A stretch of 63,841 nt of DNA, the filler included, from Hausera hauseri (lineage: Eukaryota): NCBI GenBank assembly GCA_046269625.1. It is 12 parts of 12 records of this genome, joined end to end, with 100 filler letters (N's around TTAATTAATTAA, not from the genome) between each part and the next. Parts side by side here need not be neighbours in the genome. Positions count along the whole stretch, not along the records: positions 32,166 to 37,354 come from JBJURY010312720.1; 11 more parts are not named here. One strand, given 5' to 3'. The notes below the pieces were generated by a model. The model had not been told where the DNA came from and searched no databases. It was given only the letters and a program-made list of their open reading frames with translations. Position 1 is the first letter of the stretch; every line of letters starts with the position of its first letter. The position numbers and the translations under genes were made by a program. Below are positions 1-63,841 of the stretch, piece after piece.

Positions 1-109
1 GTGTCCATAGTGCACAGTGTGCACTACCGATCGGCACATGTGCAAAATCCATTTATCGATTACCCCACCCCTCCACGGGGTGGGGCAGAACCGCCATTTT
101 CACACTACT
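1..109 (-). mobile_element. Polinton/Maverick terminal inverted repeat end
   Basis: Ends in ACTACT (104-109), i.e. AGTAGT on the minus strand, the typical Polinton terminus. Its reverse complement aligns with 11389-11495, upstream of a pPolB (shared AAAAT..TTCTG..CCACCCC, GCACATGTGC, TGCACAC.GTGCACT). Confidence 0.7.
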
Positions 110-717
110 GTCAACGTATAAACAATTATGACACTCATGTAACTGGTCTTACGAAAGCGCATATAATCAACCAAATGGATATTAACCATTTCTATACCAG
201 AATCTCAACCGTTCTTACAGATAAAATGTTCACCGGGGGGACATCATTCATACGCTAACTACTGACTTCAAATGTCCACTACGAAAAATCAGAGGGGTGT
301 TTGATATTTTATATGACGACCTGGTTGCTCAAAAATACCCAATGGACTCCGTAAATTTTCGGGATTTAACCAGAAAATTTTACGAGACTCGGACTATGCC
401 GTTGCATAGTACCGTTCTAGTCCAATGTTTCTAGTCAATTTACTCCACGTTACAATAGTCAGACGAAGTCATAACGAATGAAACGGTTCCCGATAAGGTT
501 CTAAGTAAACCACTGGAGATATCATCACTAAAGCGAAAATTGGAAATGGATACAGAAGTTCTAGTAAACGGCGAGAAATACATCTTGGACGCCATATGTT
601 ACAAAGCTCAGTCCGGAAAGACAATCTCCTTCCTACCCCAACCGTGAAATTTGGGGCAATTTCTTCGAACCCCCATAGAATTATTGAACTTCGAATCACA
701 GTTTTTCAGTTTTTAAT

Positions 718-840
718 GACCCAATTCAAGATATCATTTGAACTATGATTCGATCACGATTATTTGACACAATCTAAGACATAATCTTAATTTGAACTAT
801 GATCGATCACAATTATTTGACCCAATTTATGACATAATTT
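718..840 (+). repeat. Imperfect tandem repeat, about 50-bp unit, about 2.3 copies
   Basis: ATTTGAACTATGAT(T)CGATCAC.ATTATTTGAC.CAAT occurs twice in tandem. Confidence 0.75.
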
Positions 841-961
841 TGTGTACTTCGTTGAAATGAACCAATTATGTATTTTTTCATCGAAATACCTATTAGTAAA
901 GTTATTGGTGCATGATTTTTTCCTTGTCATGTTATATTTCTTATTAGTTGCGTACAACTTT

Positions 962-1472
962 TGTTATTCATTGTACCTGAAAAAGGTACTATATATACCT
1001 GAACCAATATACTGACAGTTCGACAATCATTTACAATCACCGATGACTCTGTAATAATTTTTGAATGACTTCTCATTGCTTAATATCTGTGAGTTTGTTA
1101 TTATTATTTATTGAAATTTTCTTTGAATATCATTTTTTACTAACGTTTTTGTATTTCATTATTTAAATAATTTAAGTAAGCACGTTTAGTAAGTTGGCAC
1201 TAGTCCCGACACACGTTCGGTCCGACGTCCCATTAATCAATTAAGGATACTGTCAAATAATACATTAGCAAGTAAGAAGTTACGGTGGACCTTACACATC
1301 ACCTATAAGTTAGCTAAGTAAGATCCTCGTACATTCTCTCATTGAAACCCGCTACAGACTCGTATAACTCACAAGGAGAACGATCCTTACCAACGTTATT
1401 GTTCACTTCAGTAATTGAATTAAACGTACGAATAATAGTTACTCTCCCATTTCAATTAATGGAGATTGAACA
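962..1472 (+). mobile_element. Putative LTR related to the LTR at 17805-18326
   Basis: TG...CA ends, the same 3' end (GATTGAACA), and the same order of TATATATACC, GTGAGT and TGAATAT.ATTTTT. No TSD found, so the left boundary is uncertain. Confidence 0.4.
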
Positions 1473-1849
1473 TATTCAATAATATAGATGTATTTTATTT
1501 GGTTAATTGGAATTTTCATTCAGTTCATTCAACTGTTAAATAAATTTTATCTGTTGCATGAAATTCAACGGGGCATATTTAACTAATTTCCCATCACTAA
1601 CCTGTAGTAAAACACGACAAAAAATTATATAATTCCATCCGTCACTCAGCACATTAAAACCACATCCGAAAGACGAGATGCAGTCTGAGCAAAGGTAATT
1701 ATTAAAATTGCGGTATCGAATGTTTTCTGTCAAACAATATATAATTAATTATTTGCTTTCATTTCACAAATATTTTGATGAATAATGAAACTATTCAAAC
1801 AACGTTTTAATTAAGAAAAGCAGCAAAAGCAATACTCATACTCACGCCA

Positions 1850-2400
1850 GTTATGGGCCTTCATTCATTACTACTTTTGGTCCAGCCGGATAATTCCGTG
1901 TGGCTTCTTGTCCACAATTATATATCGGCATTGTCAAACTCATTACAGGTGACTTTTATTTTGTTTATATGTAAATATTTTGAGTTGAAAATTGGATTGC
2001 ATTGCCCGTCATGTATTGCGATTGATGCAAAGCAGAAAACGTTGTCTGGACTCTGAATTCGCTCAGCGGCTCTGCAATCTATTTTTGTCCGTTTTTTCTT
2101 CTCGCTGCTTTCTATTCCGCCATGCATTTTTTATTTCTTTGGAAACAATCACAACTAGCCATCCCACAGACCTATTCTGGATCTCATTCACTTTTTTGAT
2201 CAATTGTCCTGACTTACCCACCCATCTCAATGCCTTCTTTCCCACATCATTCGAATGCCCACTTTCTAATCTACAAATCCACCTATCTATTGATGCAAGG
2301 TAGATAGAATAGCGCCTCGCACTGTTGTCCATTGAACTCTCCTCTGACCAGACCCCACCCATTGGCTAGCTAAAACCAGTTTCCTTCCTGCATTTCTTGG
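1850..2400 (-). pseudogene. Possible non-LTR retrotransposon ORF2 C-terminal remnant
   Basis: RLESGHSNDVGKKALRW...EIKNAWRNRK loosely resembles the post-RT region of LINE ORF2. No core RT motif is visible. Confidence 0.25.
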
Positions 2401-2494
2401 CCCCTCCCCTCCCTGTGCGAGGTCCAGCATATCTACCTACTCTAGTAGTTGAAACTTTGCTTTTTGGTCAAGGTCAACTTTAGAATCTTCAATA

Positions 2495-2730
2495 ATCGAT
2501 AGATGATGGATGCCTTCACGATAGAAACTTTGTGGTTTCGAGGCAAAATACCCATCGAGCCATTTTCGGAGAACTTAAGTTTTCGTGAATCGTTTCTCAG
2601 CTAAATGTGACTGCATCGATCTGAGCAGGTGTTAGTCAGAAGGAGTCAAGTCTACAGAATGGGGGAGAACATCCCAGCCCAATTGAAAGATGGTATTTTT
2701 CGTGGCCAAAGAAACGTATGGATGCTCACT
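2495..2730 (-). pseudogene. Mariner transposase C-terminal fragment
   Basis: Minus strand reads LGWDVLPH..DLTPSD*HLLRSMQSHL...WLDGYFASKPQSFYREGI, matching the mariner WEVLPHPPYSPDLAPSDYHLFRSL region. Confidence 0.8.
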
Positions 2731-2995
2731 GTCATGAAGCAATATTAATTTTTGAGTTACTTTTATTGTTATTTGCTAGGAGTCTAACAAATAATTCAAA
2801 TTATTCTGAGGGTTGATTTTTATTTAATTCTTTTTTACGTAACTCTTCTTGATGAAGCTGTTCACGTCGTATACGTTTTCTAGCGAAGTAAAGTTCAAGA
2901 TGTTCCTCTATTATCCACTTATAGCAAGAAATTCTATTTTGTAAACGTTTAAAAGGATTACTATCTCTCATATAACAATTCAATAATTAATTTTG

Positions 2996-3523
2996 TGTCG
3001 GAATTTAGTGATTTGCGTGCTGAGAAAATATAGAAGGTGATTAATTACCTTGGAATGTCTGTGATTCCAGGTTAAAACTTTATTTTGAAAAAGAAATTAA
3101 CTTGAAACAAAAATATATTAGTATGTAAAATATTCCCAAACCAAACAATTGAATACAACAAAAAAACTGAATAACAAATAAACGACTTACTGACAAATGA
3201 TGCTGACGATAAAGTGTGATTTCACAATAAGTGAGTGACTACAAAAATTCAAAATATCAAATTTAATTGCCTTTAGCAAACAGGCGAAACTTCGCCAAAA
3301 ATTTTCACCCAAAATTATGTTCAAAGGTGTAAATTCACCAAAAATTATTGTTCTCCTTTTTCTCAAATTTGATGTTGGTTATATACCAACTTGCCAACTA
3401 TTTTTAGCGTCAAAATAGTGGCAGAAAAAATTCACACTGTCAGTCCAGTGAGTTATTTTTGGATTGCGATTATTCATTAAATTTATTTATTTTTAGATTG
3501 CAGGCAATTCTCAATTCTCAACA
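2996..3523 (-). mobile_element. 3' LTR (about 528 bp) of a retroelement carrying accessory ORFs
   Basis: Minus strand starts TGTTGA directly after a PPT and ends CCGACA. It contains a TATA (about 3380-3385), AATAAA (3079-3084) and GT-AG intron-like segments. Confidence 0.6.
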
Positions 3524-3534
3524 TTCCCCGACCC
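3524..3534 (-). promoter_or_regulatory. Polypurine-tract-like plus-strand primer site
   Basis: GGGTCGGGGAA immediately precedes the TG of the LTR on the minus strand. Confidence 0.6.
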
Positions 3535-3542
3535 ATAAAAAT

Positions 3543-3785
3543 ACACATGCAAACTGAAAAGATAAAATAATACATAAGATGGAATTATATATACAGAAAT
3601 GAAAGGCATGAAGTGTCAAAATATCACTAATAGAATTGTCCATATACAAGCTGATTAAATACATGCAAAATGAAAAGGGGAAACAAAGATACATAATGTA
3701 AATATATACAAAAATGAAAGGCACGAATGATGAAGAATTTCGGTCAATAAAAAAATTTGTTCATATACAAAGTGATTAGATACAT
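3543..3785. repeat. Imperfect tandem duplication (about 120 bp x2) in the element 3' UTR
   Basis: ACATGCAAA.TGAAAAG...ATATATACA.AAATGAAAGGCA.GAA...CATATACAA..TGATTA.ATACAT occurs twice. Confidence 0.8.
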
Positions 3786-3925
3786 ATAATATACAAGATT
3801 TACAATCAAAAATCAATGTTACGATCAAATGTTAATGTTAATGTTCACATCTGCTTTTCAACGATGATATCGGTTTTTGTAACTGAACAACAAGACTGGA
3901 TAGCAACTGAGCTGGTCTTTGCCAT

Positions 3926-4552
3926 TTAGTTATCGAGATCCACATTTTCGTAGTCAATACGTGTATCAATAAAATCTTCCTTATCTGGTTTGGAGCCTGG
4001 TCTTGGCCGCTCTATTGGAATCAATGTGGGTTGCTTCTGTTTCATTAGGAGCAAATATTTGAGATGGCCATTAAAAAATGTTTCCGTGATAGCGTCAGAG
4101 GTTAGTGTGGTATCCATTCGTATCCGTAGTTTAGTGTTAAGCGAAATTCCATAATTAACTGGTAAATTTAACACTGCTACTGGATTCCAATAGGGAATAA
4201 TGAAATAATGATTGTTAGGTTTTTGGTATATCATCCCAATAAAAAGATTATTCTCTGTGCTCCATTTGAATACTTTTCTTGAGATCGTATCTTTTAAAAA
4301 ATATGGTCGATCGATACTGTGAATTGGCACGGGTAGATTCAAGTAATTCTTTTTTATTATGATTCCAAAATTAAATTTCAATTCTTCCTTATTAATCAAG
4401 GTATGTTCGATTTGTAGAGCCAACTTTTCGGTAGGAGACATTTGAGTTTGACTTGCCATATTAACTGTTTTTACTGGATAACGCCAACGTCCAAGCTCAC
4501 CTTCATCGTCATCTTCTGTACTCTGAGGAGCTAGTATCTGCTGTATATCCAT
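3926..4552 (-). CDS. Intact 208-aa accessory ORF of unknown function inside an LTR element
   Basis: Uninterrupted and intronless. Starts 18 bp after the upstream ORF stop and lies just 5' of the tandem repeat, PPT and LTR. Confidence 0.7.
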   Translation of the reverse strand: MDIQQILAPQSTEDDDEGELGRWRYPVKTVNMASQTQMSPTEKLALQIEHTLINKEELKFNFGIIIKKNYLNLPVPIHSIDRPYFLKDTISRKVFKWSTENNLFIGMIYQKPNNHYFIIPYWNPVAVLNLPVNYGISLNTKLRIRMDTTLTSDAITETFFNGHLKYLLLMKQKQPTLIPIERPRPGSKPDKEDFIDTRIDYENVDLDN

Positions 4553-4570
4553 GTTATCAATTATATCTTC

Positions 4571-6174
4571 TTAATTATCGCTTTCAACGTCTTGTATCTC
4601 CACATTTTCTGGTGTAGCTAAGTCTAAGTCCTCTTCAATGAAATCTTCCTTGTTATCCACCACTTTCTGACTATTTGTATTAGTTATTTCGACTTCAATC
4701 TTATGAATCCATGCGAATTCTTGTAAATATTTTTCTCGACAATAAAACAATTCTCCGACATCGACTATGTTTTCCATAATGTTGTCAGGCATCCAATGTG
4801 GTTCATGTTTGATATCTTGGATTTTCTGAAGAATGTCTAACGCCAATTCTAATTTTCCGATAATATTTTGTTCGTATATTTGTCCATTTCTGAATTTTGG
4901 TAATTTAAGTTCTCGAGCTACGTTCATTATGTCCACTGTGTTGAATGTTACTCCGGTGACTTCCGGATGTTTCAGCAAATCAATGGCGCCGGCTAGGTAA
5001 TTCGAAGGCACTTCGAACATTTGTAATGATCGGTGTATATCGAGTCCTATGGCTATTGTTCCAAATAACCATTGAATCACTTCTTTTGACATCTCATAGA
5101 TATCAAAACCATGTGCTTGTAACGATTGAAAATCAATACCGTGCCGTCCGGTATTACAATTGTGCACTCTAACACGATTCACAACCAATGAATAATACAA
5201 TATTTTACCCTTGATATTTGAAATTGTCACCTCTAGTGGTAATGGAGTATTGTCCGCTGAGAATCCAATAGATATAGTTAAAATTCGAATGGTATCTGAC
5301 TGACATGTTTGCAAATAATTTAGACGAGCGTTCATGATGAATTCTGGCGGAGTCTGGACTAGAACCATAGGTCTAGGTAAGGCCAAATGCTTTTCAGGCA
5401 GAAGCCATTCTAGCATGATTACCATTGGAATCCGATTAGGGCGAATTTGAAGCAGATCTACACTCATAGGAGTGTTTATAGCGATTGATTCCTCCTCAAA
5501 TATTGTGGAGATATTAGACAACGTATACTGGGTATTTTTCTTGGTCTTTAAAACGGCTGTTCCTCGAGCCATATGTAAAATTAAACCATCTATGGATGGA
5601 CATTCTGTGATGAATTCGTCCATATTTCTTTGTTTGGATTCTGTTATAGTAATTATCTTCGCGTGCCGGTTTACGGTAGGGCCATACTTCAAATGATTTG
5701 GGATTTTTGTCACATGAGGGTACGCCGATTCGGGGTAGATTAAAGTTTCTCGTCTAATGTGATTATAGAACGTCCGTGACATCGTCTTCGTGAACGATGA
5801 GTTTTTGGCTGCATATTGAGATAAAAGTTGATCAATTGGCAGGACGTCTGCGTGAAACAGCGGAAAATTTGTGGATGATATACTTTGGTGATGAATTGTG
5901 TTAACTGCTCGCATATCTATCATTTTTGCTTTGAACTGGTTTTGACTGGATTGATAATTAATTTTGAATTGTTTTTGAATCAATTTGCGAAAAGGGGCTG
6001 AATAAGAAAAATCATTGTTTAAATACTTACGTAAAGTTGTGTGTGTATCACATGGTGACCACATAACCAATAATAACGATGTAAAAATGGGACCTAATGT
6101 ACGTGGCGCATATGTGTGCATGCTAATTTGCGATGACATCAGCTGTGGCTGGTCACGCGATTTTAGCGGGCAGT
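4571..6174 (-). CDS. Intact ORF (522 aa or more, 5'-partial) with a degenerate DEDDh (REX4/ISG20-like) exonuclease domain
   Basis: The frame stays open to the contig end (CPLKSRDQPQL before the Met). Residues ~284-440 (LEVTISNIKGKILYYSLV..V.N.NT.RHGI...L......EV.QWLFGTIAIG) follow the REX-family pattern RVSIVN..G.V.YD.YV....V.DY.T..SGI....L......V..LL.G.ILVGH, but the catalytic acidic residues are absent. Confidence 0.65.
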
Positions 6175-6274
6175 NNNNNNNNNNNNNNNNNNNNNNNNNN
6201 NNNNNNNNNNNNNNNNNNTTAATTAATTAANNNNNNNNNNNNNNNNNNNNNNNNNNNNNNNNNNNNNNNNNNNN
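6175..6274. other. Artificial contig-joining linker (first of 11)
   Basis: 44 N + TTAATTAATTAA (stops in all six frames) + 44 N. Identical copies start at 6175, 11235, 15829, 20039, 25484, 32066, 37355, 44848, 49648, 54593 and 58986. Adjacency across these linkers has no biological meaning. Confidence 0.98.
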
Positions 6275-7339
6275 CTTCACCCATTACTCTTCCAATCACC
6301 CCATCGTCAAATGGCATTACCGAAGCTACCATATGGGGATTAATTATTACTAATGCCATCTTATTCCTTATTATTTCTTAATTCAGTTTACATTCGTTTA
6401 GTATAATTTCCCTATATAGATTTCTGACCTCATTCCTGACATAATTGATTAGAAAATCAAATTTATTATCAAAATATTGAGTCAACTTTACATCTTTCTT
6501 ATCTATTTTGGATTTTAGCTTGGGCTGCTTCCTTAGACTGTAAAAATGTGTAAAATTGGCACATTTTGTTCTGTAGCACAACAAGCAAAAACATGTGAAG
6601 TTGGTTTATGCACCATTAGACGCAGAATTAAATTTTGCACAAGATAATTTTCAGAAAAAATTAGCTACTAAGAAAAAACAATTTCTCGATAACCTAAAAA
6701 TTTTCCCACAGTCCTGGAAAATTTCCCACTCTCAACGCTTTCTTTCCTTGTGGGGGGTTGGTGTCATTCGCTTACAGCTACCTACTGGAGGAGACGCGGT
6801 CTCCAGGACGAACAGGCACAAAAATTATTCCGTTATTAAATTGCCATTGCCAATATTTCCACCGACTGCACCTATTTATGAGGATAGTGAGAAACAATCT
6901 ACGAGTTCATACAAAAGAGATATCTACAGAAAACCGTTTTACCTCGAGGATCCTTATGAAGGAACAAAACACTACGGTGTATTACTCAAAATGCACGAAA
7001 CAAAAAGAAGGTCTTCTCCATATCGTCGTTTAGCAGTCGACGATTACGGTATAATTTATTCACCTAGAATACCCAGACCAAAGGAAATGCGATCTATATT
7101 TTCGGGAGATAGTGAAGCGCAGAATTTTCTAAGCCGCCAATTAGAAATCAGGAACCGGAACACATAAATAGCACGGGTAATGAAATGTACCCAATTGGCA
7201 AGTTAAGAAAACTAATTGATCAGCAAGTCACAAGCACCGAAATTACTATCAAGGGTTACAAGGTGCAAACCGTCCGACATACAAAGATAGCGCCAAATTA
7301 CTGTGGTACGATAATCCAATGTAGGTTGTTTGCAAAAAT

Positions 7340-10300
7340 TTAGTTGGAAGATTGGGAGGTCTACGCATTGATAGATTGGAAATATCACTGATAAAGTATA
7401 ACGCAATACCGCAGCCTTTACACAAATATTATATACATCTCCAGCAACGGACTCAGGAAGTGCCGGAGCTTTTGGACAATCGTCGAAAAGCAAATTCCCA
7501 TGAAGACCACAAATCTATATAATGGAACAATCTTTCCACTACAAATTTTCAGTAATGAAACAACTAACAGTTGGTATAGTATTAGGATGTGATCTGTTGA
7601 GGCCCTTACCCAATATACCTGTAGACTTCCACGCAGGGAAATTGATAGAACTCGGTCCGATAAAAGGAGTTAAAACCACCAAGGGATAGGCAATTTGGAG
7701 GGGTATGGACTCCGGTGGATGAGAACACCCACCTAGAACGGAAGTGTTAATATACGCTGAGGTCCCTCAAGACGACGACCAACCACTATACTTTGAGAAA
7801 AGGAAATCATTAAACCCGAGCATTGTACTCAATGCCGTGTTGACCAGAGTATCAACGGGTCGGGTACCAATCGGAATAGCGAACAGTGCGCCAGTTTCGA
7901 TCAAATTATACGCTAATACCATTTTGAGTCACATGTATATTGTGTCGTCGATAAATATTAAAAAAAACCCTATAAGTCTACAGAATTCCCACCTCACGTG
8001 GAAACAAAATTTTCGTCAGAAGCATACTGTCGATTTTACGATTTACTTAGTCATTATAGCTCAGTCATCGAGAGAAACGAAGAAGAAATTGTCATAGCCA
8101 TAGCCTTGAGACTAACAATTCCTCTTAAGAAAAAGCCAGACTCCAATAATGAAATATATTTAGAGGATCAAAAGATGCCGAAATGGTATCTTATTCCGAA
8201 ATCATTAAGGTCGACGATAACCAAAGACGTTGAACGTATGTTAAAGGCTGACATAATTAGACCCAGCTACAGATCTTGTTATTCACCTATACTTAGAAGA
8301 CAGGTACTACAAAGCATCGATTTTTTATCGATTATTGAGCGCTAAACACACTTACGATGAAAGATTCTTTTCTTTTACCATGAGTAAAAGAAGCCCTAGA
8401 TAGACTATGCGGAGATAAATGGTTTACCACACTGATCCTGCAATCTGGATACTGGCAGGTAAAGATTGAGAAAGAAGATCGATACAAAACTGCATTTAAA
8501 ACGCATGACGGTGTATATTAATTTAATATCATGCCATTCGGAATAACCACCGGACCAGGTATTTTCACTCGAATGATGAGCAAAATGCTGATGGGTCTGG
8601 AACGTGCATTTGTGTACCTGAATAAAGTAATGATTGCGTCCGAAATGGAAGGAGAACATTTAAAGTATACTGAAGATACGCTCATGGGGATAGAACAAAC
8701 CGGATTGAAATTAAACACCAAGAAATGTAAATGGGCTCAGAAAGTCGTATCTTATCTCGCACATATAGTTGCAAAAGGAAAATCCAAACCTGACAGATCG
8801 CTGTTAAGTAAAATATCGTATTGTATGGAACCTTAAAATCAAAAGGAGTTAAGACATTGGTTAGGCTTATATTGATACTATGTCACTTATGTACCAGATA
8901 ATTCAAAAATAAACGCGCCGTTATATCGATTGCTTAAAAATAGAATAAAATGGAAATGAGCTGACGTCGAGCAAAAGGCTTTCAACGAAATGAAGAAAAT
9001 CTTGACTAGTGAACTGGTTTTAAGATATCTTAATTTTAACTTACCGTTTATAATTGAGACGGATGCAAGTAAAGAAGGTATTTGGTACGAGTTAGCGCAG
9101 AAACGAGAATATAAATAGTTAGAACATCTGATCGCATACGGAAGACACTCTCTAAAGAAAGCCGAGAAAAATTATTCGGTTACGGAATTAGAAACGTTAG
9201 TTGTGAAAGAATCTGTACGACATTTTAACATACACGTTTACGGACAGAAGATTATAATTGTTACAGATCACAAAGCAGTTACTACCTTGAAAGGCAGAGC
9301 AAATAACCCAACATGCAGACTCAAAATATGGGTCGAAGAAATCTCACGGTACAATATTGAAATTCAGTACAAATCCGGAAGTAAACATGTCGACACCGAC
9401 GCATTGTCAAGGCTTGAAACTAAAACGAGAGCGATTACGGTGATGAAAAAAGCACATTTCGAAGAGCTAATAGATAGATAACGAGCTCTCACACTGGATA
9501 AAACAATTAAAATTTCGGTTGAACAGAAGAAGGATAAGGTTATACAACAGAAAATCGAATTTGTCGAAAATGAGGTAATACCAAATGGCACCAATTGCAG
9601 AAACATCTACAAAGACAAGGTTGCAAATACTGCGTAGCAAGAGACACAAACCATGAAAACATACTTTATTATGAACGAAAAGGATGGAAATTAGTAGTCA
9701 TACCAAAGTTATTGAGTACATAAGTACTAATGGCTAAACATGACACATACTTAGCGGGACACATGCCGTGGAAGAAGACATTAGAAAGAATATTTAATAA
9801 GCATTACTAGCCGAGCGTGTACATCGATGTGAATAATTAAGTAAACTCTTGCGAAGTATGTGCAACCAAACAGATGAAGGTGAAAAACTATATTCCCGAT
9901 CTTAAACCAATAAACGTGCCAGACAAGCCCATGCAAGCAATGTCCATGGATATCGTAGGATCGTTGCCTACAACTCACAAAAACAATAGGTACATTCTGA
10001 CATGCATAGATCGGTTAACCATTTTGTCGAACTAATGAAACTAATGGACCAAAAGGCCGAGACGCTGGCAGAAGCCGTGGTAAGGAAAATTATCTGTAGA
10101 TATGGATCCCCGGAGCAAATTTTGACAGACCGATGGAGAAACTTTACGAGTGAACTATTCGAAAAATTACCAGAATATTCGAAATTGAAAGACTAACCAC
10201 GACCGTTTATCACCTTCTGTGCAACGGTATGGTTGAACGAATCAACACGACAGTGATACGCATCTTGTCAACCGCAGCAGCGAAGGACCAAAAGGATTGG

Positions 10301-10790
10301 GATGAATTTTTAGAAGGCACACAATTCGCCATATACAGTACACCACATCTTGTAACAGGTTTCTCTCCATCTTTATGATGTATGGCAAAGAAGCTGCGCT
10401 GCACACAGATTTAGTAATGATACCGTATACAGTGAACACAGAAGATCTAGATCAAATCTTTGTCGAAGTATTACAGACGAGACTACAGCAATGTTTGGAA
10501 ATAGCCAAGGAGTTATACAAAGAATACCAAGGACAATTTAAAAAGCAATACGGCAAGAAAACCAAACCACACGACCTAGAACTAGGAAATTTGGTTTTGT
10601 GCACTACCCCGTAGCAAAGAAAGGTACATCTCTGAAACTCACTCGAACGGGCAGAGGACCCTACAAAGTCATCAGAACCACACCAACTACATTTTACATT
10701 AATAAAATGGCAAGGAAGTAGTATCAATCCAAAGAGTGGTTAAAACGGAAATAAGGCCAAATAAACGCTATAATCTGCGTAAGAATAAAG
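7340..10790 (+). pseudogene. pol: Ty3/Gypsy pol (protease-RT-RNase H-integrase), heavily disrupted
   Basis: Protease remnants VYALID and IVLGCDLL. RT: DLQSGYWQV, KTAF, MPFGI, VYLNK for YLDD. RNase H: ETDAS, YSVTELE, TDHKA, DALSR. Integrase: H..AGH, CEVC, MDIVG, LTDR, NGMVER, GPYKV, RYNLR. Many stops and frameshifts. Confidence 0.92.
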
Positions 10791-11388
10791 GAAATCCAAG
10801 TCAAACCAAGAAAGAAAAGAGAACATCATCGATAATAACTAGACCAATGTCATATGCACAAATAATTCTTGCACTATCGCTAATTACTTCGTATATACCA
10901 AAGGTAAAAACATAATGGATAATGGATTTAGTAGAAGATATCCACGGAATTATGCCACATTTCCCAATTGAAAAAAACAACATGCAGGAAGACGGAAAGA
11001 TATACAGAATTTACAGTCTCTCAGAGTCTACTATATAAATTGGATCAAACCCTGCGCCTAGTTTAAGGCAAGCGAATCTGTTAAGAACGACGTAAAATTT
11101 CAAATAATATTTGTGGATCAAACGAGTTCAGTGGTGAAGACGTGTGTTTTTCGGCATTCAGCCTATCAGAAATGTTGCGATTTAGATTTCAAACGAACAT
11201 ATAAATGCAAATTTCAAAACTTATATTATAATCTNNNNNNNNNNNNNNNNNNNNNNNNNNNNNNNNNNNNNNNNNNNNTTAATTAATTAANNNNNNNNNN
11301 NNNNNNNNNNNNNNNNNNNNNNNNNNNNNNNNNNGCAGTTAATTCGGATGGAAAAAACATCCCAAATGATATTACAGTTTTGACACCA

Positions 11389-14300
11389 AGTAATAGTTGT
11401 AAGAAAATTGCAATTCTGAACCACCCCGGGGAGTGCGAATCAATAAAATCAATATGGCACATGTGCATATCAATACTGCACACGGTGCACTTTCGATTGG
11501 TACTGTGCTAGGCGATGGTGCCGCTAGCATCGTTGCTAAGCACATTTTTTCACATTTGACAATTCGATCGCTGCATATTGCACAAATGACCGAATCGATC
11601 GGACCAAAGTGATAATCGATAGTGCACATCGATTGGTGCACAGTACAGGTGCGCAGCACATATGCAAGTGTCAAAAAATCAATAATATCGGTTTTTCGAT
11701 AATATCAATATTGATGATTATTACATGGCACCGCGTGAAATCTAGTACAAAATCGATTCTCTATGTGAATGTGCAAATAAAATTTAAATCGATAGAGTCG
11801 ATTTCGAATAATATCGATCCAAATTTAACTGGTGCAGACTTCCCATAGGTTTTTTAGGTCCTAAGGAGTCAAAATTCGGCAAATGTTTAAGCGAGAACAC
11901 ATAGGAAGTGGCACATTGTAACCCGGGTCTTCCATCTGAGATTACCGAAATTCGGTGAACAACTCGAAAAAATATCGATTTTCACCGAATATTATCGAAC
12001 ACCTTGGAATCCATAATGTTTTTGAGAAATCTGAGAGTGCCAGTCGATTCCCCATGTCTTAATGCATCTACATAACACTTTTCCGATGTGTAGCACGTGG
12101 GAAAGTGTGCTTTAATCAATAATAAGGGTTTTCCCATAAAACCTATAAAGTTGATTTTAGCACACAAGCAAGTGAAAATCAAAAAATGTAAAACCCTACA
12201 CACATAGAAACTAACATATGCTGTATCAGATTATGACGTCAGATATTTGAGAACTCGAATACAAGTTAAACTTTTCGAATAATTGATTTTCTATTCGAAT
12301 ATAAGCAAAAACCGAAAAATCTATAAGCGTAAAGGGATAGAAACCTATATATGGAGAATCTAAATATGACGTTAGATATTCGAAAAGAGGCGCAAATGAA
12401 AAAGCCTACTTTTCGACCGAATTTGAATATTCGAATAATACCATCGGATTCTTCATGTCCAGAAACCTTTGTAGACCAAAAGTTGGGTGTGCAAAGTATT
12501 TACAAGTGTCTCAAAATAAATAAAACATTGAAAAATTGTATAAGATTCGGTCAAGCGTGCACTATTCAAAGAATCTAATGGCGTCATTCGATTCCCCATG
12601 GAGAAAACCTATAGTACAATCAATATTGGCGCGGTACAGTGCACCATGGTGTATTAAACAAGGTTCTTCCAATATGGTAAAAGTACATAAAAATAATAAG
12701 TAATTATATTGTGCTTATTTTGATTGCACAATTGAAGTGGAATTGAAAGAGAAGCATACTAAAATCGATAAATCTAATATTGCACACAGATAGGAACACA
12801 TATATGGAGAATCGAAATACAATGTCAGATATTCAAATACATAATTGTAATCGATCAATTATCGATTCGAACTCGAAAACTCGATAAAACGAGCATTATT
12901 CGAAGAATCTGATGGCTTTAATCGATTGAATGAAAACCTATTTGGCGCCCAAGTGAATTTAATATAATGCAGCGGCATTATGGATACAAATCCAAAAGGA
13001 TCCAATATTATATGTCCAGAATGTGAAACTGTATGCGATGTAGATTACATACAGTTCTATTATGATCACAAACATCATTTAAAGAAGGTCAAAAAAGCCA
13101 AAGAAAGGACATCTTTAATGAGCAACATAATAATGATTCATCTGCTTCGCAGTATGATGCTTCGCAATATTTTGCTTCGCATTATATATTAGAAACATAT
13201 TCGCGAAACATATTAGAGAATTGAAACGTATAGCCGCATTAAGCACATTAGGTGCAGCCACATCAGACGCAGCGGCTCCATCAAAAAGCCAAAGACAACG
13301 GCCAGTTGATGTGGCAGCATTAAAGAGAAAATGCCGCAGCTATGTTATTTATGCAACTGGTCAAACAATTATCCAAGACTTTCTGGAATATACAAAGGAT
13401 AAGACAGAGGAAATTCTTCAGGACAACATGGTTGAGTTCAAAGCCCTTAAGGTGAATATAAAACTGGAAGCCACATACATCACTATTGGTGGCGAAGAAT
13501 TCAATAAGGCATTCAAGACCAAAAATAGACCCATATAGAAAAACACCAATATAGCAGAATGGATGCAAGAGGCATACGAGAAGGTGATCCGTGAAGCCGG
13601 GAGAGCCAGGATAAGAAGAGCGAATGGACTCTGGCAACCATCAAGAGATTGATTGTGTATGTGCACAAGTACTCTCCCATGCGGGACAGTTCATATTTTC
13701 AACTCCCTGATTGGATCGCTAATAAAACACATGTGTCAATGTCCATAATGGCGACAACGTGTTTTATGTATGCCATTCTATCAAAACTAGTAACGGATCA
13801 AAATCGTGCTTTACGAATTTGGCTAGATAAGGATGTGCAGCACAACTATGACTTCCAATGTATCAAGTTTCCTCCATCCATAGATAAAGTTAAAAAATTA
13901 AAAAAAGTCAACAACATGTCCATCAATATCTTGGGATTAGATGAGGATGATAAATTCTATCCCCTGCTGATATGTGATACTGAATTGGAAGATCATAGGG
14001 ATCTGCTCCTACTAGAATATGGAGAAAAGAAAGATTATGTATGGATCAAAGACTTTGGACAGCTAGTCAGATCACAAATTACGAAACATCATGGACAAAT
14101 AGAAATATTTAAACGTTGTTTGTCCCATTTCAGCGGCGATGTAGCTGTATTGAAGCTGAAAGAGCACAAGATGTACTGCAACAATAATTACTGTATCAGG
14201 CCAGATTTTCCCAACGAGGACTACATTGAATTCCGGAAGTTTGAGAAGAAGATTAAGGTCCCAGTAGTTATCTATTGCGACTTTAAGGCTATTTTGCGTC

Positions 14301-15828
14301 CAGTTCAGAGTTTCAGTCCGAATCTCCAACATACAGCACAACGGCATACCAATATCATGAGCTCTCATAATATTGCATGTATGCTAAAGGACTGGACAGT
14401 GAACCATATCTATTCAGGGATCCAGGCGCACAGCTCATTTCATGAAACGACTTGAAGATATGGCTCATAGGATTGGAGATATGCAGCAGCAGCATAAGGA
14501 TACAATGAGCATGTCGAATCAGCAAGAAGAAGAATGTCACAAGGCAACAGCATGTTACTTGTGCTTTAAATCATCCACTAAGGATAATTGTAAAGTCAGG
14601 GATAATTGTTATTTTAGATGCAAATATCGGGGCGCGGCATGCAACAACTGAATATATACATTGCAAAACATGTACACATGTGCCTGTAGTATTCCATAAT
14701 CTTAGTGGCTATGATTCCCATTTCACTGTTCGGGAACTGGGCAGTATTGAAGGAAACAATGATGTGATCCCTAATAATGAGGAAAAAGTACATGTTGGGA
14801 AAATCAGGCTTCGCTTCGTAGACAGTTTCCGTTTCATGTAGCCTTCACTTAACAGTTTAGTGAAGAACCTCCCTGCAAAAGAACTTAAGGAGATGAAGCG
14901 GTTCTTTCCGACTTCATTTGACCTAGTCAAAATAAAAGGCCTGTTTCGCTATGACTATATAACAATATTGGAAACACTGGATGAGACCTCATTGCCGGCC
15001 AAGAAGGACTTTTACAATATCCTCTCTGATTGCGATATCAGTAATATAAACTACTAGCATGCTCAGAACATCTGGCATGCATTCCAGTGCAGAAGATTAG
15101 GGGAATACAGCGATATATACCTCAAGTCGGACGTGCTGCTTCTGACGGATGTCTTTGAGAGTTTCAGTGATGTTACGATGAAGGGCCATGTATTGGATCC
15201 GGCTCATTTCTTTACGGCTCCAGGGATGCGCTGGGCAGCAATGCTAAGATATACAGGTGTCCGGCTGCAAATCATAAAGTATTACGACATAATCCTCATG
15301 ATCGAGAGAGGCATTAGAGGAGGAATATGCCAGTCCATTTACCGATATAGCGAGGCCAACAACAAGTATATGACTCAGTATGATCCATCCAAGGAATCCT
15401 CATATATATCATACCTGGATGCTAACAACCTATATGGATGGACATTGAGCGCCCCATTACCATATGATAACTTCAAATGGGTCGAGCATCCTGAAAACAT
15501 CCCTATACCGGACCTGGACCACACTGGTAACACGGGCTACATACTAGAGATGGATATGGAATATCCGGCTTCTATCCACATAAGGCATCAACAGCTGCCT
15601 TACCTCCGTGACAGCAAGCCTCCGCCCCATGGAAAGCATAGAAAGCTGCTCTGCCGTCTGAATAGTAGGGAGAGGTGTGTAGTCCACTACATTAATCTCC
15701 AGCAGTCGGTCAGGAATGGACTCCGCATTACTAAGATCCATCGGGCCCTGCAGTTCCGGCAGTCAGATCTCAATAAGAATCTGCGGACAAATGCCAAGAA
15801 CGACTCTGAGAAGGACCCGTTTAAGTTG
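11389..15828 (+). mobile_element. Left part of a Polinton/Maverick (adintovirus-like) element
   Basis: AGTAATAGT terminus homologous to 1-109, then about 1.5 kb non-coding DNA rich in TGCAC/ATCGAT/TTCGA motifs, then pPolB. Confidence 0.75.
13221..15828 (+). pseudogene. Protein-primed family B DNA polymerase (Polinton type), frameshifted and 3'-truncated
   Basis: VIYCDF, KVRD.C...[66 protein letters not shown] and YLDANNLYGW motifs in order across frames. Confidence 0.9.
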
Positions 15829-16009
15829 NNNNNNNNNNNNNNNNNNNNNNNNNNNNNNNNNNNNNNNNNNNNTTAATTAATTAANNNNNNNNNNNNNNNN
15901 NNNNNNNNNNNNNNNNNNNNNNNNNNNNAATCCGACCTCAACGTCACTCGATGATTGTAAGACTGAATTATGCATTAGAAATTTATTATAAAAGTTTTAT
16001 ATAACGCTT

Positions 16010-16446
16010 TTATCGTCACTGCGATAGATGTCCTTTCTCATCTCTGGATTGTCGCAACAGTGGATCATCAATTCCTCTATTAGGGTTTCCAATGTTACTT
16101 TGTGGCTAAGTATGCTCTTCGCCAATTGTTCAATTTTGTTGAAGTAGGCGTCCGATTCTGCCCCCTCATTCTGTAGTTCCAGGCCTCATGCAAATCTCCG
16201 CACAACGTTGTGGGTTTTGAAAATGCTTTTCTCAGCCGGTTTTGGTACCCTTTCACGTTTTGGTTCACCAGATTGTATTTTTCCTTTTCTTCATCTGCCA
16301 TGAGACATAGGATCACAGTTTCCCGGTCCGTCTCCGACATCTTTATGAAGTCGAAGTATCTGTCGCATTATCCAATAAAGGTTTCCACGTTGTCACTTTC
16401 TGGAATTCTTTTGGCATCAATTTCTTCTCGAAAAAGTCTCTTGAAG
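16010..16446 (-). pseudogene. gag: Gypsy gag fragment, family B
   Basis: KGYQNRLRKAF.KPT.LC.DL is shared with 25692-26057 and 43114-43578. Confidence 0.8.
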
Positions 16447-16458
16447 CGTGGTTCGCCA
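16447..16458 (-). promoter_or_regulatory. Primer-binding site (tRNA-Arg-like)
   Basis: TGGCGAACCACG directly follows the LTR CA end on the minus strand. The tRNA identity is tentative. Confidence 0.55.
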
Positions 16459-16679
16459 TGTTAGTAGATCGCGTTTCTACCAATCCGACATTAACGTCAC
16501 TCGATGATTCTAAGACTGAATTATGCATTAGAAATTTATTATAAAAGTTTGTATAACAATTGTCTTTTTCACTCATTAAATGACTCTTATTTTCCTCCTT
16601 TCCTGAATTTCCTGACATTTTATTGGCTTAACTTTGAATTGAATTTAAATCTTAATATCCGTTAAAATTCCTCCTCACA
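16459..16679 (-). mobile_element. 5' LTR of family B (about 221 bp)
   Basis: TGTGAG...CTAACA, homologous to the solo LTR at 41040-41254. A partial duplicate lies at 15929-16005. Confidence 0.8.
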
Positions 16680-16754
16680 GTTTTCACGAAACAGGGAGAG
16701 AATAAATGATATATAGAAGAGAGAATAAATGTTATATATAAATGTCTGGACAAT

Positions 16755-16889
16755 ATCACGTGACTTTCAGCACGCATCGCGTGACCAATCACGTGACGCG
16801 TGGGAGGATATCGCGTAACGCGTGTGCGAATCACGTGATGCGTAGGAGACCCCCCCCGGTTAACCCAGAAACCCCCCTGTCCCACTACT
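16755..16889 (-). mobile_element. Second, unrelated Polinton-like terminus
   Basis: GC-rich island with TCACGTGA at 16756, 16789 and 16831, C-runs, and an ACTACT end (16884-16889). Confidence 0.45.
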
Positions 16890-17804
16890 AATCAGCAGTG
16901 GAATCGCCGTCACCGTACCAGCTTCTATTGTGATAAGATTTTCTATTGGCCCAGTATATCCAGGTTTCATCAATCAGTTTTTTCTGGCACCTTTGTTTTC
17001 ATTATAATCCTTTACTAATTAATAAATGTAGTATAGTTTCATTTACAAATTTGTAACGTAATCAATGGGTTCCATTATTTTATTTTAGAGATGATTACAG
17101 TGCAAAGTTACGGCACATGAAAAATGATCTCCATTTTACAGTAGATCAATCATCAAATTCATGTAAAGTCGTGATCACGAATTATGTGGAACACGAGTTG
17201 AAGAATGATAAAATGGAATTGGCATTACTTGGGAATAAAATTAAATTAAAATTTCAAACGGAATTGGAATTATTGGAGGAAAATATCGGTGCGTATAATT
17301 GCTTATTCTTGGAAAATAAAAATGGATATCATTTTAAAATCCTTTACAATAACAATAATACAAACCCACGCCAATTAATTAAAAGATGAAAATGCAATAT
17401 TTTGTATAATCATTGTATTTAATTTGTCAATTATAGTACCTTATTGCATAGGGTAAGAATGTATTAAATTTGTAATTGAAAATAAACAAAAATATCCAAA
17501 AGGCTAACACAATATGATCAGTCAATATTGCGTGGGTGCATATTGATCAACCACTCTGAATAAACAAAGTAAACAAAGTGATTATTGACTCAATAAATGG
17601 AAAATAAACTTACCAAATTGACACTTTGCTTTCCGAAATTGCTGCCTGAAACGAATAAATTGATTTTAGATTTAATAAATGAAAAACAAACGTACCAATT
17701 TGATTTCCCATCTGTCGAACTGAAATCTGAATTAAATGTAAATAAAAAACCAATTATAACGCTTACTTGTACAAATTTTTATTGACTATGGGTGTTATTT
17801 TATT

Positions 17805-18326
17805 TGTAATAGTAATGAACTGACACTGGGTTAAGAGTATATATACCAGATTCTAAAACGCTTAAAAACGCAAAGACTATTCTGCGTGATTAGTCTGTAC
17901 CTTATTATCATCGGTGAGTATATTTGATTCTTTTAAATTATACGGTTATCACTTACTTACATGAATATTATTTTTAGAGCAATTATAATTTTGGTACTTA
18001 CAAAATAACTGTCTTCTATTTTTTTTCTTAAGTAACTATAATTAATTAACTAAATTGATTGGTTCCATCGCCGTCCAGGTCGATCCTACCTGACGGAAAC
18101 GTCTAACTAATTTGAGCGTCAAGTAAAACTTTAGAGTAACGACTAAGGCCTAATCGGCTACTGCACTGGACATATTACCTATAAGTTAGAGTTAGGTAGG
18201 AGCTTCGTATTTATCTGACCCCTCTCGCTGCACGAAGTTATTAAAGTAAATCTTGTTCTCCCCATTAATTCACCAATATATAGAGATAAAAAGCCTCTCA
18301 CAAGTTGAATTAGTGAGGATTGAACA
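17805..18326 (+). mobile_element. 5' LTR (about 522 bp) of a Gypsy element
   Basis: TGTAA...GAACA followed 2 nt later by a PBS and then gag. TATA at 17838. The left boundary is inferred. Confidence 0.65.
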
Positions 18327-18328
18327 AT

Positions 18329-18346
18329 TGGTGCCGTGACCCGGGA
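18329..18346 (+). promoter_or_regulatory. Primer-binding site, tRNA-His
   Basis: TGGTGCCGTGACCCGG closely matches the complement of the eukaryotic tRNA-His 3' end (TGGTGCCGTGACTCGG). Confidence 0.85.
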
Positions 18347-18442
18347 TTTATTTTGAAAGTTAACCTTTAGAAGAAGCAAAATTACAACTAGGAAAGTACT
18401 AGATGTCAAGAAGATAACGAACTACATTACGGTTTAGAATAT

Positions 18443-20038
18443 TTGGATAACTTATCGGAAGAAAACGACATGGCAAATAATAATGTGGTGGAACAATATG
18501 TACAGTTAAATGCTGATTATATCTTACCCGTGGAAAAGTTTAGTGTAAAAGATGATGTACAAGACTTCATAATGGAATATGAAGTATACTCGAAAAGTTT
18601 TGGATGGGATGGTAAGCAAAGAATGGAACGTTTACGTCTTCATCTATAGGGAACTGCATGAACAATTTACTTCAAAATGCCGGACGATGAAAAGAAGGAC
18701 TGGAAACGTATAAAAGAAAAGATGCCTCAAAAGTTTCTAGTTGATCCTTCTGGAGAAGGGAAAATAGAAGAATTCAAAAGAAGGAGGCAACGTAAAGATG
18801 ACACAGTCGAGGACTTCGTCTGTGTGCTGGAGAATTTTACAACTAGAGCATATCCAGATTCTGGGGTAAGGAACAATGCTTTGTTAGCTCAGTTCCAATA
18901 CATATTAGAAAAAAGGTTAAGGACAATAATCTCTTACGCGTATCCGCCTACGTTCCAAGAAGCGATAAGAAAAGCACAAAAAGCTGAACGCGATGCGGAA
19001 CTGTATAGATGGAGTAAGTCCAGAAGTAATAATAGTAACCACGATAGACAAATGAATAATAGCACACGAAGATATCAACGGTATAAGAACAGGAGCCCGT
19101 CTCAAACATCGGCTACAGAAGCTGAATCAGATGTGCAGAGAAAGGTCAGATTTAAGCTGAAGAATGATAGAGAAAAGTCCAATTATAAGAAGAAAAGTTC
19201 TATGAAAGACGGAAGGGCATTACCCAATATCAATTCAGAATGGAGGTTCAAGTGTTTTAATTATAATAAATACGGCCACATAGCAAAAACATGCACATCA
19301 CGAAAAAGAGATTCTTCGAAGTCCAATAGTAGTAAACAGAAGAAGAAGAATTATACGTCAGCCACTTCGGATGAATTCTCCGTTAAAGAATATGAAACAG
19401 AAGATAGTGAGCATGAAAGAAAAAGAAAGATAAAAAGAAAGAAAATTTAAATGATGTCAATTAGATATTGTCCCAACGTATGAAAAAGCAGATAGCTATA
19501 GAATTAAAGGATTATAAAACCCAACAGAAATTATTGAGAGAAAATAGTATTTATGTAACAGAAGAAAAACCAAAAGGAGGAAAACCTCGACAAGGACGAA
19601 AGAAGGGTAATAAAAAATAATAGAGGAGGTAGAATCCAGAGAAACTTCTGTGGAAAAAAGTGATGTAGAAAAGAGAAGAGGACGAAAGAAAAGTAAGTCT
19701 GGCGAGTTAGCATCAGAGAAAAGTGAAAAAGAAATGCAACCCACAAAAATTTTCGATGAAACCGTCATTGAGCAAGCAATACATGACACAGAAGTAGATT
19801 TAGATGCTGAAGATGACCTTATCCAAGCAGTAATTGCTATAGATCCTAAAAATATAATAGACATAAATTAAGCGACAAGCATAATATTAAAATTAATAGA
19901 CAGTAAGGTATGTACAGTTATAATAAAAAAAAATTTATTCCAGTTACTATTACTCGCCCACGATACTAGGCAAATAAGAGACAAGCATCGCTAATATTGG
20001 CTAAAGTACCTGAAGAGGAAAAAGGAAGAAACGAAACG
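18443..20038 (+). pseudogene. gag: Gypsy gag with a long K/E-rich C-terminal extension
   Basis: Capsid-like RQRKDDTVEDF..L and PPTFQEAIRKA, degenerate knuckle KCFNYNKYGHIAKTC, in-frame stops. No protease motif before the contig end. Confidence 0.85.
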
Positions 20039-21061
20039 NNNNNNNNNNNNNNNNNNNNNNNNNNNNNNNNNNNNNNNNNNNNTTAATTAATTAANNNNNN
20101 NNNNNNNNNNNNNNNNNNNNNNNNNNNNNNNNNNNNNNTGATGAAGATCTTAGTAAGATCGAAATATTAGAACGTTCGAATCCTGCAACATTATTGTCCT
20201 CTAAAAGACATGTATAGTTTAATAACTTTATATGTTGCTCCTAAAGAATCCTACTAATAACTTATAACTAATAATAGAAATACATTAAAGTAAAATAATG
20301 GCAAACAGAAATCAATTATTCGAAGTCAACAATAAATAAAAATCAATTAAATTCATAGCAGTTGTTCAGTCAAGCGATCACAATTTGTTTGTGTTCAGTT
20401 TTCAGTCAGTGTCAGTAAATTTGTTTGCTTCTTTTTGAGTTTTATTTTTCACTTAGACTGGTTCGAACATATATAATATACTATATTTGTTATCTTGATT
20501 TTTATATAGCTGTTTATATAGAGTCAAATGTTTGTCAACGTGTTCTCTCAGAGTTGCGCATAAGTTAATTAAGAATTTTTAAGAAAAAATAAGGTTGGCG
20601 TAATATACTAGAGGCTCAGCTGCTCAACGCTTTATTTAAATTTGGGGCAGTTTAAATTTTATTTATGAAAAAGGATAAATAAAATAACAACTATCAAGCA
20701 ATGAAAGCCAAGATAATTGCCATAAAAGTAAAACCACTGATTTCATTGGATTTGAAGTCCGAAAAGAAAAGTTTTCACCAAATTTTTAAAGGTCCAAGAG
20801 CGCAGATAGGTTGTTCAGATGTTATGAGGTCTCTTACTGTTTTAGTAACTCTTGTTGGATATCGTTATTTTCATCATAACCTTGCAGCAGCTTGACCTGG
20901 TTTGGTACTTTTGCTGTACTAATTATAAACATATTCACAACTTTTTATAAATAAAATATTAATTGAATGCTAATAGAATGCGTGGTTCCTAGTGAACCTT
21001 AAGATCAAAAAATCAATTGATTTAATTTCGGAATTTTTATACAAAAATAAACTTCACTTAC

Positions 21062-21401
21062 CTCATCATTTTTCCCAGGTGGAAAGTAAAGTTCCATATA
21101 CCCATGCGGTATGTATTCTTGGGAATAATCGAATTTTGTTGACTTCATTAAAGCGTTTCTGACTTTGGAATATGCCCCGTCATTTCCAATCAACAAATCG
21201 TAATGAACTTCTTTCTTCGAATCTTCGCTAAATTAAGTGAGAAAAAGAAACAATGTTCGAATACTTCTCGAAATATGCGATTTGTTTTTCCAAATCCACG
21301 CTAACTAGTTTGTGTTTAAAATGCATTTTAACACCACCAGTTTCTTCTGCTTTGTCTATTAGTAGTTCATTGAGTTTTCGTCTATTAACAGACATGATGT
21401 A
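21062..21401 (-). CDS. KMO: Kynurenine 3-monooxygenase, two internal exons (21265-21401 and 21062-21227)
   Basis: YIMSVNRRKLNELL..AE....VKMHF.HKL and DLLIGNDGAYSKVR..LMK..KFDYSQEYIPHGYMEL.FPP. A 37-nt GT-AG intron (21228-21264) keeps the frame, with flanking TTTCAG acceptor and GTAAGT donor. Confidence 0.92.
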
Positions 21402-23259
21402 CTGAAATTAAATGTACTTGGAAAAATTCGGCAAAAGTTATCTAAAATTTTATAATACACACACATACACACGCATACACACACAAATCAACGACTAATG
21501 GAAATTGAAAGTACAAAATTCAAATATAAGTTAAAATTAGAAAATTTCGAAAATTGCGCAGTCTAATTTTAATTTAAATTAAGAGCCAAGTACGTTATTC
21601 ATATCATTATCAGAAATTCGAATACTCTTTTCGGGAATAAAATTTTCAAAAAAAATAGTAAATGAATCAAAAGGATTGATATAAATAATCATACTTTATT
21701 TATAAGAACGTACGTAAATAAATTAAATAGTGAAAATTTGAAACATTTTTAAATAATTTGGTAATCATTGAATATCAATTTAGTAGAAATATGCATTTTT
21801 ATCTCTTTCATCATTGATCGATTATTAAGATTTTTTGGTATTTATTATAACAAATTGTACATTATTTCGAGCAGCTTATTAGCTTATTTTGTATTACTAA
21901 TTGCTAAACATTTAGACATTTATAAGCAATCAAGGTTACATTATTGGAGCTGGTTTCCATGTTGATGCGTTTATTTCGTTCACTCATAATTTGGAAGGTA
22001 TTCGGAAATTCAATCAATCAATTAGCTTAGAGATATCTGCAAATTTCGGATGTATCCCTTTTGGATTTGTTTGGTATATTAGTTGCTGTGTATCGGTCTT
22101 GTTTTGGTTCGAATGAACAAATTATAGCAGAGGAAGGACACAGTATTGTATAAACTGTTTGAATTGGTTAGGCTTTTGTCGGTATAACGTATGGTTTCTG
22201 TATTAACGAATCATAGTAAAATGGATGACGATAATTCTGACGATCGTCACTGAAATCGTTGCTGCAAATCTTTAATATCAAGTCGAATCACGGGGATTTC
22301 AAATTTTATTTATGGAAATTTTCTATATTGCTCTGACGACTTGCGACTTGGTTGACCCAGGATTCCGAGCATGTCCAGGTTATCTGGGATGTAATTGCTC
22401 CGATAATTGTTCTGAAACTCGGACTTCGGTAATTATTTACATTCCTAGTTGCTGTTATCCTTTAACTCGGGTTGTCCTTTAAAATAGTACTTATTAATTA
22501 ACGCAACGGATGTTAATTAACACCGGAAAATTTACTAGATTTTGCTTTTTTTTGTATAAAATTTTGTATATTTTTTAGTAGTAGATACTTGTATTGGAAT
22601 GATGAAATTCTTGAGAATGAACGGACAATAAAACAACCAGTACTTGTTTGGTTTATATTTTCAAAAGGGACCGAGGAATAGAAATATTTCTCCGTTATTT
22701 CGCGACAAAATGTCCCGGATGAAAGCATGCATTATTGTACTGTTGAATGTACACTATATGATAGACCATATTGGTACTTGTGTATTTTGTTTCCAATTTC
22801 ATTAATTATTTGATTATTAACTTGCTGCCTTGGATAACTATAACACCCATCAGTAGGTTTAACAAAATAAAACAAGAAGACGTTTAAATGTATATACAAG
22901 GTTCATTATTAACACAGTATTTACAATGCCATATAAATGTTATTATCAATTTCACAAATGCCAAATTGTGAGACTAATGTTATTGTCAGTTGCAATTTCT
23001 CGATCAAATGTTATTATCGGATTTCTGAAACATCTGCGTTTCGGTTCTTTATTCGGAATCGGAACTCTATTAGGATTTGAATCGGATTGGAATTTAGAAT
23101 GTTGTTTTGATTTAGAATTCGGCTGTTATGATTTCTATTGCAATGTAGTATTACGGGTTGTTGTTTATTAATCAACCCTAATATTATTAAGACAGTGGAA
23201 ATAGTTCAAAAAGCTGTCAAAATTAATATGCTGTCACAGAAAAAGAATAGCTTATGTCA

Positions 23260-24002
23260 TTAAAGTTGACTTCTTTGTGTCAAAGTGTGCCTTTCGGTAC
23301 TCCTTAACTTTAAAAGCCGAACTGTTTCTGTTCTTCATTGTTAGTATGCAGCTTGTTGTACTCTTCCGTCAAGGCCACATCGCATTCTGCTATATCATTC
23401 GCAACTCTCAGACACTGAATGCTTGCCTTAACTGACTTTAACTTATTGTCATCGTCCCACTGGCTTACATATTCGAGAAGAAAGCTTGACGGAAGTCCTG
23501 TGATGGCGAAAAATCTGCGAGTGTTAAATGTGACAAAATCTGAAATTCTTGTGTTCGTATAAGCTTGAGGTTCAGTGAAAGTCGCTTGATTATATGCTCC
23601 CCTCCACACGCTTCTAGAGCTCTGGCCATGTTATGTTTTGTTTCAAGTGAGACCTCATCATGTAAGAGGGCAAATGATACCAGTTCTTCTGACAGATACC
23701 ATAGGGAACAGCAAGAACTTGTTGAAGGCAACTTTAGTAACTTCTCTATTTTCTGCATATTTATCAATTTTTTGAAGGAAAAGAAGAACATTTCAGGGAG
23801 CAGAATGTTCTGAAGCAGCTTCAAACCAGAACTTCAGGTACAATTTTACTACAAAAATACAAATATTTCGAATTCCAGTTTCTTCTCTCTTTGACAGTGT
23901 AAACTGACTCCTGAACATCCACACCTTCAAGGAATATATTGCCTTGATCATCCATCTAAACATATGAATCCCAGCTGGCGATTTGAATGATAATCTTTTC
24001 AC
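23260..24002 (-). pseudogene. hAT-superfamily (hATm-like) transposase, C-terminal part
   Basis: RWMIKAIYSLK, LWYLSEELV and LRVANDIAE.DV.L.EEYN...T.NEEQKQ motifs across frameshifts. The subfamily call is from memory. Confidence 0.7.
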
Positions 24003-25583
24003 AGGAACGGCTGAGTAGATAGAAGTGAGCGCACGGCGTCAAACCCCAGGGAAAGAAAGCGTTGAGCGTGGGAAAATTTTCTGGCCCGTTTGAAAGTCGG
24101 AGCATGTAGTAGCATAGTTTTTGGCCTTGGGATGTTGGAATCAAATTCTGTTTCAGGATCGGCCGAGGAAAGTTCGCTCAGTGTATGAGGAAAGACAAAT
24201 ACTAATGGTCGATAACTGAGGATTTTAATTACGAGGGACATACATTATAAAGAAGAGTTGAGTTTAAAAGAACCGAGATTTCAAACAAGAATGTCGAAAA
24301 TCCAAAGGACAGCTAGAAGAACAGGGCCTGAATGCGGCAGGCTAATGTAGAAAGAATTTCTATCAATAAGATCAAAAACAGACAAAGCGTAAAGATCTTG
24401 AGAACATAGTGGCCACACGCAAAATACCAGAAATGACAACCAGTAAAACGCATTGATAGTTTATGCAAACAACTTGTAAAAATTACAACTGGATATAGAT
24501 ACCGGGAAAGTGTTAACGTGGATATCCATGACACTGTACTAGCTTGACACTTGATGATGATAATGATTATGAAACGATGCAGGAGAAGAAGCTGCAAGCC
24601 GAATGAGAGCAGACAATTATCGTAACTGTCTTAATTCAATATAATCAAACAATTCAGAAGCATGTGAACTAAATTAACGGGCTCCTTTGTAAAAGCTTCG
24701 TCACAGTTCCTTCGTCACAGCTTATAGTGCTAACCAAACATTTTGCTCAGCAACCATTAAGCTGTTAGCAGAAGACGGCACCGCCAAAAGGAACCAGCCT
24801 GTCACATTTTGAAAACCTATGTATCACAAAACGACCAAAAGTTGTCGATTTTAACCTAGCCTGGTGTCTTTTGTCTCATCGACGAAATGGCGAATTTCAA
24901 TTTTAACATAACTGTTTTTCATAGCCAAGCTTCCCTTGTTTTATTCGAATTGTTTTGACACTAGAAAACTGTTGAACATTAGAATGTAGTCTTCCTTCAG
25001 CTTGAACATGTATAACTGATAGGTGAAGTAAGTGAAGTGGGGCAGCAATAGCGTTTCATTGTGGGACTCACTTTGAAGAGCTTCATTTCATTGCGCAGTG
25101 TTATGTTGACTGTACAGCAATGTCACGGTATCTGGCTCACAAGCTTCATGAATGTCATAGTCAGTCATGACGACTATTCTGATCGGATTAGACTAAACGG
25201 TTTGATATCCCTATACCCATTCGCCAATCCTCCCAAACAGTACGCAGACCAACGGTGGCGACACTCTCCAGTGCTCGCTCTACATTACGCGCTAAACAAA
25301 TGGAATATTCCAATCATAGGGTGCCCATTGGTATAAATATCTGGACAAGGCGTGGACGAAAACTGCAATGCAGTATTTTTTAAAGAGGATATTGTGCCGA
25401 ACGAAAATACCGCCTTTATTATTACTATAAGTAAAACTATTCTCCGAACGATTAGGGTTAAGAAATAGTGTTTAACGCGTTCTNNNNNNNNNNNNNNNNN
25501 NNNNNNNNNNNNNNNNNNNNNNNNNNNTTAATTAATTAANNNNNNNNNNNNNNNNNNNNNNNNNNNNNNNNNNNNNNNNNNNN

Positions 25584-26602
25584 TAATTTGAGAAAGGTGA
25601 CAAAGTGGAAACCTTTATTGGAAAATGCGAGAGATACTTCAACTTCATAAAGATGTCGGAGACGGACTGAGAAATCACGGTCCTCTGCCTGTTGGCGGAA
25701 GAAGCACAGGAAAAATACCATATGGTGAGCCAGAATGTTAAAGGGTACCAAAATCGGTTGAGAAAAGCCTTTGAAAAACCCACAGCGCTGTGTGAAGATC
25801 TGCGGGAGGCCTTGGACTACAGAATAAAGGGTGCCGAACCGGCAGCTTACTTCAACAAAATCGAGAAGCTGGTGAAGAGCATCCTTAGCCACAAAATAAC
25901 ACTGGGAGCGCTAACAGAGGAATTGATGATCCACTGTTGTGACGATCCGGAGATCAGAAAGGAAATCTACCGCCGTGAAGAAAAAAGGGTAAATACAGAA
26001 AGTTCACGAGGTGGCAACAAAGGTGGAAGAGATAAATACACTCAGAGAATACACTAAAAATGTTCGACGGAGTTATCGAGATGTGGTGGTGCACAAATTT
26101 GGCACACCAAGACAAGAAGAAGGGATTTCAAACCACACAATACGCAAACAAAGAGGATGATGAAATGCTGGTCGTGCCAGAAAGACAGGAATACAAGCCG
26201 GACATGCAACCTCCAACAAGTACCAAGATGTTTTGGCTGCTGGAAAGAAAGTCACATTAGCAGGAATTGTCCGGAAAGGAAATCCATAATATGCTATAGG
26301 TGCGGTCACCAAGGACACATAAGACGAAACTGCATAAACATAAAATGCAACAGATGTCACAATAGAGGGCACAGGGAAGTAGAATGCTATACAAAATTGA
26401 ACAAGAGCAGAAGCAGAAAAAAATGAATATCGACAAATTCAAACGTGCGGGTTATGGTCAGAAAAGATATGGAGAGAGGGTGAACAGCAGACACGCATTC
26501 GTTACAAATATTGTCGAAGACTATGAAGAATCAATTACAGAGTCGACAATCCCAAAAGGCATAGCCTCGACAGAAGTGGAGCTAGTCAGGGCATTATATT
26601 AA
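25584..26602 (+). pseudogene. gag: Gypsy gag, family B, with four tandem zinc knuckles
   Basis: CWSCQKDRNTSRTC (degenerate), CFGCWKESHISRNC, CYRCGHQGHIRRNC, CNRCHNRGHREVEC. Confidence 0.85.
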
Positions 26603-26822
26603 ACAATTACGAAGGCTCCCAAAATATTCAAGGTATGCACAAATATTGAAGAAATGAGGGAAAGAACAGAGGAAAAGCTACGGAGGTTCATAAAAAAGGA
26701 AACGTTTGGGGACAGAAACGAAGATGTACGATTTACAGAAAGTCAAAACGAGAAACTCCATGAAGAGAGGATTTTTTTCCTTGGAAGGATTGACGGAAAA
26801 GATTACCACGTTCGATAAACTA

Positions 26823-27251
26823 CAAATATTTTGGATCTCTGTATTATGTGATGGTTACTTGATTGACGCAACAATACTTATGCAATGTTTACACACATTT
26901 TGTATAAATTGCATTTGTAAGTACACCGAAAGCAACCGTTATTGTCCGCTCTGTCAGTATTTAATTCAAGAAACCCGATTGGATAAAGGTTGTACGAAGC
27001 TAGATGTAGTTCTACAAAAGGCCATTTATAAACTTGTTCCAAAGCTTATGAAATCAGAAATGAATAAAATCAAATATGAATCCGGTATTTACCTTCTCTG
27101 TTCACCATTGATCAAAATCGATCAGGTGAAGAAACTGATTCTCAACAAATACCACCTCAATCCAATGGAGTACAACGTCAAGTTGTGGTACGATAGCGAT
27201 TGTCTTACTGCCGATATTGCATTTCAAAAAATGCTTTTAACAACAAATTGA
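26823..27251 (+). pseudogene. Polycomb group RING finger (PCGF/BMI1/Psc-like) fragment: RING plus partial RAWUL
   Basis: LCDGYLIDAT..QCLHTFC.NCI.KY.E..YCPLC...D..LQ..IYKLVP.L.K.EM matches the BMI1 RING, with the first Cys replaced by Ser. YLLCS...I..VKKLI.NK resembles RAWUL. Confidence 0.85.
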
Positions 27252-27657
27252 ACAAAATGAGCCCTAATCAGTCGTCAAATACACTCAAAAGCATAACTTT
27301 ATACATCTAACAAATTCATCAGATGGAAAGAAAAATCCTTCACAAAACAAAGATCTTGTCGGATTCGTCAAAGACAAAATATCCAAGTCGGACAAACATG
27401 GAAAACACGTAGATTATCCCATGTATTTGGATACGCCAACTCCGTCAAGTTTTACATACGATATTGCCGGATTTTCCGTCCCTTTTATATATCGTTTACT
27501 GTGACATTTTTATGTATTTAAAAGTTTTGTTTTATTAATATACAATTTTAGCTCGAATTTGAAAATTCCACCCATTTGGCTATTTTGTTTTTTTTTTCGA
27601 ATTTTATACACCATAGTAAAAGTTTTTTTGAGTATTTAAGGTTCAAATTTTATCATC

Positions 27658-28575
27658 ATGACAAGCAAGCCAGATTACAGTACAACTAGGCAACAGTTGT
27701 GGAATTTATGGCGAAGTAAATATAATGAATTCGCGTATCAACAAGAAAAGAAATCTATAACAGTTGTATTGAAATACGCAGTAGCGAAAAATGAAGTAGC
27801 CAAAATAACGACCTTTGTTCAAACTAAATCATGGTTACCAACACCTTATTTATTGCTGCGAGATAATATTCAGGACCAAACCGATAATGATATCATTACA
27901 AAAGTAAACGATAAACTGTGGGATTTCAATTTTAATTACCTCAAAGGTCGTTATGTTTTTTATTTTCATCGGTCCATATTTTAAGAGAAACAATGGAGAT
28001 ACAATATTCTGGCTATTTTTGCTACGGACTTCCCATTGACGAAGATTTTTACTAGGACATTATCGGCGACAAGCAGTTAAAACTTGATTATTTCAAAGGT
28101 CTTGAAGATCGATTTAAAAAATTGGTCAGAGATAAGCAAAAATTTGAACGATTAGAAGTTTCTGTTGATCGATTGTTGGAAATCTTTAAGTATAATACGT
28201 TCAAATGTCAAATTTTGAAAGAGAAAGCCGACAAACCGAAAACAACGATATATCATGGAGGTGATTTGACTGATTTGAGTTAAGGTCAGTACGTAAGAAA
28301 TATCGGAAATATCAAAGCGATGTACGTTACGAAAAAAGGTGCATTATGTTTGGAAGGTAATACCAAAATGGAATCATTACAGAGTTTATATAGCATTTCA
28401 TTGCCTGAAAAGAAACAACTCGACAGATGGAAGTCGTTTCGCGACGAAACGAAGAAACGAGATCACCAACGATTTGGTGTCAAACAAAAATTGTTTAACT
28501 TCCACAAATTGTCTCTTAGTTTAGCACTTTTCAAGCCACAAGAAAACGTAGTTTATGAAAAGTTAATTGTTCTAA
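27658..28575 (+). pseudogene. TARS: Cytoplasmic threonyl-tRNA synthetase N-terminal half (TGS and editing domains), disrupted
   Basis: KSW.PTPY, I.KVN..LWD, CYG.PI, KQKFERLEV, FKYN.FKC.IL.EK, EGN..MESLQ.LY.IS.P and KKRDH match eukaryotic ThrRS. Stops, frameshifts and truncation are present. Confidence 0.88.
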
Positions 28576-29931
28576 TAAAGGCGGATATCCAAGACGAGGT
28601 TTCAATTGTATTCGTACCATTAACAGTAGGACTAATAAATTGTGTCAGAAAATTTACCCGGTTATTTCGCGGCACTCGGATGAGAATTTTTTCAACAAGG
28701 TAATGTTGGTATTTCTATTCATTTCAAATTTTAAAAATTCTCACGATAATAATAACGGTTATACGTTCTGCCCCGTTTTGGAAAGGTATGCTGATTATCT
28801 GTACGTCGATACCAACTACTTTTTCGATATAACTTGCAACGACCTTCCGCTAACTCTGACCAGAATGGCATCTGTTCCCCCTCAACCAGGTTTACTGACG
28901 GCCTTTTGCGCACACCACAACATACCATTCTACTTAGCTGTTGAACCAAACAGATTTGCCAATCAGATAATGAAGAACCACAAAGGTATCACTCGACATG
29001 TCTGACATATCGGTATTCAGTCTTATCAAGGTTACTAATGCTATCATATTTCCAAGGCGCACAGTCAATAATAGAGGTAGCCGTACTACTACAGTACCTA
29101 TAATGCTTTTCTACAATGGACGTACCATGCTTCTCACTTCTCGACTGGCCTCTACTTCTGACAGATTGTACTGGCTACGCAACTCACTCAGAAATTCATA
29201 TTTATATCACTGTTTGGGTTACGCACCTATGTCTAATCATATTATCTATGGTCCAACAACAAGCATTGAGGGTCAACAAAATCAGTACGGGGCTCGAGAT
29301 AGCGTTTTTCTTGATGATCCATCATATGGTCATATTCCTGTTGATTTTTTCCGGCACTGTGAACAGACGAACGACGTTTCGTTCAGTGGAGATCGGCTGT
29401 TGGAATTGTACCTACACAATGTACTTAATAGTCGCATGGCCAATCAGGAACGGAGTATCACAGTTGTTTGCAAAAACCCAGTAGCAACGGTCATTAGCAA
29501 CCGGCGACCGGACTGAGTAATCGTCAGTGTTCGCTTCGGTATCAATTCTACTGATCCAGTAAGGTGCCGCAATATGTTGAGGTATACGGCAGGAAGGCAC
29601 ACATGCCCAATTGATTAACAAAGAGCCGCACTGTTGAAATCGGTTTATACAAATCAGAACTAACACATAACGACACGTCGCTTACTATCCATGTGGCGCC
29701 CATTAGGAATGCTAACGATATGATCGTTATCGATTTCATCAAAGTATTTACCCGCCTTATGGCATCATTATCTTGGCTGGCTGACAAACAAACGCTACTC
29801 AGAGGCAAGGATTTATTTGCTTTGTGCAAGCAACAACCAAGCAATCCCCCGTCCAATCTCAGAAGCGGTTCTAATATGGGCAATATTGCAAAATACGTGC
29901 AAAAAAGAAATACTGCTGAAGTAACATTGCA

Positions 29932-31968
29932 TACGAGGAACTCGGTTACCCCGAAGTTTGGGATTCGCCGCGGCGAGGCTGAAGTCCCGGCCGCCCATAA
30001 TATGCCATTAGGTCAGACGGCACCGTTCGCTGACGTCCCACCACACGCCCTTGGCTATACGCACACCTTATTTTTTGTTTTTTAAACAATAAACACATTT
30101 ACACAATTGCATCAATACACGCAATCATCACAGACTTCTACAACGCTATTTCTACTTTTCTTCACTCATCCGACTTTTATATCACACACCATAACACTAC
30201 AATACCCATCGCTGGAATCCTACTATCTCCTTCAACTTATATCCACCTCCATATACACTTCCGCATCCGTGGTGGCATGAATACGTCGCTAATCATAGAC
30301 ATCACGGATAAAACCACCACGACACCAAAATCTGTGATACTGCTTCAAAAACCCACCCCTACTTCTGCTAATAACTTTCACCTACTACCTCTTCCGCTCC
30401 TTTCCCTCACTGCACTGAATTTTTCATTGACAACCAAGGCTCTAGCAAAACTTAGTTGCAATTCCACCAATTGTGGCTACAAGCCAATAATGTCACCGAT
30501 TCCTTAACTAAGGCACACAACCTCCTCTTCTTACTCCCTAACAACATCAAAACACGAATCCATAACATTATCGAAATCTTTGAACTTCATGATCCATATT
30601 CACAACTCTTCAACGCTGTTCTTAAAAACACTGAACCCTGAATGGACACGATCATACAACGCTTCTTCCACGACAATGCTATAGGCGCACAACGACCATC
30701 AGACTTTTTACGCACCTCTCTAGAACATCTACAAACCCTCGGTATCACTAAAGAACACAGTTCAGAACTACTGAGCCACTACTTCCTCAACGCGTTACCC
30801 ATCCAAATTCGGGCTGTACTTGCCGTAGTGGAGGACTCCACGGCTCTTGAAAAATTGGCCGAATTATCCGATAAAACACACGACGTCCTACACTTAAATA
30901 CCCCACCAATCGTTTCGGCGACAGTTGCCACTACCGGTACCCCAAACAATAATACATCAATCGAGCAACAACTAAATCAGCTATGTGCCGAAAATACAGC
31001 ACTAAAAGCAATAATTAACAATATAAACAACAAATTAAACGAACTTTCCATGTCCCGGCGAAGGGATTTTGTTAATGACCGCGCCCATTCTGCATCTAGT
31101 AACCGGTCATCATCGCCTGCCCGGTCGTCAATCTGCTATTATCACAGCAGATTCAATAAGAATGCCAAGAAATGCAGCCTAGGGTGCAAATTTTACAACA
31201 AAAGTTTTTCTTCAGACACCGTTGTTTGCATCTATCATGCAAGGTTTAAAAGCCAAGCTCGTGGATGCATTTCAGGCTGCACTTGCAAACCAGGTACGAA
31301 TGATGGACGTGATACCTTTTTTTAATAGCCGTCCTAGTTCACCTTTTCAAAAAAACTAAATTTGCCGTCAGAAGTCACGTCAAACTCTGGCAAAGGTACT
31401 ACTTCACTTTCTGAATGTAGACACGTCTCTCTTGCTGTCTTTACTCTAAACGCTGCAATCACTGCTTCTACAACGCAGTCCGTTGATTTCCTAATTGATA
31501 CAGGTGCAGCGATTTCCTTATTACCATAAACCTTTCCTACCCAGAATTCACCATTCAGAATTAAGCCCTTATACACCGCTTCAGGTCAACCGTTGCACAT
31601 CTCTGTCATGGCTAAACTATCTTTTATCTTACCAAAATTTCCTTCACCTTTCCACTGGCCGTTCACAGTTGCTAACGTCCAGACGGCAATTCTATGGTCT
31701 GATTTTCTATAACATTATAATTTATTGGTTGACTGCAGTCAACGATGTCTGAGGAGCGGCATCCCTGGCAGCATTACTGAGCATATAAATAGCATTTCGA
31801 ATACCGCGCAGTCGATCGAGACGCGGCGATCAATTTTGAGAAAACCAAAAACTACTTTGAACTTCCGCAATATTTCATTCCGTAAATTTTTAAATAGTAA
31901 TATTGATATTCAATCGAGGTTCAATGTCGCTAATTGTGGTACTGTCACCAATCTTAATTCACTTGCAC
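29932..31968 (+). mobile_element. Gypsy family A copy 1: 5' LTR (29932-30265), gag, protease, truncated
   Basis: LTR ends TTCCGCA and is homologous to 41947-42287 and 55831-56165. Gag has CYYH.RF...A.KC...C.F. Protease has FLIDTGA. Confidence 0.9.
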
Positions 31969-32065
31969 CAAATATTTTGGATCTCTGCATTATGTGATGG
32001 TTACTTGATTGACGCAACAATACTTATGCAATGTTTACACACATTTTGTATAAATTGCATTTGTA
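31969..32065 (+). repeat. Second copy of the PCGF RING start
   Basis: 97 nt matching 26823-26919 with one mismatch, running to the contig end. Confidence 0.92.
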
Positions 32066-32165
32066 NNNNNNNNNNNNNNNNNNNNNNNNNNNNNNNNNNN
32101 NNNNNNNNNTTAATTAATTAANNNNNNNNNNNNNNNNNNNNNNNNNNNNNNNNNNNNNNNNNNNN

Positions 32166-35100
32166 ATGAAAATAAAACTCAAAATGCCGCTAATCGCAGC
32201 ACAAGATATGACAATAGGAATTTTAGTGATAATCGGAACACATAATCCTTACAACAAAACAAGTTATATTTAGGATAGGAACCAAAATAACGACTGAAAC
32301 AATAAGAACCGATATACAGATAATCGAACTTTCGAAAATAGAAATAATGGAATCGATAAGCAAGCTCAACCGACTCAAAACAAAATGACAGGCAGACCCA
32401 AATCACCAGTAAATGAATACAGACGACAAAGGATCGACCGAGACGGGAATCTGATTTGTTATTCATGTAGTAAGGAAGGACATATAGCTAGATTATGCCC
32501 TAATCCACGAAGCGTATCATTTTCAGAGACCAGTAAAGCTGGCACGATAAACGATAATTTGGAAAGAATCTATGGAAAACAAGGTGATATAAGCATGATA
32601 ATCGAAATGCAAGACTTACGAATATATATAAGAAATATGGGCAAATCTAATAATCCACAAGTAATCAATGCCAGGAAGGAGTATGAAAAGTTGCAACTAA
32701 TGAAAGTTTATCATGGGTTAAGAGAACCAAAAACAGAGTATGAGAATGCTATAGCACCTAAGAATACTAACATGGACAGGAAAAGAAACCTAAATCAAGT
32801 AGTGGAAGAGGGAAAGCCGACTACGTCTCCAAGTGTAGACTTGGACGCAGATACTGAGGTCGTGTCTCGAAATAATGACAAAACAACAGACAAGGTTGAG
32901 AGTGAATTCATTGGCCCACTAATACTCAAGATAACGAAAAATAGGGGTAGAAGCCCTTCACTTAGGAAAAGGTCGCGAACTCGTTCACGATCCCCTATTA
33001 GGAAGGATTTAAAAAAAGAGGAAGATTTCATCATCACTTTAAGATATGAAACGGAGTAAAACACTCATGTTATAACCCAAGGCTTTCCAAAAGCAACAGA
33101 TATTTCAAATATTGATGAAATTAATGAAATATGTCCATTACCACCTAGTAAAGAGGAATCAGAAGAGGAAAAATCTGTTAAGTTTTGGAGGATTAGAAAA
33201 TCTTGGAAAAATGCAAACGAACTAACCAAAATAAGGGATACAATAAATGATCCGGGAAGGCTGCATGAGAGTCTGCAGAAACTCCAGCCGATGAGCAAAC
33301 AGTTGGATATCTCCGGAAAAGAACAACAATTCATAGAAAAGCTATATAAAAAGCTTAAACCCGGCTCTCAGAAAAAGGAAAAAACACACCTTATGAACTC
33401 CAAGAGACGCCGCAATAATTGATTGGAAGTTGGCAAAATAAATTAAAACTGTGGACAAGGTGTGGGATCAACTTTACGAAAATATGGTGGAGTAGAAATG
33501 AGCCGTTTCTCGATCAGGTTAATCAAGCGCAAGGACTATTAAACGCACTAAAAGATAACCCAAAATTGAAACGCGTAAGACGTAACTTAGAAGGATTGAT
33601 ATATGAGATCGAAGATGCGATAATTTCTTATCTGCATAACAAGCCAGTTTATGAACTGACTAATGCCGACCTAGAGATATTGGGCATAAACCAAATCGAT
33701 ATCCCCCTTTAATAGCAATGTGCAGCCTGATAAAGGATAACCCTCGAAAATACTCAGATTTAAAATTACGTATTGAAAAAGAAAATGACATACGAACTAA
33801 AATCAACAACTTCAGGAGCGGTGCAGTTCACCCTGAAGGAACAGAAGCACAGAGAATAGCACGCGCTTGTCTTCTCAAGTTAGATGAGTATAAAGAAGAA
33901 TTCAACTACATGAAACATATTATAGAATTTGTAAGAGGGCCAGATCACGAACTAAAAGAAGCTCTTGGGACATTAGACGAAATAATCTACGCTAAACCAG
34001 CAATATCTAAACACCTAAAGAAGTGGATAGAATTGTTACCTTCCATAGCAGGGATAATAAATAAAAGACTAAGGGAATTCGCTATGGTTAAGCCTATAAT
34101 GAGACACCAATTGGAAGAAATGTTACTAGATGTCGATACAATGGAAGACAAAGCGAAATTGCGAATTAAATTCGAATCGTTTCGCGAACTGGAATTTATG
34201 AGCAGAGATCAAGATCAAACAACACTAAGAGAGATATATATTATGATAGAAGAAAAGGAATTCTACAGAAAAAGAAACAAGCTAGGTGATCTTCAGCGAA
34301 GTTTAGCGAACATCCGTTGGGAAGGGATACAGAGCTTAATGCAAAAACTGTTGAAGGAAATCTCAACGCAGGAAATTGAAACATTGGAAGTATGTAACGA
34401 TCACCGGATTGCTCTGGAGCAAACACTACAATATTTACAGAACCCAGCAGAATGGACACCAGATTTCGACCTACATTGCCTCACCGAACTAACGGAAATT
34501 AGGAAGGATCTTCAGTTGACGGGCGACAAAGCCAAGTTAATAGGCAGGTTAATGGACGCAATAGATCAGGACGCTGAAGTATTAAATCAAACGCACAAAT
34601 TAATCCTACTATTAACAGAAATGGCAGAAATTGACGAAGTAGTAGCCAGACGACTAACAAATCGAATACGTCTGGTAAAAGAAACCCGGTTACGCTCCGA
34701 GAAAAGACAGCACGAGCCAAACGAATTACTGAGGGAAACAGACGTTTATAAGAACAAGTATTCCTTTACGGAATCTGAAATTAACGACAAAATGGAATTT
34801 ATACAAAGATGGCAAAGGGACAGAATCGCAGAAGTGACTAACTACCAGGAGAAAGCCTTGATGCAACCAGAAGAAATGTGCCGATTAATAAAATTCATAC
34901 AACAAGCTTGTGGAAACCGAGATGGATTTAGGATATCCATAATGAAAACATTGCAACCACAGATAAAAGAACTACACGAAAGAGTCCAGGATGGACACGC
35001 GGCATTAATGAACTACGAGTTACCTGACGCAGATAACGATGCCGAGTGGGATGAATGTCTCCAAGGTTTAAACGGTCAAAGTCAAAGAACTCCAATACAA

Positions 35101-36218
35101 ATTTATGAGTCACCTACTGGTACCCAGAAGACGAAATTCGATGTGCAAATGCTACTTGATCCCACGCTAGCCAAAAGGAATTGAGCAGTGTGTTAAAATT
35201 AAACATAAGTGAAGATAGGTTAAGGAAATTGATTCCAACCTTGACCAAGCTATCCAATGAAAACACCGCATACAGCGCTGTACCCAAGCTCCTAATAAGA
35301 GAATACGCCAAACTATTGAAAAATAAACCAGAGGCGGAAATTAAAGTGAAAGTATCATCCGAAGGGATGGACGACGAGGAATTTGAATGCACTTCCTATA
35401 CCACCGTTGGAGATATAAAACAGCGGATAATAGATAAGGATGGTAGGAAAGGATTTAGTTACCGACTCTATTTCAGGGGCAGAATACTATACGACCTAGA
35501 ATCCTTGACATACATAGGGATTATACCCTTCGAAGAAAATCAAATAATAGCAATAATTGCCAGTGAGCAAACCAAAGATGAAGCCATGAGGAAGGCACAT
35601 ACAGAGCACTGCGTTGGGAGAATCATGGGGATTAAGTATGCCGCAATGTATTTCGGATACTTACAGACTGATGATGACAAACCGCAATACGATAGAAACT
35701 TAGTCCCTCTAAGCGAAATTTCACCACCGATGAAAGCGAAACGACCGGTCGGAAGACCGAGAAGAATAAAAGAAATTGACTACAATGCTGACCTAATTAG
35801 GGAATTGAGACAACTATCGGTACCAACCCCGAGTTCAGATAATGAAGAACTTATTGAGCTAATGAAAGACTTAATTATGATAGTCAATTATACCGGCCTC
35901 CAAGGCGATATAATATCCGAGAAGGAATGACTAATATATAATATAGCCCGGACAATGAAAACTTCACGATTTAAATTATCTAAAAGCACCCTCCCTAATG
36001 AAACAGTAATTGATGGAATTATGATAGACAATACGATGGAAGAATTAAAGAAAGTCTTGATATAATTAGCAGTAAGAACTAACCCTCTCCGGGAAAACGA
36101 ATTTGACAAGATAATTGGATTAGCTAGAAAAGCTGCAAGAAGGGTACTTAAAGAGATAAAATGGACTAAATTATTCGAAAAAGAGGAGGATACAAAAGGG
36201 ACTAATAAGATAGAGGAC
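32166..36218 (+). pseudogene. Extended Gag polyprotein: N/R/D-rich linker, CCHC knuckle, RS-rich segment, long helical region, ubiquitin-like domain, AT-hook-like motif
   Basis: CYSCSKEGHIARLC at 32457-32498. ORFs 32385, 33419, 33718 and 35181 join into one frame when compared with the paralog at 60027-63841. Confidence 0.8.
35337..35561 (+). other. Ubiquitin-like (beta-grasp) domain
   Basis: IKVKV...TTVGDIKQRIIDKDG....RLYFRGRILYD.ESL..IGI parallels ubiquitin TI..VK.KI.DKEG....RLIF.GK.L.D..TL. No C-terminal GG. Confidence 0.75.
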
Positions 36219-37354
36219 ATGATACGAAATATCTCTCCAAACAAAGGAACCGAATCCAATTGGTTAATCAACTTGCTGACGATAATAATGTTAGTAAATC
36301 AGATAGGAGCAGTCACTATATACGACTGCGACAAATTCAAGGTGGGTCAAAAATATTTCTTGATGGACTTAGAAACATGTGAAGATGCGAGATCCCACAA
36401 GCTCGAGACAGCAGAAAAGAAATATATGCTATACCAACAACGTGAATTAATTGCAATGGATGCGACGGAATGCATGATACGGAAATCCCGCAGCGTATTT
36501 CATTGTGGTAGTATGCACGGACATTCTTCAATAATCGAACCAACCACACCATTAATCCCAATAAACGTGGATAGACAGCACTGTTTAGGAGCCCGCATAA
36601 CCAGAAAAATGGTTTTGGACAGTATGAAGTTAGAGGCCCATGCAGGAAAGATAATTAGAGCTTACAAAGTGGCAGTAGGAAAATTAAACATGCACACCGG
36701 TTATTGCGTCGGAGTAGAATATGACACCAGAAAGGGAAATGAAGCAGGGATAGTAGTTGCGGATTTTTACGAAACCGAATTAAGATTCCTAAAAGCGATG
36801 TTTCATAGTGTTACAAAACTATTTACCGAAAATCAAAATGTTGCATTCAAGATGGTGCTTGCACGTTCCGAAGCTCAGTCGTTGTATGGAGCCCACTTTC
36901 CAAGAGAGATTGCAACTTCATCAAAATCAAAGAGTTAAAGTTTAACGAGACAACCGGAAAACGTTATACAAATAAATTACACACTAATACTAGATCAAGG
37001 GAAGACGTAATAGAACATCCCACACCAACGATCTTGATATCGGGTGCACATGGGTTAAAGTTTATTAGAAAGGATATGTTAACACGTTGTGATGTAGTTA
37101 TGTATGCCACCAAATACGAAGCGTTTTCGTAGCAGAAACAGAAATTGAAATGAAAACGTACGATTTAAAAACATGAAATGTGCGGATTGAGGATTACCTA
37201 AAAAATCGAGACGACTATTTCTATTAGAAAGGGCAGACCGGAATAGCAGAACTATACCACAAAATGATAACGAATGACTGCAGATTAGATACTGAAGTCA
37301 TGAGAACCAAACTGGCCTTAATTTATGCCAACCCAGAATTGGCATCACTAATTA
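36219..37354 (+). pseudogene. env: Chuvirus-like / gB-type class III fusion glycoprotein (env), 3'-truncated by the contig end
   Basis: Signal-like WLINLLTIIMLVNQIGA, then YDC, C, Q...A.EC.I.....FHCG..H.S.I and G.C.G.EY. After frameshifts: C..QDG.C......VW......C, RCD..MYAT and YL.N..DY......LYH.M...DC.L.....RT.LAL....P, the cysteine pattern of Chuviridae G. Confidence 0.8.
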
Positions 37355-37929
37355 NNNNNNNNNNNNNNNNNNNNNNNNNNNNNNNNNNNNNNNNNNNNTT
37401 AATTAATTAANNNNNNNNNNNNNNNNNNNNNNNNNNNNNNNNNNNNNNNNNNNNAACATCGCTCGTTCAAGCCTGAAAGAATCCGATAAAATCCATGGTG
37501 TGTGAAAATTGAAATTTACGACACATTGAAATTTTACAATGCGACCTTTAATTCTGTCAGTCAATTAAAATTGCCATTATCTGATGTTAATATTTTATTT
37601 GATGAAAATTTTTATGTAATATCTGACTTAGAACAAAACGAAATCGGTTTGAATTAAATGGAGAAATGTTACGCAACGAATTATCCCATTGTTCTGTTGC
37701 TCATAAGAATTTGGAAAATTTAGTGAATTTTCACGAAGCAGAGTCAAATAAATACTGAAAAATCGATTTCCCACAATGCAAATGTTCGGAGTTTACAAAA
37801 TGCAAAAAAGATTATAGCGATTCAAAAAGAATCCGAGTTTGTCCATTCGCCATTCACATATTGGTTTCAGTTTCAACAGAACAAATTGGTGTATAACGGA
37901 AATATGATCAATCAACAAGTTTCAGAGGT

Positions 37930-38030
37930 CTGGTTACCAGAAGACCGCCGGTGCGTCCCTCCTGGAAATACCAATCTTGTCACGGGGAGGGGGTGAATGT
38001 AGTGCCCACATTCACCCAATGGTGCACAGA
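37930..38030 (+). mobile_element. Gypsy 3'-end fragment: integrase tail, PPT and LTR start
   Basis: GGGGAGGGGGTGAA followed by TGTAGTG, preceded by a VTR..R.VRP-like tail. Confidence 0.5.
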
Positions 38031-38257
38031 ATAAGCATCTATGTGGATTTTGAACAGATGACAAGTGTTTGCTTATGTAAATCAAATAAGTAATTTTATG
38101 CTTGATTTTTTTAACATTGTAAAGCTTGACTAATTTATTTACCCTAAAGTTATGTCAAATCCTTTAGAGAATGGTTCTTTATTATCCAGCTAGATTATAG
38201 TAAATGTTTATGATATTTTTAAATTTAACAATTACATTGACCGTCCTGAAAACAGTG

Positions 38258-41200
38258 TCAATACCATGCCTGCACATCAGAATGCATTGAGGGCAAAATT
38301 ACTTGTCGGTGGAGTAAACGAAAAGTGGCTTTAGCACCAGGATAATGTAGCGAATGTACACTGTTGAATGCTTGCCTTTGTAAAGATGGTGCAAGAATTA
38401 TTACGGAATGACATGGTTTGGAAGTGTCTAAAGCCACGCCGTCAACGATTGTGCAAGACTTGAAAGAATTAAGCATGTCCTGAGGTGGCTGGTTCTGTTG
38501 AAGCTGAGCTTGCATAAAAAACGGTAAAAAATTGATCGCACTAACGAACCTAGATTTGCAACTAAATTATTAACCCCGTTAATATGTTTTATGTCGAATT
38601 TAAATGTAAAAAAATAAGATATCTGTCGTTCTTGGCGTGTGGAAGGATGTTTCATAGTTATGATGTTAAGTAAGGATTGGTGATCGGTTTGTATAATAAA
38701 ATGGCGCGCGACAAGTAGGTGGGAGAAATGCTTTAAAGCAAAAACGATAGCCAATAATTCTCGATCGAACGTTGAATATTTAGTTTCAGGTGATGTTAGC
38801 TTGCAAGAGAAAAATTCTAGCGGTTGATTTTCGCCTTTGTAGATCTGGTAGAGAAGAGCACTTACTGCAGTAGTTGAAGCGTCTGTGGTAATGATGAGTT
38901 CCGCATCAGGCTTTGGGAAAGCGAGAATGTCGACGGTCTTAATTCCGTCTCGTATCTTATCAAATTTGTCTACCAACTCAGGTGTCCACTGGATTGGCTG
39001 ATGTTTTTTGCCACCGTTTAAGTGTGCAAATGGTGCTGTCAATTCAGAGCAATATTATACATATTTATGTACAAAGTGTATTGTACCAAGGAAGCTGCGC
39101 ATTTCGGTGGTCGTACATGATAACTGATTATTTTTAAGAGCTTCAACGCGGTCTGGTTGAAGAGAGTGGCCGTGTGGTGAAATAAAGTGGCTCAAAAAGT
39201 TGATGCGTTTTTTGAAGAAATGGCATTTGTCAAAATTGACTTGGAGATTTTGGTGGTAACGGCGTTGGAATATTGCGCAAAGGTGTTCCTCGTGTTGTTT
39301 GGCCGAAGAAGAAACGATCAGAATATCATTAATGTTAGAGTGCGCAAACGGAATATCTGAGAGAATTGAGTCGACATGGTGCTGAAAAGTCTGTGCGGCA
39401 TTTCGCAAACCGAACGGCATATACAGGTACTCGTAGAGGCCAAAAGAAGTAGTGACAACAGTTTTTCTGCCTGCGGGTGCCACCGGTATTTGGTGGTATG
39501 CCTTGGCCAAATCTATAGTCGAATAAATGGTAGTTGAATTAAGGCGATACAGGATGTCCTTAATGAGTGGTAAGGGTACGCATCCATGATGGTCAAGTTG
39601 TTCAAATTGCGGTAGTCACTGCATGATCTAAAAGTACTGTCCTTTTTTGTACAACATGACGACCAAAAAGATTTGTAACGGCGTACAATGCAGGAGCGTT
39701 CCAGTTCGAGGAATTCGTCATCTACGGCCTGTCTACAACGCGGTGACAGTGGTCGTACCTTTTTGCGTATTGGTCGTTGATGCTGTTTGATTATGTGATG
39801 TACAGTGCTGTTTGTAGGGGTAAACGAACGATCTTTTTAAGTACTCGTGGACATAATGTGGTAACAAATTGCTGTAAAGTTGTAGGCAACTATGAGAGAT
39901 TCTGTGATGATGTTGAAACAACTTGAGTAGTAGCAGCTGCAATTTGTGAATTGTTTGGTGATATGCAGTCAAGTGGTATTTGGTGTAAGATGGTCGAATT
40001 TAAAATTGTATTTGATGAAGTCATTTTGTCGAGTAAATTAAGTTTGTTGACATTACCACAGTTGGCGACATGGAACCTCGACTCGATTTCAATATTATTA
40101 TTTGAAAATTTACGGAGTGAAATATTACAAAAATTCAAAGTAATTTTTGGTTTTCTGAAAATTGATCTCCGCATCTCAATTGACTGCGCGATAGTCGAAA
40201 TGCTATTGACATGCTGAGCAACGTTGCCAGTGATGCCCTTCCTTAGACATTGTTAACTGCAGTCAACCAATAAATTATAATGTGATGGAAAATCAGAGTC
40301 TAGAATTGCCGTCTGGACGTGAGCAGCTGTGAATGTCCTGTTGATAGTAAAGGAAATTTTGGTAAGATAAAAGATAATTTAGTTATGCCAGAAATGTGCA
40401 GCGGTTGACCTCAAGTGGGGTATAAGGGTTTAATTCTGAATGGTTAATCTTGTACAGGAAAGGTTTGTGGAAATAAGGAAATTTCTGCACCTGCATCAAT
40501 GAAGAAATCAACGGATTGCGTTGTAGGATCGGTGATTTCAGCCTTTAGAATAAAGACGGCAAAAGAGGTGTGCCGACATTCAGAAGATGAAGTAGTGCCT
40601 TTGCCAGATCTTGCCGTGAATTCTTGTGGCAAATTTAGTTTCTTTAAAAAGGGGAACTAGGACGACTATTAGAAGAAAAGATAGCACGTCCGTCGTTGGT
40701 ATCTGGTTTGAAAGTGCAGCTTGGAACGCATTTACGAGCTTGGTTTTTAAACTTTGTATGCTAAGTGAAAACAACTGTGTCTGAAATGAACTGTTTTTAT
40801 AAAATTTGCACCCTATGCAGCATTTCGTGGCATTTTTATTCAATCTGCGGTGATAGTAACAGATAGACGACCGCGAAGGCAAATGATGATCGGTTTCTAG
40901 ATGCAGAATGGGCGACGTAGGCAACAAAATCCCTTTGCCGGGACGGGGAAAGTTCGTTTAATTTGTTGTTAATAGTGTTAATTGTTGCTTGTAGTGCTGT
41001 ATTTTCGGTACGTAACTGATTTAGTTGTTGCTCTATTAATGTGAGTAGATCGCGTCTCTACCATCCCGATCTCAACATCACTTATTTATCCATAAGATAT
41101 TTATTATAAAAGTTTATATAATATTTATCTCCTTCATTCGGGAAATGAGCCTTATTTTCCTTTTTTTTGAATTTCCTGACTTTCTGTTGGCTGTTTACTG

Positions 41201-42287
41201 GATTACCTTTGAATTAAATTTAAACCTTAATATCCGTTTAAATTCCTCCTCTCAACTGATGTGTTATTGTTTTGGATACCGGTAGTGGCAACTGCTGCCG
41301 AAACGATTGGTGGGGTGTATAAGTGTAGAACGTCGTGTGTTTATCGGTTAATTCGGACAATTTCTCAAGAGCCGTGGAGTCCTCCACTACGGTAAGTAGG
41401 GTCCGAATTTGGATGGGTAACGCGTTGAGGAAGTAGTGGTGCAGTAGTTCTGGATTGTGTTCTTTAGTGATTCCAAGGGTTTGTAGATGTGGTAAAGAGG
41501 TGCGTAAAAGTCTGATGGTCGTTGTGTGCCTATAGCATTGTCTTGGAAGAAGTCTTGTATGATCGTCTCCATTGAGGGTTTTGTGATCTTAAAAACAGCA
41601 TTGAAGAGTTGTGAATATGGATCAGGAAGTTTAAAGATTTCAATAATGTTGTGAATTCGTATTTTGATGTTAGGGAATAAGAAGAGTAGGTTGTGTGCTT
41701 TAGTTAAGGAATTGGTGACGTTATTGGCTTGTAGCCACAGTTGGTGGAATTGCAACCAAGTTTTGCTGGAGCCTTGGTTGTCAATAAAAAATTCGGTGCA
41801 GTAAGGGAAAGGAGCGGAAGAGGTAGTAGGTGAAGGATTCTTATCGGACGTAGGAGTGGGTTTTTGGAGCAGTATGACAGATTTTGGTTTCGTGGTGGTT
41901 TTATCCGTGGTGTCTGTTGTTGGCGATGAATTCATACCACCACGGATGCGGAAGTGTATATGAAGGTGGATATAAGTTGAATAAGATTGTATGGTTCCCG
42001 CGATAGGTAGTGATAACTGTTGCGCGTGAGGTAGAAAGCAGATGAGCAAGTAAAAGTGCAGATAGTGTTGTAAATTTCTACGGTGTTTATGTGCGATGTT
42101 TTAATTGTGTAAACATGTTCATTATTTAAAAAAAAGGAAAATGGAAGATGGTATGGATGTATAGCCAGGGACGTGTTGCTGGGCGCCAACGAAAGTTGCC
42201 GTCCAACCCAATGGCACAGTGTGGGCGGCCGGGACTTCATCTTTGCCGTAGCAAATCCCAAACTTCGGGGTGACCGTGTTCCCCGCA
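38258..42287 (-). mobile_element. Gypsy family A copy 2: LTR (41947-42287), gag, protease, RT, RNase H, start of integrase; decayed
   Basis: LTR TGCGG...CCGCA. Motifs FIDAGAEIS, AKAYHQIP, MPFGLRNAAQTFQ, TTDAS, YSTFDRELLA, TDHQ, HSLH.PG. Confidence 0.93.
41040..41254 (-). mobile_element. Solo LTR of family B nested in family A gag
   Basis: TGTGAG...CTCTCA, homologous to 16459-16679. Flanks ATTAA and ACTGA each differ by one base from the empty-site ATTGA seen in the copy at 30955-30962. Confidence 0.85.
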
Positions 42288-42747
42288 TCGAGCTCCATCG
42301 CGCCTATAGTAGTGATTGTAAATTTTTCTGTTTGACATATTTAATACACTCGTATTCTCTGATAGTTTTACCGACGTTATTCAAAATTCTTCCGTGTTAT
42401 GTAATATAATCGCATTTTGTGGTATATGTAACGTCGTGGTTTATTGTAACATATGGTGCTAATGTCAATATTGTTTCCAGATTCTTTAAAATTTTTTTGA
42501 TTAATTTTACCTATGTATGCATCCTATGTATTGAAGGGTCAGGCGATACACGGTGTGCAACAGTTAGTATGTGCCATAAAAAATTATTTTTCTCCAACCT
42601 CTGGTGGACGCGTTGATGTCGTGCACTTAGTTGAGCAGGGATGTAGACATTCAAATACTCCCTTATTGGACGGAATGTTGCCACATCGATACTACCAGAC
42701 CGTATTTTAGGACAATTGCTAGATAAAGATGTACTGGGTACGAAACT

Positions 42748-42897
42748 TCCATCAATTCTTTCATGTTGATACTTTTCATAAATAAGAGAATCTTTCAAAA
42801 TATTTAGGACACGAATCATCTGGGAAAAGATCAACACTTTTGTCCATTTTTTTAGTTGGAGCAATAATTTATGAATGAATACCAATTGTCCCGACAT
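42748..42897 (-). pseudogene. CHD-family (SNF2) helicase C-lobe fragment
   Basis: SGQLVFIHKLL..LK...KVLIFSQMIRVLNILKD.LIY..Y.HERIDGS matches the CHD6-9/kismet SGKL..IDKLL..L....KVLIFSQM.R.LDILED.L....Y..ERIDG motif. Confidence 0.8.
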
Positions 42898-42903
42898 ATA
42901 TAC

Positions 42904-44847
42904 TGTGAGGATGTGGTTGAGAACAGAAGTACTAAATTTAAATCAGACACATTTTTAAATTTAAATTAAGATTTTAATTAGGAATTAATTGAAAAATTTA
43001 ATTAATATTACTTAATTAAATTTTTAATAAAAATCTGATTTGAATTTGGAAATTTTGTTTCAAAATAAATAATTTGGCTTATAATAAAAATTTCTACTGG
43101 TGTTTACTTTTCAATGAGTAATCCCAAACGATCCTATTTTGATTCAGCAGACATACCAGAGGGCGGGTGTTTCCCAACCCTACACCGGCTGGGCGGTAAC
43201 GTAAACGACATGGATGCGCATACTGCCAATATGGCGACTTACGCCACAATGGACATCTTCGCGAACCAATTGCTGCTTAACAAATTCAGGAAAGGCGACA
43301 AGGTAGAGAAGTTCATTAAAGGATGTGAAAAATTCTTTAAGTATATAAACACTCCGGAGGCGAAGCAAGAGATCATGGTTAAATGTCTCTTGGAGGAAGA
43401 TGCACTAGAAAGTTACGAGGCAGTAGATGCAAGGATTACGGGATTCCAAAACCGGCTACGGAAGGCTTTCGCCCGATCCTCAACGCTATGTGAAGATTTA
43501 AAAGAAGCACTCGAGTACAGAATGAATGGAGTAGAACCGGACGCTTACTTCGAGACAATCAAGAAACTTCTGGATTAAATCATGAAACACAATCTTTCAC
43601 GCGAGGCTCTAAAAGAGGAACTATTGTTCCAATGTTGTAACAATAGAGAGATGAGAAGAGAAATATGCCTCAGTGACAAACGAGACGCGGAAACAATAAA
43701 GGAGAAAATACGGAAGTTACACGAGGTGAAAATTAAGACAGAAGACGTCAACACGGTCAAGGAGTATCCGGGGATCGGTAGAAGAAGCTACCAGGAAGTG
43801 GCTGCGCAAAATATCAGGAAATCCGTTCCTAGAATCAACTCAACCCCTATTAGACCACCAAATAGTAGATGAAACTGTTGGACGTATTAGAAAAAAGGGA
43901 ATACAAGCAGAACGTGCAACATACAGAAATCGATTAAATTCTTTGGATGTGAAAAGAAGGACATATAAGCGGGCAGTGTCCCGAAAGCAAACCTATAAGG
44001 TGCTACGGATGTGGTCAGCTAGGGCACATAAGACATAATTGTGTTAACCTTAGCTGTGCAAGATTTCATCATAGGGGACGTACCAAAAAGGAATGTTACG
44101 CCAGGCTGGGGGGGAGAAGAGAAGCAGGATGGGATGCGTATAAAGTTAAAAGAAGTTACGGGGATAATCTGAACAAAAGACGGGGGAAGTCGCAAACGTA
44201 AAGGAGGAAGAAACCGAATCCGATCAGGAGTCAGCTGCCCCAAAACGCATAGCCTCGATAGAAGTGGAGCAAATCGGGGCACTACAATAGATTGAGTCTC
44301 CCAAAATATCGTTTTGTATAATAGAAGCAGATTATCAAACAGTATAGACACATCAAGAAGGCGACACGGAGACATAGTGATGGATAAAAGGACACAGGAA
44401 AAGTACGGAAATTTATGAAAACGTAAAATTTCGAGGAAGTATCCTTCAACGAAATGGAGGAAACTGTAAGCGATACGCAGATCTCCACGCTAGAAGAATA
44501 GTATGTCGATCAGATATCATACGGAAAGTTTAATGGACGACCAGTAATCAAATTAAAGTACAAGACAAATTGGAAGATTGTTTATTGGACACAGGGGCCA
44601 GGGTAAACGTAATAAGCAAGAAGATTATGGATAAGCCTGCAAACAAGTACATAGAGAAATCAGATACCACACTACGATGCGCGAACAATAGCCCCTTAGA
44701 TTGCTTGGACACACTTACAACAGACGTAGAAATCAAGGGTCTAAGGAGACTTGTGACATTTCTGGTAGTGTCGGAATTACGCCCAGAAATAATAGGTGGT
44801 GTGGACCTGCAAAAGGCATTCGGAATAGAACTGGGATGGAAACGCAT
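42904..44847 (+). mobile_element. Gypsy family B-related element: putative LTR (42904-43184), gag, aspartic protease
   Basis: Gag homologous to 25584-26602 with decayed knuckles. Protease has CLLDTGARVNVIS and IIGGVDL. Confidence 0.85.
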
Positions 44848-45150
44848 NNNNNNNNNNNNNNNNNNNNNNNNNNNNNNNNNNNNNNNNNNNNTTAATTAAT
44901 TAANNNNNNNNNNNNNNNNNNNNNNNNNNNNNNNNNNNNNNNNNNNNGTGTATTAATTTTAACCTTAGCTCAACAACATTTCAACACAACATATTCTCAT
45001 TAAATAGACTCATTATCATTAGCACAAAAATACTGATTGGTACTTAATTATCCACAACCATGCCTGCTACGTGTGTGATTCATATATCAGTGTTACCCTT
45101 GATTACTAGAGCATGTGGTCTAGGAGCCAGCCGAAGGGGCAGTCTTCCTC

Positions 45151-47139
45151 TCACGCGTTGTCGTCGTCTCCGTACGGGTAGTACAGAGGTGCGTCGGTTC
45201 CAGATCCCTCTTGTTGCTGAGTCATCTGGAACGCCAGGGGTGGGTGAGGTTCTGAGCCAGCCCTAAGTGCCTGGGAGATGGTCCTTAAACACAGCATCCG
45301 CAGAATCGGAAGCCCACACAAACAACAACAACTCATAACAATCACGACGGAAATCACCGGCATCAATATGGCAGAGATGGCACTCTTCCACCCACCAAAG
45401 AGTCTTGCAAACCATCCTTCTACCTCTGCAGAAGTACCTGAATGACTGACCATCTCCTCAGACAAGGACCTCAGACCCTTAATCGCCCTGGTGAATGTCC
45501 CCCCAGTTCCTGTATTCCCGGGAATGAAGGTACAACACGAAGCCCCAAAAAATGCACAAACCCCACTTTGTTCAGCCAAAATATAATCTAATGCAATTCT
45601 ATTTTGATAGGCCATGAGGGAGGTGGCAGCTAACTGCTCGTGCGCAGCCTGAAGGGCATCTCTAGTCAAATTATTTAACCTCTGAACATTAAAGTGTATG
45701 TAATTTATTCTGTCCACATTCTTATTCAGTGTGATCCAGGGGAGGATGCTTTCAAAACCTGCAGCCACCTGATCCACTAATTTAAATTCCGTAGGGACAC
45801 CTCTCGGGATCCCCACCGAATCGAAGTAGGCTGGACTATCTTCATAGATGTCAAAAGCACGCTTAAATCGTCTCAATTCTACAACCTGCTTGTCCTGGGG
45901 GACCCGGTGGGACGTCAACTCCTCCTCAGTGATGTTCACAATTCTCACAGGCGAGACGAGGGAAACCTCGGCACACACTCCTTCCCAATCTGCTGGCAAA
46001 ACATTCAACAGCCTGTTACCACCACAATACCAGAACACATCTGCTCTAGAAACTCTCAGCCTAGTAGCATTACTCCAGGATGTGACATCAATCAATTTAC
46101 TACACCAAGACTCGTCCACTTGTCCAACATCCACCTTCCTCTGCCGCCCCCTCCTGGCCAAACAAGTGTAGTCGTTCTTCACTGCATTGAAGATGGGCGG
46201 GGAATCTGTCTCAGGAGACATAGGGAAAAATTTCTCCAAATGTTTACAACGAGCCGAAGGGTTCTCAACAACATGCAACTCCAACATGCAAAAAAATTTT
46301 GATTCATCACTCAGCGGGGAAGGAACAGTCAATAAAGCAGGCCGGGCCTGAGCACACACAACGCAGTCAGCCACTTTGGCTTGGCTGGCTGCATCTTGCA
46401 CATACTTTACCCAGTAGTTCGCCTGAGTGAACCCCGTTTCCACAGCAAGCTCCGCGCTCGGTGCCACGTCAACTTTCAGCTCCAAATCACTGGGCTGTAT
46501 CACATGAATAATAAAATTACCAACTGGGTCACGCCCAAAGGCAGTCGCCCCCATCAAGAAAGATCCAATATCTGTGATCTGTGGATTAATCAAAGTCAAA
46601 AACATAGGATTACAAGTAAAATCATTTTTACAGTCTTCTTTGGTCTGGCCTCTCCTAATCTCCATGCGGTCTCTAAGCGGGTTCCGGCCATAGTCCTGAA
46701 ACTCATAGCCACACCCATACTCACCCCCCATCATAGCCATGATGTGAGTCGAACACACATACACCTTGCCTTTGCTGTAAGAAGCCTGGTTTGAATCACA
46801 TTTTATCACCTCGCAGAGATCAAACAGAATTGTAGCACTCTGTCCCTGCACAAAACTGAATTTGTACACCTCTCTCTGCACACCAGACCGTCTCCGCCTC
46901 TCTCCCAACTCAGCCTGTTGGAAAGATGTGTTGTCAACATTTTGCATTTTTTCAAAATCAAAATCAAAAGACGGCGGAGTTGTTGAGTTAGTCTGGTTAT
47001 CAGGTATGTTAGGTTGTGATTCAGTTTCATTTCTGATTTTCTCCATTTCTTTGTTAGATTCAAAACAAGAAACACAACAAACAAAAGAAAACAAAAACAA
47101 AAAGAACAAAAGATTTTTCTCACACCCCCTTTTTGCCAT
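45151..47139 (-). CDS. env: Intact gamma-type retroviral envelope (662 aa), teleost ERV-like
   Basis: N-terminal signal peptide, CVVC (CXXC), furin site RRFKR, immunosuppressive domain YQNRIALDYILAEQSG, CX6CC (CAFFGASCC), transmembrane helix and Cys-rich tail. Confidence 0.95.
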   Translation of the reverse strand: MAKRGCEKNLLFFLFLFSFVCCVSCFESNKEMEKIRNETESQPNIPDNQTNSTTPPSFDFDFEKMQNVDNTSFQQAELGERRRRSGVQREVYKFSFVQGQSATILFDLCEVIKCDSNQASYSKGKVYVCSTHIMAMMGGEYGCGYEFQDYGRNPLRDRMEIRRGQTKEDCKNDFTCNPMFLTLINPQITDIGSFLMGATAFGRDPVGNFIIHVIQPSDLELKVDVAPSAELAVETGFTQANYWVKYVQDAASQAKVADCVVCAQARPALLTVPSPLSDESKFFCMLELHVVENPSARCKHLEKFFPMSPETDSPPIFNAVKNDYTCLARRGRQRKVDVGQVDESWCSKLIDVTSWSNATRLRVSRADVFWYCGGNRLLNVLPADWEGVCAEVSLVSPVRIVNITEEELTSHRVPQDKQVVELRRFKRAFDIYEDSPAYFDSVGIPRGVPTEFKLVDQVAAGFESILPWITLNKNVDRINYIHFNVQRLNNLTRDALQAAHEQLAATSLMAYQNRIALDYILAEQSGVCAFFGASCCTFIPGNTGTGGTFTRAIKGLRSLSEEMVSHSGTSAEVEGWFARLFGGWKSAISAILMPVISVVIVMSCCCLCGLPILRMLCLRTISQALRAGSEPHPPLAFQMTQQQEGSGTDAPLYYPYGDDDNA

Positions 47140-47193
47140 CTTAACACAGTTATGATGGTCAAAATGAAAACTGGTTTTTTTCTCTTTTTTTTT

Positions 47194-49647
47194 TTAACAC
47201 AGTTTCTTGTTTCTCAAATTATAGGTTGAGTTCACAGCAGGTGTGGAGTTCTGTTCAGATGAGGGCCTTCTTTCTGCAGATTTTTGTTTTTTCACAACTG
47301 AAGCCCTCAGTTTTTTTCCGTTGCTTTCAACCTGCTGCACAGTTTTTTCAGCTGGAGCCCCAGCTTTGCAACAATGAGTTTTATGAATCCACCTGCTTAT
47401 TTTTTGGTCAGTTAGCCAAACCTTCAGGCAGTGAGATGTTGTCTCTGCCACTTTAAAAGGACCTTGCCACCTGGGGTTGCGCCAGTCGAACCTGGCAACC
47501 TTTCTCAGAACCCAGTCTCCTGGTTCCACAACAGCACAGTCTTCTGGGGCGTCGTCTTTCTGAGCAGCCACAATCTGTTGAGAGATGCTCATGACAGTAT
47601 TTCTTAACCGGGTCATATACTCTGACACAGCTTCATGCTGCAACTGTAAGTTATTACATTCAGTAGGCATTGTTATCAGTGGACATGGCATTCTCCTGCC
47701 AGTCAAAAGCTCATGAGGACTCACATTTAAAGACCCACTTGGGCTGGAATGCAGATTAAACAAGACTACTGGAAGTGCCTCTAGCCAGTTCAGCTTCGTG
47801 TCTGCACATATTTTAGCCAACCCCTCTTTTATAGATCTATTTGCTCTCTCTACCTTTCCCTGTGATTTTGGATGAAAGACTGCTCCAAATTGATGTCTGA
47901 TTCCAAACATCTGCTCTATTTTACCAAGATCCTTATTAGAAAAATGTCGAGCATTGTCAGATTTTATCACAGATGGCACTCCAAACCTTGGAACCACCTC
48001 ATTTGTCAACCATTTTATCACCTCAGCTGCTTTTTCTGTTCTTGTTGCTACAGCCTCGATCCATCCTGAAAAACTGTCAACACACACCAAAAGGAACCTC
48101 TTCCCTCTCACTCTGTTCTCACTGCCCATGTCTGTAAAATCTATACAGATCTCTTTCCATGGCGCTTCAGGAACAGGAAATGCACCTAACCCTGCTTTTA
48201 AGACAGCTTTTGGATTATGCTGGCAACAGATTTCACACATTTCCACAAAATACTTAGAGATTAATCTAAGATTTGGGTGCCACCACACCTGAGTAATTAT
48301 GTCTAGCATCTTTGAAGCCGAACCATGTGCTCGGCTGTGAGCTTCTTGACACAACATGCTAACAAGCTTCTCTGGGGCAACCACCTTACCCTCATGGTTC
48401 CTGTACAGCCCATCACCATCTTTCTTAGCTCCTCTGTCCTGCCACAGCTGCTTTTCTGACTGAGTAGCTTCGTTCTGCAACTCTGTGATAGCCTGAACAT
48501 CAAATTTCTTCCTCAACCAGTCCTCTGGAGTGTCAGCTCTTCCTACCTGAACCATCTGTGTTTTATTTACATAACCAGCACAAGCCTTTGCTGCTCTGTC
48601 TGCTTCAAAGTTGCCCATGGAGATTACATCACACCTTTTCTGATGACCTCGGCACTTTAATACAGCTACTTCTGCTGGCTCTCTCAGAGCATAATACAAC
48701 TCCAAAAGGTGTTGCAAATGCTGGACGGGCTTCCCCGTCGCTGTCACAAATCCCTTCCTTTTCCAGTGACATAATTCTATATGGACACATTTGTGGACGT
48801 ATTCTGAGTCTGTGTACAAGTTTACCCTCTGACCTCTTGCCAACTTACATGCTTCAATGACCGCTCGTAATTCTGCAAGCTGAGCTGAGGCTGGTTGGTT
48901 TAGTAAAGAGGTATGCACCACTTCAAACTGTCCCTGTTGTTCTGCCACTACTGCACAAGAGGTCACCAGAGAGCCTTTGTCAGATTTATGTGAGTGTCCA
49001 TCTGTAAAAAGTTGTCTGTCTGGATTGTCCAAAGGGTCTCTGAAAATGTTGTCATGAATTCTCATTTCATGATTAGTAGTTTCTACACAGTCATGATCCT
49101 GTTCTGTCGTCATATTCACTGCCATGTTGACTCCCTCAGCTGTGAAATGAATATTAGGTCTGTCTAACAGCTGCCTTATGTTTTCTGTTCTCTGTGGTGA
49201 AAATGTGAATGCCTGTGAGTCAATAAAAGCTTTTACATCATGTAAAGTGTGCACAATGACTTGATTCCCCATTGTTACATGTGATGTTTTCAGAATAGCC
49301 TGTGATATTGCAGCTACGTGTCTCACACATGACGGGTGACCCATTTGAACTTGGTCGAGTTTCGCACTGTGATACATCAGAACTCTTCTTGTTTTTTCTT
49401 CCTTTTGATACAGTACTGCATTAACAAAACCTGCATCCTCATTCACATCCAGGTGAAATGGTTTTGAATAATCTGGAGTCTGTAATGCACAGGCGTTAGC
49501 CAGTGCCTGCTTCACTTCTACAAAAGCTGTCTCTGCCTCTTCTGTCCAAATTAAAGGGGAAGCATAATTTTTGTACCCAGCTGCTGTTATCAGTTCTCTC
49601 AAAGGGAAGACTTTTGAGCAAAACGCCGGAACATAAGCTCTGCTGTA
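47194..49647 (-). CDS. pol: Intact retroviral pol, 5'-partial (RT thumb/connection, RNase H, integrase), epsilon/class I-like
   Basis: Frame open to the contig end (YSRAYVPAF...PLREL). RNase H: FTDG, SAQLAEL, YTDS, GN..AD. Integrase: HHCC and D-D-E (IDFTDM, SDNARHF, GKVERAN). Confidence 0.95.
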   Translation of the reverse strand, partial: YSRAYVPAFCSKVFPLRELITAAGYKNYASPLIWTEEAETAFVEVKQALANACALQTPDYSKPFHLDVNEDAGFVNAVLYQKEEKTRRVLMYHSAKLDQVQMGHPSCVRHVAAISQAILKTSHVTMGNQVIVHTLHDVKAFIDSQAFTFSPQRTENIRQLLDRPNIHFTAEGVNMAVNMTTEQDHDCVETTNHEMRIHDNIFRDPLDNPDRQLFTDGHSHKSDKGSLVTSCAVVAEQQGQFEVVHTSLLNQPASAQLAELRAVIEACKLARGQRVNLYTDSEYVHKCVHIELCHWKRKGFVTATGKPVQHLQHLLELYYALREPAEVAVLKCRGHQKRCDVISMGNFEADRAAKACAGYVNKTQMVQVGRADTPEDWLRKKFDVQAITELQNEATQSEKQLWQDRGAKKDGDGLYRNHEGKVVAPEKLVSMLCQEAHSRAHGSASKMLDIITQVWWHPNLRLISKYFVEMCEICCQHNPKAVLKAGLGAFPVPEAPWKEICIDFTDMGSENRVRGKRFLLVCVDSFSGWIEAVATRTEKAAEVIKWLTNEVVPRFGVPSVIKSDNARHFSNKDLGKIEQMFGIRHQFGAVFHPKSQGKVERANRSIKEGLAKICADTKLNWLEALPVVLFNLHSSPSGSLNVSPHELLTGRRMPCPLITMPTECNNLQLQHEAVSEYMTRLRNTVMSISQQIVAAQKDDAPEDCAVVEPGDWVLRKVARFDWRNPRWQGPFKVAETTSHCLKVWLTDQKISRWIHKTHCCKAGAPAEKTVQQVESNGKKLRASVVKKQKSAERRPSSEQNSTPAVNSTYNLRNKKLC

Positions 49648-49747
49648 NNNNNNNNNNNNNNNNNNNNNNNNNNNNNNNNNNNNNNNNNNNNTTAATTAAT
49701 TAANNNNNNNNNNNNNNNNNNNNNNNNNNNNNNNNNNNNNNNNNNNN

Positions 49748-51111
49748 AACACATTCAAGGATGATTCCAAACGTCAGAAAGCATACATTCTCTGTTGGAA
49801 AGAATTGTTTGAAATGATTTCCGGAAATTTAATGAAATCTCCATTGAAAAAGACGAAAGATGATTACACAACGCAAGACGAAGTCTACATCGAAAGCATT
49901 ACCGTTTATATTCGTACGATTATCATTCTATTGCAGTACGTAAAATCCGATCAATCATCATTTCAAGATTTCCTCTCGTTATTAAAATCCAAACAATTCC
50001 GGGCTCATTTTCAACCGGATTTCCCAACGATCCAATCTATCTATCTCCAATTGTATGCCAATTTAATCAATCATATTCCGGAAACATTAACGGAAAATTC
50101 CTTTATTCTGTCCCACATATGCGAATGTTTTCGAATAATCGACGAATTCAATCCGACAATTCTCTCCAATTTATGGATCATTTTGAAAAACATTCTCCCG
50201 GAATCAACAATCAAAGATGTAATCATTCAATGGGTCATTAAACACTGTCGGAATTTGTATTTCTGTGAGAATTTTGTCAGTTTACTTGCCTCAATGGAAT
50301 GTACTCTGTCTGCCAGTAATCTCCAATCGTTCTACCAGTCGTTTTTAAAACAATTGCATGGCGTTCTCATTGACAAAATATTAAACGACAACCAGTCCCA
50401 GTTGATTCTGTATGTTTCCGTTTACAATTCGTCAAATTTCCAAGTTGTCGGCAACTGTACCCATCTGAATTTCGACATTCTCGATCGCTGCGGCAATGTT
50501 ATCGATAATTTCAACTCGATAACGACGACGGCCACATTTAGCCAGGAAATAGCTAATATCATTAACAGAAAGAGTTGTGATCCATTGGCCACATTTAGCC
50601 AGGAAATTGCTAATATCATTAACAGAGTTGTGATCCATTGGCCGATTACAGTCGATTCTTGCTGGCACTCATTGATGAAAAAATTGAATTGTTTTCCCGT
50701 GTTTTCTATCCGGAATTCTTCAATCACCTGGCCGTACGAAACCAACTGGCAATTACGGAGAAATTAATCGATGTGTGGCTGAAATCGCTGTCACGAGTGT
50801 TTACGTATGAGGAAACTGGCGTTCGTCCGGTATTGCGGCAGGTCTATCAGCATTGCGGTAGTTTGGCCGGCCAAAAAGATCATTTCTATCGGTTTGTGGA
50901 CTTGCTGGACGGGCTGTTGTCGAATGCATGTAACGATACGGTATCCATTCACAATTTCGATACTACAAATACACTGAATACTACAGTAGATTTTCGAGAA
51001 AATTCATTTATTGACAATGAAGAGTTCAGGATAAATTTATCGTCGTTAGTGTCTCAATATCAAAATATACTGCTGAAGTGCGACCAAAATACTGACTCAA
51101 AAATTGAATGA
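49748..51111 (+). pseudogene. Listerin (LTN1)-like N-terminal HEAT region, frameshifted by a tandem duplication
   Basis: SLLKSKQF.......PTIQS.Y..L...L...IP..L.E....IDE.NP.I...LW resembles the LTN1 N-terminus. A 57+53-bp tandem duplication at 50530-50639 shifts the frame. Confidence 0.5.
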
Positions 51112-51381
51112 TCACGATTATTTAATATTTGTTATTAGTCAAAATTTGCATGTACAATTACAAATACCATATCTCATTGTGTAATTCTTCCACCAATCAC
51201 TCACGTTCAACCAGAATTTCAGTGTCAATTATCAGAATGTTGATTTCTCTCATCAACTGAATTTGAGACAATTGGTTGTGAAGAGGTCGTAATCATTTTT
51301 ATAAGTTTAAATACAAAGAATATCCACCGATTAAACTTTTACTATTTTTCTCAAACGTATCAGCGGGCTTTCAAAAATGAA

Positions 51382-51642
51382 TTGAATGAATTACGAGATT
51401 GGGTTGGAATTTTTCATTTAAGGCCGTCTTTCCAAAGTTTGGATAAACTGCCTCTTCCCAGTACCCCTTTCTTGATTGGACTTCTTGTACATCGCTGGGA
51501 ATTACCTTGGGCTAAACTATTACCTTTACGATTAATGCTTGCCCTTGGCAATCAATCAAGATTTTATTCATGTCCAGTTATATCTGATAGATCTCGATCT
51601 CCTGTTTTTGGGAAAGTTTATCAAACTCTTAAGAGCAATTAA
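51382..51642 (+). pseudogene. SARA/endofin (ZFYVE9/16) fragment
   Basis: FQSL..L.LP..PFL.GLL..RWE.PWAK..PLRLML.LG...RFY.CP..S.R.R.PVFG matches the SARA central conserved block. Confidence 0.85.
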
Positions 51643-54286
51643 TCCAAATTTTCCATATCGAATAATATTGAACAAGGTTTATGTGATCCCAGTATTATAC
51701 CAACTGTGCCCGGTGGAGAATTTTTATTACTTTTATATAATAAACCAGTCTCATCATTCAAACACACAAAAACTTCAATCAATTTACCAATAAGCGCGTA
51801 TTCTATTAAGCCAGGCCCATAACTTTTACCATCTCCATTTAAACATCTTCCGTCTGTGATATTATATTGTTCCTTATCCAATTCAAAATGGCTAACACAC
51901 GATTTCCTTCTTAACCCCGAAATCTAGTTCCCACGTAAATGCATCAAACCCATCAATTACCATCACACATACACACATACGCACTCGCCTTTCGCAACCC
52001 CTGCTGCCACCCATTAAACAAAACAAAAAGGAATACAAAGAACAATTATAATGAACAGTACCTTTTCTTTTACATAGCTTCTCTCAATCGCTGCGATCAC
52101 CACTAACGACATACAGAATATCGCATATCATGACAGGGGTTCTACCGAATAGAGAATGTCCCTTCGATAATAACGAGAACCATCAATAATTCCATAACAA
52201 AAACTTCCTCGCAATTAAATCCCTCAGGTGATTCATTTTTCCTCCAAAATTTTGCCCTTGTATAAGTATTATTGTCGATAGATTTCGTCTGCGTAATCCA
52301 CAGCATAAGTTTCGATCTTCGGTCGGCACACTCAAGTCAGATTTTAACATCACATCAACTGGCATGTTATCATTTACCAACTCTTCCACAATTGTAGTAA
52401 AGATATTTGTATCGTTGACATAATAGAGATGTATTACAATAACTTTGTCAGTAAAAGAAGATAAATTCCATTTTGACCATTTTTTTGATATTAAACTTAA
52501 TATCTTCGTTGTTATCACGTGGAAATTAATTCTAAATCGACCCACATCCACCTTCCATGAACCTTCAACACTTCTTTCATATTTGAAACTGCATTTGTAT
52601 CTCTTGATTCTGTATAACAGTTTATAGTCTTGTTTTGACATATTTAACATAATCATATTCTTCTTTATCAAATTCAAATTTTAAATCTTTCAATTTTATA
52701 TTAATTTTATATTAATTTATCATTATGTAATATTTCAGTATACATTAAGGGCAAATATATTGAAGACAACATGTTAACTTTCAAAATTTTGGTTATAGGA
52801 TATAGACTATAACTGTCAATACTAGTATTTATTAATATGTATCAACTATTCTTAAATATTCGGGGCAGTGAAGTCACTGGTTAAAATCCTTTCGTTCGTA
52901 ATCTCATTCTCAGAATTTTATATATCGATAGCATTACTTCATTTTACCTTTCTTTAGTATTTCCATCATTTAATTGTTACTCTTACTAAAGGAATTATCA
53001 CAAATTTTAGGTAAAGATTTGACAGTATATTGTAAGTAAGGTGGAACACCACAAACTACAAAAAACCCTTAAATTCAAGTACCTAAAAAATTATGTCCTT
53101 ATGTCTCCAATTTGTTTTTCTTTTATATTATTTCTTTGAATAGACCATAAAGAAGTTTTCATAGCTTTCTTTAATTAATTTAAAATTTTAAAACTTCAAT
53201 AATCTATATTGTATATTTTTAATTTTTTGCTTCTCTAAAATAAAAACTTTTATAATTATCAATCGATTGTATCATTTCGTGCATTTGTCGCTTTCACCTT
53301 ACTTTAATTCTTCTTAAACATTCCATCTCTCAGAACACTGATATCGATTGTGTGATCTTTACATACCCTCAATCATTACTTTCATGTTATCATTAATATT
53401 TAAATCTTCTAATCATACATTCTTCCCTTTGTAACAGGTACCAACCCCTACAAATTCAACATAATAACTACGCAACTTAATATTTACAATGTATCTCATC
53501 AACACACCCATTTTTACATACATACACACATTATATACATGCACACACATACCCTCCTATTTGTCCTGAATTTTGACCTTTTCGGACTTTTTTGCCGGAT
53601 TCCCCAACTAACAATCGGGTCCAGCAGTATGCACTAATACATAATAGCACTAGAATAACTTATGTTAAACCCTCTGGACAATACTTGGGTACACTAAAAA
53701 ATGAAAGACATTACATTTTCAATTAAAAAACAATAATAACTTTACAACGGCTTTATTTAAAACCAATTCAGAATTTACTTTTTGCATTTTCGTTTGCATG
53801 CGATCTGATCCTTCAAACAGGTTTTCACACAATTCGTTTTTACCAAAGTTTGATTAAAATGTTACACATTTAAATGTGCAATCTTCTTTATACAAAAAGC
53901 ATACACGATGACATTCATTGCTTATTTCTGAACGATCTTCATCTCGATTAAATCAGATTAAGAAAATGGCAATTGAGAAAATCCACATGTTTCTATAAAG
54001 CATTTTGTCAATACTAATAATTTATTGAACTTTATTTGAAATATTGACACTATGATAATTTAATAACTTTCGTACTTATGTTTTAACTGAAATATTGCAT
54101 AACATTTCATTTCATTGTTAATCGTCGGTTTTTACATTATTTTATTCAATATATCGATTTCGAATAAATTTCAAATTGAGTAAAAATGTGGGACTCGGTT
54201 TCCTAAATATATTACTACATTCTTCAGATTCAGTCATAATTTATTGATAATCATTTAAATTCTCGATGTGAATACACAATAACATA

Positions 54287-54592
54287 TTAGGGTGGTGCAT
54301 AAATTCCCGTCTTTTTTACGGAGTTTATTATAAAATTTTAAATAAACAACAATGGTTTATTACATAAAGTATTCACCGTTACAGTCTATTTTTGCCATCT
54401 GTCAGGCAACAAATGAATTCCTCTTGTGAAAAACTTTTCTGTCTTTGATGAGATGAACTCATTGATGCATTTTGTGGCTTGTTGCTCTTTGGTAAAATAT
54501 TTCCCAGCCAATACCTGTTGTAACGACCTGAAGAAGTGAAAATCAGTCGGAGCAAGATCAGGTGAATATGGCGGATGCGGTAGAACTTCCCA
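54287..54592 (-). mobile_element. Mariner element 3' end (TIR plus transposase C-terminus, 54360-54592)
   Basis: WEVLPHPPYSPDLAPTDFHFFRSL...RGIHLLPDRWQK. The TIR TTAGGGTGGTGCATAAATT follows a TA. Confidence 0.92.
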
Positions 54593-54692
54593 NNNNNNNN
54601 NNNNNNNNNNNNNNNNNNNNNNNNNNNNNNNNNNNNTTAATTAATTAANNNNNNNNNNNNNNNNNNNNNNNNNNNNNNNNNNNNNNNNNNNN

Positions 54693-55483
54693 CGGAATGT
54701 AGTGACGAGTGTCATCAGTGAGGAGGTAAAGGTGTTGGTCATTGGACAATACAATGTCGGTAAATCGACGATCATCAAACCATGCTTGGTAAAAGATTGG
54801 TCACCGTGTACAATGGGACGACAACCAATTGCTTCGTTGGTATTCAGCACTCTCACATACTGGCATTGCGCTACGGCAATTAAGAAGAAATGTTCAACAA
54901 AGTGTGTAAGAATGAATTGGAATTTAGCAGAATGCAAAAGAATCGTAATATTCACCCAGATATGTTTTTACTTATGAATCAATGTGACAAAGATGACGGC
55001 GACGACGATAATGATGCAATAAATGAGAACAGACAACATATTCGCGATGAATGCATTAATATGCTAAAAACTGATGGAGATCTTCGATGTTTTGAAGCAG
55101 AGCGACGAGTGTTTTTTGTATCGGGTGTGGAAGTTTTAAAGTACCGACTCGGAGAGTTTGGTTTAATGCATGACGTATCACAAATTCGATTGGAAGAATT
55201 CCACAGACTCGAAAATTTTCTATCTACGTATTTAAACGATATTAAACTACAGCATCGAGATGATACAGAAAAAGAATTTTCTAGAATGATTGATGCGATT
55301 CGTAATGATCGCCAAGCTTTCAAGAAAGAAATTAAAGATGCTATGCGTAAATTAGACCTAGGGTTACTCAGCATGGTAATAAATGATATCGACAATAAAA
55401 TAAACAATATTGTGAATGAAATCTACTCTAGTGCAGTACGAATTAGGTCAGAGTTACGGAACAAAAACGTGTCGTTGCGTTGA
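54693..55483 (+). pseudogene. Mitofusin/Fzo-like dynamin-family GTPase fragment with frameshift and internal deletion
   Basis: KVLVIGQYNVGKSTII (G1), TTNCF in a shifted frame, PDMFLLMNQCD (G4), RQH....C, RVFFVS..EVL..R and EF...E. The G3 region is missing. Confidence 0.7.
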
Positions 55484-55830
55484 AGCGACCGTACATTGGT
55501 AATGTCACAGACAATTTCGTGGTTAGGTAAACCATTTTCGAATAGAAAAATTCCGATCAACCGCTTGAAATCGCAACTGACTATGCGGATAAAGCTATTC
55601 AAAAGCTGAATACTGAAATAGATGATTGCGTTGTCGCGTACATCAACAAGGTTATTAACCAGTATAAGTAGCTGTACACACAAGAGAAACCTATTGTCGT
55701 TATGGAGAACATCAAGCGAGAGATTCAAATGAGATTATATGCAGGTCGAATTAAAGAGAAACAGTTATTTCAGCCATCGTCGTAATGCCCATGGTGTTGG
55801 CAATTCTCAGTCGTACTTTATCAAACTGCA

Positions 55831-58800
55831 AGCGGGGAACTCGGGTACCCCGCAGTTTGTGACACACCGCGGCGAGGCAGAAGCCCCGGCCGCCCACCCT
55901 ATGCCATTGGGTCAGACGGCACCGTTTGCTGGCACCCCACGACACGCCCCTGGCTACAGGACCCCTCTGTATTCCTTTTTTTTAAATAATCAACATATTT
56001 AAACAAACGCAGTAACACACTTAAACACTGCTGCCATCTACAACATTATCTCCACTTTTCTTCGCTCACCTGACTTTTACCTCACACACCACGGCTCCAC
56101 GGTACCTCTCGTTGGAACCTTGCAATCTTCTTTATTTTATATCTACCTTCAAATACTCTTCCGCATCCGTGGTGGCATGGATTCAATTACCCACTATTGA
56201 TACCACGGACAAATCCACCAAACCACCGATCTCCATCACTTACCTACCCAAAAAAGTGCTTCAAACATTCCGATACAACACACACTTCTCACTCATTCAC
56301 CATGCACAGAATACTTCCTCGACAGCCAAAAATCTACACAAACATGGATAAAACTTCATCAATTCTGGCTCCAATCACAAAACTTCGTCGACCCCTTATC
56401 CAAAGCCAACAGCCTGTTTTTTCATTTACCTGCTTCCATTAAAACCAAAAGTATAAACATAATCGACATCCTTCGCCACACCAATCCATATGTTCAACTT
56501 TATAATGCCGTTCTTAAGCTCACTAAGCCGTCAATCGACTCTATCATTCAAAGATTCTTTAATGACAATGTCATGGGCCTTTAGAAGCCTTTTGAATTCT
56601 TGCGCACATCTTTGTCTCACTTCAATACCCTTGGCGTAACATCTGAGCATAATCCAGAACTTCTTCACCGTTACTTTTTAAACGCATTTGCCCCTTCAAA
56701 TAAGAGCTTAAATCACTTTGTTCGAGGATTCCACGGCACTGGAAAAGTTAGCCGAACTGGGAGGCAAAGATTATAAAATGCTGCACTCACACACAGCACC
56801 AACTGTCTCTGCGGCATTAACAAAAAACCACCAACAACAAAATGCATGGCTGCAGCAAAAAATTGCGCAATTAGGCTCAGACAACGAAATGTTGCAAAAA
56901 ACAATTAATAATATAAATGAAAAATTAAATGAGTTAACTTTGCCTCGACGAGGTTTTTCTAGGGTTGATTCACCTAATGTACTTTATCAACGACAAACAC
57001 GGTCGCCTTCGCCCGCGCGGTCGTTTATTTGCTACCATCACAACAAATTTGGTAGCAATGCTCAGAAATGATGCATTGATTGTAAATTTTACTCCCCAAT
57101 TTAATACAAGCAACATCGTTTGCATCTACCACTCAAAATTTAGAACAAAAGCACAAAAATGCCTACTTAACTGCAAATACAACACGCACAATAAAATCAA
57201 CACTACTAAACTCACACAAAATAGTAGGCCAAACTTACCAGCTACAAAAAACTGATTTCGCCGCTAGGACACACGGAAAGTTCTAACAAAGGCAACAACC
57301 TACAAAAAGATAGCCGACACATTTCCTTTGCTGTATTAACGTTGGACGCAGCAGTCGTCACTCCAACAAAGCAAAACATTAATTTTCTCATAGATACTGG
57401 CGCAGCAATCTTTTTACTACCACCAACACAGCACATCCAAAACAATTTTACTTCAAAAAAGCAACTGTTCACTGCGTCCGGTGAACCTTTACAAATTTTT
57501 GGTGTTACCAAATTAACGTTCACTCTTCCACATTTCCCAAACACATTCATGTGGAAATTTACAGTAGCCAATGTACGCACACCTATATTGGGTTCAGACT
57601 TTCCGTCCCACTACAATTTACTTGTAGAATGCAAACGGTGTTCCTTAAAGAGCGGAAACAATTTTAATCAAATTAGTATCATTTCAATGACCACCCGGGC
57701 GATCGCTTCCAGCAAGTCAATACTAAAGAAAACAACTTCCGATTTAAATTATTTTTATAATCATTCATTATACAGAAATTTTTATTACGGAAACAAATAC
57801 GATATTGCCAACTGCGTGGCACCTATTACAGATAGTACAGCTGCCAACATTATCTTCAACACGAACATTCTCCACCTAATACCACCTAATCACAACACCT
57901 CGTCTACAACTCATACTTCAACTGCATCTAGTCACGATGCATCGAAACCATCTGAAAACTTTTTATCGTTGCCCTCTGACTTACAGCAATATATTTCATC
58001 TTCCTACACACGTCTGTTGCAAAAGGACAAATCATTCATACCACCTAAATCCACCTTCCATCATATAGTAATAGCACATCAAGGACCAAAACGTCAAAAG
58101 GTCCTCCCGCTATCGCATCGCCGCAGACAGGCAGTAGAGGCTGAGTTTCTCGAACTGGAAAAATCCGGAATAATCAGAAGATCCAAATCCCCTTGGTCTT
58201 CACCACTACATGTGGTTCTAAAAAAAGATGGTACCTTTCGGCCATGCGGTATTTACCGCCAACCCAACATTATAACTACAATAAATGCCTACCCTCTACC
58301 ATTAGTCAACAATATTCTTCACAGTCTCCATAATTCGACCATTTTTTCCTGCATTGATTTGGACAAAGCACAGCACCAAATTCCGGTGGCCCCAGCAAGC
58401 ATTCCGAAAACGGCTGTCATTACACCTTTCGGCTTTTTCGAATACCTTTTCATGCCCTTTGGACCCGTAGCGCTTCCCAGACCTTCTAAAGGCATATTGA
58501 TACAGTTCTATCAGGTTTAGCCTTTGTTTATTTCTATATCGATAATGTCCTAATTGCATAATCTTCCTCGAAACAACACTACGAGCACTTACGTTTAATC
58601 TTCCAGAGCTTGCACCAAAACAACTTGCAAATTAATTTCTCTAAATGCTCTTTTTTCAACATAAGGTCAACTTCCTAGGACACGTGATTAGCTCCTCCGG
58701 ACATTCACTTTAGCCAAAGCGCGTCACACAGCTCAAAAACATACAGCTACCGCGTACATCAACCTTGCACTTTATTCATAAGTATATTCCACACTGCTCG

Positions 58801-58985
58801 ACTCTAACTGCTCCTTTTGCATCATTAGGCTTTGGCAAGAAAAAACTGCCTATTCAATGGACCGCCAAGATAGTCAACGCTTTCGATAACCTCAAAAATA
58901 ATATAAAAACCGTGGAAATCCTGGACTATCCCGACTTCCATGCAGAACTCTTCTTAACCACGGATGCATCCACAGCAGCTGCAGG
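55831..58985 (+). mobile_element. Gypsy family A copy 3: LTR (55831-56165), gag, protease, RT, start of RNase H
   Basis: FLIDTGA, ILGSDF, GIIRRSKSPWSSPLHVV.KKDG..RPCG.YR, YPLP, DLDKA.HQIP, MPFG, TTDAS. Confidence 0.93.
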
Positions 58986-60026
58986 NNNNNNNNNNNNNNN
59001 NNNNNNNNNNNNNNNNNNNNNNNNNNNNNTTAATTAATTAANNNNNNNNNNNNNNNNNNNNNNNNNNNNNNNNNNNNNNNNNNNNGAACACCATATAGAA
59101 TCTCGACCAAAGGGATATTTAAATTCGGATTGTTGTGGTCCTAATGAAATATTCCGACACGAGATAGAACACCAAAACGCAACACTTCGTCGGCAAATGT
59201 AAAACAAGTAACAGTAAAAAAAATTATATTTACAGTTTACAAAAAAAAATAAACAAGGAAGAACGATCTCGTTGGGCACAACAAATGGCCTGTCCAAGTA
59301 TATTCCGCTTACATTCATAACAAGTTTCTTGCACTTTTTATTATGAATACAAAATTAATGAAATACAACAAATCGATAATGTTTATTATTTTAATATTTC
59401 TGGTATAAACTGACAACACGATATAAAAATATTGAAATTGAAAATGTGTTAACAATAATTACATGTTTTCTTGTAAACAACACCAATATTTTTACGACTC
59501 CACGAGGTCGGATAAAATGGCCATATAGACACTATAATTTATTAACTACAAATATTGAAACCAAAAACAAAAGAAAAGTAGAGCTATCACACAAACTTTT
59601 CTACAAATCGGTAAAATAATTTATGGCGGGAAATTAATCAACTCTATTTGATTATCATTTTTTCTTTTAAATTGTTAATTAAGTTCAGATGAATTTGTTT
59701 AAATCTCCATATCGGCGATCGCTCATGCGCTCAATTTCAAAAATAAGACGGCTTATGAAATGGTCGTGTAAACCGACTGATTAAATTCGATGTAATTTCT
59801 TTTAACTTTTTAAACGAAAAATTTGTCAGATTTTGCTCCTTCTCGATACTGTTTTAACAAAGTTTGAATGGTTTTCTCTGCAAACGCATACAAAAATCAA
59901 TTACTAAAATTCTTGAGTTTCTTAATAACCAATTACAGATTGGAATACTTATCGGTGGATCTTGATGATGTATGAATGGATTATTTCATGTATTGCCGTT
60001 CGATCGTATTCGGTCGTTTGTCCGTA

Positions 60027-63000
60027 TTAACATTGTTTATTTTTCAATAGTTTAGCGTATTCTCTTATTAAGAGTTTAGGTACAGCTCTGTATGCGGTAT
60101 TTTCGCTGGATAGTTTAGTCAAGGTTGGAATCAATTTCCTGAATTTATCTTCGCTTGTGTTTATTTTCAACATACTACTCAGTTCCTTTTCGGCTAGTGT
60201 AGGGTCGTGTAGCATTTGTACATCGAATTTCGCTTTCTGTGTACCAGTTGGTGATTCACAAAAATGTATTGGAGTTCTTTGGCTTTGCTCGGTTAGACCT
60301 TGGAGATATTCATCCCATTCGGCTTCATTTTCTGCGTTAAGTAACTCGTAGTTCATTAGTGCCGCATGTCCGACCTGGACTCTTTCGCGTAATTCGCTTA
60401 ATTGCGGCTGTATAGCTTTCATGATGGATACCCTAAATCCGCCACCGTTTCCGCAAGCTTGTGTATCAGCTTTATTAATCGACACATTTCTTCTGGTTGT
60501 ATCAAGGCTTTTTCTTGATAATTAGTCACCTCCGCGATTCTGTCTCTTTGCCATTTCTGTACAAATTCCATTTTGTCGTTTATTTCTGATTCCGTAAGGA
60601 AATACGTGTTCTTATAAATTTCTGTTTTCCTTAGTAATTCGTTTAATTCACGTTGTCTGTTCTCAGAGCGTAACCGGGTTTCTTTTATCAGACGTATTCG
60701 GTTTGTTAGTCTTTTCGCTGTTACTTCGTCAATTTCTGCCATTTCTGTTAATAGTGAGATTAATTTGTACGTTTGATTTAACTTTTCGGCGTCTGGATCT
60801 ATTGCATCCATCAGTCTACTTATGAATTTGGCTTCATCGCTCGTCAGTTGTGGATCATTTCTGATTTCCGTTAGTTCGGAGTGGCAATGTAGGTCAAAGC
60901 CTGGTGACCACTTGACTTGATTCTGTATATATTGCAGTGTTTGTGCGAGGGCAATTCGGTGATCATTACATACTTCTAATATTTCTATCTCCTGGACAGA
61001 GATTTCCTTTAACGGTTTCTGTATTAGATTCTGTATTCCTTCTCAACGGATGTTTATTAAACTTCGCTGGAGATCACTTAGCTTATTTCTTTTTCTGTAG
61101 AAGTCCTTCTCTTCTATCATAGTATACATTTCTGTTAGCGTTGTCATATCTTGACCCTGGTTCATAAATTTAAGTTCTCGTAATGATTCGAATTTAATCT
61201 GCAATTTTACTTCGTTTCCATTGTGCCGATATCTAGTAGCATCTCCACCAATTGATGTTTCATTATGGGCTCAACCACAGCGAACTCTTTTAGTCGTTCG
61301 TTAATCACTTTGGCTATAGAAGGTAACAAGTCTATCCACTTCTCCAATTGTTTAAATATTGTTAGTTTCGCGTGTATTATTTTGACTAATACTGCAAAAG
61401 CTTCTTCTAGTTCATGATCTGGTGCTCGTACAAATTCTATGATTTGTTTCATTTAATTGAATTCTTTCTTATATTCATCTAACTCAAGAAGGCAAGAGCG
61501 TATTATTCTCTTTACTTCTATGTTTTTAGAGTGAACTACCCCGATCCTTAAGTCATTAATTTTGGCTCGTATCCCATTTCCTCTTCCGATACGTGTTTTT
61601 AAATCCGGGTATTTCCGAGGTTTATCCTTTATTAAGCTGCACATTTCCAATAGAAAGAAAATATCGGTTTGGTCTATACTCTAGGTCGGCATCACTCAGT
61701 TCGTTTACTGGCTTATTATGGAGATAAGAAATTATAGCTTCTTCTATCTCATGCATCAATCCTTCTAAATTACGCCTTACGCGTTTTAGTTTTGGGTTGT
61801 TCTTAAGTGTGTCTAACAGTCCTTGCGCTTGATGGACCTGATCCAGAAACGGTTCGTTTTTATTCCACCATATTTTCGTAAAATCGATCTCACTCCTTGT
61901 CCACAATTCTAGTTTCTTTTGCCAACCTTTTAGCAAACCTTGCGGCACTTCTTGCAGTTCGTATGGTATGCCTTTTTCTCCTTTCTGGAGGCCGGTTTTA
62001 AACTTCTTATACAACTTTTCTATGAATTGTTGTTCTTTTCCTGAAATGTCCAACTGCTTGCTCATCCGCTGCAGTTTTTGTAAGCTGTCAGTCAGCCTTC
62101 CGGGATTGTTCGAAGTGTCTCTTATTTCTGTTAGCTCATTCGCATTTTACCAAGATTTTCTGATCTTGGCAATTTTAATAGACTCTTCCTCTTTTGACTC
62201 TTCCTCAGTAGATGGCAACGGACATATTTCATTTATTTCATCAATGCTTTGAATGTTCGTTATTTTCGGAGTGTCTAACTCTGTTTCATCTCTTAGAGTG
62301 ATAGTGAAATCTTTCTCTTTTTCTATATCCTTTTTGATAGGTGATCGTAAACGAGTTCTCGACTTTCTCATAAGAGAGGGGCTTCTACCTCTATTTTTTG
62401 CTATCTTAAGAATCAGTGGGCCAATGAATTCGCTTTCAACCTTATCTGTTACTTTGTCCTTATATTTAGGCGCAACCTCAGTATCTGCATCCAAATCTAC
62501 GCTTGGAGGCGTAATTGGCTTTGCCACTGGATTTAGGTTTTTCTTTCTGGCTATATTAGTATTCCTGGGAGCTATAGCCTTTTCGTATTCTGTTTTTGGT
62601 TCTATTAATCTATGATAAACTTCCATTTGATGCTAATTTTCTTTGTATTCCTTCCTAGCCTTGATTACTTGTGGATTATTAGATTTGCCCATATTTCTTA
62701 CATACCTTCGTAAGTCTTGAATTTCTATAATCATGCTTATGTCACCTCGTTTCCCGTAGATTCCTTCCAAATTATCTTTTATCATGCTAGCTTTATTAGT
62801 CTCCACAAATGATACACTTCACGGATTAGGGCATGATCTAGCTATGTGACCTTCCTTACCACATGAATAGCAAATTAAATTTCCGTCTCGACCGATCCTT
62901 TGTCTTCCGTCTTCATTTACTGGTGATTTGGGTCGATCCATCGTTTGGCCTTGAGCTAGCTGAGCTTGCTTATCATTTCCATTATTTCTAAAACTTCAAT

Positions 63001-63841
63001 TTTCTATATGTCGATTCTTGTTACTTCTGTCATTATTTTGATTTCTATTCGGATTATAACCTGTTTGGTACGTATTTCGGTTGTCATTAAAGTTCCTATT
63101 ATCATATCTGGCGTTGCGATTGGAGGCATTTTGAGCTCTATTCACATAGCTTCGGTACTTATTATCTTCGTTAAATCTTCTATTGTTCCTGTTTCTATCT
63201 CAGTTGTCACGATCATTATTTTTGTCATACGTTTCATTCTGTCTGGCATATCTATCTAATGTTATTTCCAAGGTGTGAGCTAATTGTAATGCCGTCTCGA
63301 AATTGTCTGGTCGGGCCAAAATTAGTTGCTTGACTAAATCTCTAGACCATGTGCCGTTTATTAGCGGCGTTTTCATCATGATGTCTAAGTCTGGCGGGCT
63401 AGCCTTTTCTGCCGCTTCACTTTCTTCATTTGTCTTTCCTTTTGTCACGTTAGCTATCCTTAATATGTTTACATAACTATTAGCAAGTTTCTTTAATTCA
63501 AATGCAAACTGAGTAACCGATTCACCCTTTTGTTGTGTTCTGTTGTGGAAGGCCATAAGCTTCTGTTGTGGAGTAACTGTCGGCAATAGTTTACGATTCA
63601 GAGCTTTTATTACAGAGGACCATGATTTCTTCTCATCATTGGTAAGTTCGCTATGGGCATCTGCAGCCAGGTTTTTCAGATATAATGATAATCGTTTGAT
63701 CACGACTTCGGGGGCAAGACTGGCACCTTCTACGTGCAATTTATAGGTTCGCCAAAAGTCATTTAGTCCGTCTGGGTAACCGTCGTATGCGGGTAAGTTT
63801 AACCAGTCGAATGTAAATATATCAAGTTTTTGAGCTATCGC
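60027..63841 (-). pseudogene. gag: Second copy of the extended Gag polyprotein, including the capsid domain
   Basis: LPAYDG....DFW and QQKGESVTQFAFEL (Gypsy capsid), CYSCGKEGHIARSC (62831-62872), then colinear with 32385-35330. Similarity stops just before the ubiquitin-like domain. Confidence 0.88.

What the first reader, a model, noticed from the sequence alone, without database searches (positions are those of the whole stretch)
4571..6174. LTR element carries an intact but apparently catalytically dead DEDDh exonuclease
Seen: an uninterrupted ORF whose residues ~284-440 (nt 4820-5290) keep the REX4/ISG20-like scaffold. ExoI DxE reads as ILTIS, the ExoII D as S, and the ExoIII H..D as Q..K. 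It lies upstream of a second ORF, a PPT and an LTR, and is intact while almost all other TE ORFs here are broken. Inference: a captured pseudo-nuclease acting as an RNA binder or a decoy against host RNA surveillance or small-RNA silencing.
Basis: partly seen in the sequence, partly recalled or inferred. Interest (0 to 1): 0.72.

Follow-up and report, generated by a model that had tools for sequence, protein, structure and literature searches.

The report
Dead nuclease carried by a retrotransposon
A repeated mobile element in an animal genome carries a gene whose protein keeps the shapes of two enzymes, an RNA-trimming nuclease and an oxygenase-like barrel, but lacks the catalytic residues of both and still appears to be kept by selection, so it probably works by binding rather than cutting.

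Summary
The dead nuclease is real. The predicted domain (nt 4790-5293, minus strand) matches human ISG20 (Z 15.0), and all five catalytic positions are replaced (T299, S301, S382, Q435, K440).

(1) An N-terminal cupin/2OG-oxygenase barrel with no metal motif, so the protein is a double pseudoenzyme.
(2) A family: 4 of 10 distant homologues keep the active site and 6 do not. A second, broken degenerate copy sits at 112-641 in the same contig.
(3) 'ORF2' continues in frame right after the stop, so this copy is probably one interrupted gene of about 665 codons, not intact.

The region is repeated in two sequencing runs, and the variants look purifying (12 of 18 synonymous; 10 of 10 coding pieces gapless). 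Relatives with intact sites are the last gene of RING/TRAF/coiled-coil accessory arrays before an LTR; one locus continues LTR-PBS-gag. The window's own LTR is unpaired and cut by the contig end, so it is unproven. RNA binding or decoy function is inference only.

Verdict: a new variant of retrotransposon accessory cargo.

The parts
4571..5923 (-). ORF1, probable coding part (M84 to stop, 450 aa): barrel domain + dead ISG20-like domain + acidic linker
   Evidence: homologues begin to align near residue 109-150
5924..6174 (-). Open but probably non-coding leader. Candidate splice acceptor AG at 5998; very high-depth repeat near the contig edge; contig ends at 6174
   Evidence: 11 of 14 pyrimidines before the AG; bin 5975-6174 depth 21,969
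5390..5818 (-). Double-stranded beta-helix (cupin / 2OG-Fe(II) oxygenase-like) domain, residues ~119-261, with no HxD/E in this protein
   Evidence: block pLDDT 74-93 except one loop; 5c5t Z 10.2, rmsd 3.2/131; ALKBH6 and ALKBH1 Z 9.8 and 9.7
5687..5704 (-). Family signature IPNx[LM]K; I, P, N and K invariant in 16 of 16 rows that cover it
4790..5293 (-). ISG20/REX4-like DEDDh domain, residues ~294-461, lacking all five catalytic residues (T299, S301, S382, Q435, K440)
4571..4573 (-). In-frame stop inside an acidic stretch (35% D/E in the 34 codons before, 38% in the 26 after)
3926..4570 (-). 'ORF2' (214 codons): same frame, probably the C-terminal part of the same gene; fold unknown
   Evidence: no Pfam hit (7), no usable Atlas hit (55), model pLDDT 32.5 (62)
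3545..3785 (-). 3' untranslated region with a ~116-nt tandem duplication that is absent in some related contigs
   Evidence: 74% identity; joints skipping 115-116 nt
3524..3534 (-). Candidate polypurine tract (imperfect)
2750..3523 (-). Candidate 3' LTR starting TG at 3523; far end not fixed; repeated in reads; unpaired; contains a 56-codon ORF at 2801-2971
   Evidence: depth and bridging joints 2963-3518; no second copy in the window
112..641 (+). Second, broken member of the same family (one frameshift near 237-240, two stops), 42-53% identical to degenerate homologue P0008, pointing towards the first
1811..1948 (+). Probable host exon, secretin-family GPCR-like, low depth; lies between the two element fragments
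   Evidence: 7tm_2 E 0.0088, below the curated cut-off; depth 4-9

Best explanation
This is an accessory gene at the 3' end of a large Gypsy-type LTR retrotransposon of an invertebrate, of the kind that carries arrays of host-like genes. SHOWN: the protein is a cupin/2OG-oxygenase-like barrel followed by an ISG20-like DEDDh fold, both without catalytic residues. SHOWN: the loss is shared with proteins only 19-27% identical, so it is a family trait and not decay of this copy. SHOWN, on a limited list: related copies vary mostly synonymously and without frameshifts. INFERRED from relatives: the gene sits before the 3' LTR and is read from a spliced subgenomic RNA. INFERRED: it works without catalysis, most likely by holding RNA (the element's own transcript or its 3' end) in the emptied nuclease pocket with help from the conserved barrel, so that host exonucleases or surveillance factors are kept off. 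This copy probably encodes a truncated 450-aa form. Step odds: dead fold 0.95; mobile and repeated 0.9; LTR class 0.75; family under selection 0.85; nucleic-acid binding 0.5; a specifically anti-silencing decoy 0.2.
For: Fold. Active-site map with natural controls: 4 of 10 cluster representatives keep D-E..[DE]..H..D and 6 of 10 lack both ExoI acids. Repetition: summed depth 605-2,771 over nt 3915-5974 against 4-9 over nt 1443-2060 in run X1, and the region is also present in run X2, which has a different organism label. Selection: 12 of the 18 listed coding differences are synonymous against 0.33 expected (p 0.004); 10 of 10 listed coding pieces are gapless at up to ~19% divergence against 0 of 3 divergent non-coding pieces (p 0.003); the one listed insertion in the coding region is 3 nt. 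Context of relatives: 8 of 9 loci have a conserved purine tract + TGT after the ORF; 2 of 9 reach a matching LTR end; L008 continues with a PBS-like motif and a Retrotrans_gag + zinc-knuckle ORF. Upstream genes encode RING, TRAF/MATH and coiled-coil proteins. 16 of 16 accessory starts examined have an acceptor-like AG within 16 nt (15 of 16 within 4 nt). Contig 7 of the window has zinc knuckle - long ORF - ubiquitin - mononegavirus-type fusion protein, the Burro layout in PMC6431247 (passages). Basic residues replace catalytic ones in 3 of 7 degenerate rows. Precedent for DEDD pseudo-nucleases that bind RNA: PXL (PMC13659232 abstract); Maelstrom and EXD1 (PMC5408684 passage).
Against: No gag, pol or paired LTR is linked to this ORF; the contig ends. 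All 9 loci with context hold intact-site members and come from only two assemblies; no degenerate member was seen in context. The relatives' PPT motif is missing from contig 1, and read depth over the candidate LTR start (110-240 in most bins) is lower than over the ORF. Only 40 of 1,070 differences were shown, chosen by support, so the synonymous excess rests on a biased sample; the listed pieces overlap and are not independent. The nuclease domain is not basic. Two positions nearly invariant in the family are changed in this copy (N332 for P, I397 for R). The model rests on 11 sequences, mean pLDDT 66, pTM 0.51, with the segment before ExoIII under 50. The internal stop suggests this copy may itself be defective.
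Confidence: 0.5

Rival explanations
1. The protein is a protein-binding adaptor, not an RNA binder. The two dead folds recruit host proteins for ubiquitination or signalling interference, working with the element's RING and TRAF genes.
For: Neighbouring accessory genes of relatives are RING, TRAF/MATH and coiled-coil proteins. Degenerate homologue P0004 ends in a RING finger. The domain has near-neutral charge. Burro cargo is rich in apoptosis and ubiquitination domains (PMC6431247 passages).
Against: Only 1 of 10 representatives has the RING fusion. Both folds come from families that include nucleic-acid-acting enzymes. No partner is known.
Confidence: 0.22
2. The N-terminal barrel does the work. 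The nuclease domain is a tolerated passenger, kept only as a folded spacer after catalysis became unnecessary.
For: I157, P158, N159, K162, R169 and G204 are invariant in 16 of 16 rows and H200 in 15 of 16, in intact and degenerate members alike. Several degenerate rows have long branches.
Against: The nuclease scaffold also keeps invariant P312, G322, R333 and D357. Identity to the query is similar in both domains (18-27%). Gapless, mostly synonymous variation covers the nuclease domain too.
Confidence: 0.13
3. The ORF belongs to a different kind of repeat (a Penelope-like or DNA element, or an integrated virus) or is an amplified host gene, and the PPT/LTR reading is coincidence.
For: No pol or paired LTR in the contig; relatives' PPT motif absent. 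DEDD ORFs are known to be shared between LTR and Penelope-like elements (PMC5408684 passages).
Against: All homologues with context are LTR-associated. The frame has no introns and ends ~400 nt before a purine tract + TG. It is highly repeated.
Confidence: 0.1
4. The enzyme is still active through a rewired site, as proposed for Maelstrom.
For: D357 and R333 are invariant and D378/H380 are present in the query.
Against: No alternative set of His, Cys or acidic residues is shared by the degenerate rows alone. The catalytic positions differ freely among them (A/S/T; N/R/K/L/S).
Confidence: 0.05

Closest known systems
DEDDy ORF3 of bdelloid rotifer LTR retrotransposons Juno and Vesta (PMC5408684; passages read)
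   Same: A DEDD-superfamily exonuclease as an extra ORF of LTR retrotransposons; the paper notes DEED in place of DEDD, and 9 of 10 intact rows here have E at ExoII.
   Different: Those are RNase D-like DEDDy proteins reported with invariant residues intact. This family is ISG20/REX4-like DEDDh, fused to a barrel domain, and has degenerate members.
Burro giant Gypsy elements of planarians (PMC6431247; passages read)
   Same: Large Gypsy elements with MATH/TRAF and RING-type cargo, partly as separate accessory ORFs. Contigs 7 and 12 of this window look similar.
   Different: The passages found for 'DEDD' and 'exonuclease' concern Terminons, not Burro. No physical link between this ORF and the Burro-like contigs is shown.
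ISG20 / ISG20L2 / REX4 / SDN1 exonucleases
   Same: Best structural and profile matches.
   Different: They are host enzymes with catalytic residues and no barrel domain; structural identity is only 11-15%.
AlkB-type 2-ODD ORF of orchid Gypsy elements (PMC9289625; abstract)
   Same: A 2OG-oxygenase fold carried as an extra ORF by a 25-kb Gypsy element.
   Different: That protein is an active m6A demethylase close to plant enzymes. Here the barrel is detectable only by fold, has no conserved HxD/E and is fused to a nuclease fold.
Host pseudo-exonucleases PXL (PMC13659232; abstract) and Maelstrom (PMC2628886; search listing only)
   Same: An exonuclease fold without catalytic residues that binds nucleic acid.
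   Different: These are host defence proteins. PXL depends on a positively charged surface (section heading), and Maelstrom has an EHHCHC set; neither feature is seen here.

Membership tests
DEDDh exonuclease (ISG20/REX4 group) | RNase H-like DnaQ fold | tested here: met
DEDDh exonuclease (ISG20/REX4 group) | Four acidic residues and the ExoIII histidine | tested here: not met
   T299, S301, S382, Q435, K440
DEDDh exonuclease (ISG20/REX4 group) | 3'-5' exonuclease activity | not testable with these tools
   needs an assay
2OG-Fe(II) oxygenase (AlkB / prolyl hydroxylase) | Double-stranded beta-helix fold | tested here: met
   Z 9.5-10.2 over 131-144 residues; plain cupins score Z 9-10 over 90-100 residues, so the subfamily is not fixed
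2OG-Fe(II) oxygenase (AlkB / prolyl hydroxylase) | HxD/E...H metal triad (motif from established knowledge) | tested here: not met
   No HxD/E in residues 157-258 of the query; present in 6 of 16 rows at two unrelated positions, none conserved
Gypsy/Ty3 LTR retrotransposon | Paired LTRs with TG...CA ends | tested here: inconclusive
   One candidate start at 3523; contig cut; no second copy in the window
Gypsy/Ty3 LTR retrotransposon | Polypurine tract before the 3' LTR | tested here: inconclusive
   9 of 12 purines at 3524-3534; relatives' motif absent
Gypsy/Ty3 LTR retrotransposon | gag and pol in the same element | not testable with these tools
   No genome is held; gag follows the LTR only in relative L008
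Gypsy/Ty3 LTR retrotransposon | Dispersed repetition | tested here: met
   (summed depth; not a copy number)
Bdelloid DEDDy ORF3 | RNase D-like DEDDy type with intact residues | tested here: not met
   Best matches are DEDDh; intact relatives have H..D
Maelstrom (MAEL) | Conserved EHHCHC set | tested here: not met
   No conserved Cys or His in the nuclease domain of degenerate rows; MAEL 4ybg ranks 36th, E 4.9e-4
Burro elements | Giant gag-Smc-Ubl-env-pol polyprotein in the same element | not testable with these tools
   Such a layout is on other contigs of the window; linkage unknown

The most novel reading that the evidence does not exclude
Giant retrotransposons keep a dedicated counter-defence family in which a catalytically dead oxygenase barrel acts as a reader of modified or capped RNA. 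It is coupled to an ISG20-like domain that exists in cutting and non-cutting versions. The non-cutting versions cap and shield the element's RNA ends or soak up host RNA-surveillance factors: a transposon-encoded mirror image of host pseudo-nucleases such as Maelstrom.
Probability: 0.15. Interest if true: 0.8.

Novelty: new variant of a known kind. Interest (0 to 1): 0.52.

Why it matters
Extra genes in LTR retrotransposons point to the host defences these elements must overcome, and few have a known function. This family supplies natural active-site-intact and degenerate versions of the same two-domain protein, so the question 'is catalysis or binding what the element needs?' can be tested directly. 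Seven literature searches showed no description of a barrel-DEDDh fusion or of a dead DEDDh ORF in retrotransposons. The library lacks most subscription papers and Repbase reports.

Tried and rejected
Searches with no useful result:
- Pfam on the ORFs: 0 of 3 hit. PDB by single sequence: none.
- Word-indexed homologue searches: none for the query, only P0007 for the profile, only itself for P0004.
- Viral contigs: 5 scans, no relatives.
- Earlier findings: 3 look-ups, nothing.
- No RNA holder listed.
- ORF2: no Atlas hit; single-sequence model useless at pLDDT 32.5, not searched.
- A bacterial promoter scan of the left edge was uninformative.

Row dropped: P0013, the 11th phmmer hit, is a repetitive protein matching 39 residues and was dropped before all counts.

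Ideas rejected:
- A shared leader motif before ORF1 and the 56-codon ORF: 123 of 2,000 shuffles scored as high.
- Independent losses of catalysis: the tree needs 2 changes, but one origin is not rejected (p-AU 0.43), long branches meet and there is no outgroup.
- Simple decay of this copy as the cause of the dead site: all five residues are lost, as in distant relatives.
- The stop's state in other copies: not among the 40 of 1,070 differences shown, so unresolved.

Supplements of the cited papers were not read and may list further accessory ORFs.

Full report
SETTING. The window is a string of 12 contigs of 4.1-7.4 kb joined by spacers. The finding lies in contig 1 (1-6174), so nothing upstream of 6174 belongs to it, and no genome is held. 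The content is animal: a secretin-GPCR-like exon (weak Pfam hit), Gypsy pol remnants and retroviral-type pol and env on a GC-richer contig.

THE ORF. The minus-strand frame from 6172 gives 533 residues to a stop at 4571-4573. The next codon begins a further 214 open codons in the same frame. The acidic stretch runs straight across the stop (35% D/E before, 38% after). Base use by codon position is the same on both sides, and the best acceptor-like AG within 120 nt of ORF2's ATG is weak and 57 nt away (8 of 14 pyrimidines). In relatives, 15 of 16 accessory starts examined have an AG within 4 nt, after a non-coding spacer. Homologues are 446-870 aa when complete. I therefore read ORF1 and ORF2 as one gene of about 665 codons from M84, interrupted in this copy (about 65%). 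Read-through or two genes remain possible, because the site was not among the 40 of 1,070 differences shown. The first 83 codons are probably not coding.

THE FOLD. Sequence searches with the query alone found nothing in Pfam or PDB. The full phmmer search gave 11 hits; one repetitive protein (P0013) was dropped, leaving 10 at 22-29% identity. An AlphaFold model of residues 100-490 on 11 sequences had mean pLDDT 66 and pTM 0.51 and shows two domains. Residues ~294-461 match human ISG20 (Z 15.0, rmsd 3.1 over 159) ahead of other DEDDh enzymes. A 17-row profile hits ISG20L2 at E 1e-22, ISG20 at 3e-10 and SDN1 at 1e-7. Residues ~119-261 match double-stranded beta-helix proteins: viral prolyl hydroxylase 5c5t Z 10.2 (rmsd 3.2/131), ALKBH6, ALKBH1 and ALKBH7 Z 9.5-9.8, and plain cupins Z 9-10 over shorter lengths. 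This barrel was not modelled alone, so its subfamily is open.

ACTIVE SITES. In the alignment, 10 of 17 rows have D and E at ExoI and an acid at ExoII (E in 9, D in 1), and 9 of these 10 show H..D at ExoIII (one is cut by its contig). These 10 rows include near-copies and reduce to 4 cluster representatives. The other 7 rows (the query and 6 representatives) lack both ExoI acids, and 6 of 6 that reach ExoII lack that acid. P0007 and P0011 keep an acid at ExoIII. The query has T299, S301, S382, Q435 and K440. The barrel has no HxD/E in the query and none at a conserved position in 16 rows. It does carry the family's strongest signature: I157, P158, N159, K162, R169 and G204 in 16 of 16 rows, and H200 in 15 of 16. 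The tree groups the query with P0004, P0006, P0008 and P0012 (88/94) and puts P0007 and P0011 apart. One origin of the loss is not rejected (p-AU 0.43), and long branches make placement unsure.

REPETITION AND SELECTION. Contigs of two public runs with different organism labels were laid on contig 1; X1 may be the window's own source. In X1, summed depth is 605-2,771 over 3915-5974 and 4-9 over 1443-2060. The tool warns that this is not a copy number. Of the 40 differences listed, 18 fall in the coding frame: 12 synonymous and 6 conservative changes, against 0.33 synonymous expected for random transitions (p 0.004). All 3 in ORF2 are synonymous. Of 16 listed pieces, 10 lie in the coding region and all 10 are gapless at up to ~19% divergence. 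The 3 divergent non-coding pieces all have gaps, and 3 pieces are identical to the window. These lists are short, chosen by support and overlapping, so the evidence is good but not a full dN/dS.

CONTEXT FROM RELATIVES. One metagenome scan gave 9 loci from two assemblies, all with intact-site members. The ORF is the last of a same-strand array: RING, RING, coiled-coil, RING, TRAF/MATH and coiled-coil ORFs in L007, and a probable membrane protein and coiled-coil ORFs in L001. In 8 of 9 loci a conserved C-run + purine tract + TGT follows (L002 is cut). L007 and L008 reach an inverted LTR end at 8082 and 4614, and L008 continues with a PBS-like motif at 4621 and a Retrotrans_gag/zinc-knuckle ORF at 4947. 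The family is therefore LTR-element cargo.

For the query itself, a G-rich tract and TG lie 400 nt after ORF2 (3534-3521), and related contigs bridge the region down to about 2960. Against this, the relatives' motif is absent, no second LTR exists in the window, and no degenerate member was seen in context. A second degenerate family member, broken by a frameshift and two stops, lies at 112-641 on the plus strand, 42-53% identical to P0008. The genome thus holds at least two distant degenerate subfamilies. Contigs 7 and 12 (77-87% alike over long stretches) carry a Burro-like layout, which makes a giant Gypsy parent plausible but not shown.

MECHANISM. A protein that has lost every catalytic residue yet keeps its frame and fold across copies must act by binding. 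I favour RNA, for three reasons: both folds occur in nucleic-acid enzymes; basic residues replace catalytic ones in 3 of 7 degenerate rows; and host pseudo-nucleases PXL and Maelstrom set the precedent. Against this, the domain is not basic overall (16 K/R, 17 D/E), and the neighbours of relatives point to ubiquitin and signalling interference, with P0004 fused to a RING finger. No test here separates these readings, and the decoy idea is the least supported step.

COMPARISON AND NOVELTY. DEDD exonucleases as extra ORFs of LTR elements are known from bdelloid rotifers but are DEDDy with intact residues (PMC5408684, passages; also cited in PMC6338049, one passage). An active AlkB-type ORF is known from orchid Gypsy elements (PMC9289625, abstract). 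TRAF/RING cargo is known from Burro (PMC6431247, passages). PMC7968707 (passages; listing) covers viral ExoN domains and showed nothing on such cargo in the passages found. Searches listed no barrel-DEDDh fusion and no dead DEDDh cargo. It works like a pseudo-nuclease but is not a member of the active DEDDh, 2OG-oxygenase, Maelstrom or bdelloid ORF3 groups by the tests above.

VERDICT. A real feature and a new variant of a known kind (retrotransposon accessory gene). Interest 0.52.

Noticed in passing
window 112-641 (+): Broken second member of the same barrel-DEDDh family, close to P0008, converging on the query across a host exon; a 53-nt tandem repeat follows at 736-838.
   Followed up: yes
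window 32166-37354 and 59086-63841: Burro-like giant Gypsy polyprotein fragments: gag/zinc knuckle, long helical region, ubiquitin-like domain, mononegavirus-type fusion glycoprotein (Pfam PF24664, E 2e-15).
   Followed up: partly
window 44948-49647: Contig with higher GC (44.5%) and long open retroviral-type pol (833 codons) and env (680 codons); may come from another organism in the sample.
   Followed up: partly
window 1-109 and ~6100-6174: Very high-depth short repeats at both ends of contig 1; the left one has a GC-rich hairpin at 63-85 and a diverged copy at 11395-11491.
   Followed up: no
window 26823-26919 and 31969-32065: 99% identical duplicate of a RING-finger coding segment (RING + weak RAWUL hit, Polycomb-like) within contig 6.
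   Followed up: no
window 13595-15828: Broken ORFs that look like a protein-primed DNA polymerase of Polinton/Maverick type (label recalled; no Pfam hit).
   Followed up: no
L007 1-4637; L009 54-2995; L001 1-3058: Arrays of accessory genes (RING, TRAF/MATH, coiled-coil, probable membrane protein), most with an acceptor-like AG at the ATG, suggesting many alternatively spliced subgenomic RNAs from one LTR.
   Followed up: partly
L001, L003-L009, before the LTR: The tract before the LTR has a run of C in place of the usual run of G, followed by a short purine stretch, in 8 of 9 loci.
   Followed up: partly
window 2801-2971 (-): 56-codon charged ORF inside the candidate LTR, under a read-depth peak (915-1,312); no Pfam hit.
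   Followed up: partly

Follow-up and report, generated by a model that had tools for sequence, protein, structure and literature searches.

Layout of the element and its copies

The window, that is, the whole 63,841-nt stretch of Hausera hauseri DNA that was analysed, consists of 12 short contigs joined with N-spacers, and the element occupies one whole contig of 5.2 kb (32166-37354). Both 32166 and 37354 are contig ends, and the contig stops about halfway into a glycoprotein, ahead of its membrane anchor. Neither an LTR nor a primer site nor a transcript of the element was seen. The relatives referred to below by P numbers were obtained as 38 protein matches, all domain-scanned, of which 34 carried the glycoprotein family PF24664 and 10 exceeded 1000 aa; they are distant from the element, at about 26-35% identity. 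The features were located as follows.

32166..32456, + strand: N/R/D-rich region between capsid and knuckle; begins at the contig start, colinear with the paralog, its frame disrupted by stops and, near 32244, by a break
32457..32504, + strand: CCHC zinc knuckle (nucleocapsid); Pfam zf-CCHC E 1.8e-4, matching the knuckle regions of P0002 and P0006
32505..33709, + strand: post-knuckle linker, an RS-rich basic patch and a short helical part, interrupted by two stops (33057, 33416) and two frame breaks (near 33374 and near 33709)
33710..35172, + strand: domain of ~490 aa, likely helical, in an open frame; frame break near 35172
35175..35555, + strand: three short helices followed by a ubiquitin-like (Ubl) domain, a conserved module recognized by Pfam ubiquitin, a profile from relatives and a structure model
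35745..35768, + strand: GRP motif, which we take to be AT-hook-like; same motif ahead of Env in P0002, P0004, P0006, P0011 and P0040
35835..36190, + strand: helical bundle in the slot of the relatives' Bcl-2-like domain; contains stops 35928 and 36063
36261..36311, + strand: the glycoprotein's internal signal or signal-anchor helix, with an in-frame ATG at 36219; the match to PF24664 begins at position 5
36312..37354, + strand: N-terminal half of a predicted chuvirus/gB-type class III glycoprotein, truncated where the contig ends, ahead of the membrane anchor; the frame is disrupted near 36850 and near 37130 and by stops 37174 and 37225
60035..63841, - strand: second, independently decayed copy (paralog) on another contig, with capsid, knuckle, linker, helical domain and the start of the helical and Ubl module, then unrelated sequence

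The element belongs to a Gypsy-type retroelement family and is one of its decayed copies. The family is multi-copy and dispersed: the paralog aligned at 60035-63142 with 79.6% identity over 3164 nt, and 11,123 contigs from one run covered 30 of 30 bins, 8,833 of them being less than 95% alike. None of the eight stops listed was common to the element and the paralog. The initial annotation had assigned to the paralog both the capsid domain and the repair of the upstream frameshifts. The capsid was recovered there, its region matching P0002 at 3.6e-15 and P0012 at 4e-8 (an upstream Retrotrans_gag Pfam match was weak, E 0.0015, below the cut-off), and since the paralog reads through the frame breaks at 33374 and 35172, a programmed frameshift at either position was ruled out. 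Its match stops at 35328, however, short of the Ubl core, so that neither this core nor the stops 35928 and 36063 were covered. The stops 33416, 35928 and 37174 were private to this copy among the 40 of 1572 differences listed; for 35928, which the initial annotation had proposed to check for a sense codon in other copies, the stop was not shared by them (71 contigs).

The stretch between the knuckle and the envelope

As far as the paralog reaches, the stretch between the knuckle and Env is real coding sequence, as had been proposed from its appearance. Comparison with the paralog indicated purifying selection, with dN/dS values of 0.10-0.20 over the 3 kb covered: 0.20, 0.10 and 0.17 in the linker and 0.19 over 480 codons of the ~490-aa domain, where the other two frames gave 0.82 and 0.96. 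About 1290 codons separate the knuckle from Env in this element, versus 234-626 aa in five relatives. For the domain of ~500 aa, no homolog was found in the relatives, the ESM Atlas, PDB sequences, Pfam or longer proteins (887-2530 aa); a Med16_bridge Pfam hit (E 0.02, below the cut-off) was dismissed.

The module downstream of this domain is common to the element and five relatives, P0002, P0006, P0009, P0021 and L001 (a metagenome contig), three of which continue into protease or full pol. The Pfam ubiquitin match at 35343-35522 (E 1.1e-5) scored 25.5 bits against a cut-off of 25.4, while a module profile built from the relatives scored the element at 39 bits, a value reached by none of 891 shuffles. 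This profile also scored polyubiquitin P0029; P0015 entered it but was weakly recovered (E 0.014) and was left out of the count. In the structure model, helices at 5-54 were followed by beta-grasp-like elements, and the ESM Atlas neighbours of the Ubl were of the ubiquitin family at scores below 0.9, which makes them a lead only. Neither ubiquitin nor Bcl-2 chains appeared in the two fold lists for a 592-residue model, which were filled by other domains. Word-index searches of proteins of 30-324 aa and 325-1036 aa with the Ubl-to-signal region gave no match, and none spanning 36063. In this copy the Ubl lacks a C-terminal di-glycine, and none of the five aligned modules ends in one. A cleavable ubiquitin (type I modifier) was therefore rejected; the favoured role, at somewhat less than even chances, would be that of a docking surface for the host's ubiquitin-reading budding or turnover machinery.

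Just ahead of the Env signal, six relatives carry a Bcl-2-like domain. A W..xGGW motif (GGW) was present in P0002, P0003, P0007, P0021, P0032 and L001, and Pfam Bcl-2 matched P0003 and P0032 at E 0.001-0.002, below the cut-off. The model took in only the C-terminal half of the Bcl-2-like domain; there, residues 3-80 of P0003 superimposed on Bcl-2/Bcl-xL with a middling Z of 7.7 (<8) and an rmsd of 2.6 over 78 aligned residues; in the top 16 rows of this fold search, every row other than gB was a Bcl-2-family chain. The bundle of this copy (35835..36190) contains no GGW motif. The Bcl-2 profile did not separate it from shuffled sequences (254 of 498 and 122 of 995 scored as high), summed pairwise scores were equalled by 333 of 500 shuffles, hhalign likewise gave no detection, and the fold search returned generic helical bundles only, at Z 8 or less.

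The envelope glycoprotein and the place of pol

Env is predicted to be a class III fusogen of the chuvirus/gB type, in agreement with the initial annotation, whose proposed profile and fold checks were run. PF24664 was matched within 36066-36935 (E 2e-15), and the best fold matches of the Env model were chuvirus-like glycoproteins (E 1e-13 to 1e-8), followed weakly by GP64 and gB (E 0.003 and up); in relative P0003, the full ectodomain folded as gB (E 5e-13). Env contains invariant cysteines, and a sequence search with the Env alignment found no relative of solved structure. A hydrophobic, signal-like stretch lies at 36261-36320 (best 19-mer 1.97 at 36264), and the C-terminal membrane anchor is present in relatives. 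As in chuvirus (Monjiviricetes) glycoprotein G and herpesvirus gB, the likeness holds in sequence profile and predicted fold; unlike in those viruses, Env here forms part of a retroelement reading frame and is preceded by an internal signal, and no nucleoprotein or RdRp was seen.

The knuckle (32457) and the glycoprotein signal (36261) share a strand and lie 3.8 kb apart, the interval being free of pol motifs, and the Ubl and the PF24664 region share one frame that is interrupted by stops 35928 and 36063 only; both observations of the initial annotation thus stood. No D[ST]G, [YF]xDD, LPQG/MPFG or HHCC motif was found in six frames of the element contig and no pol Pfam family in the nine pieces scanned, while tblastn with the relatives' full polyproteins matched the contig in knuckle and Env only (5 of 13 queries listed). 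A pol on contig 6275-11234 was rejected as the family's own: the Env piece next to it runs on the other strand and shares just 29% identity with the Env of the element.

In the relatives, pol follows Env. Protease lies downstream of Env in the same frame in eight of the 10 relatives longer than 1000 aa (one weak), RT-RH-IN lies downstream in four, and the CCHC lies upstream in the same frame in five; short stand-alone Env matches are uninformative on order, so fused forms are over-represented in these counts. None of the 38 relatives carries RT, RH or IN upstream of Env, the arrangement that would have contradicted the gene order first proposed. Ty3/gypsy-class pol domains (PR-RT-RH-IN) follow Env in P0004, P0009, P0017, P0025, P0040 and L001. 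P0025 combines a capsid-like region, CCHC, Env, PR, RT, RH and IN in a single chain, and L001 encodes Ubl-Env-PR-RT-RH-IN as DNA in one frame of 3426 aa, with no LTR-size repeat found. P0003 and P0021, the latter sharing the module, end just after the Env anchor, although L001 continues beyond this point in its matching part, which is 69% identical. P0022 and P0031 fuse Env to MRP-L47 or FAD-oxidase and were taken to be chimeras of gene calling. Judged by P0009, pol is expected ~350 aa beyond the last aligned residue. A search for own-family DNA downstream of Env in viral contigs, JGI metagenomes and GTDB genomes found none, and yielded one relative, L001.

The best explanation, which we hold with considerable confidence, is a Gypsy-type family in which Gag is followed by accessory domains and a gB-type Env with no pol between them, PR, RT and IN likely lying after Env in the same frame, past the contig end (Gag-Env-Pol). 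Most likely, Gag runs into the class III glycoprotein as one polyprotein. Its capsid, nucleocapsid and accessory domains would remain cytosolic, while the internal signal helix would thread Env into the ER lumen; signal peptidase would free the Env N-terminus and leave the Gag side tethered to the membrane. The C-terminal anchor of Env would bring protease-RT-integrase back to the cytosol, so that packaging of Pol would depend on the Env tail and not on a frameshift between Gag and Pol; the protease would finally cut the parts of the polyprotein apart.

A pol-less reading of the element is unlikely. On this reading, a non-autonomous family would consist of Gag, accessory domains and Env followed by the 3' LTR, and would borrow Pol in trans from an autonomous partner of Gag-Env-Pol type. 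Neither the element contig nor the paralog contig holds pol, the module-sharing P0021 ends after Env, and excerpts of PMC5408684 describe the rotifer TelKA2n as a non-autonomous env-bearing family without most of pol. Yet the contig ends before the expected position, protease follows in L001 and in eight of the 10 long relatives, and an autonomous lineage would fit the selection seen on about 1000 codons, though the selection does not require one. We therefore regard this family structure as improbable; it is unsupported, since the expected place of pol is some 1 kb or more beyond where the contig ends. In the ancestor first envisaged, the passage of Gag into Env without pol between them stands, as does the option of a pol moved downstream, as in the relatives, whereas the structural-genes-only or trans-supplied version does not.

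Equally little weight is given to a real stop at 36063 ending the Gag-accessory frame, with Env and any pol behind it read separately from ATG 36219, for example from a spliced RNA. This ATG lies in frame 14 codons ahead of the signal helix, 36063 is outside the 40 of 1572 differences listed and no protein spanning it was found, and two frames would ease a 1:1:1 Gag:Env:Pol ratio. Against this, the 51 codons from 36063 to the ATG are open and, in the model, pack into a single helical bundle together with residues upstream of the stop; all five module-sharing relatives have an uninterrupted frame between module and Env, and the three other checkable stops of this copy are private. That an unrelated chuvirus-derived glycoprotein was inserted, in this copy alone, in frame after a Gag-like gene has only the slightest probability, even though solo chuvirus glycoproteins beside Gypsy fragments are described as common in arthropods in parts of PMC10084718 and PMC7642597. 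Single contigs of other copies bridge 35692-36228 and 36156-36481, across the junction; the order of module, signal and Env is the same in relatives at about 30% identity; and in the Env tree the element, a long branch, groups with retroelement-borne Envs (support 96/89) rather than with the stand-alone P0034/P0035. This family-wide junction largely refutes a separate insertion, which had been named at the outset as a way in which the proposal could fail.

Gene order and accessory cargo

The non-canonical ERVs of nematodes reportedly hold one continuous gag-env-pro-pol frame and are said to be restricted to nematodes. As cited in a later paper, they place Env, an RNA-virus-derived glycoprotein, ahead of pol (Sacco et al., 2022). 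GAG-ENV-POL Ty3/gypsy elements with an HSV/gB-type Env are known in Nematoda, Bryozoa and Platyhelminthes (Chary and Hayashi, 2026; PMC13524379). The element resembles these errantiviruses: it is multi-copy, its Gag comprises a capsid (from the paralog) and a CCHC, and the gB-type Env, read to its middle, comes directly after Gag, with pol after Env in its relatives. Anakin, a mosquito BEL/Pao element with a chuvirus glycoprotein, is similar in that an LTR retroelement captured a chuvirus-type glycoprotein; according to passages of PMC7642597, BEL/Pao envelope genes lie downstream of the polyprotein. Membership in that group was rejected, as no pol precedes the element's Env, which comes after Gag, and its relatives carry Ty3/gypsy-type RT_RNaseH and integrase after Env.

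The absence of pol between gag and env, the headline of the initial annotation, is thus explained by a published rare gene order together with the contig end. Unlike the gene order, the accessory cargo between nucleocapsid and Env looks new. The terms 'ubiquitin', 'fused', 'single ORF' and 'polyprotein' do not occur in the main text of PMC13524379, whereas this element has its long knuckle-to-Env stretch with a helical and Ubl module. No report of accessory domains (Ubl, Bcl-2-like) in LTR retrotransposons was found in the literature library searched. The slot appears to collect such domains: the Ubl module in the element and five relatives, the Bcl-2-like domain in six relatives. Accessories of this kind are typical of complex viruses.

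Tentatively, and at well below even odds, a clade of single-frame Gag-Env-Pol errantiviruses might carry captured host-control domains, namely the helical and Ubl module and a Bcl-2-like domain for which the Env signal helix would serve as tail anchor. A single cut would then release the fusogen together with a Bcl-2 of viral style, anchored in the membrane and able to block the death of host cells, and this element would be a member with a diverged Bcl-2 slot and an added 500-aa domain. The testable picture is a single frame that would cross the ER membrane twice, with Gag tethered via the Env signal and Pol via the Env tail. If the accessories are functional, they would speak for these invertebrate elements still acting like infectious viruses, with control over budding from the host and over cell death.

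The element and its neighbouring contigs

The window comprises 12 contigs of 4-7 kb each with N-spacers between them, and the element fills one entire contig of 5189 bases (32166-37354, plus strand). From the type of element, the host is probably an animal. The neighbours lie on unrelated contigs, and therefore adjacency across the spacers carries no meaning. In a Pfam scan of the window, the neighbours were mostly retroelement fragments, with the following features:

3926-6174, minus strand: long frames of ~530 and 214 aa, no Pfam family in the scan
6275-11234: a minus-strand fragment belonging to this Env family (6276-6515, with 41-50% to relatives), which faces a decayed plus-strand Gypsy pol head to head; these are nested or inverted elements
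18500-19450: another gag, its capsid 44% identical to that of the related protein P0002; may be a further element of the Gag-Env-Pol kind
26694-27251: RING finger and weak RAWUL domain between retroelement pieces, presumably Polycomb RING-like; a 97-nt repeat (26823 and 31969) lies beside this region
29928-31973, 40023-42288, 55827-56756: a different Gypsy-like gag-pro family, present in three copies that are 67-84% alike
44948-49647, minus strand: vertebrate-type endogenous retrovirus, differing from the other contigs, with a long open pol (RNase H, integrase, MLVIN_C) and TLV_coat env frames

Motif and Pfam scans with a frame check bore out the initially annotated positions of the knuckle (32457), ubiquitin-like (Ubl) domain, signal helix, and glycoprotein. 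Comparison of the element with its second copy (60035-63142) gave dN/dS values of 0.20, 0.10, 0.17, 0.19, and 0.10 in five segments, versus 0.51-3.0 in other reading frames, and none of the eight listed stops was common to both. Because of this low dN/dS and the lack of shared stops, the knuckle-to-Ubl stretch is judged to be real coding sequence. Further copies were surveyed in one public run, perhaps the source sample itself, containing 0.27 of the sampled words of the element, in which 11,123 contigs, mostly of <95% identity, spanned all 30 bins of the element, and single contigs of other copies bridged 35692-36228 and 36156-36481. The stops at 33416, 35928, and 37174 were private to this copy among the 40 of 1572 difference rows listed for this run.

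The glycoprotein matched PF24664 (E 2e-15). A structure model covering 35160-36935, with X placed at the two stops, had a mean pLDDT of 62 and an Env core of ~90, and matched chuvirus-like glycoproteins (E 1e-13 to 1e-8). Its matches to GP64, gB, and thogotovirus GP were weak (E 0.003 and up). The model of P0003, a relative with a full ectodomain, matched HSV gB at 5e-13. The profile and the predicted folds thus uphold the proposed chuvirus/gB-type class III assignment. In a midpoint-rooted Env tree of 31 rows, the element grouped on a long branch with retroelement-borne Envs (support 96/89), apart from two stand-alone glycoproteins.

Position of pol relative to Env

The six-frame motif search of the element contig found no protease, reverse transcriptase (RT), or integrase (IN) motif, which agrees with the initial annotation that no pol lies between knuckle and Env. 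One of the readings proposed with that annotation, a pol-less Gag-Env element, is improbable, since the contig breaks off near the middle of the glycoprotein and a protease follows Env in eight of the ten relatives longer than 1000 aa (weakly in P0012). These were found by searching 1.84 billion representatives with HMMER; the 38 matches, all domain-scanned, comprised 34 with PF24664, three polyubiquitins, and one without family. RT, RNase H (RH), and IN also followed Env in four of the eight (P0004, P0009, P0017, P0025), and none of the 38 had RT, RH, or IN ahead of Env; the count leans toward fused forms, as short stand-alone matches cannot show order. A CCHC motif preceded Env on the same chain in 5 of the 10, the P0002 chain, from a 4.8-kb contig, stopped within Env, and that of P0021 stopped after the Env anchor. 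The Env-then-pol order recurred in cluster member P0040 and in metagenome contig L001, whose polyprotein is a single 3426-aa frame with an open 5′ end. The P0009 chain reaches its first protease motif ~350 residues beyond the point matching the element contig end. The element is thus most probably a Gag-Env-Pol errantivirus.

P0009, a Gag-Env-Pol polyprotein from a 9-kb contig, is assigned in its deposit to a Flavobacteriaceae MAG, probably through eukaryotic contamination. Several protease-like repeats per chain were seen in L001 (2-10282; three), P0004, P0006, and P0040 (seven motif matches). Further signal- or membrane-like segments past the integrase were seen in this group, and P0040 had an ankyrin match. 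Past its polyprotein, L001 carries a separate 496-aa frame (10617-12107) with a DEDD-type exonuclease match (RNase_T, E 1.4e-5). DEDDy exonucleases are among the extra ORFs described for rotifer LTR elements (PMC5408684).

Accessory domains ahead of Env

The helical+Ubl module (35175-35555) links the element to its relatives. Its profile was built without the window sequence from six segments of relatives picked by eye, a choice that was not blind, as two of the six were already flagged by the window sequence. Against this profile, residues 6-131 of the 35160 frame, a span that takes in the helices, scored 39 bits, a value reached by none of 891 scored shuffles (best 8.6), and polyubiquitin scored 12.8. 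Leave-one-out profiles located the module where it was expected in P0006, L001, P0002, P0021, and P0009, with per-sequence E values from 5e-16 to 2e-6, and recovered P0015 at 0.014 only. The bearers P0006, P0009, and L001 continue into protease or full pol. Because the element Ubl lacks a di-glycine, it would be likelier to serve in docking than to be cleaved.

In six relatives (P0002, P0003, P0007, P0021, P0032, L001), a GGW-containing Bcl-2-like segment lies a short way ahead of the Env signal; in L001 this region lies at 800-1270, and three of the six bearers also have the helical+Ubl module. Pfam Bcl-2 matches in relatives were weak (E 0.001-0.002), and the isolated L001 segment had none; in a model fold search, P0003 residues 3-80 matched Bcl-2 family chains with Z up to 7.7 (rmsd 2.6, 78 aligned). 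The corresponding slot of the element is a helical bundle scoring no better than shuffles against the Bcl-2 profile, with fold matches to generic bundles only. For the 500-aa helical domain (33710-35172), no homolog was found in protein, Pfam, ESM Atlas, or PDB-sequence searches or among the relatives.

Proposed working and known elements

From the hydrophobic pattern of the relatives and general membrane-protein biology, Gag and the accessory domains would be located in the cytosol, the internal signal would insert Env and then be cut, and the Env anchor would bring Pol back to the cytosol. The signal helix may thereby tether Gag to the membrane, Pol may be packaged via the Env tail, and maturation would be carried out by the element's own protease, of which relatives carry 1-7 motif copies.

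The Gag-Env-Pol order is already known. Sacco et al. (2022) reportedly described one continuous gag-env-pro-pol frame. Chary and Hayashi, following Sacco et al. 2022, report GAG-ENV-POL elements of the Ty3/gypsy group that carry a gB-type Env, from Nematoda, Bryozoa, and Platyhelminthes, and their main text does not contain "ubiquitin", "fused", "single ORF", or "polyprotein" (PMC13524379). Anakin and solo chuvirus glycoproteins are also described (PMC7642597, PMC10084718). Among the literature entries listed, none concerned ubiquitin-like or Bcl-2 domains in elements of this kind; such domains may already be present in the figure supplements or deposited sequences of PMC13524379, in Sacco et al., or in Repbase. 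What appears to be undescribed is the accessory cargo carried between nucleocapsid and Env.
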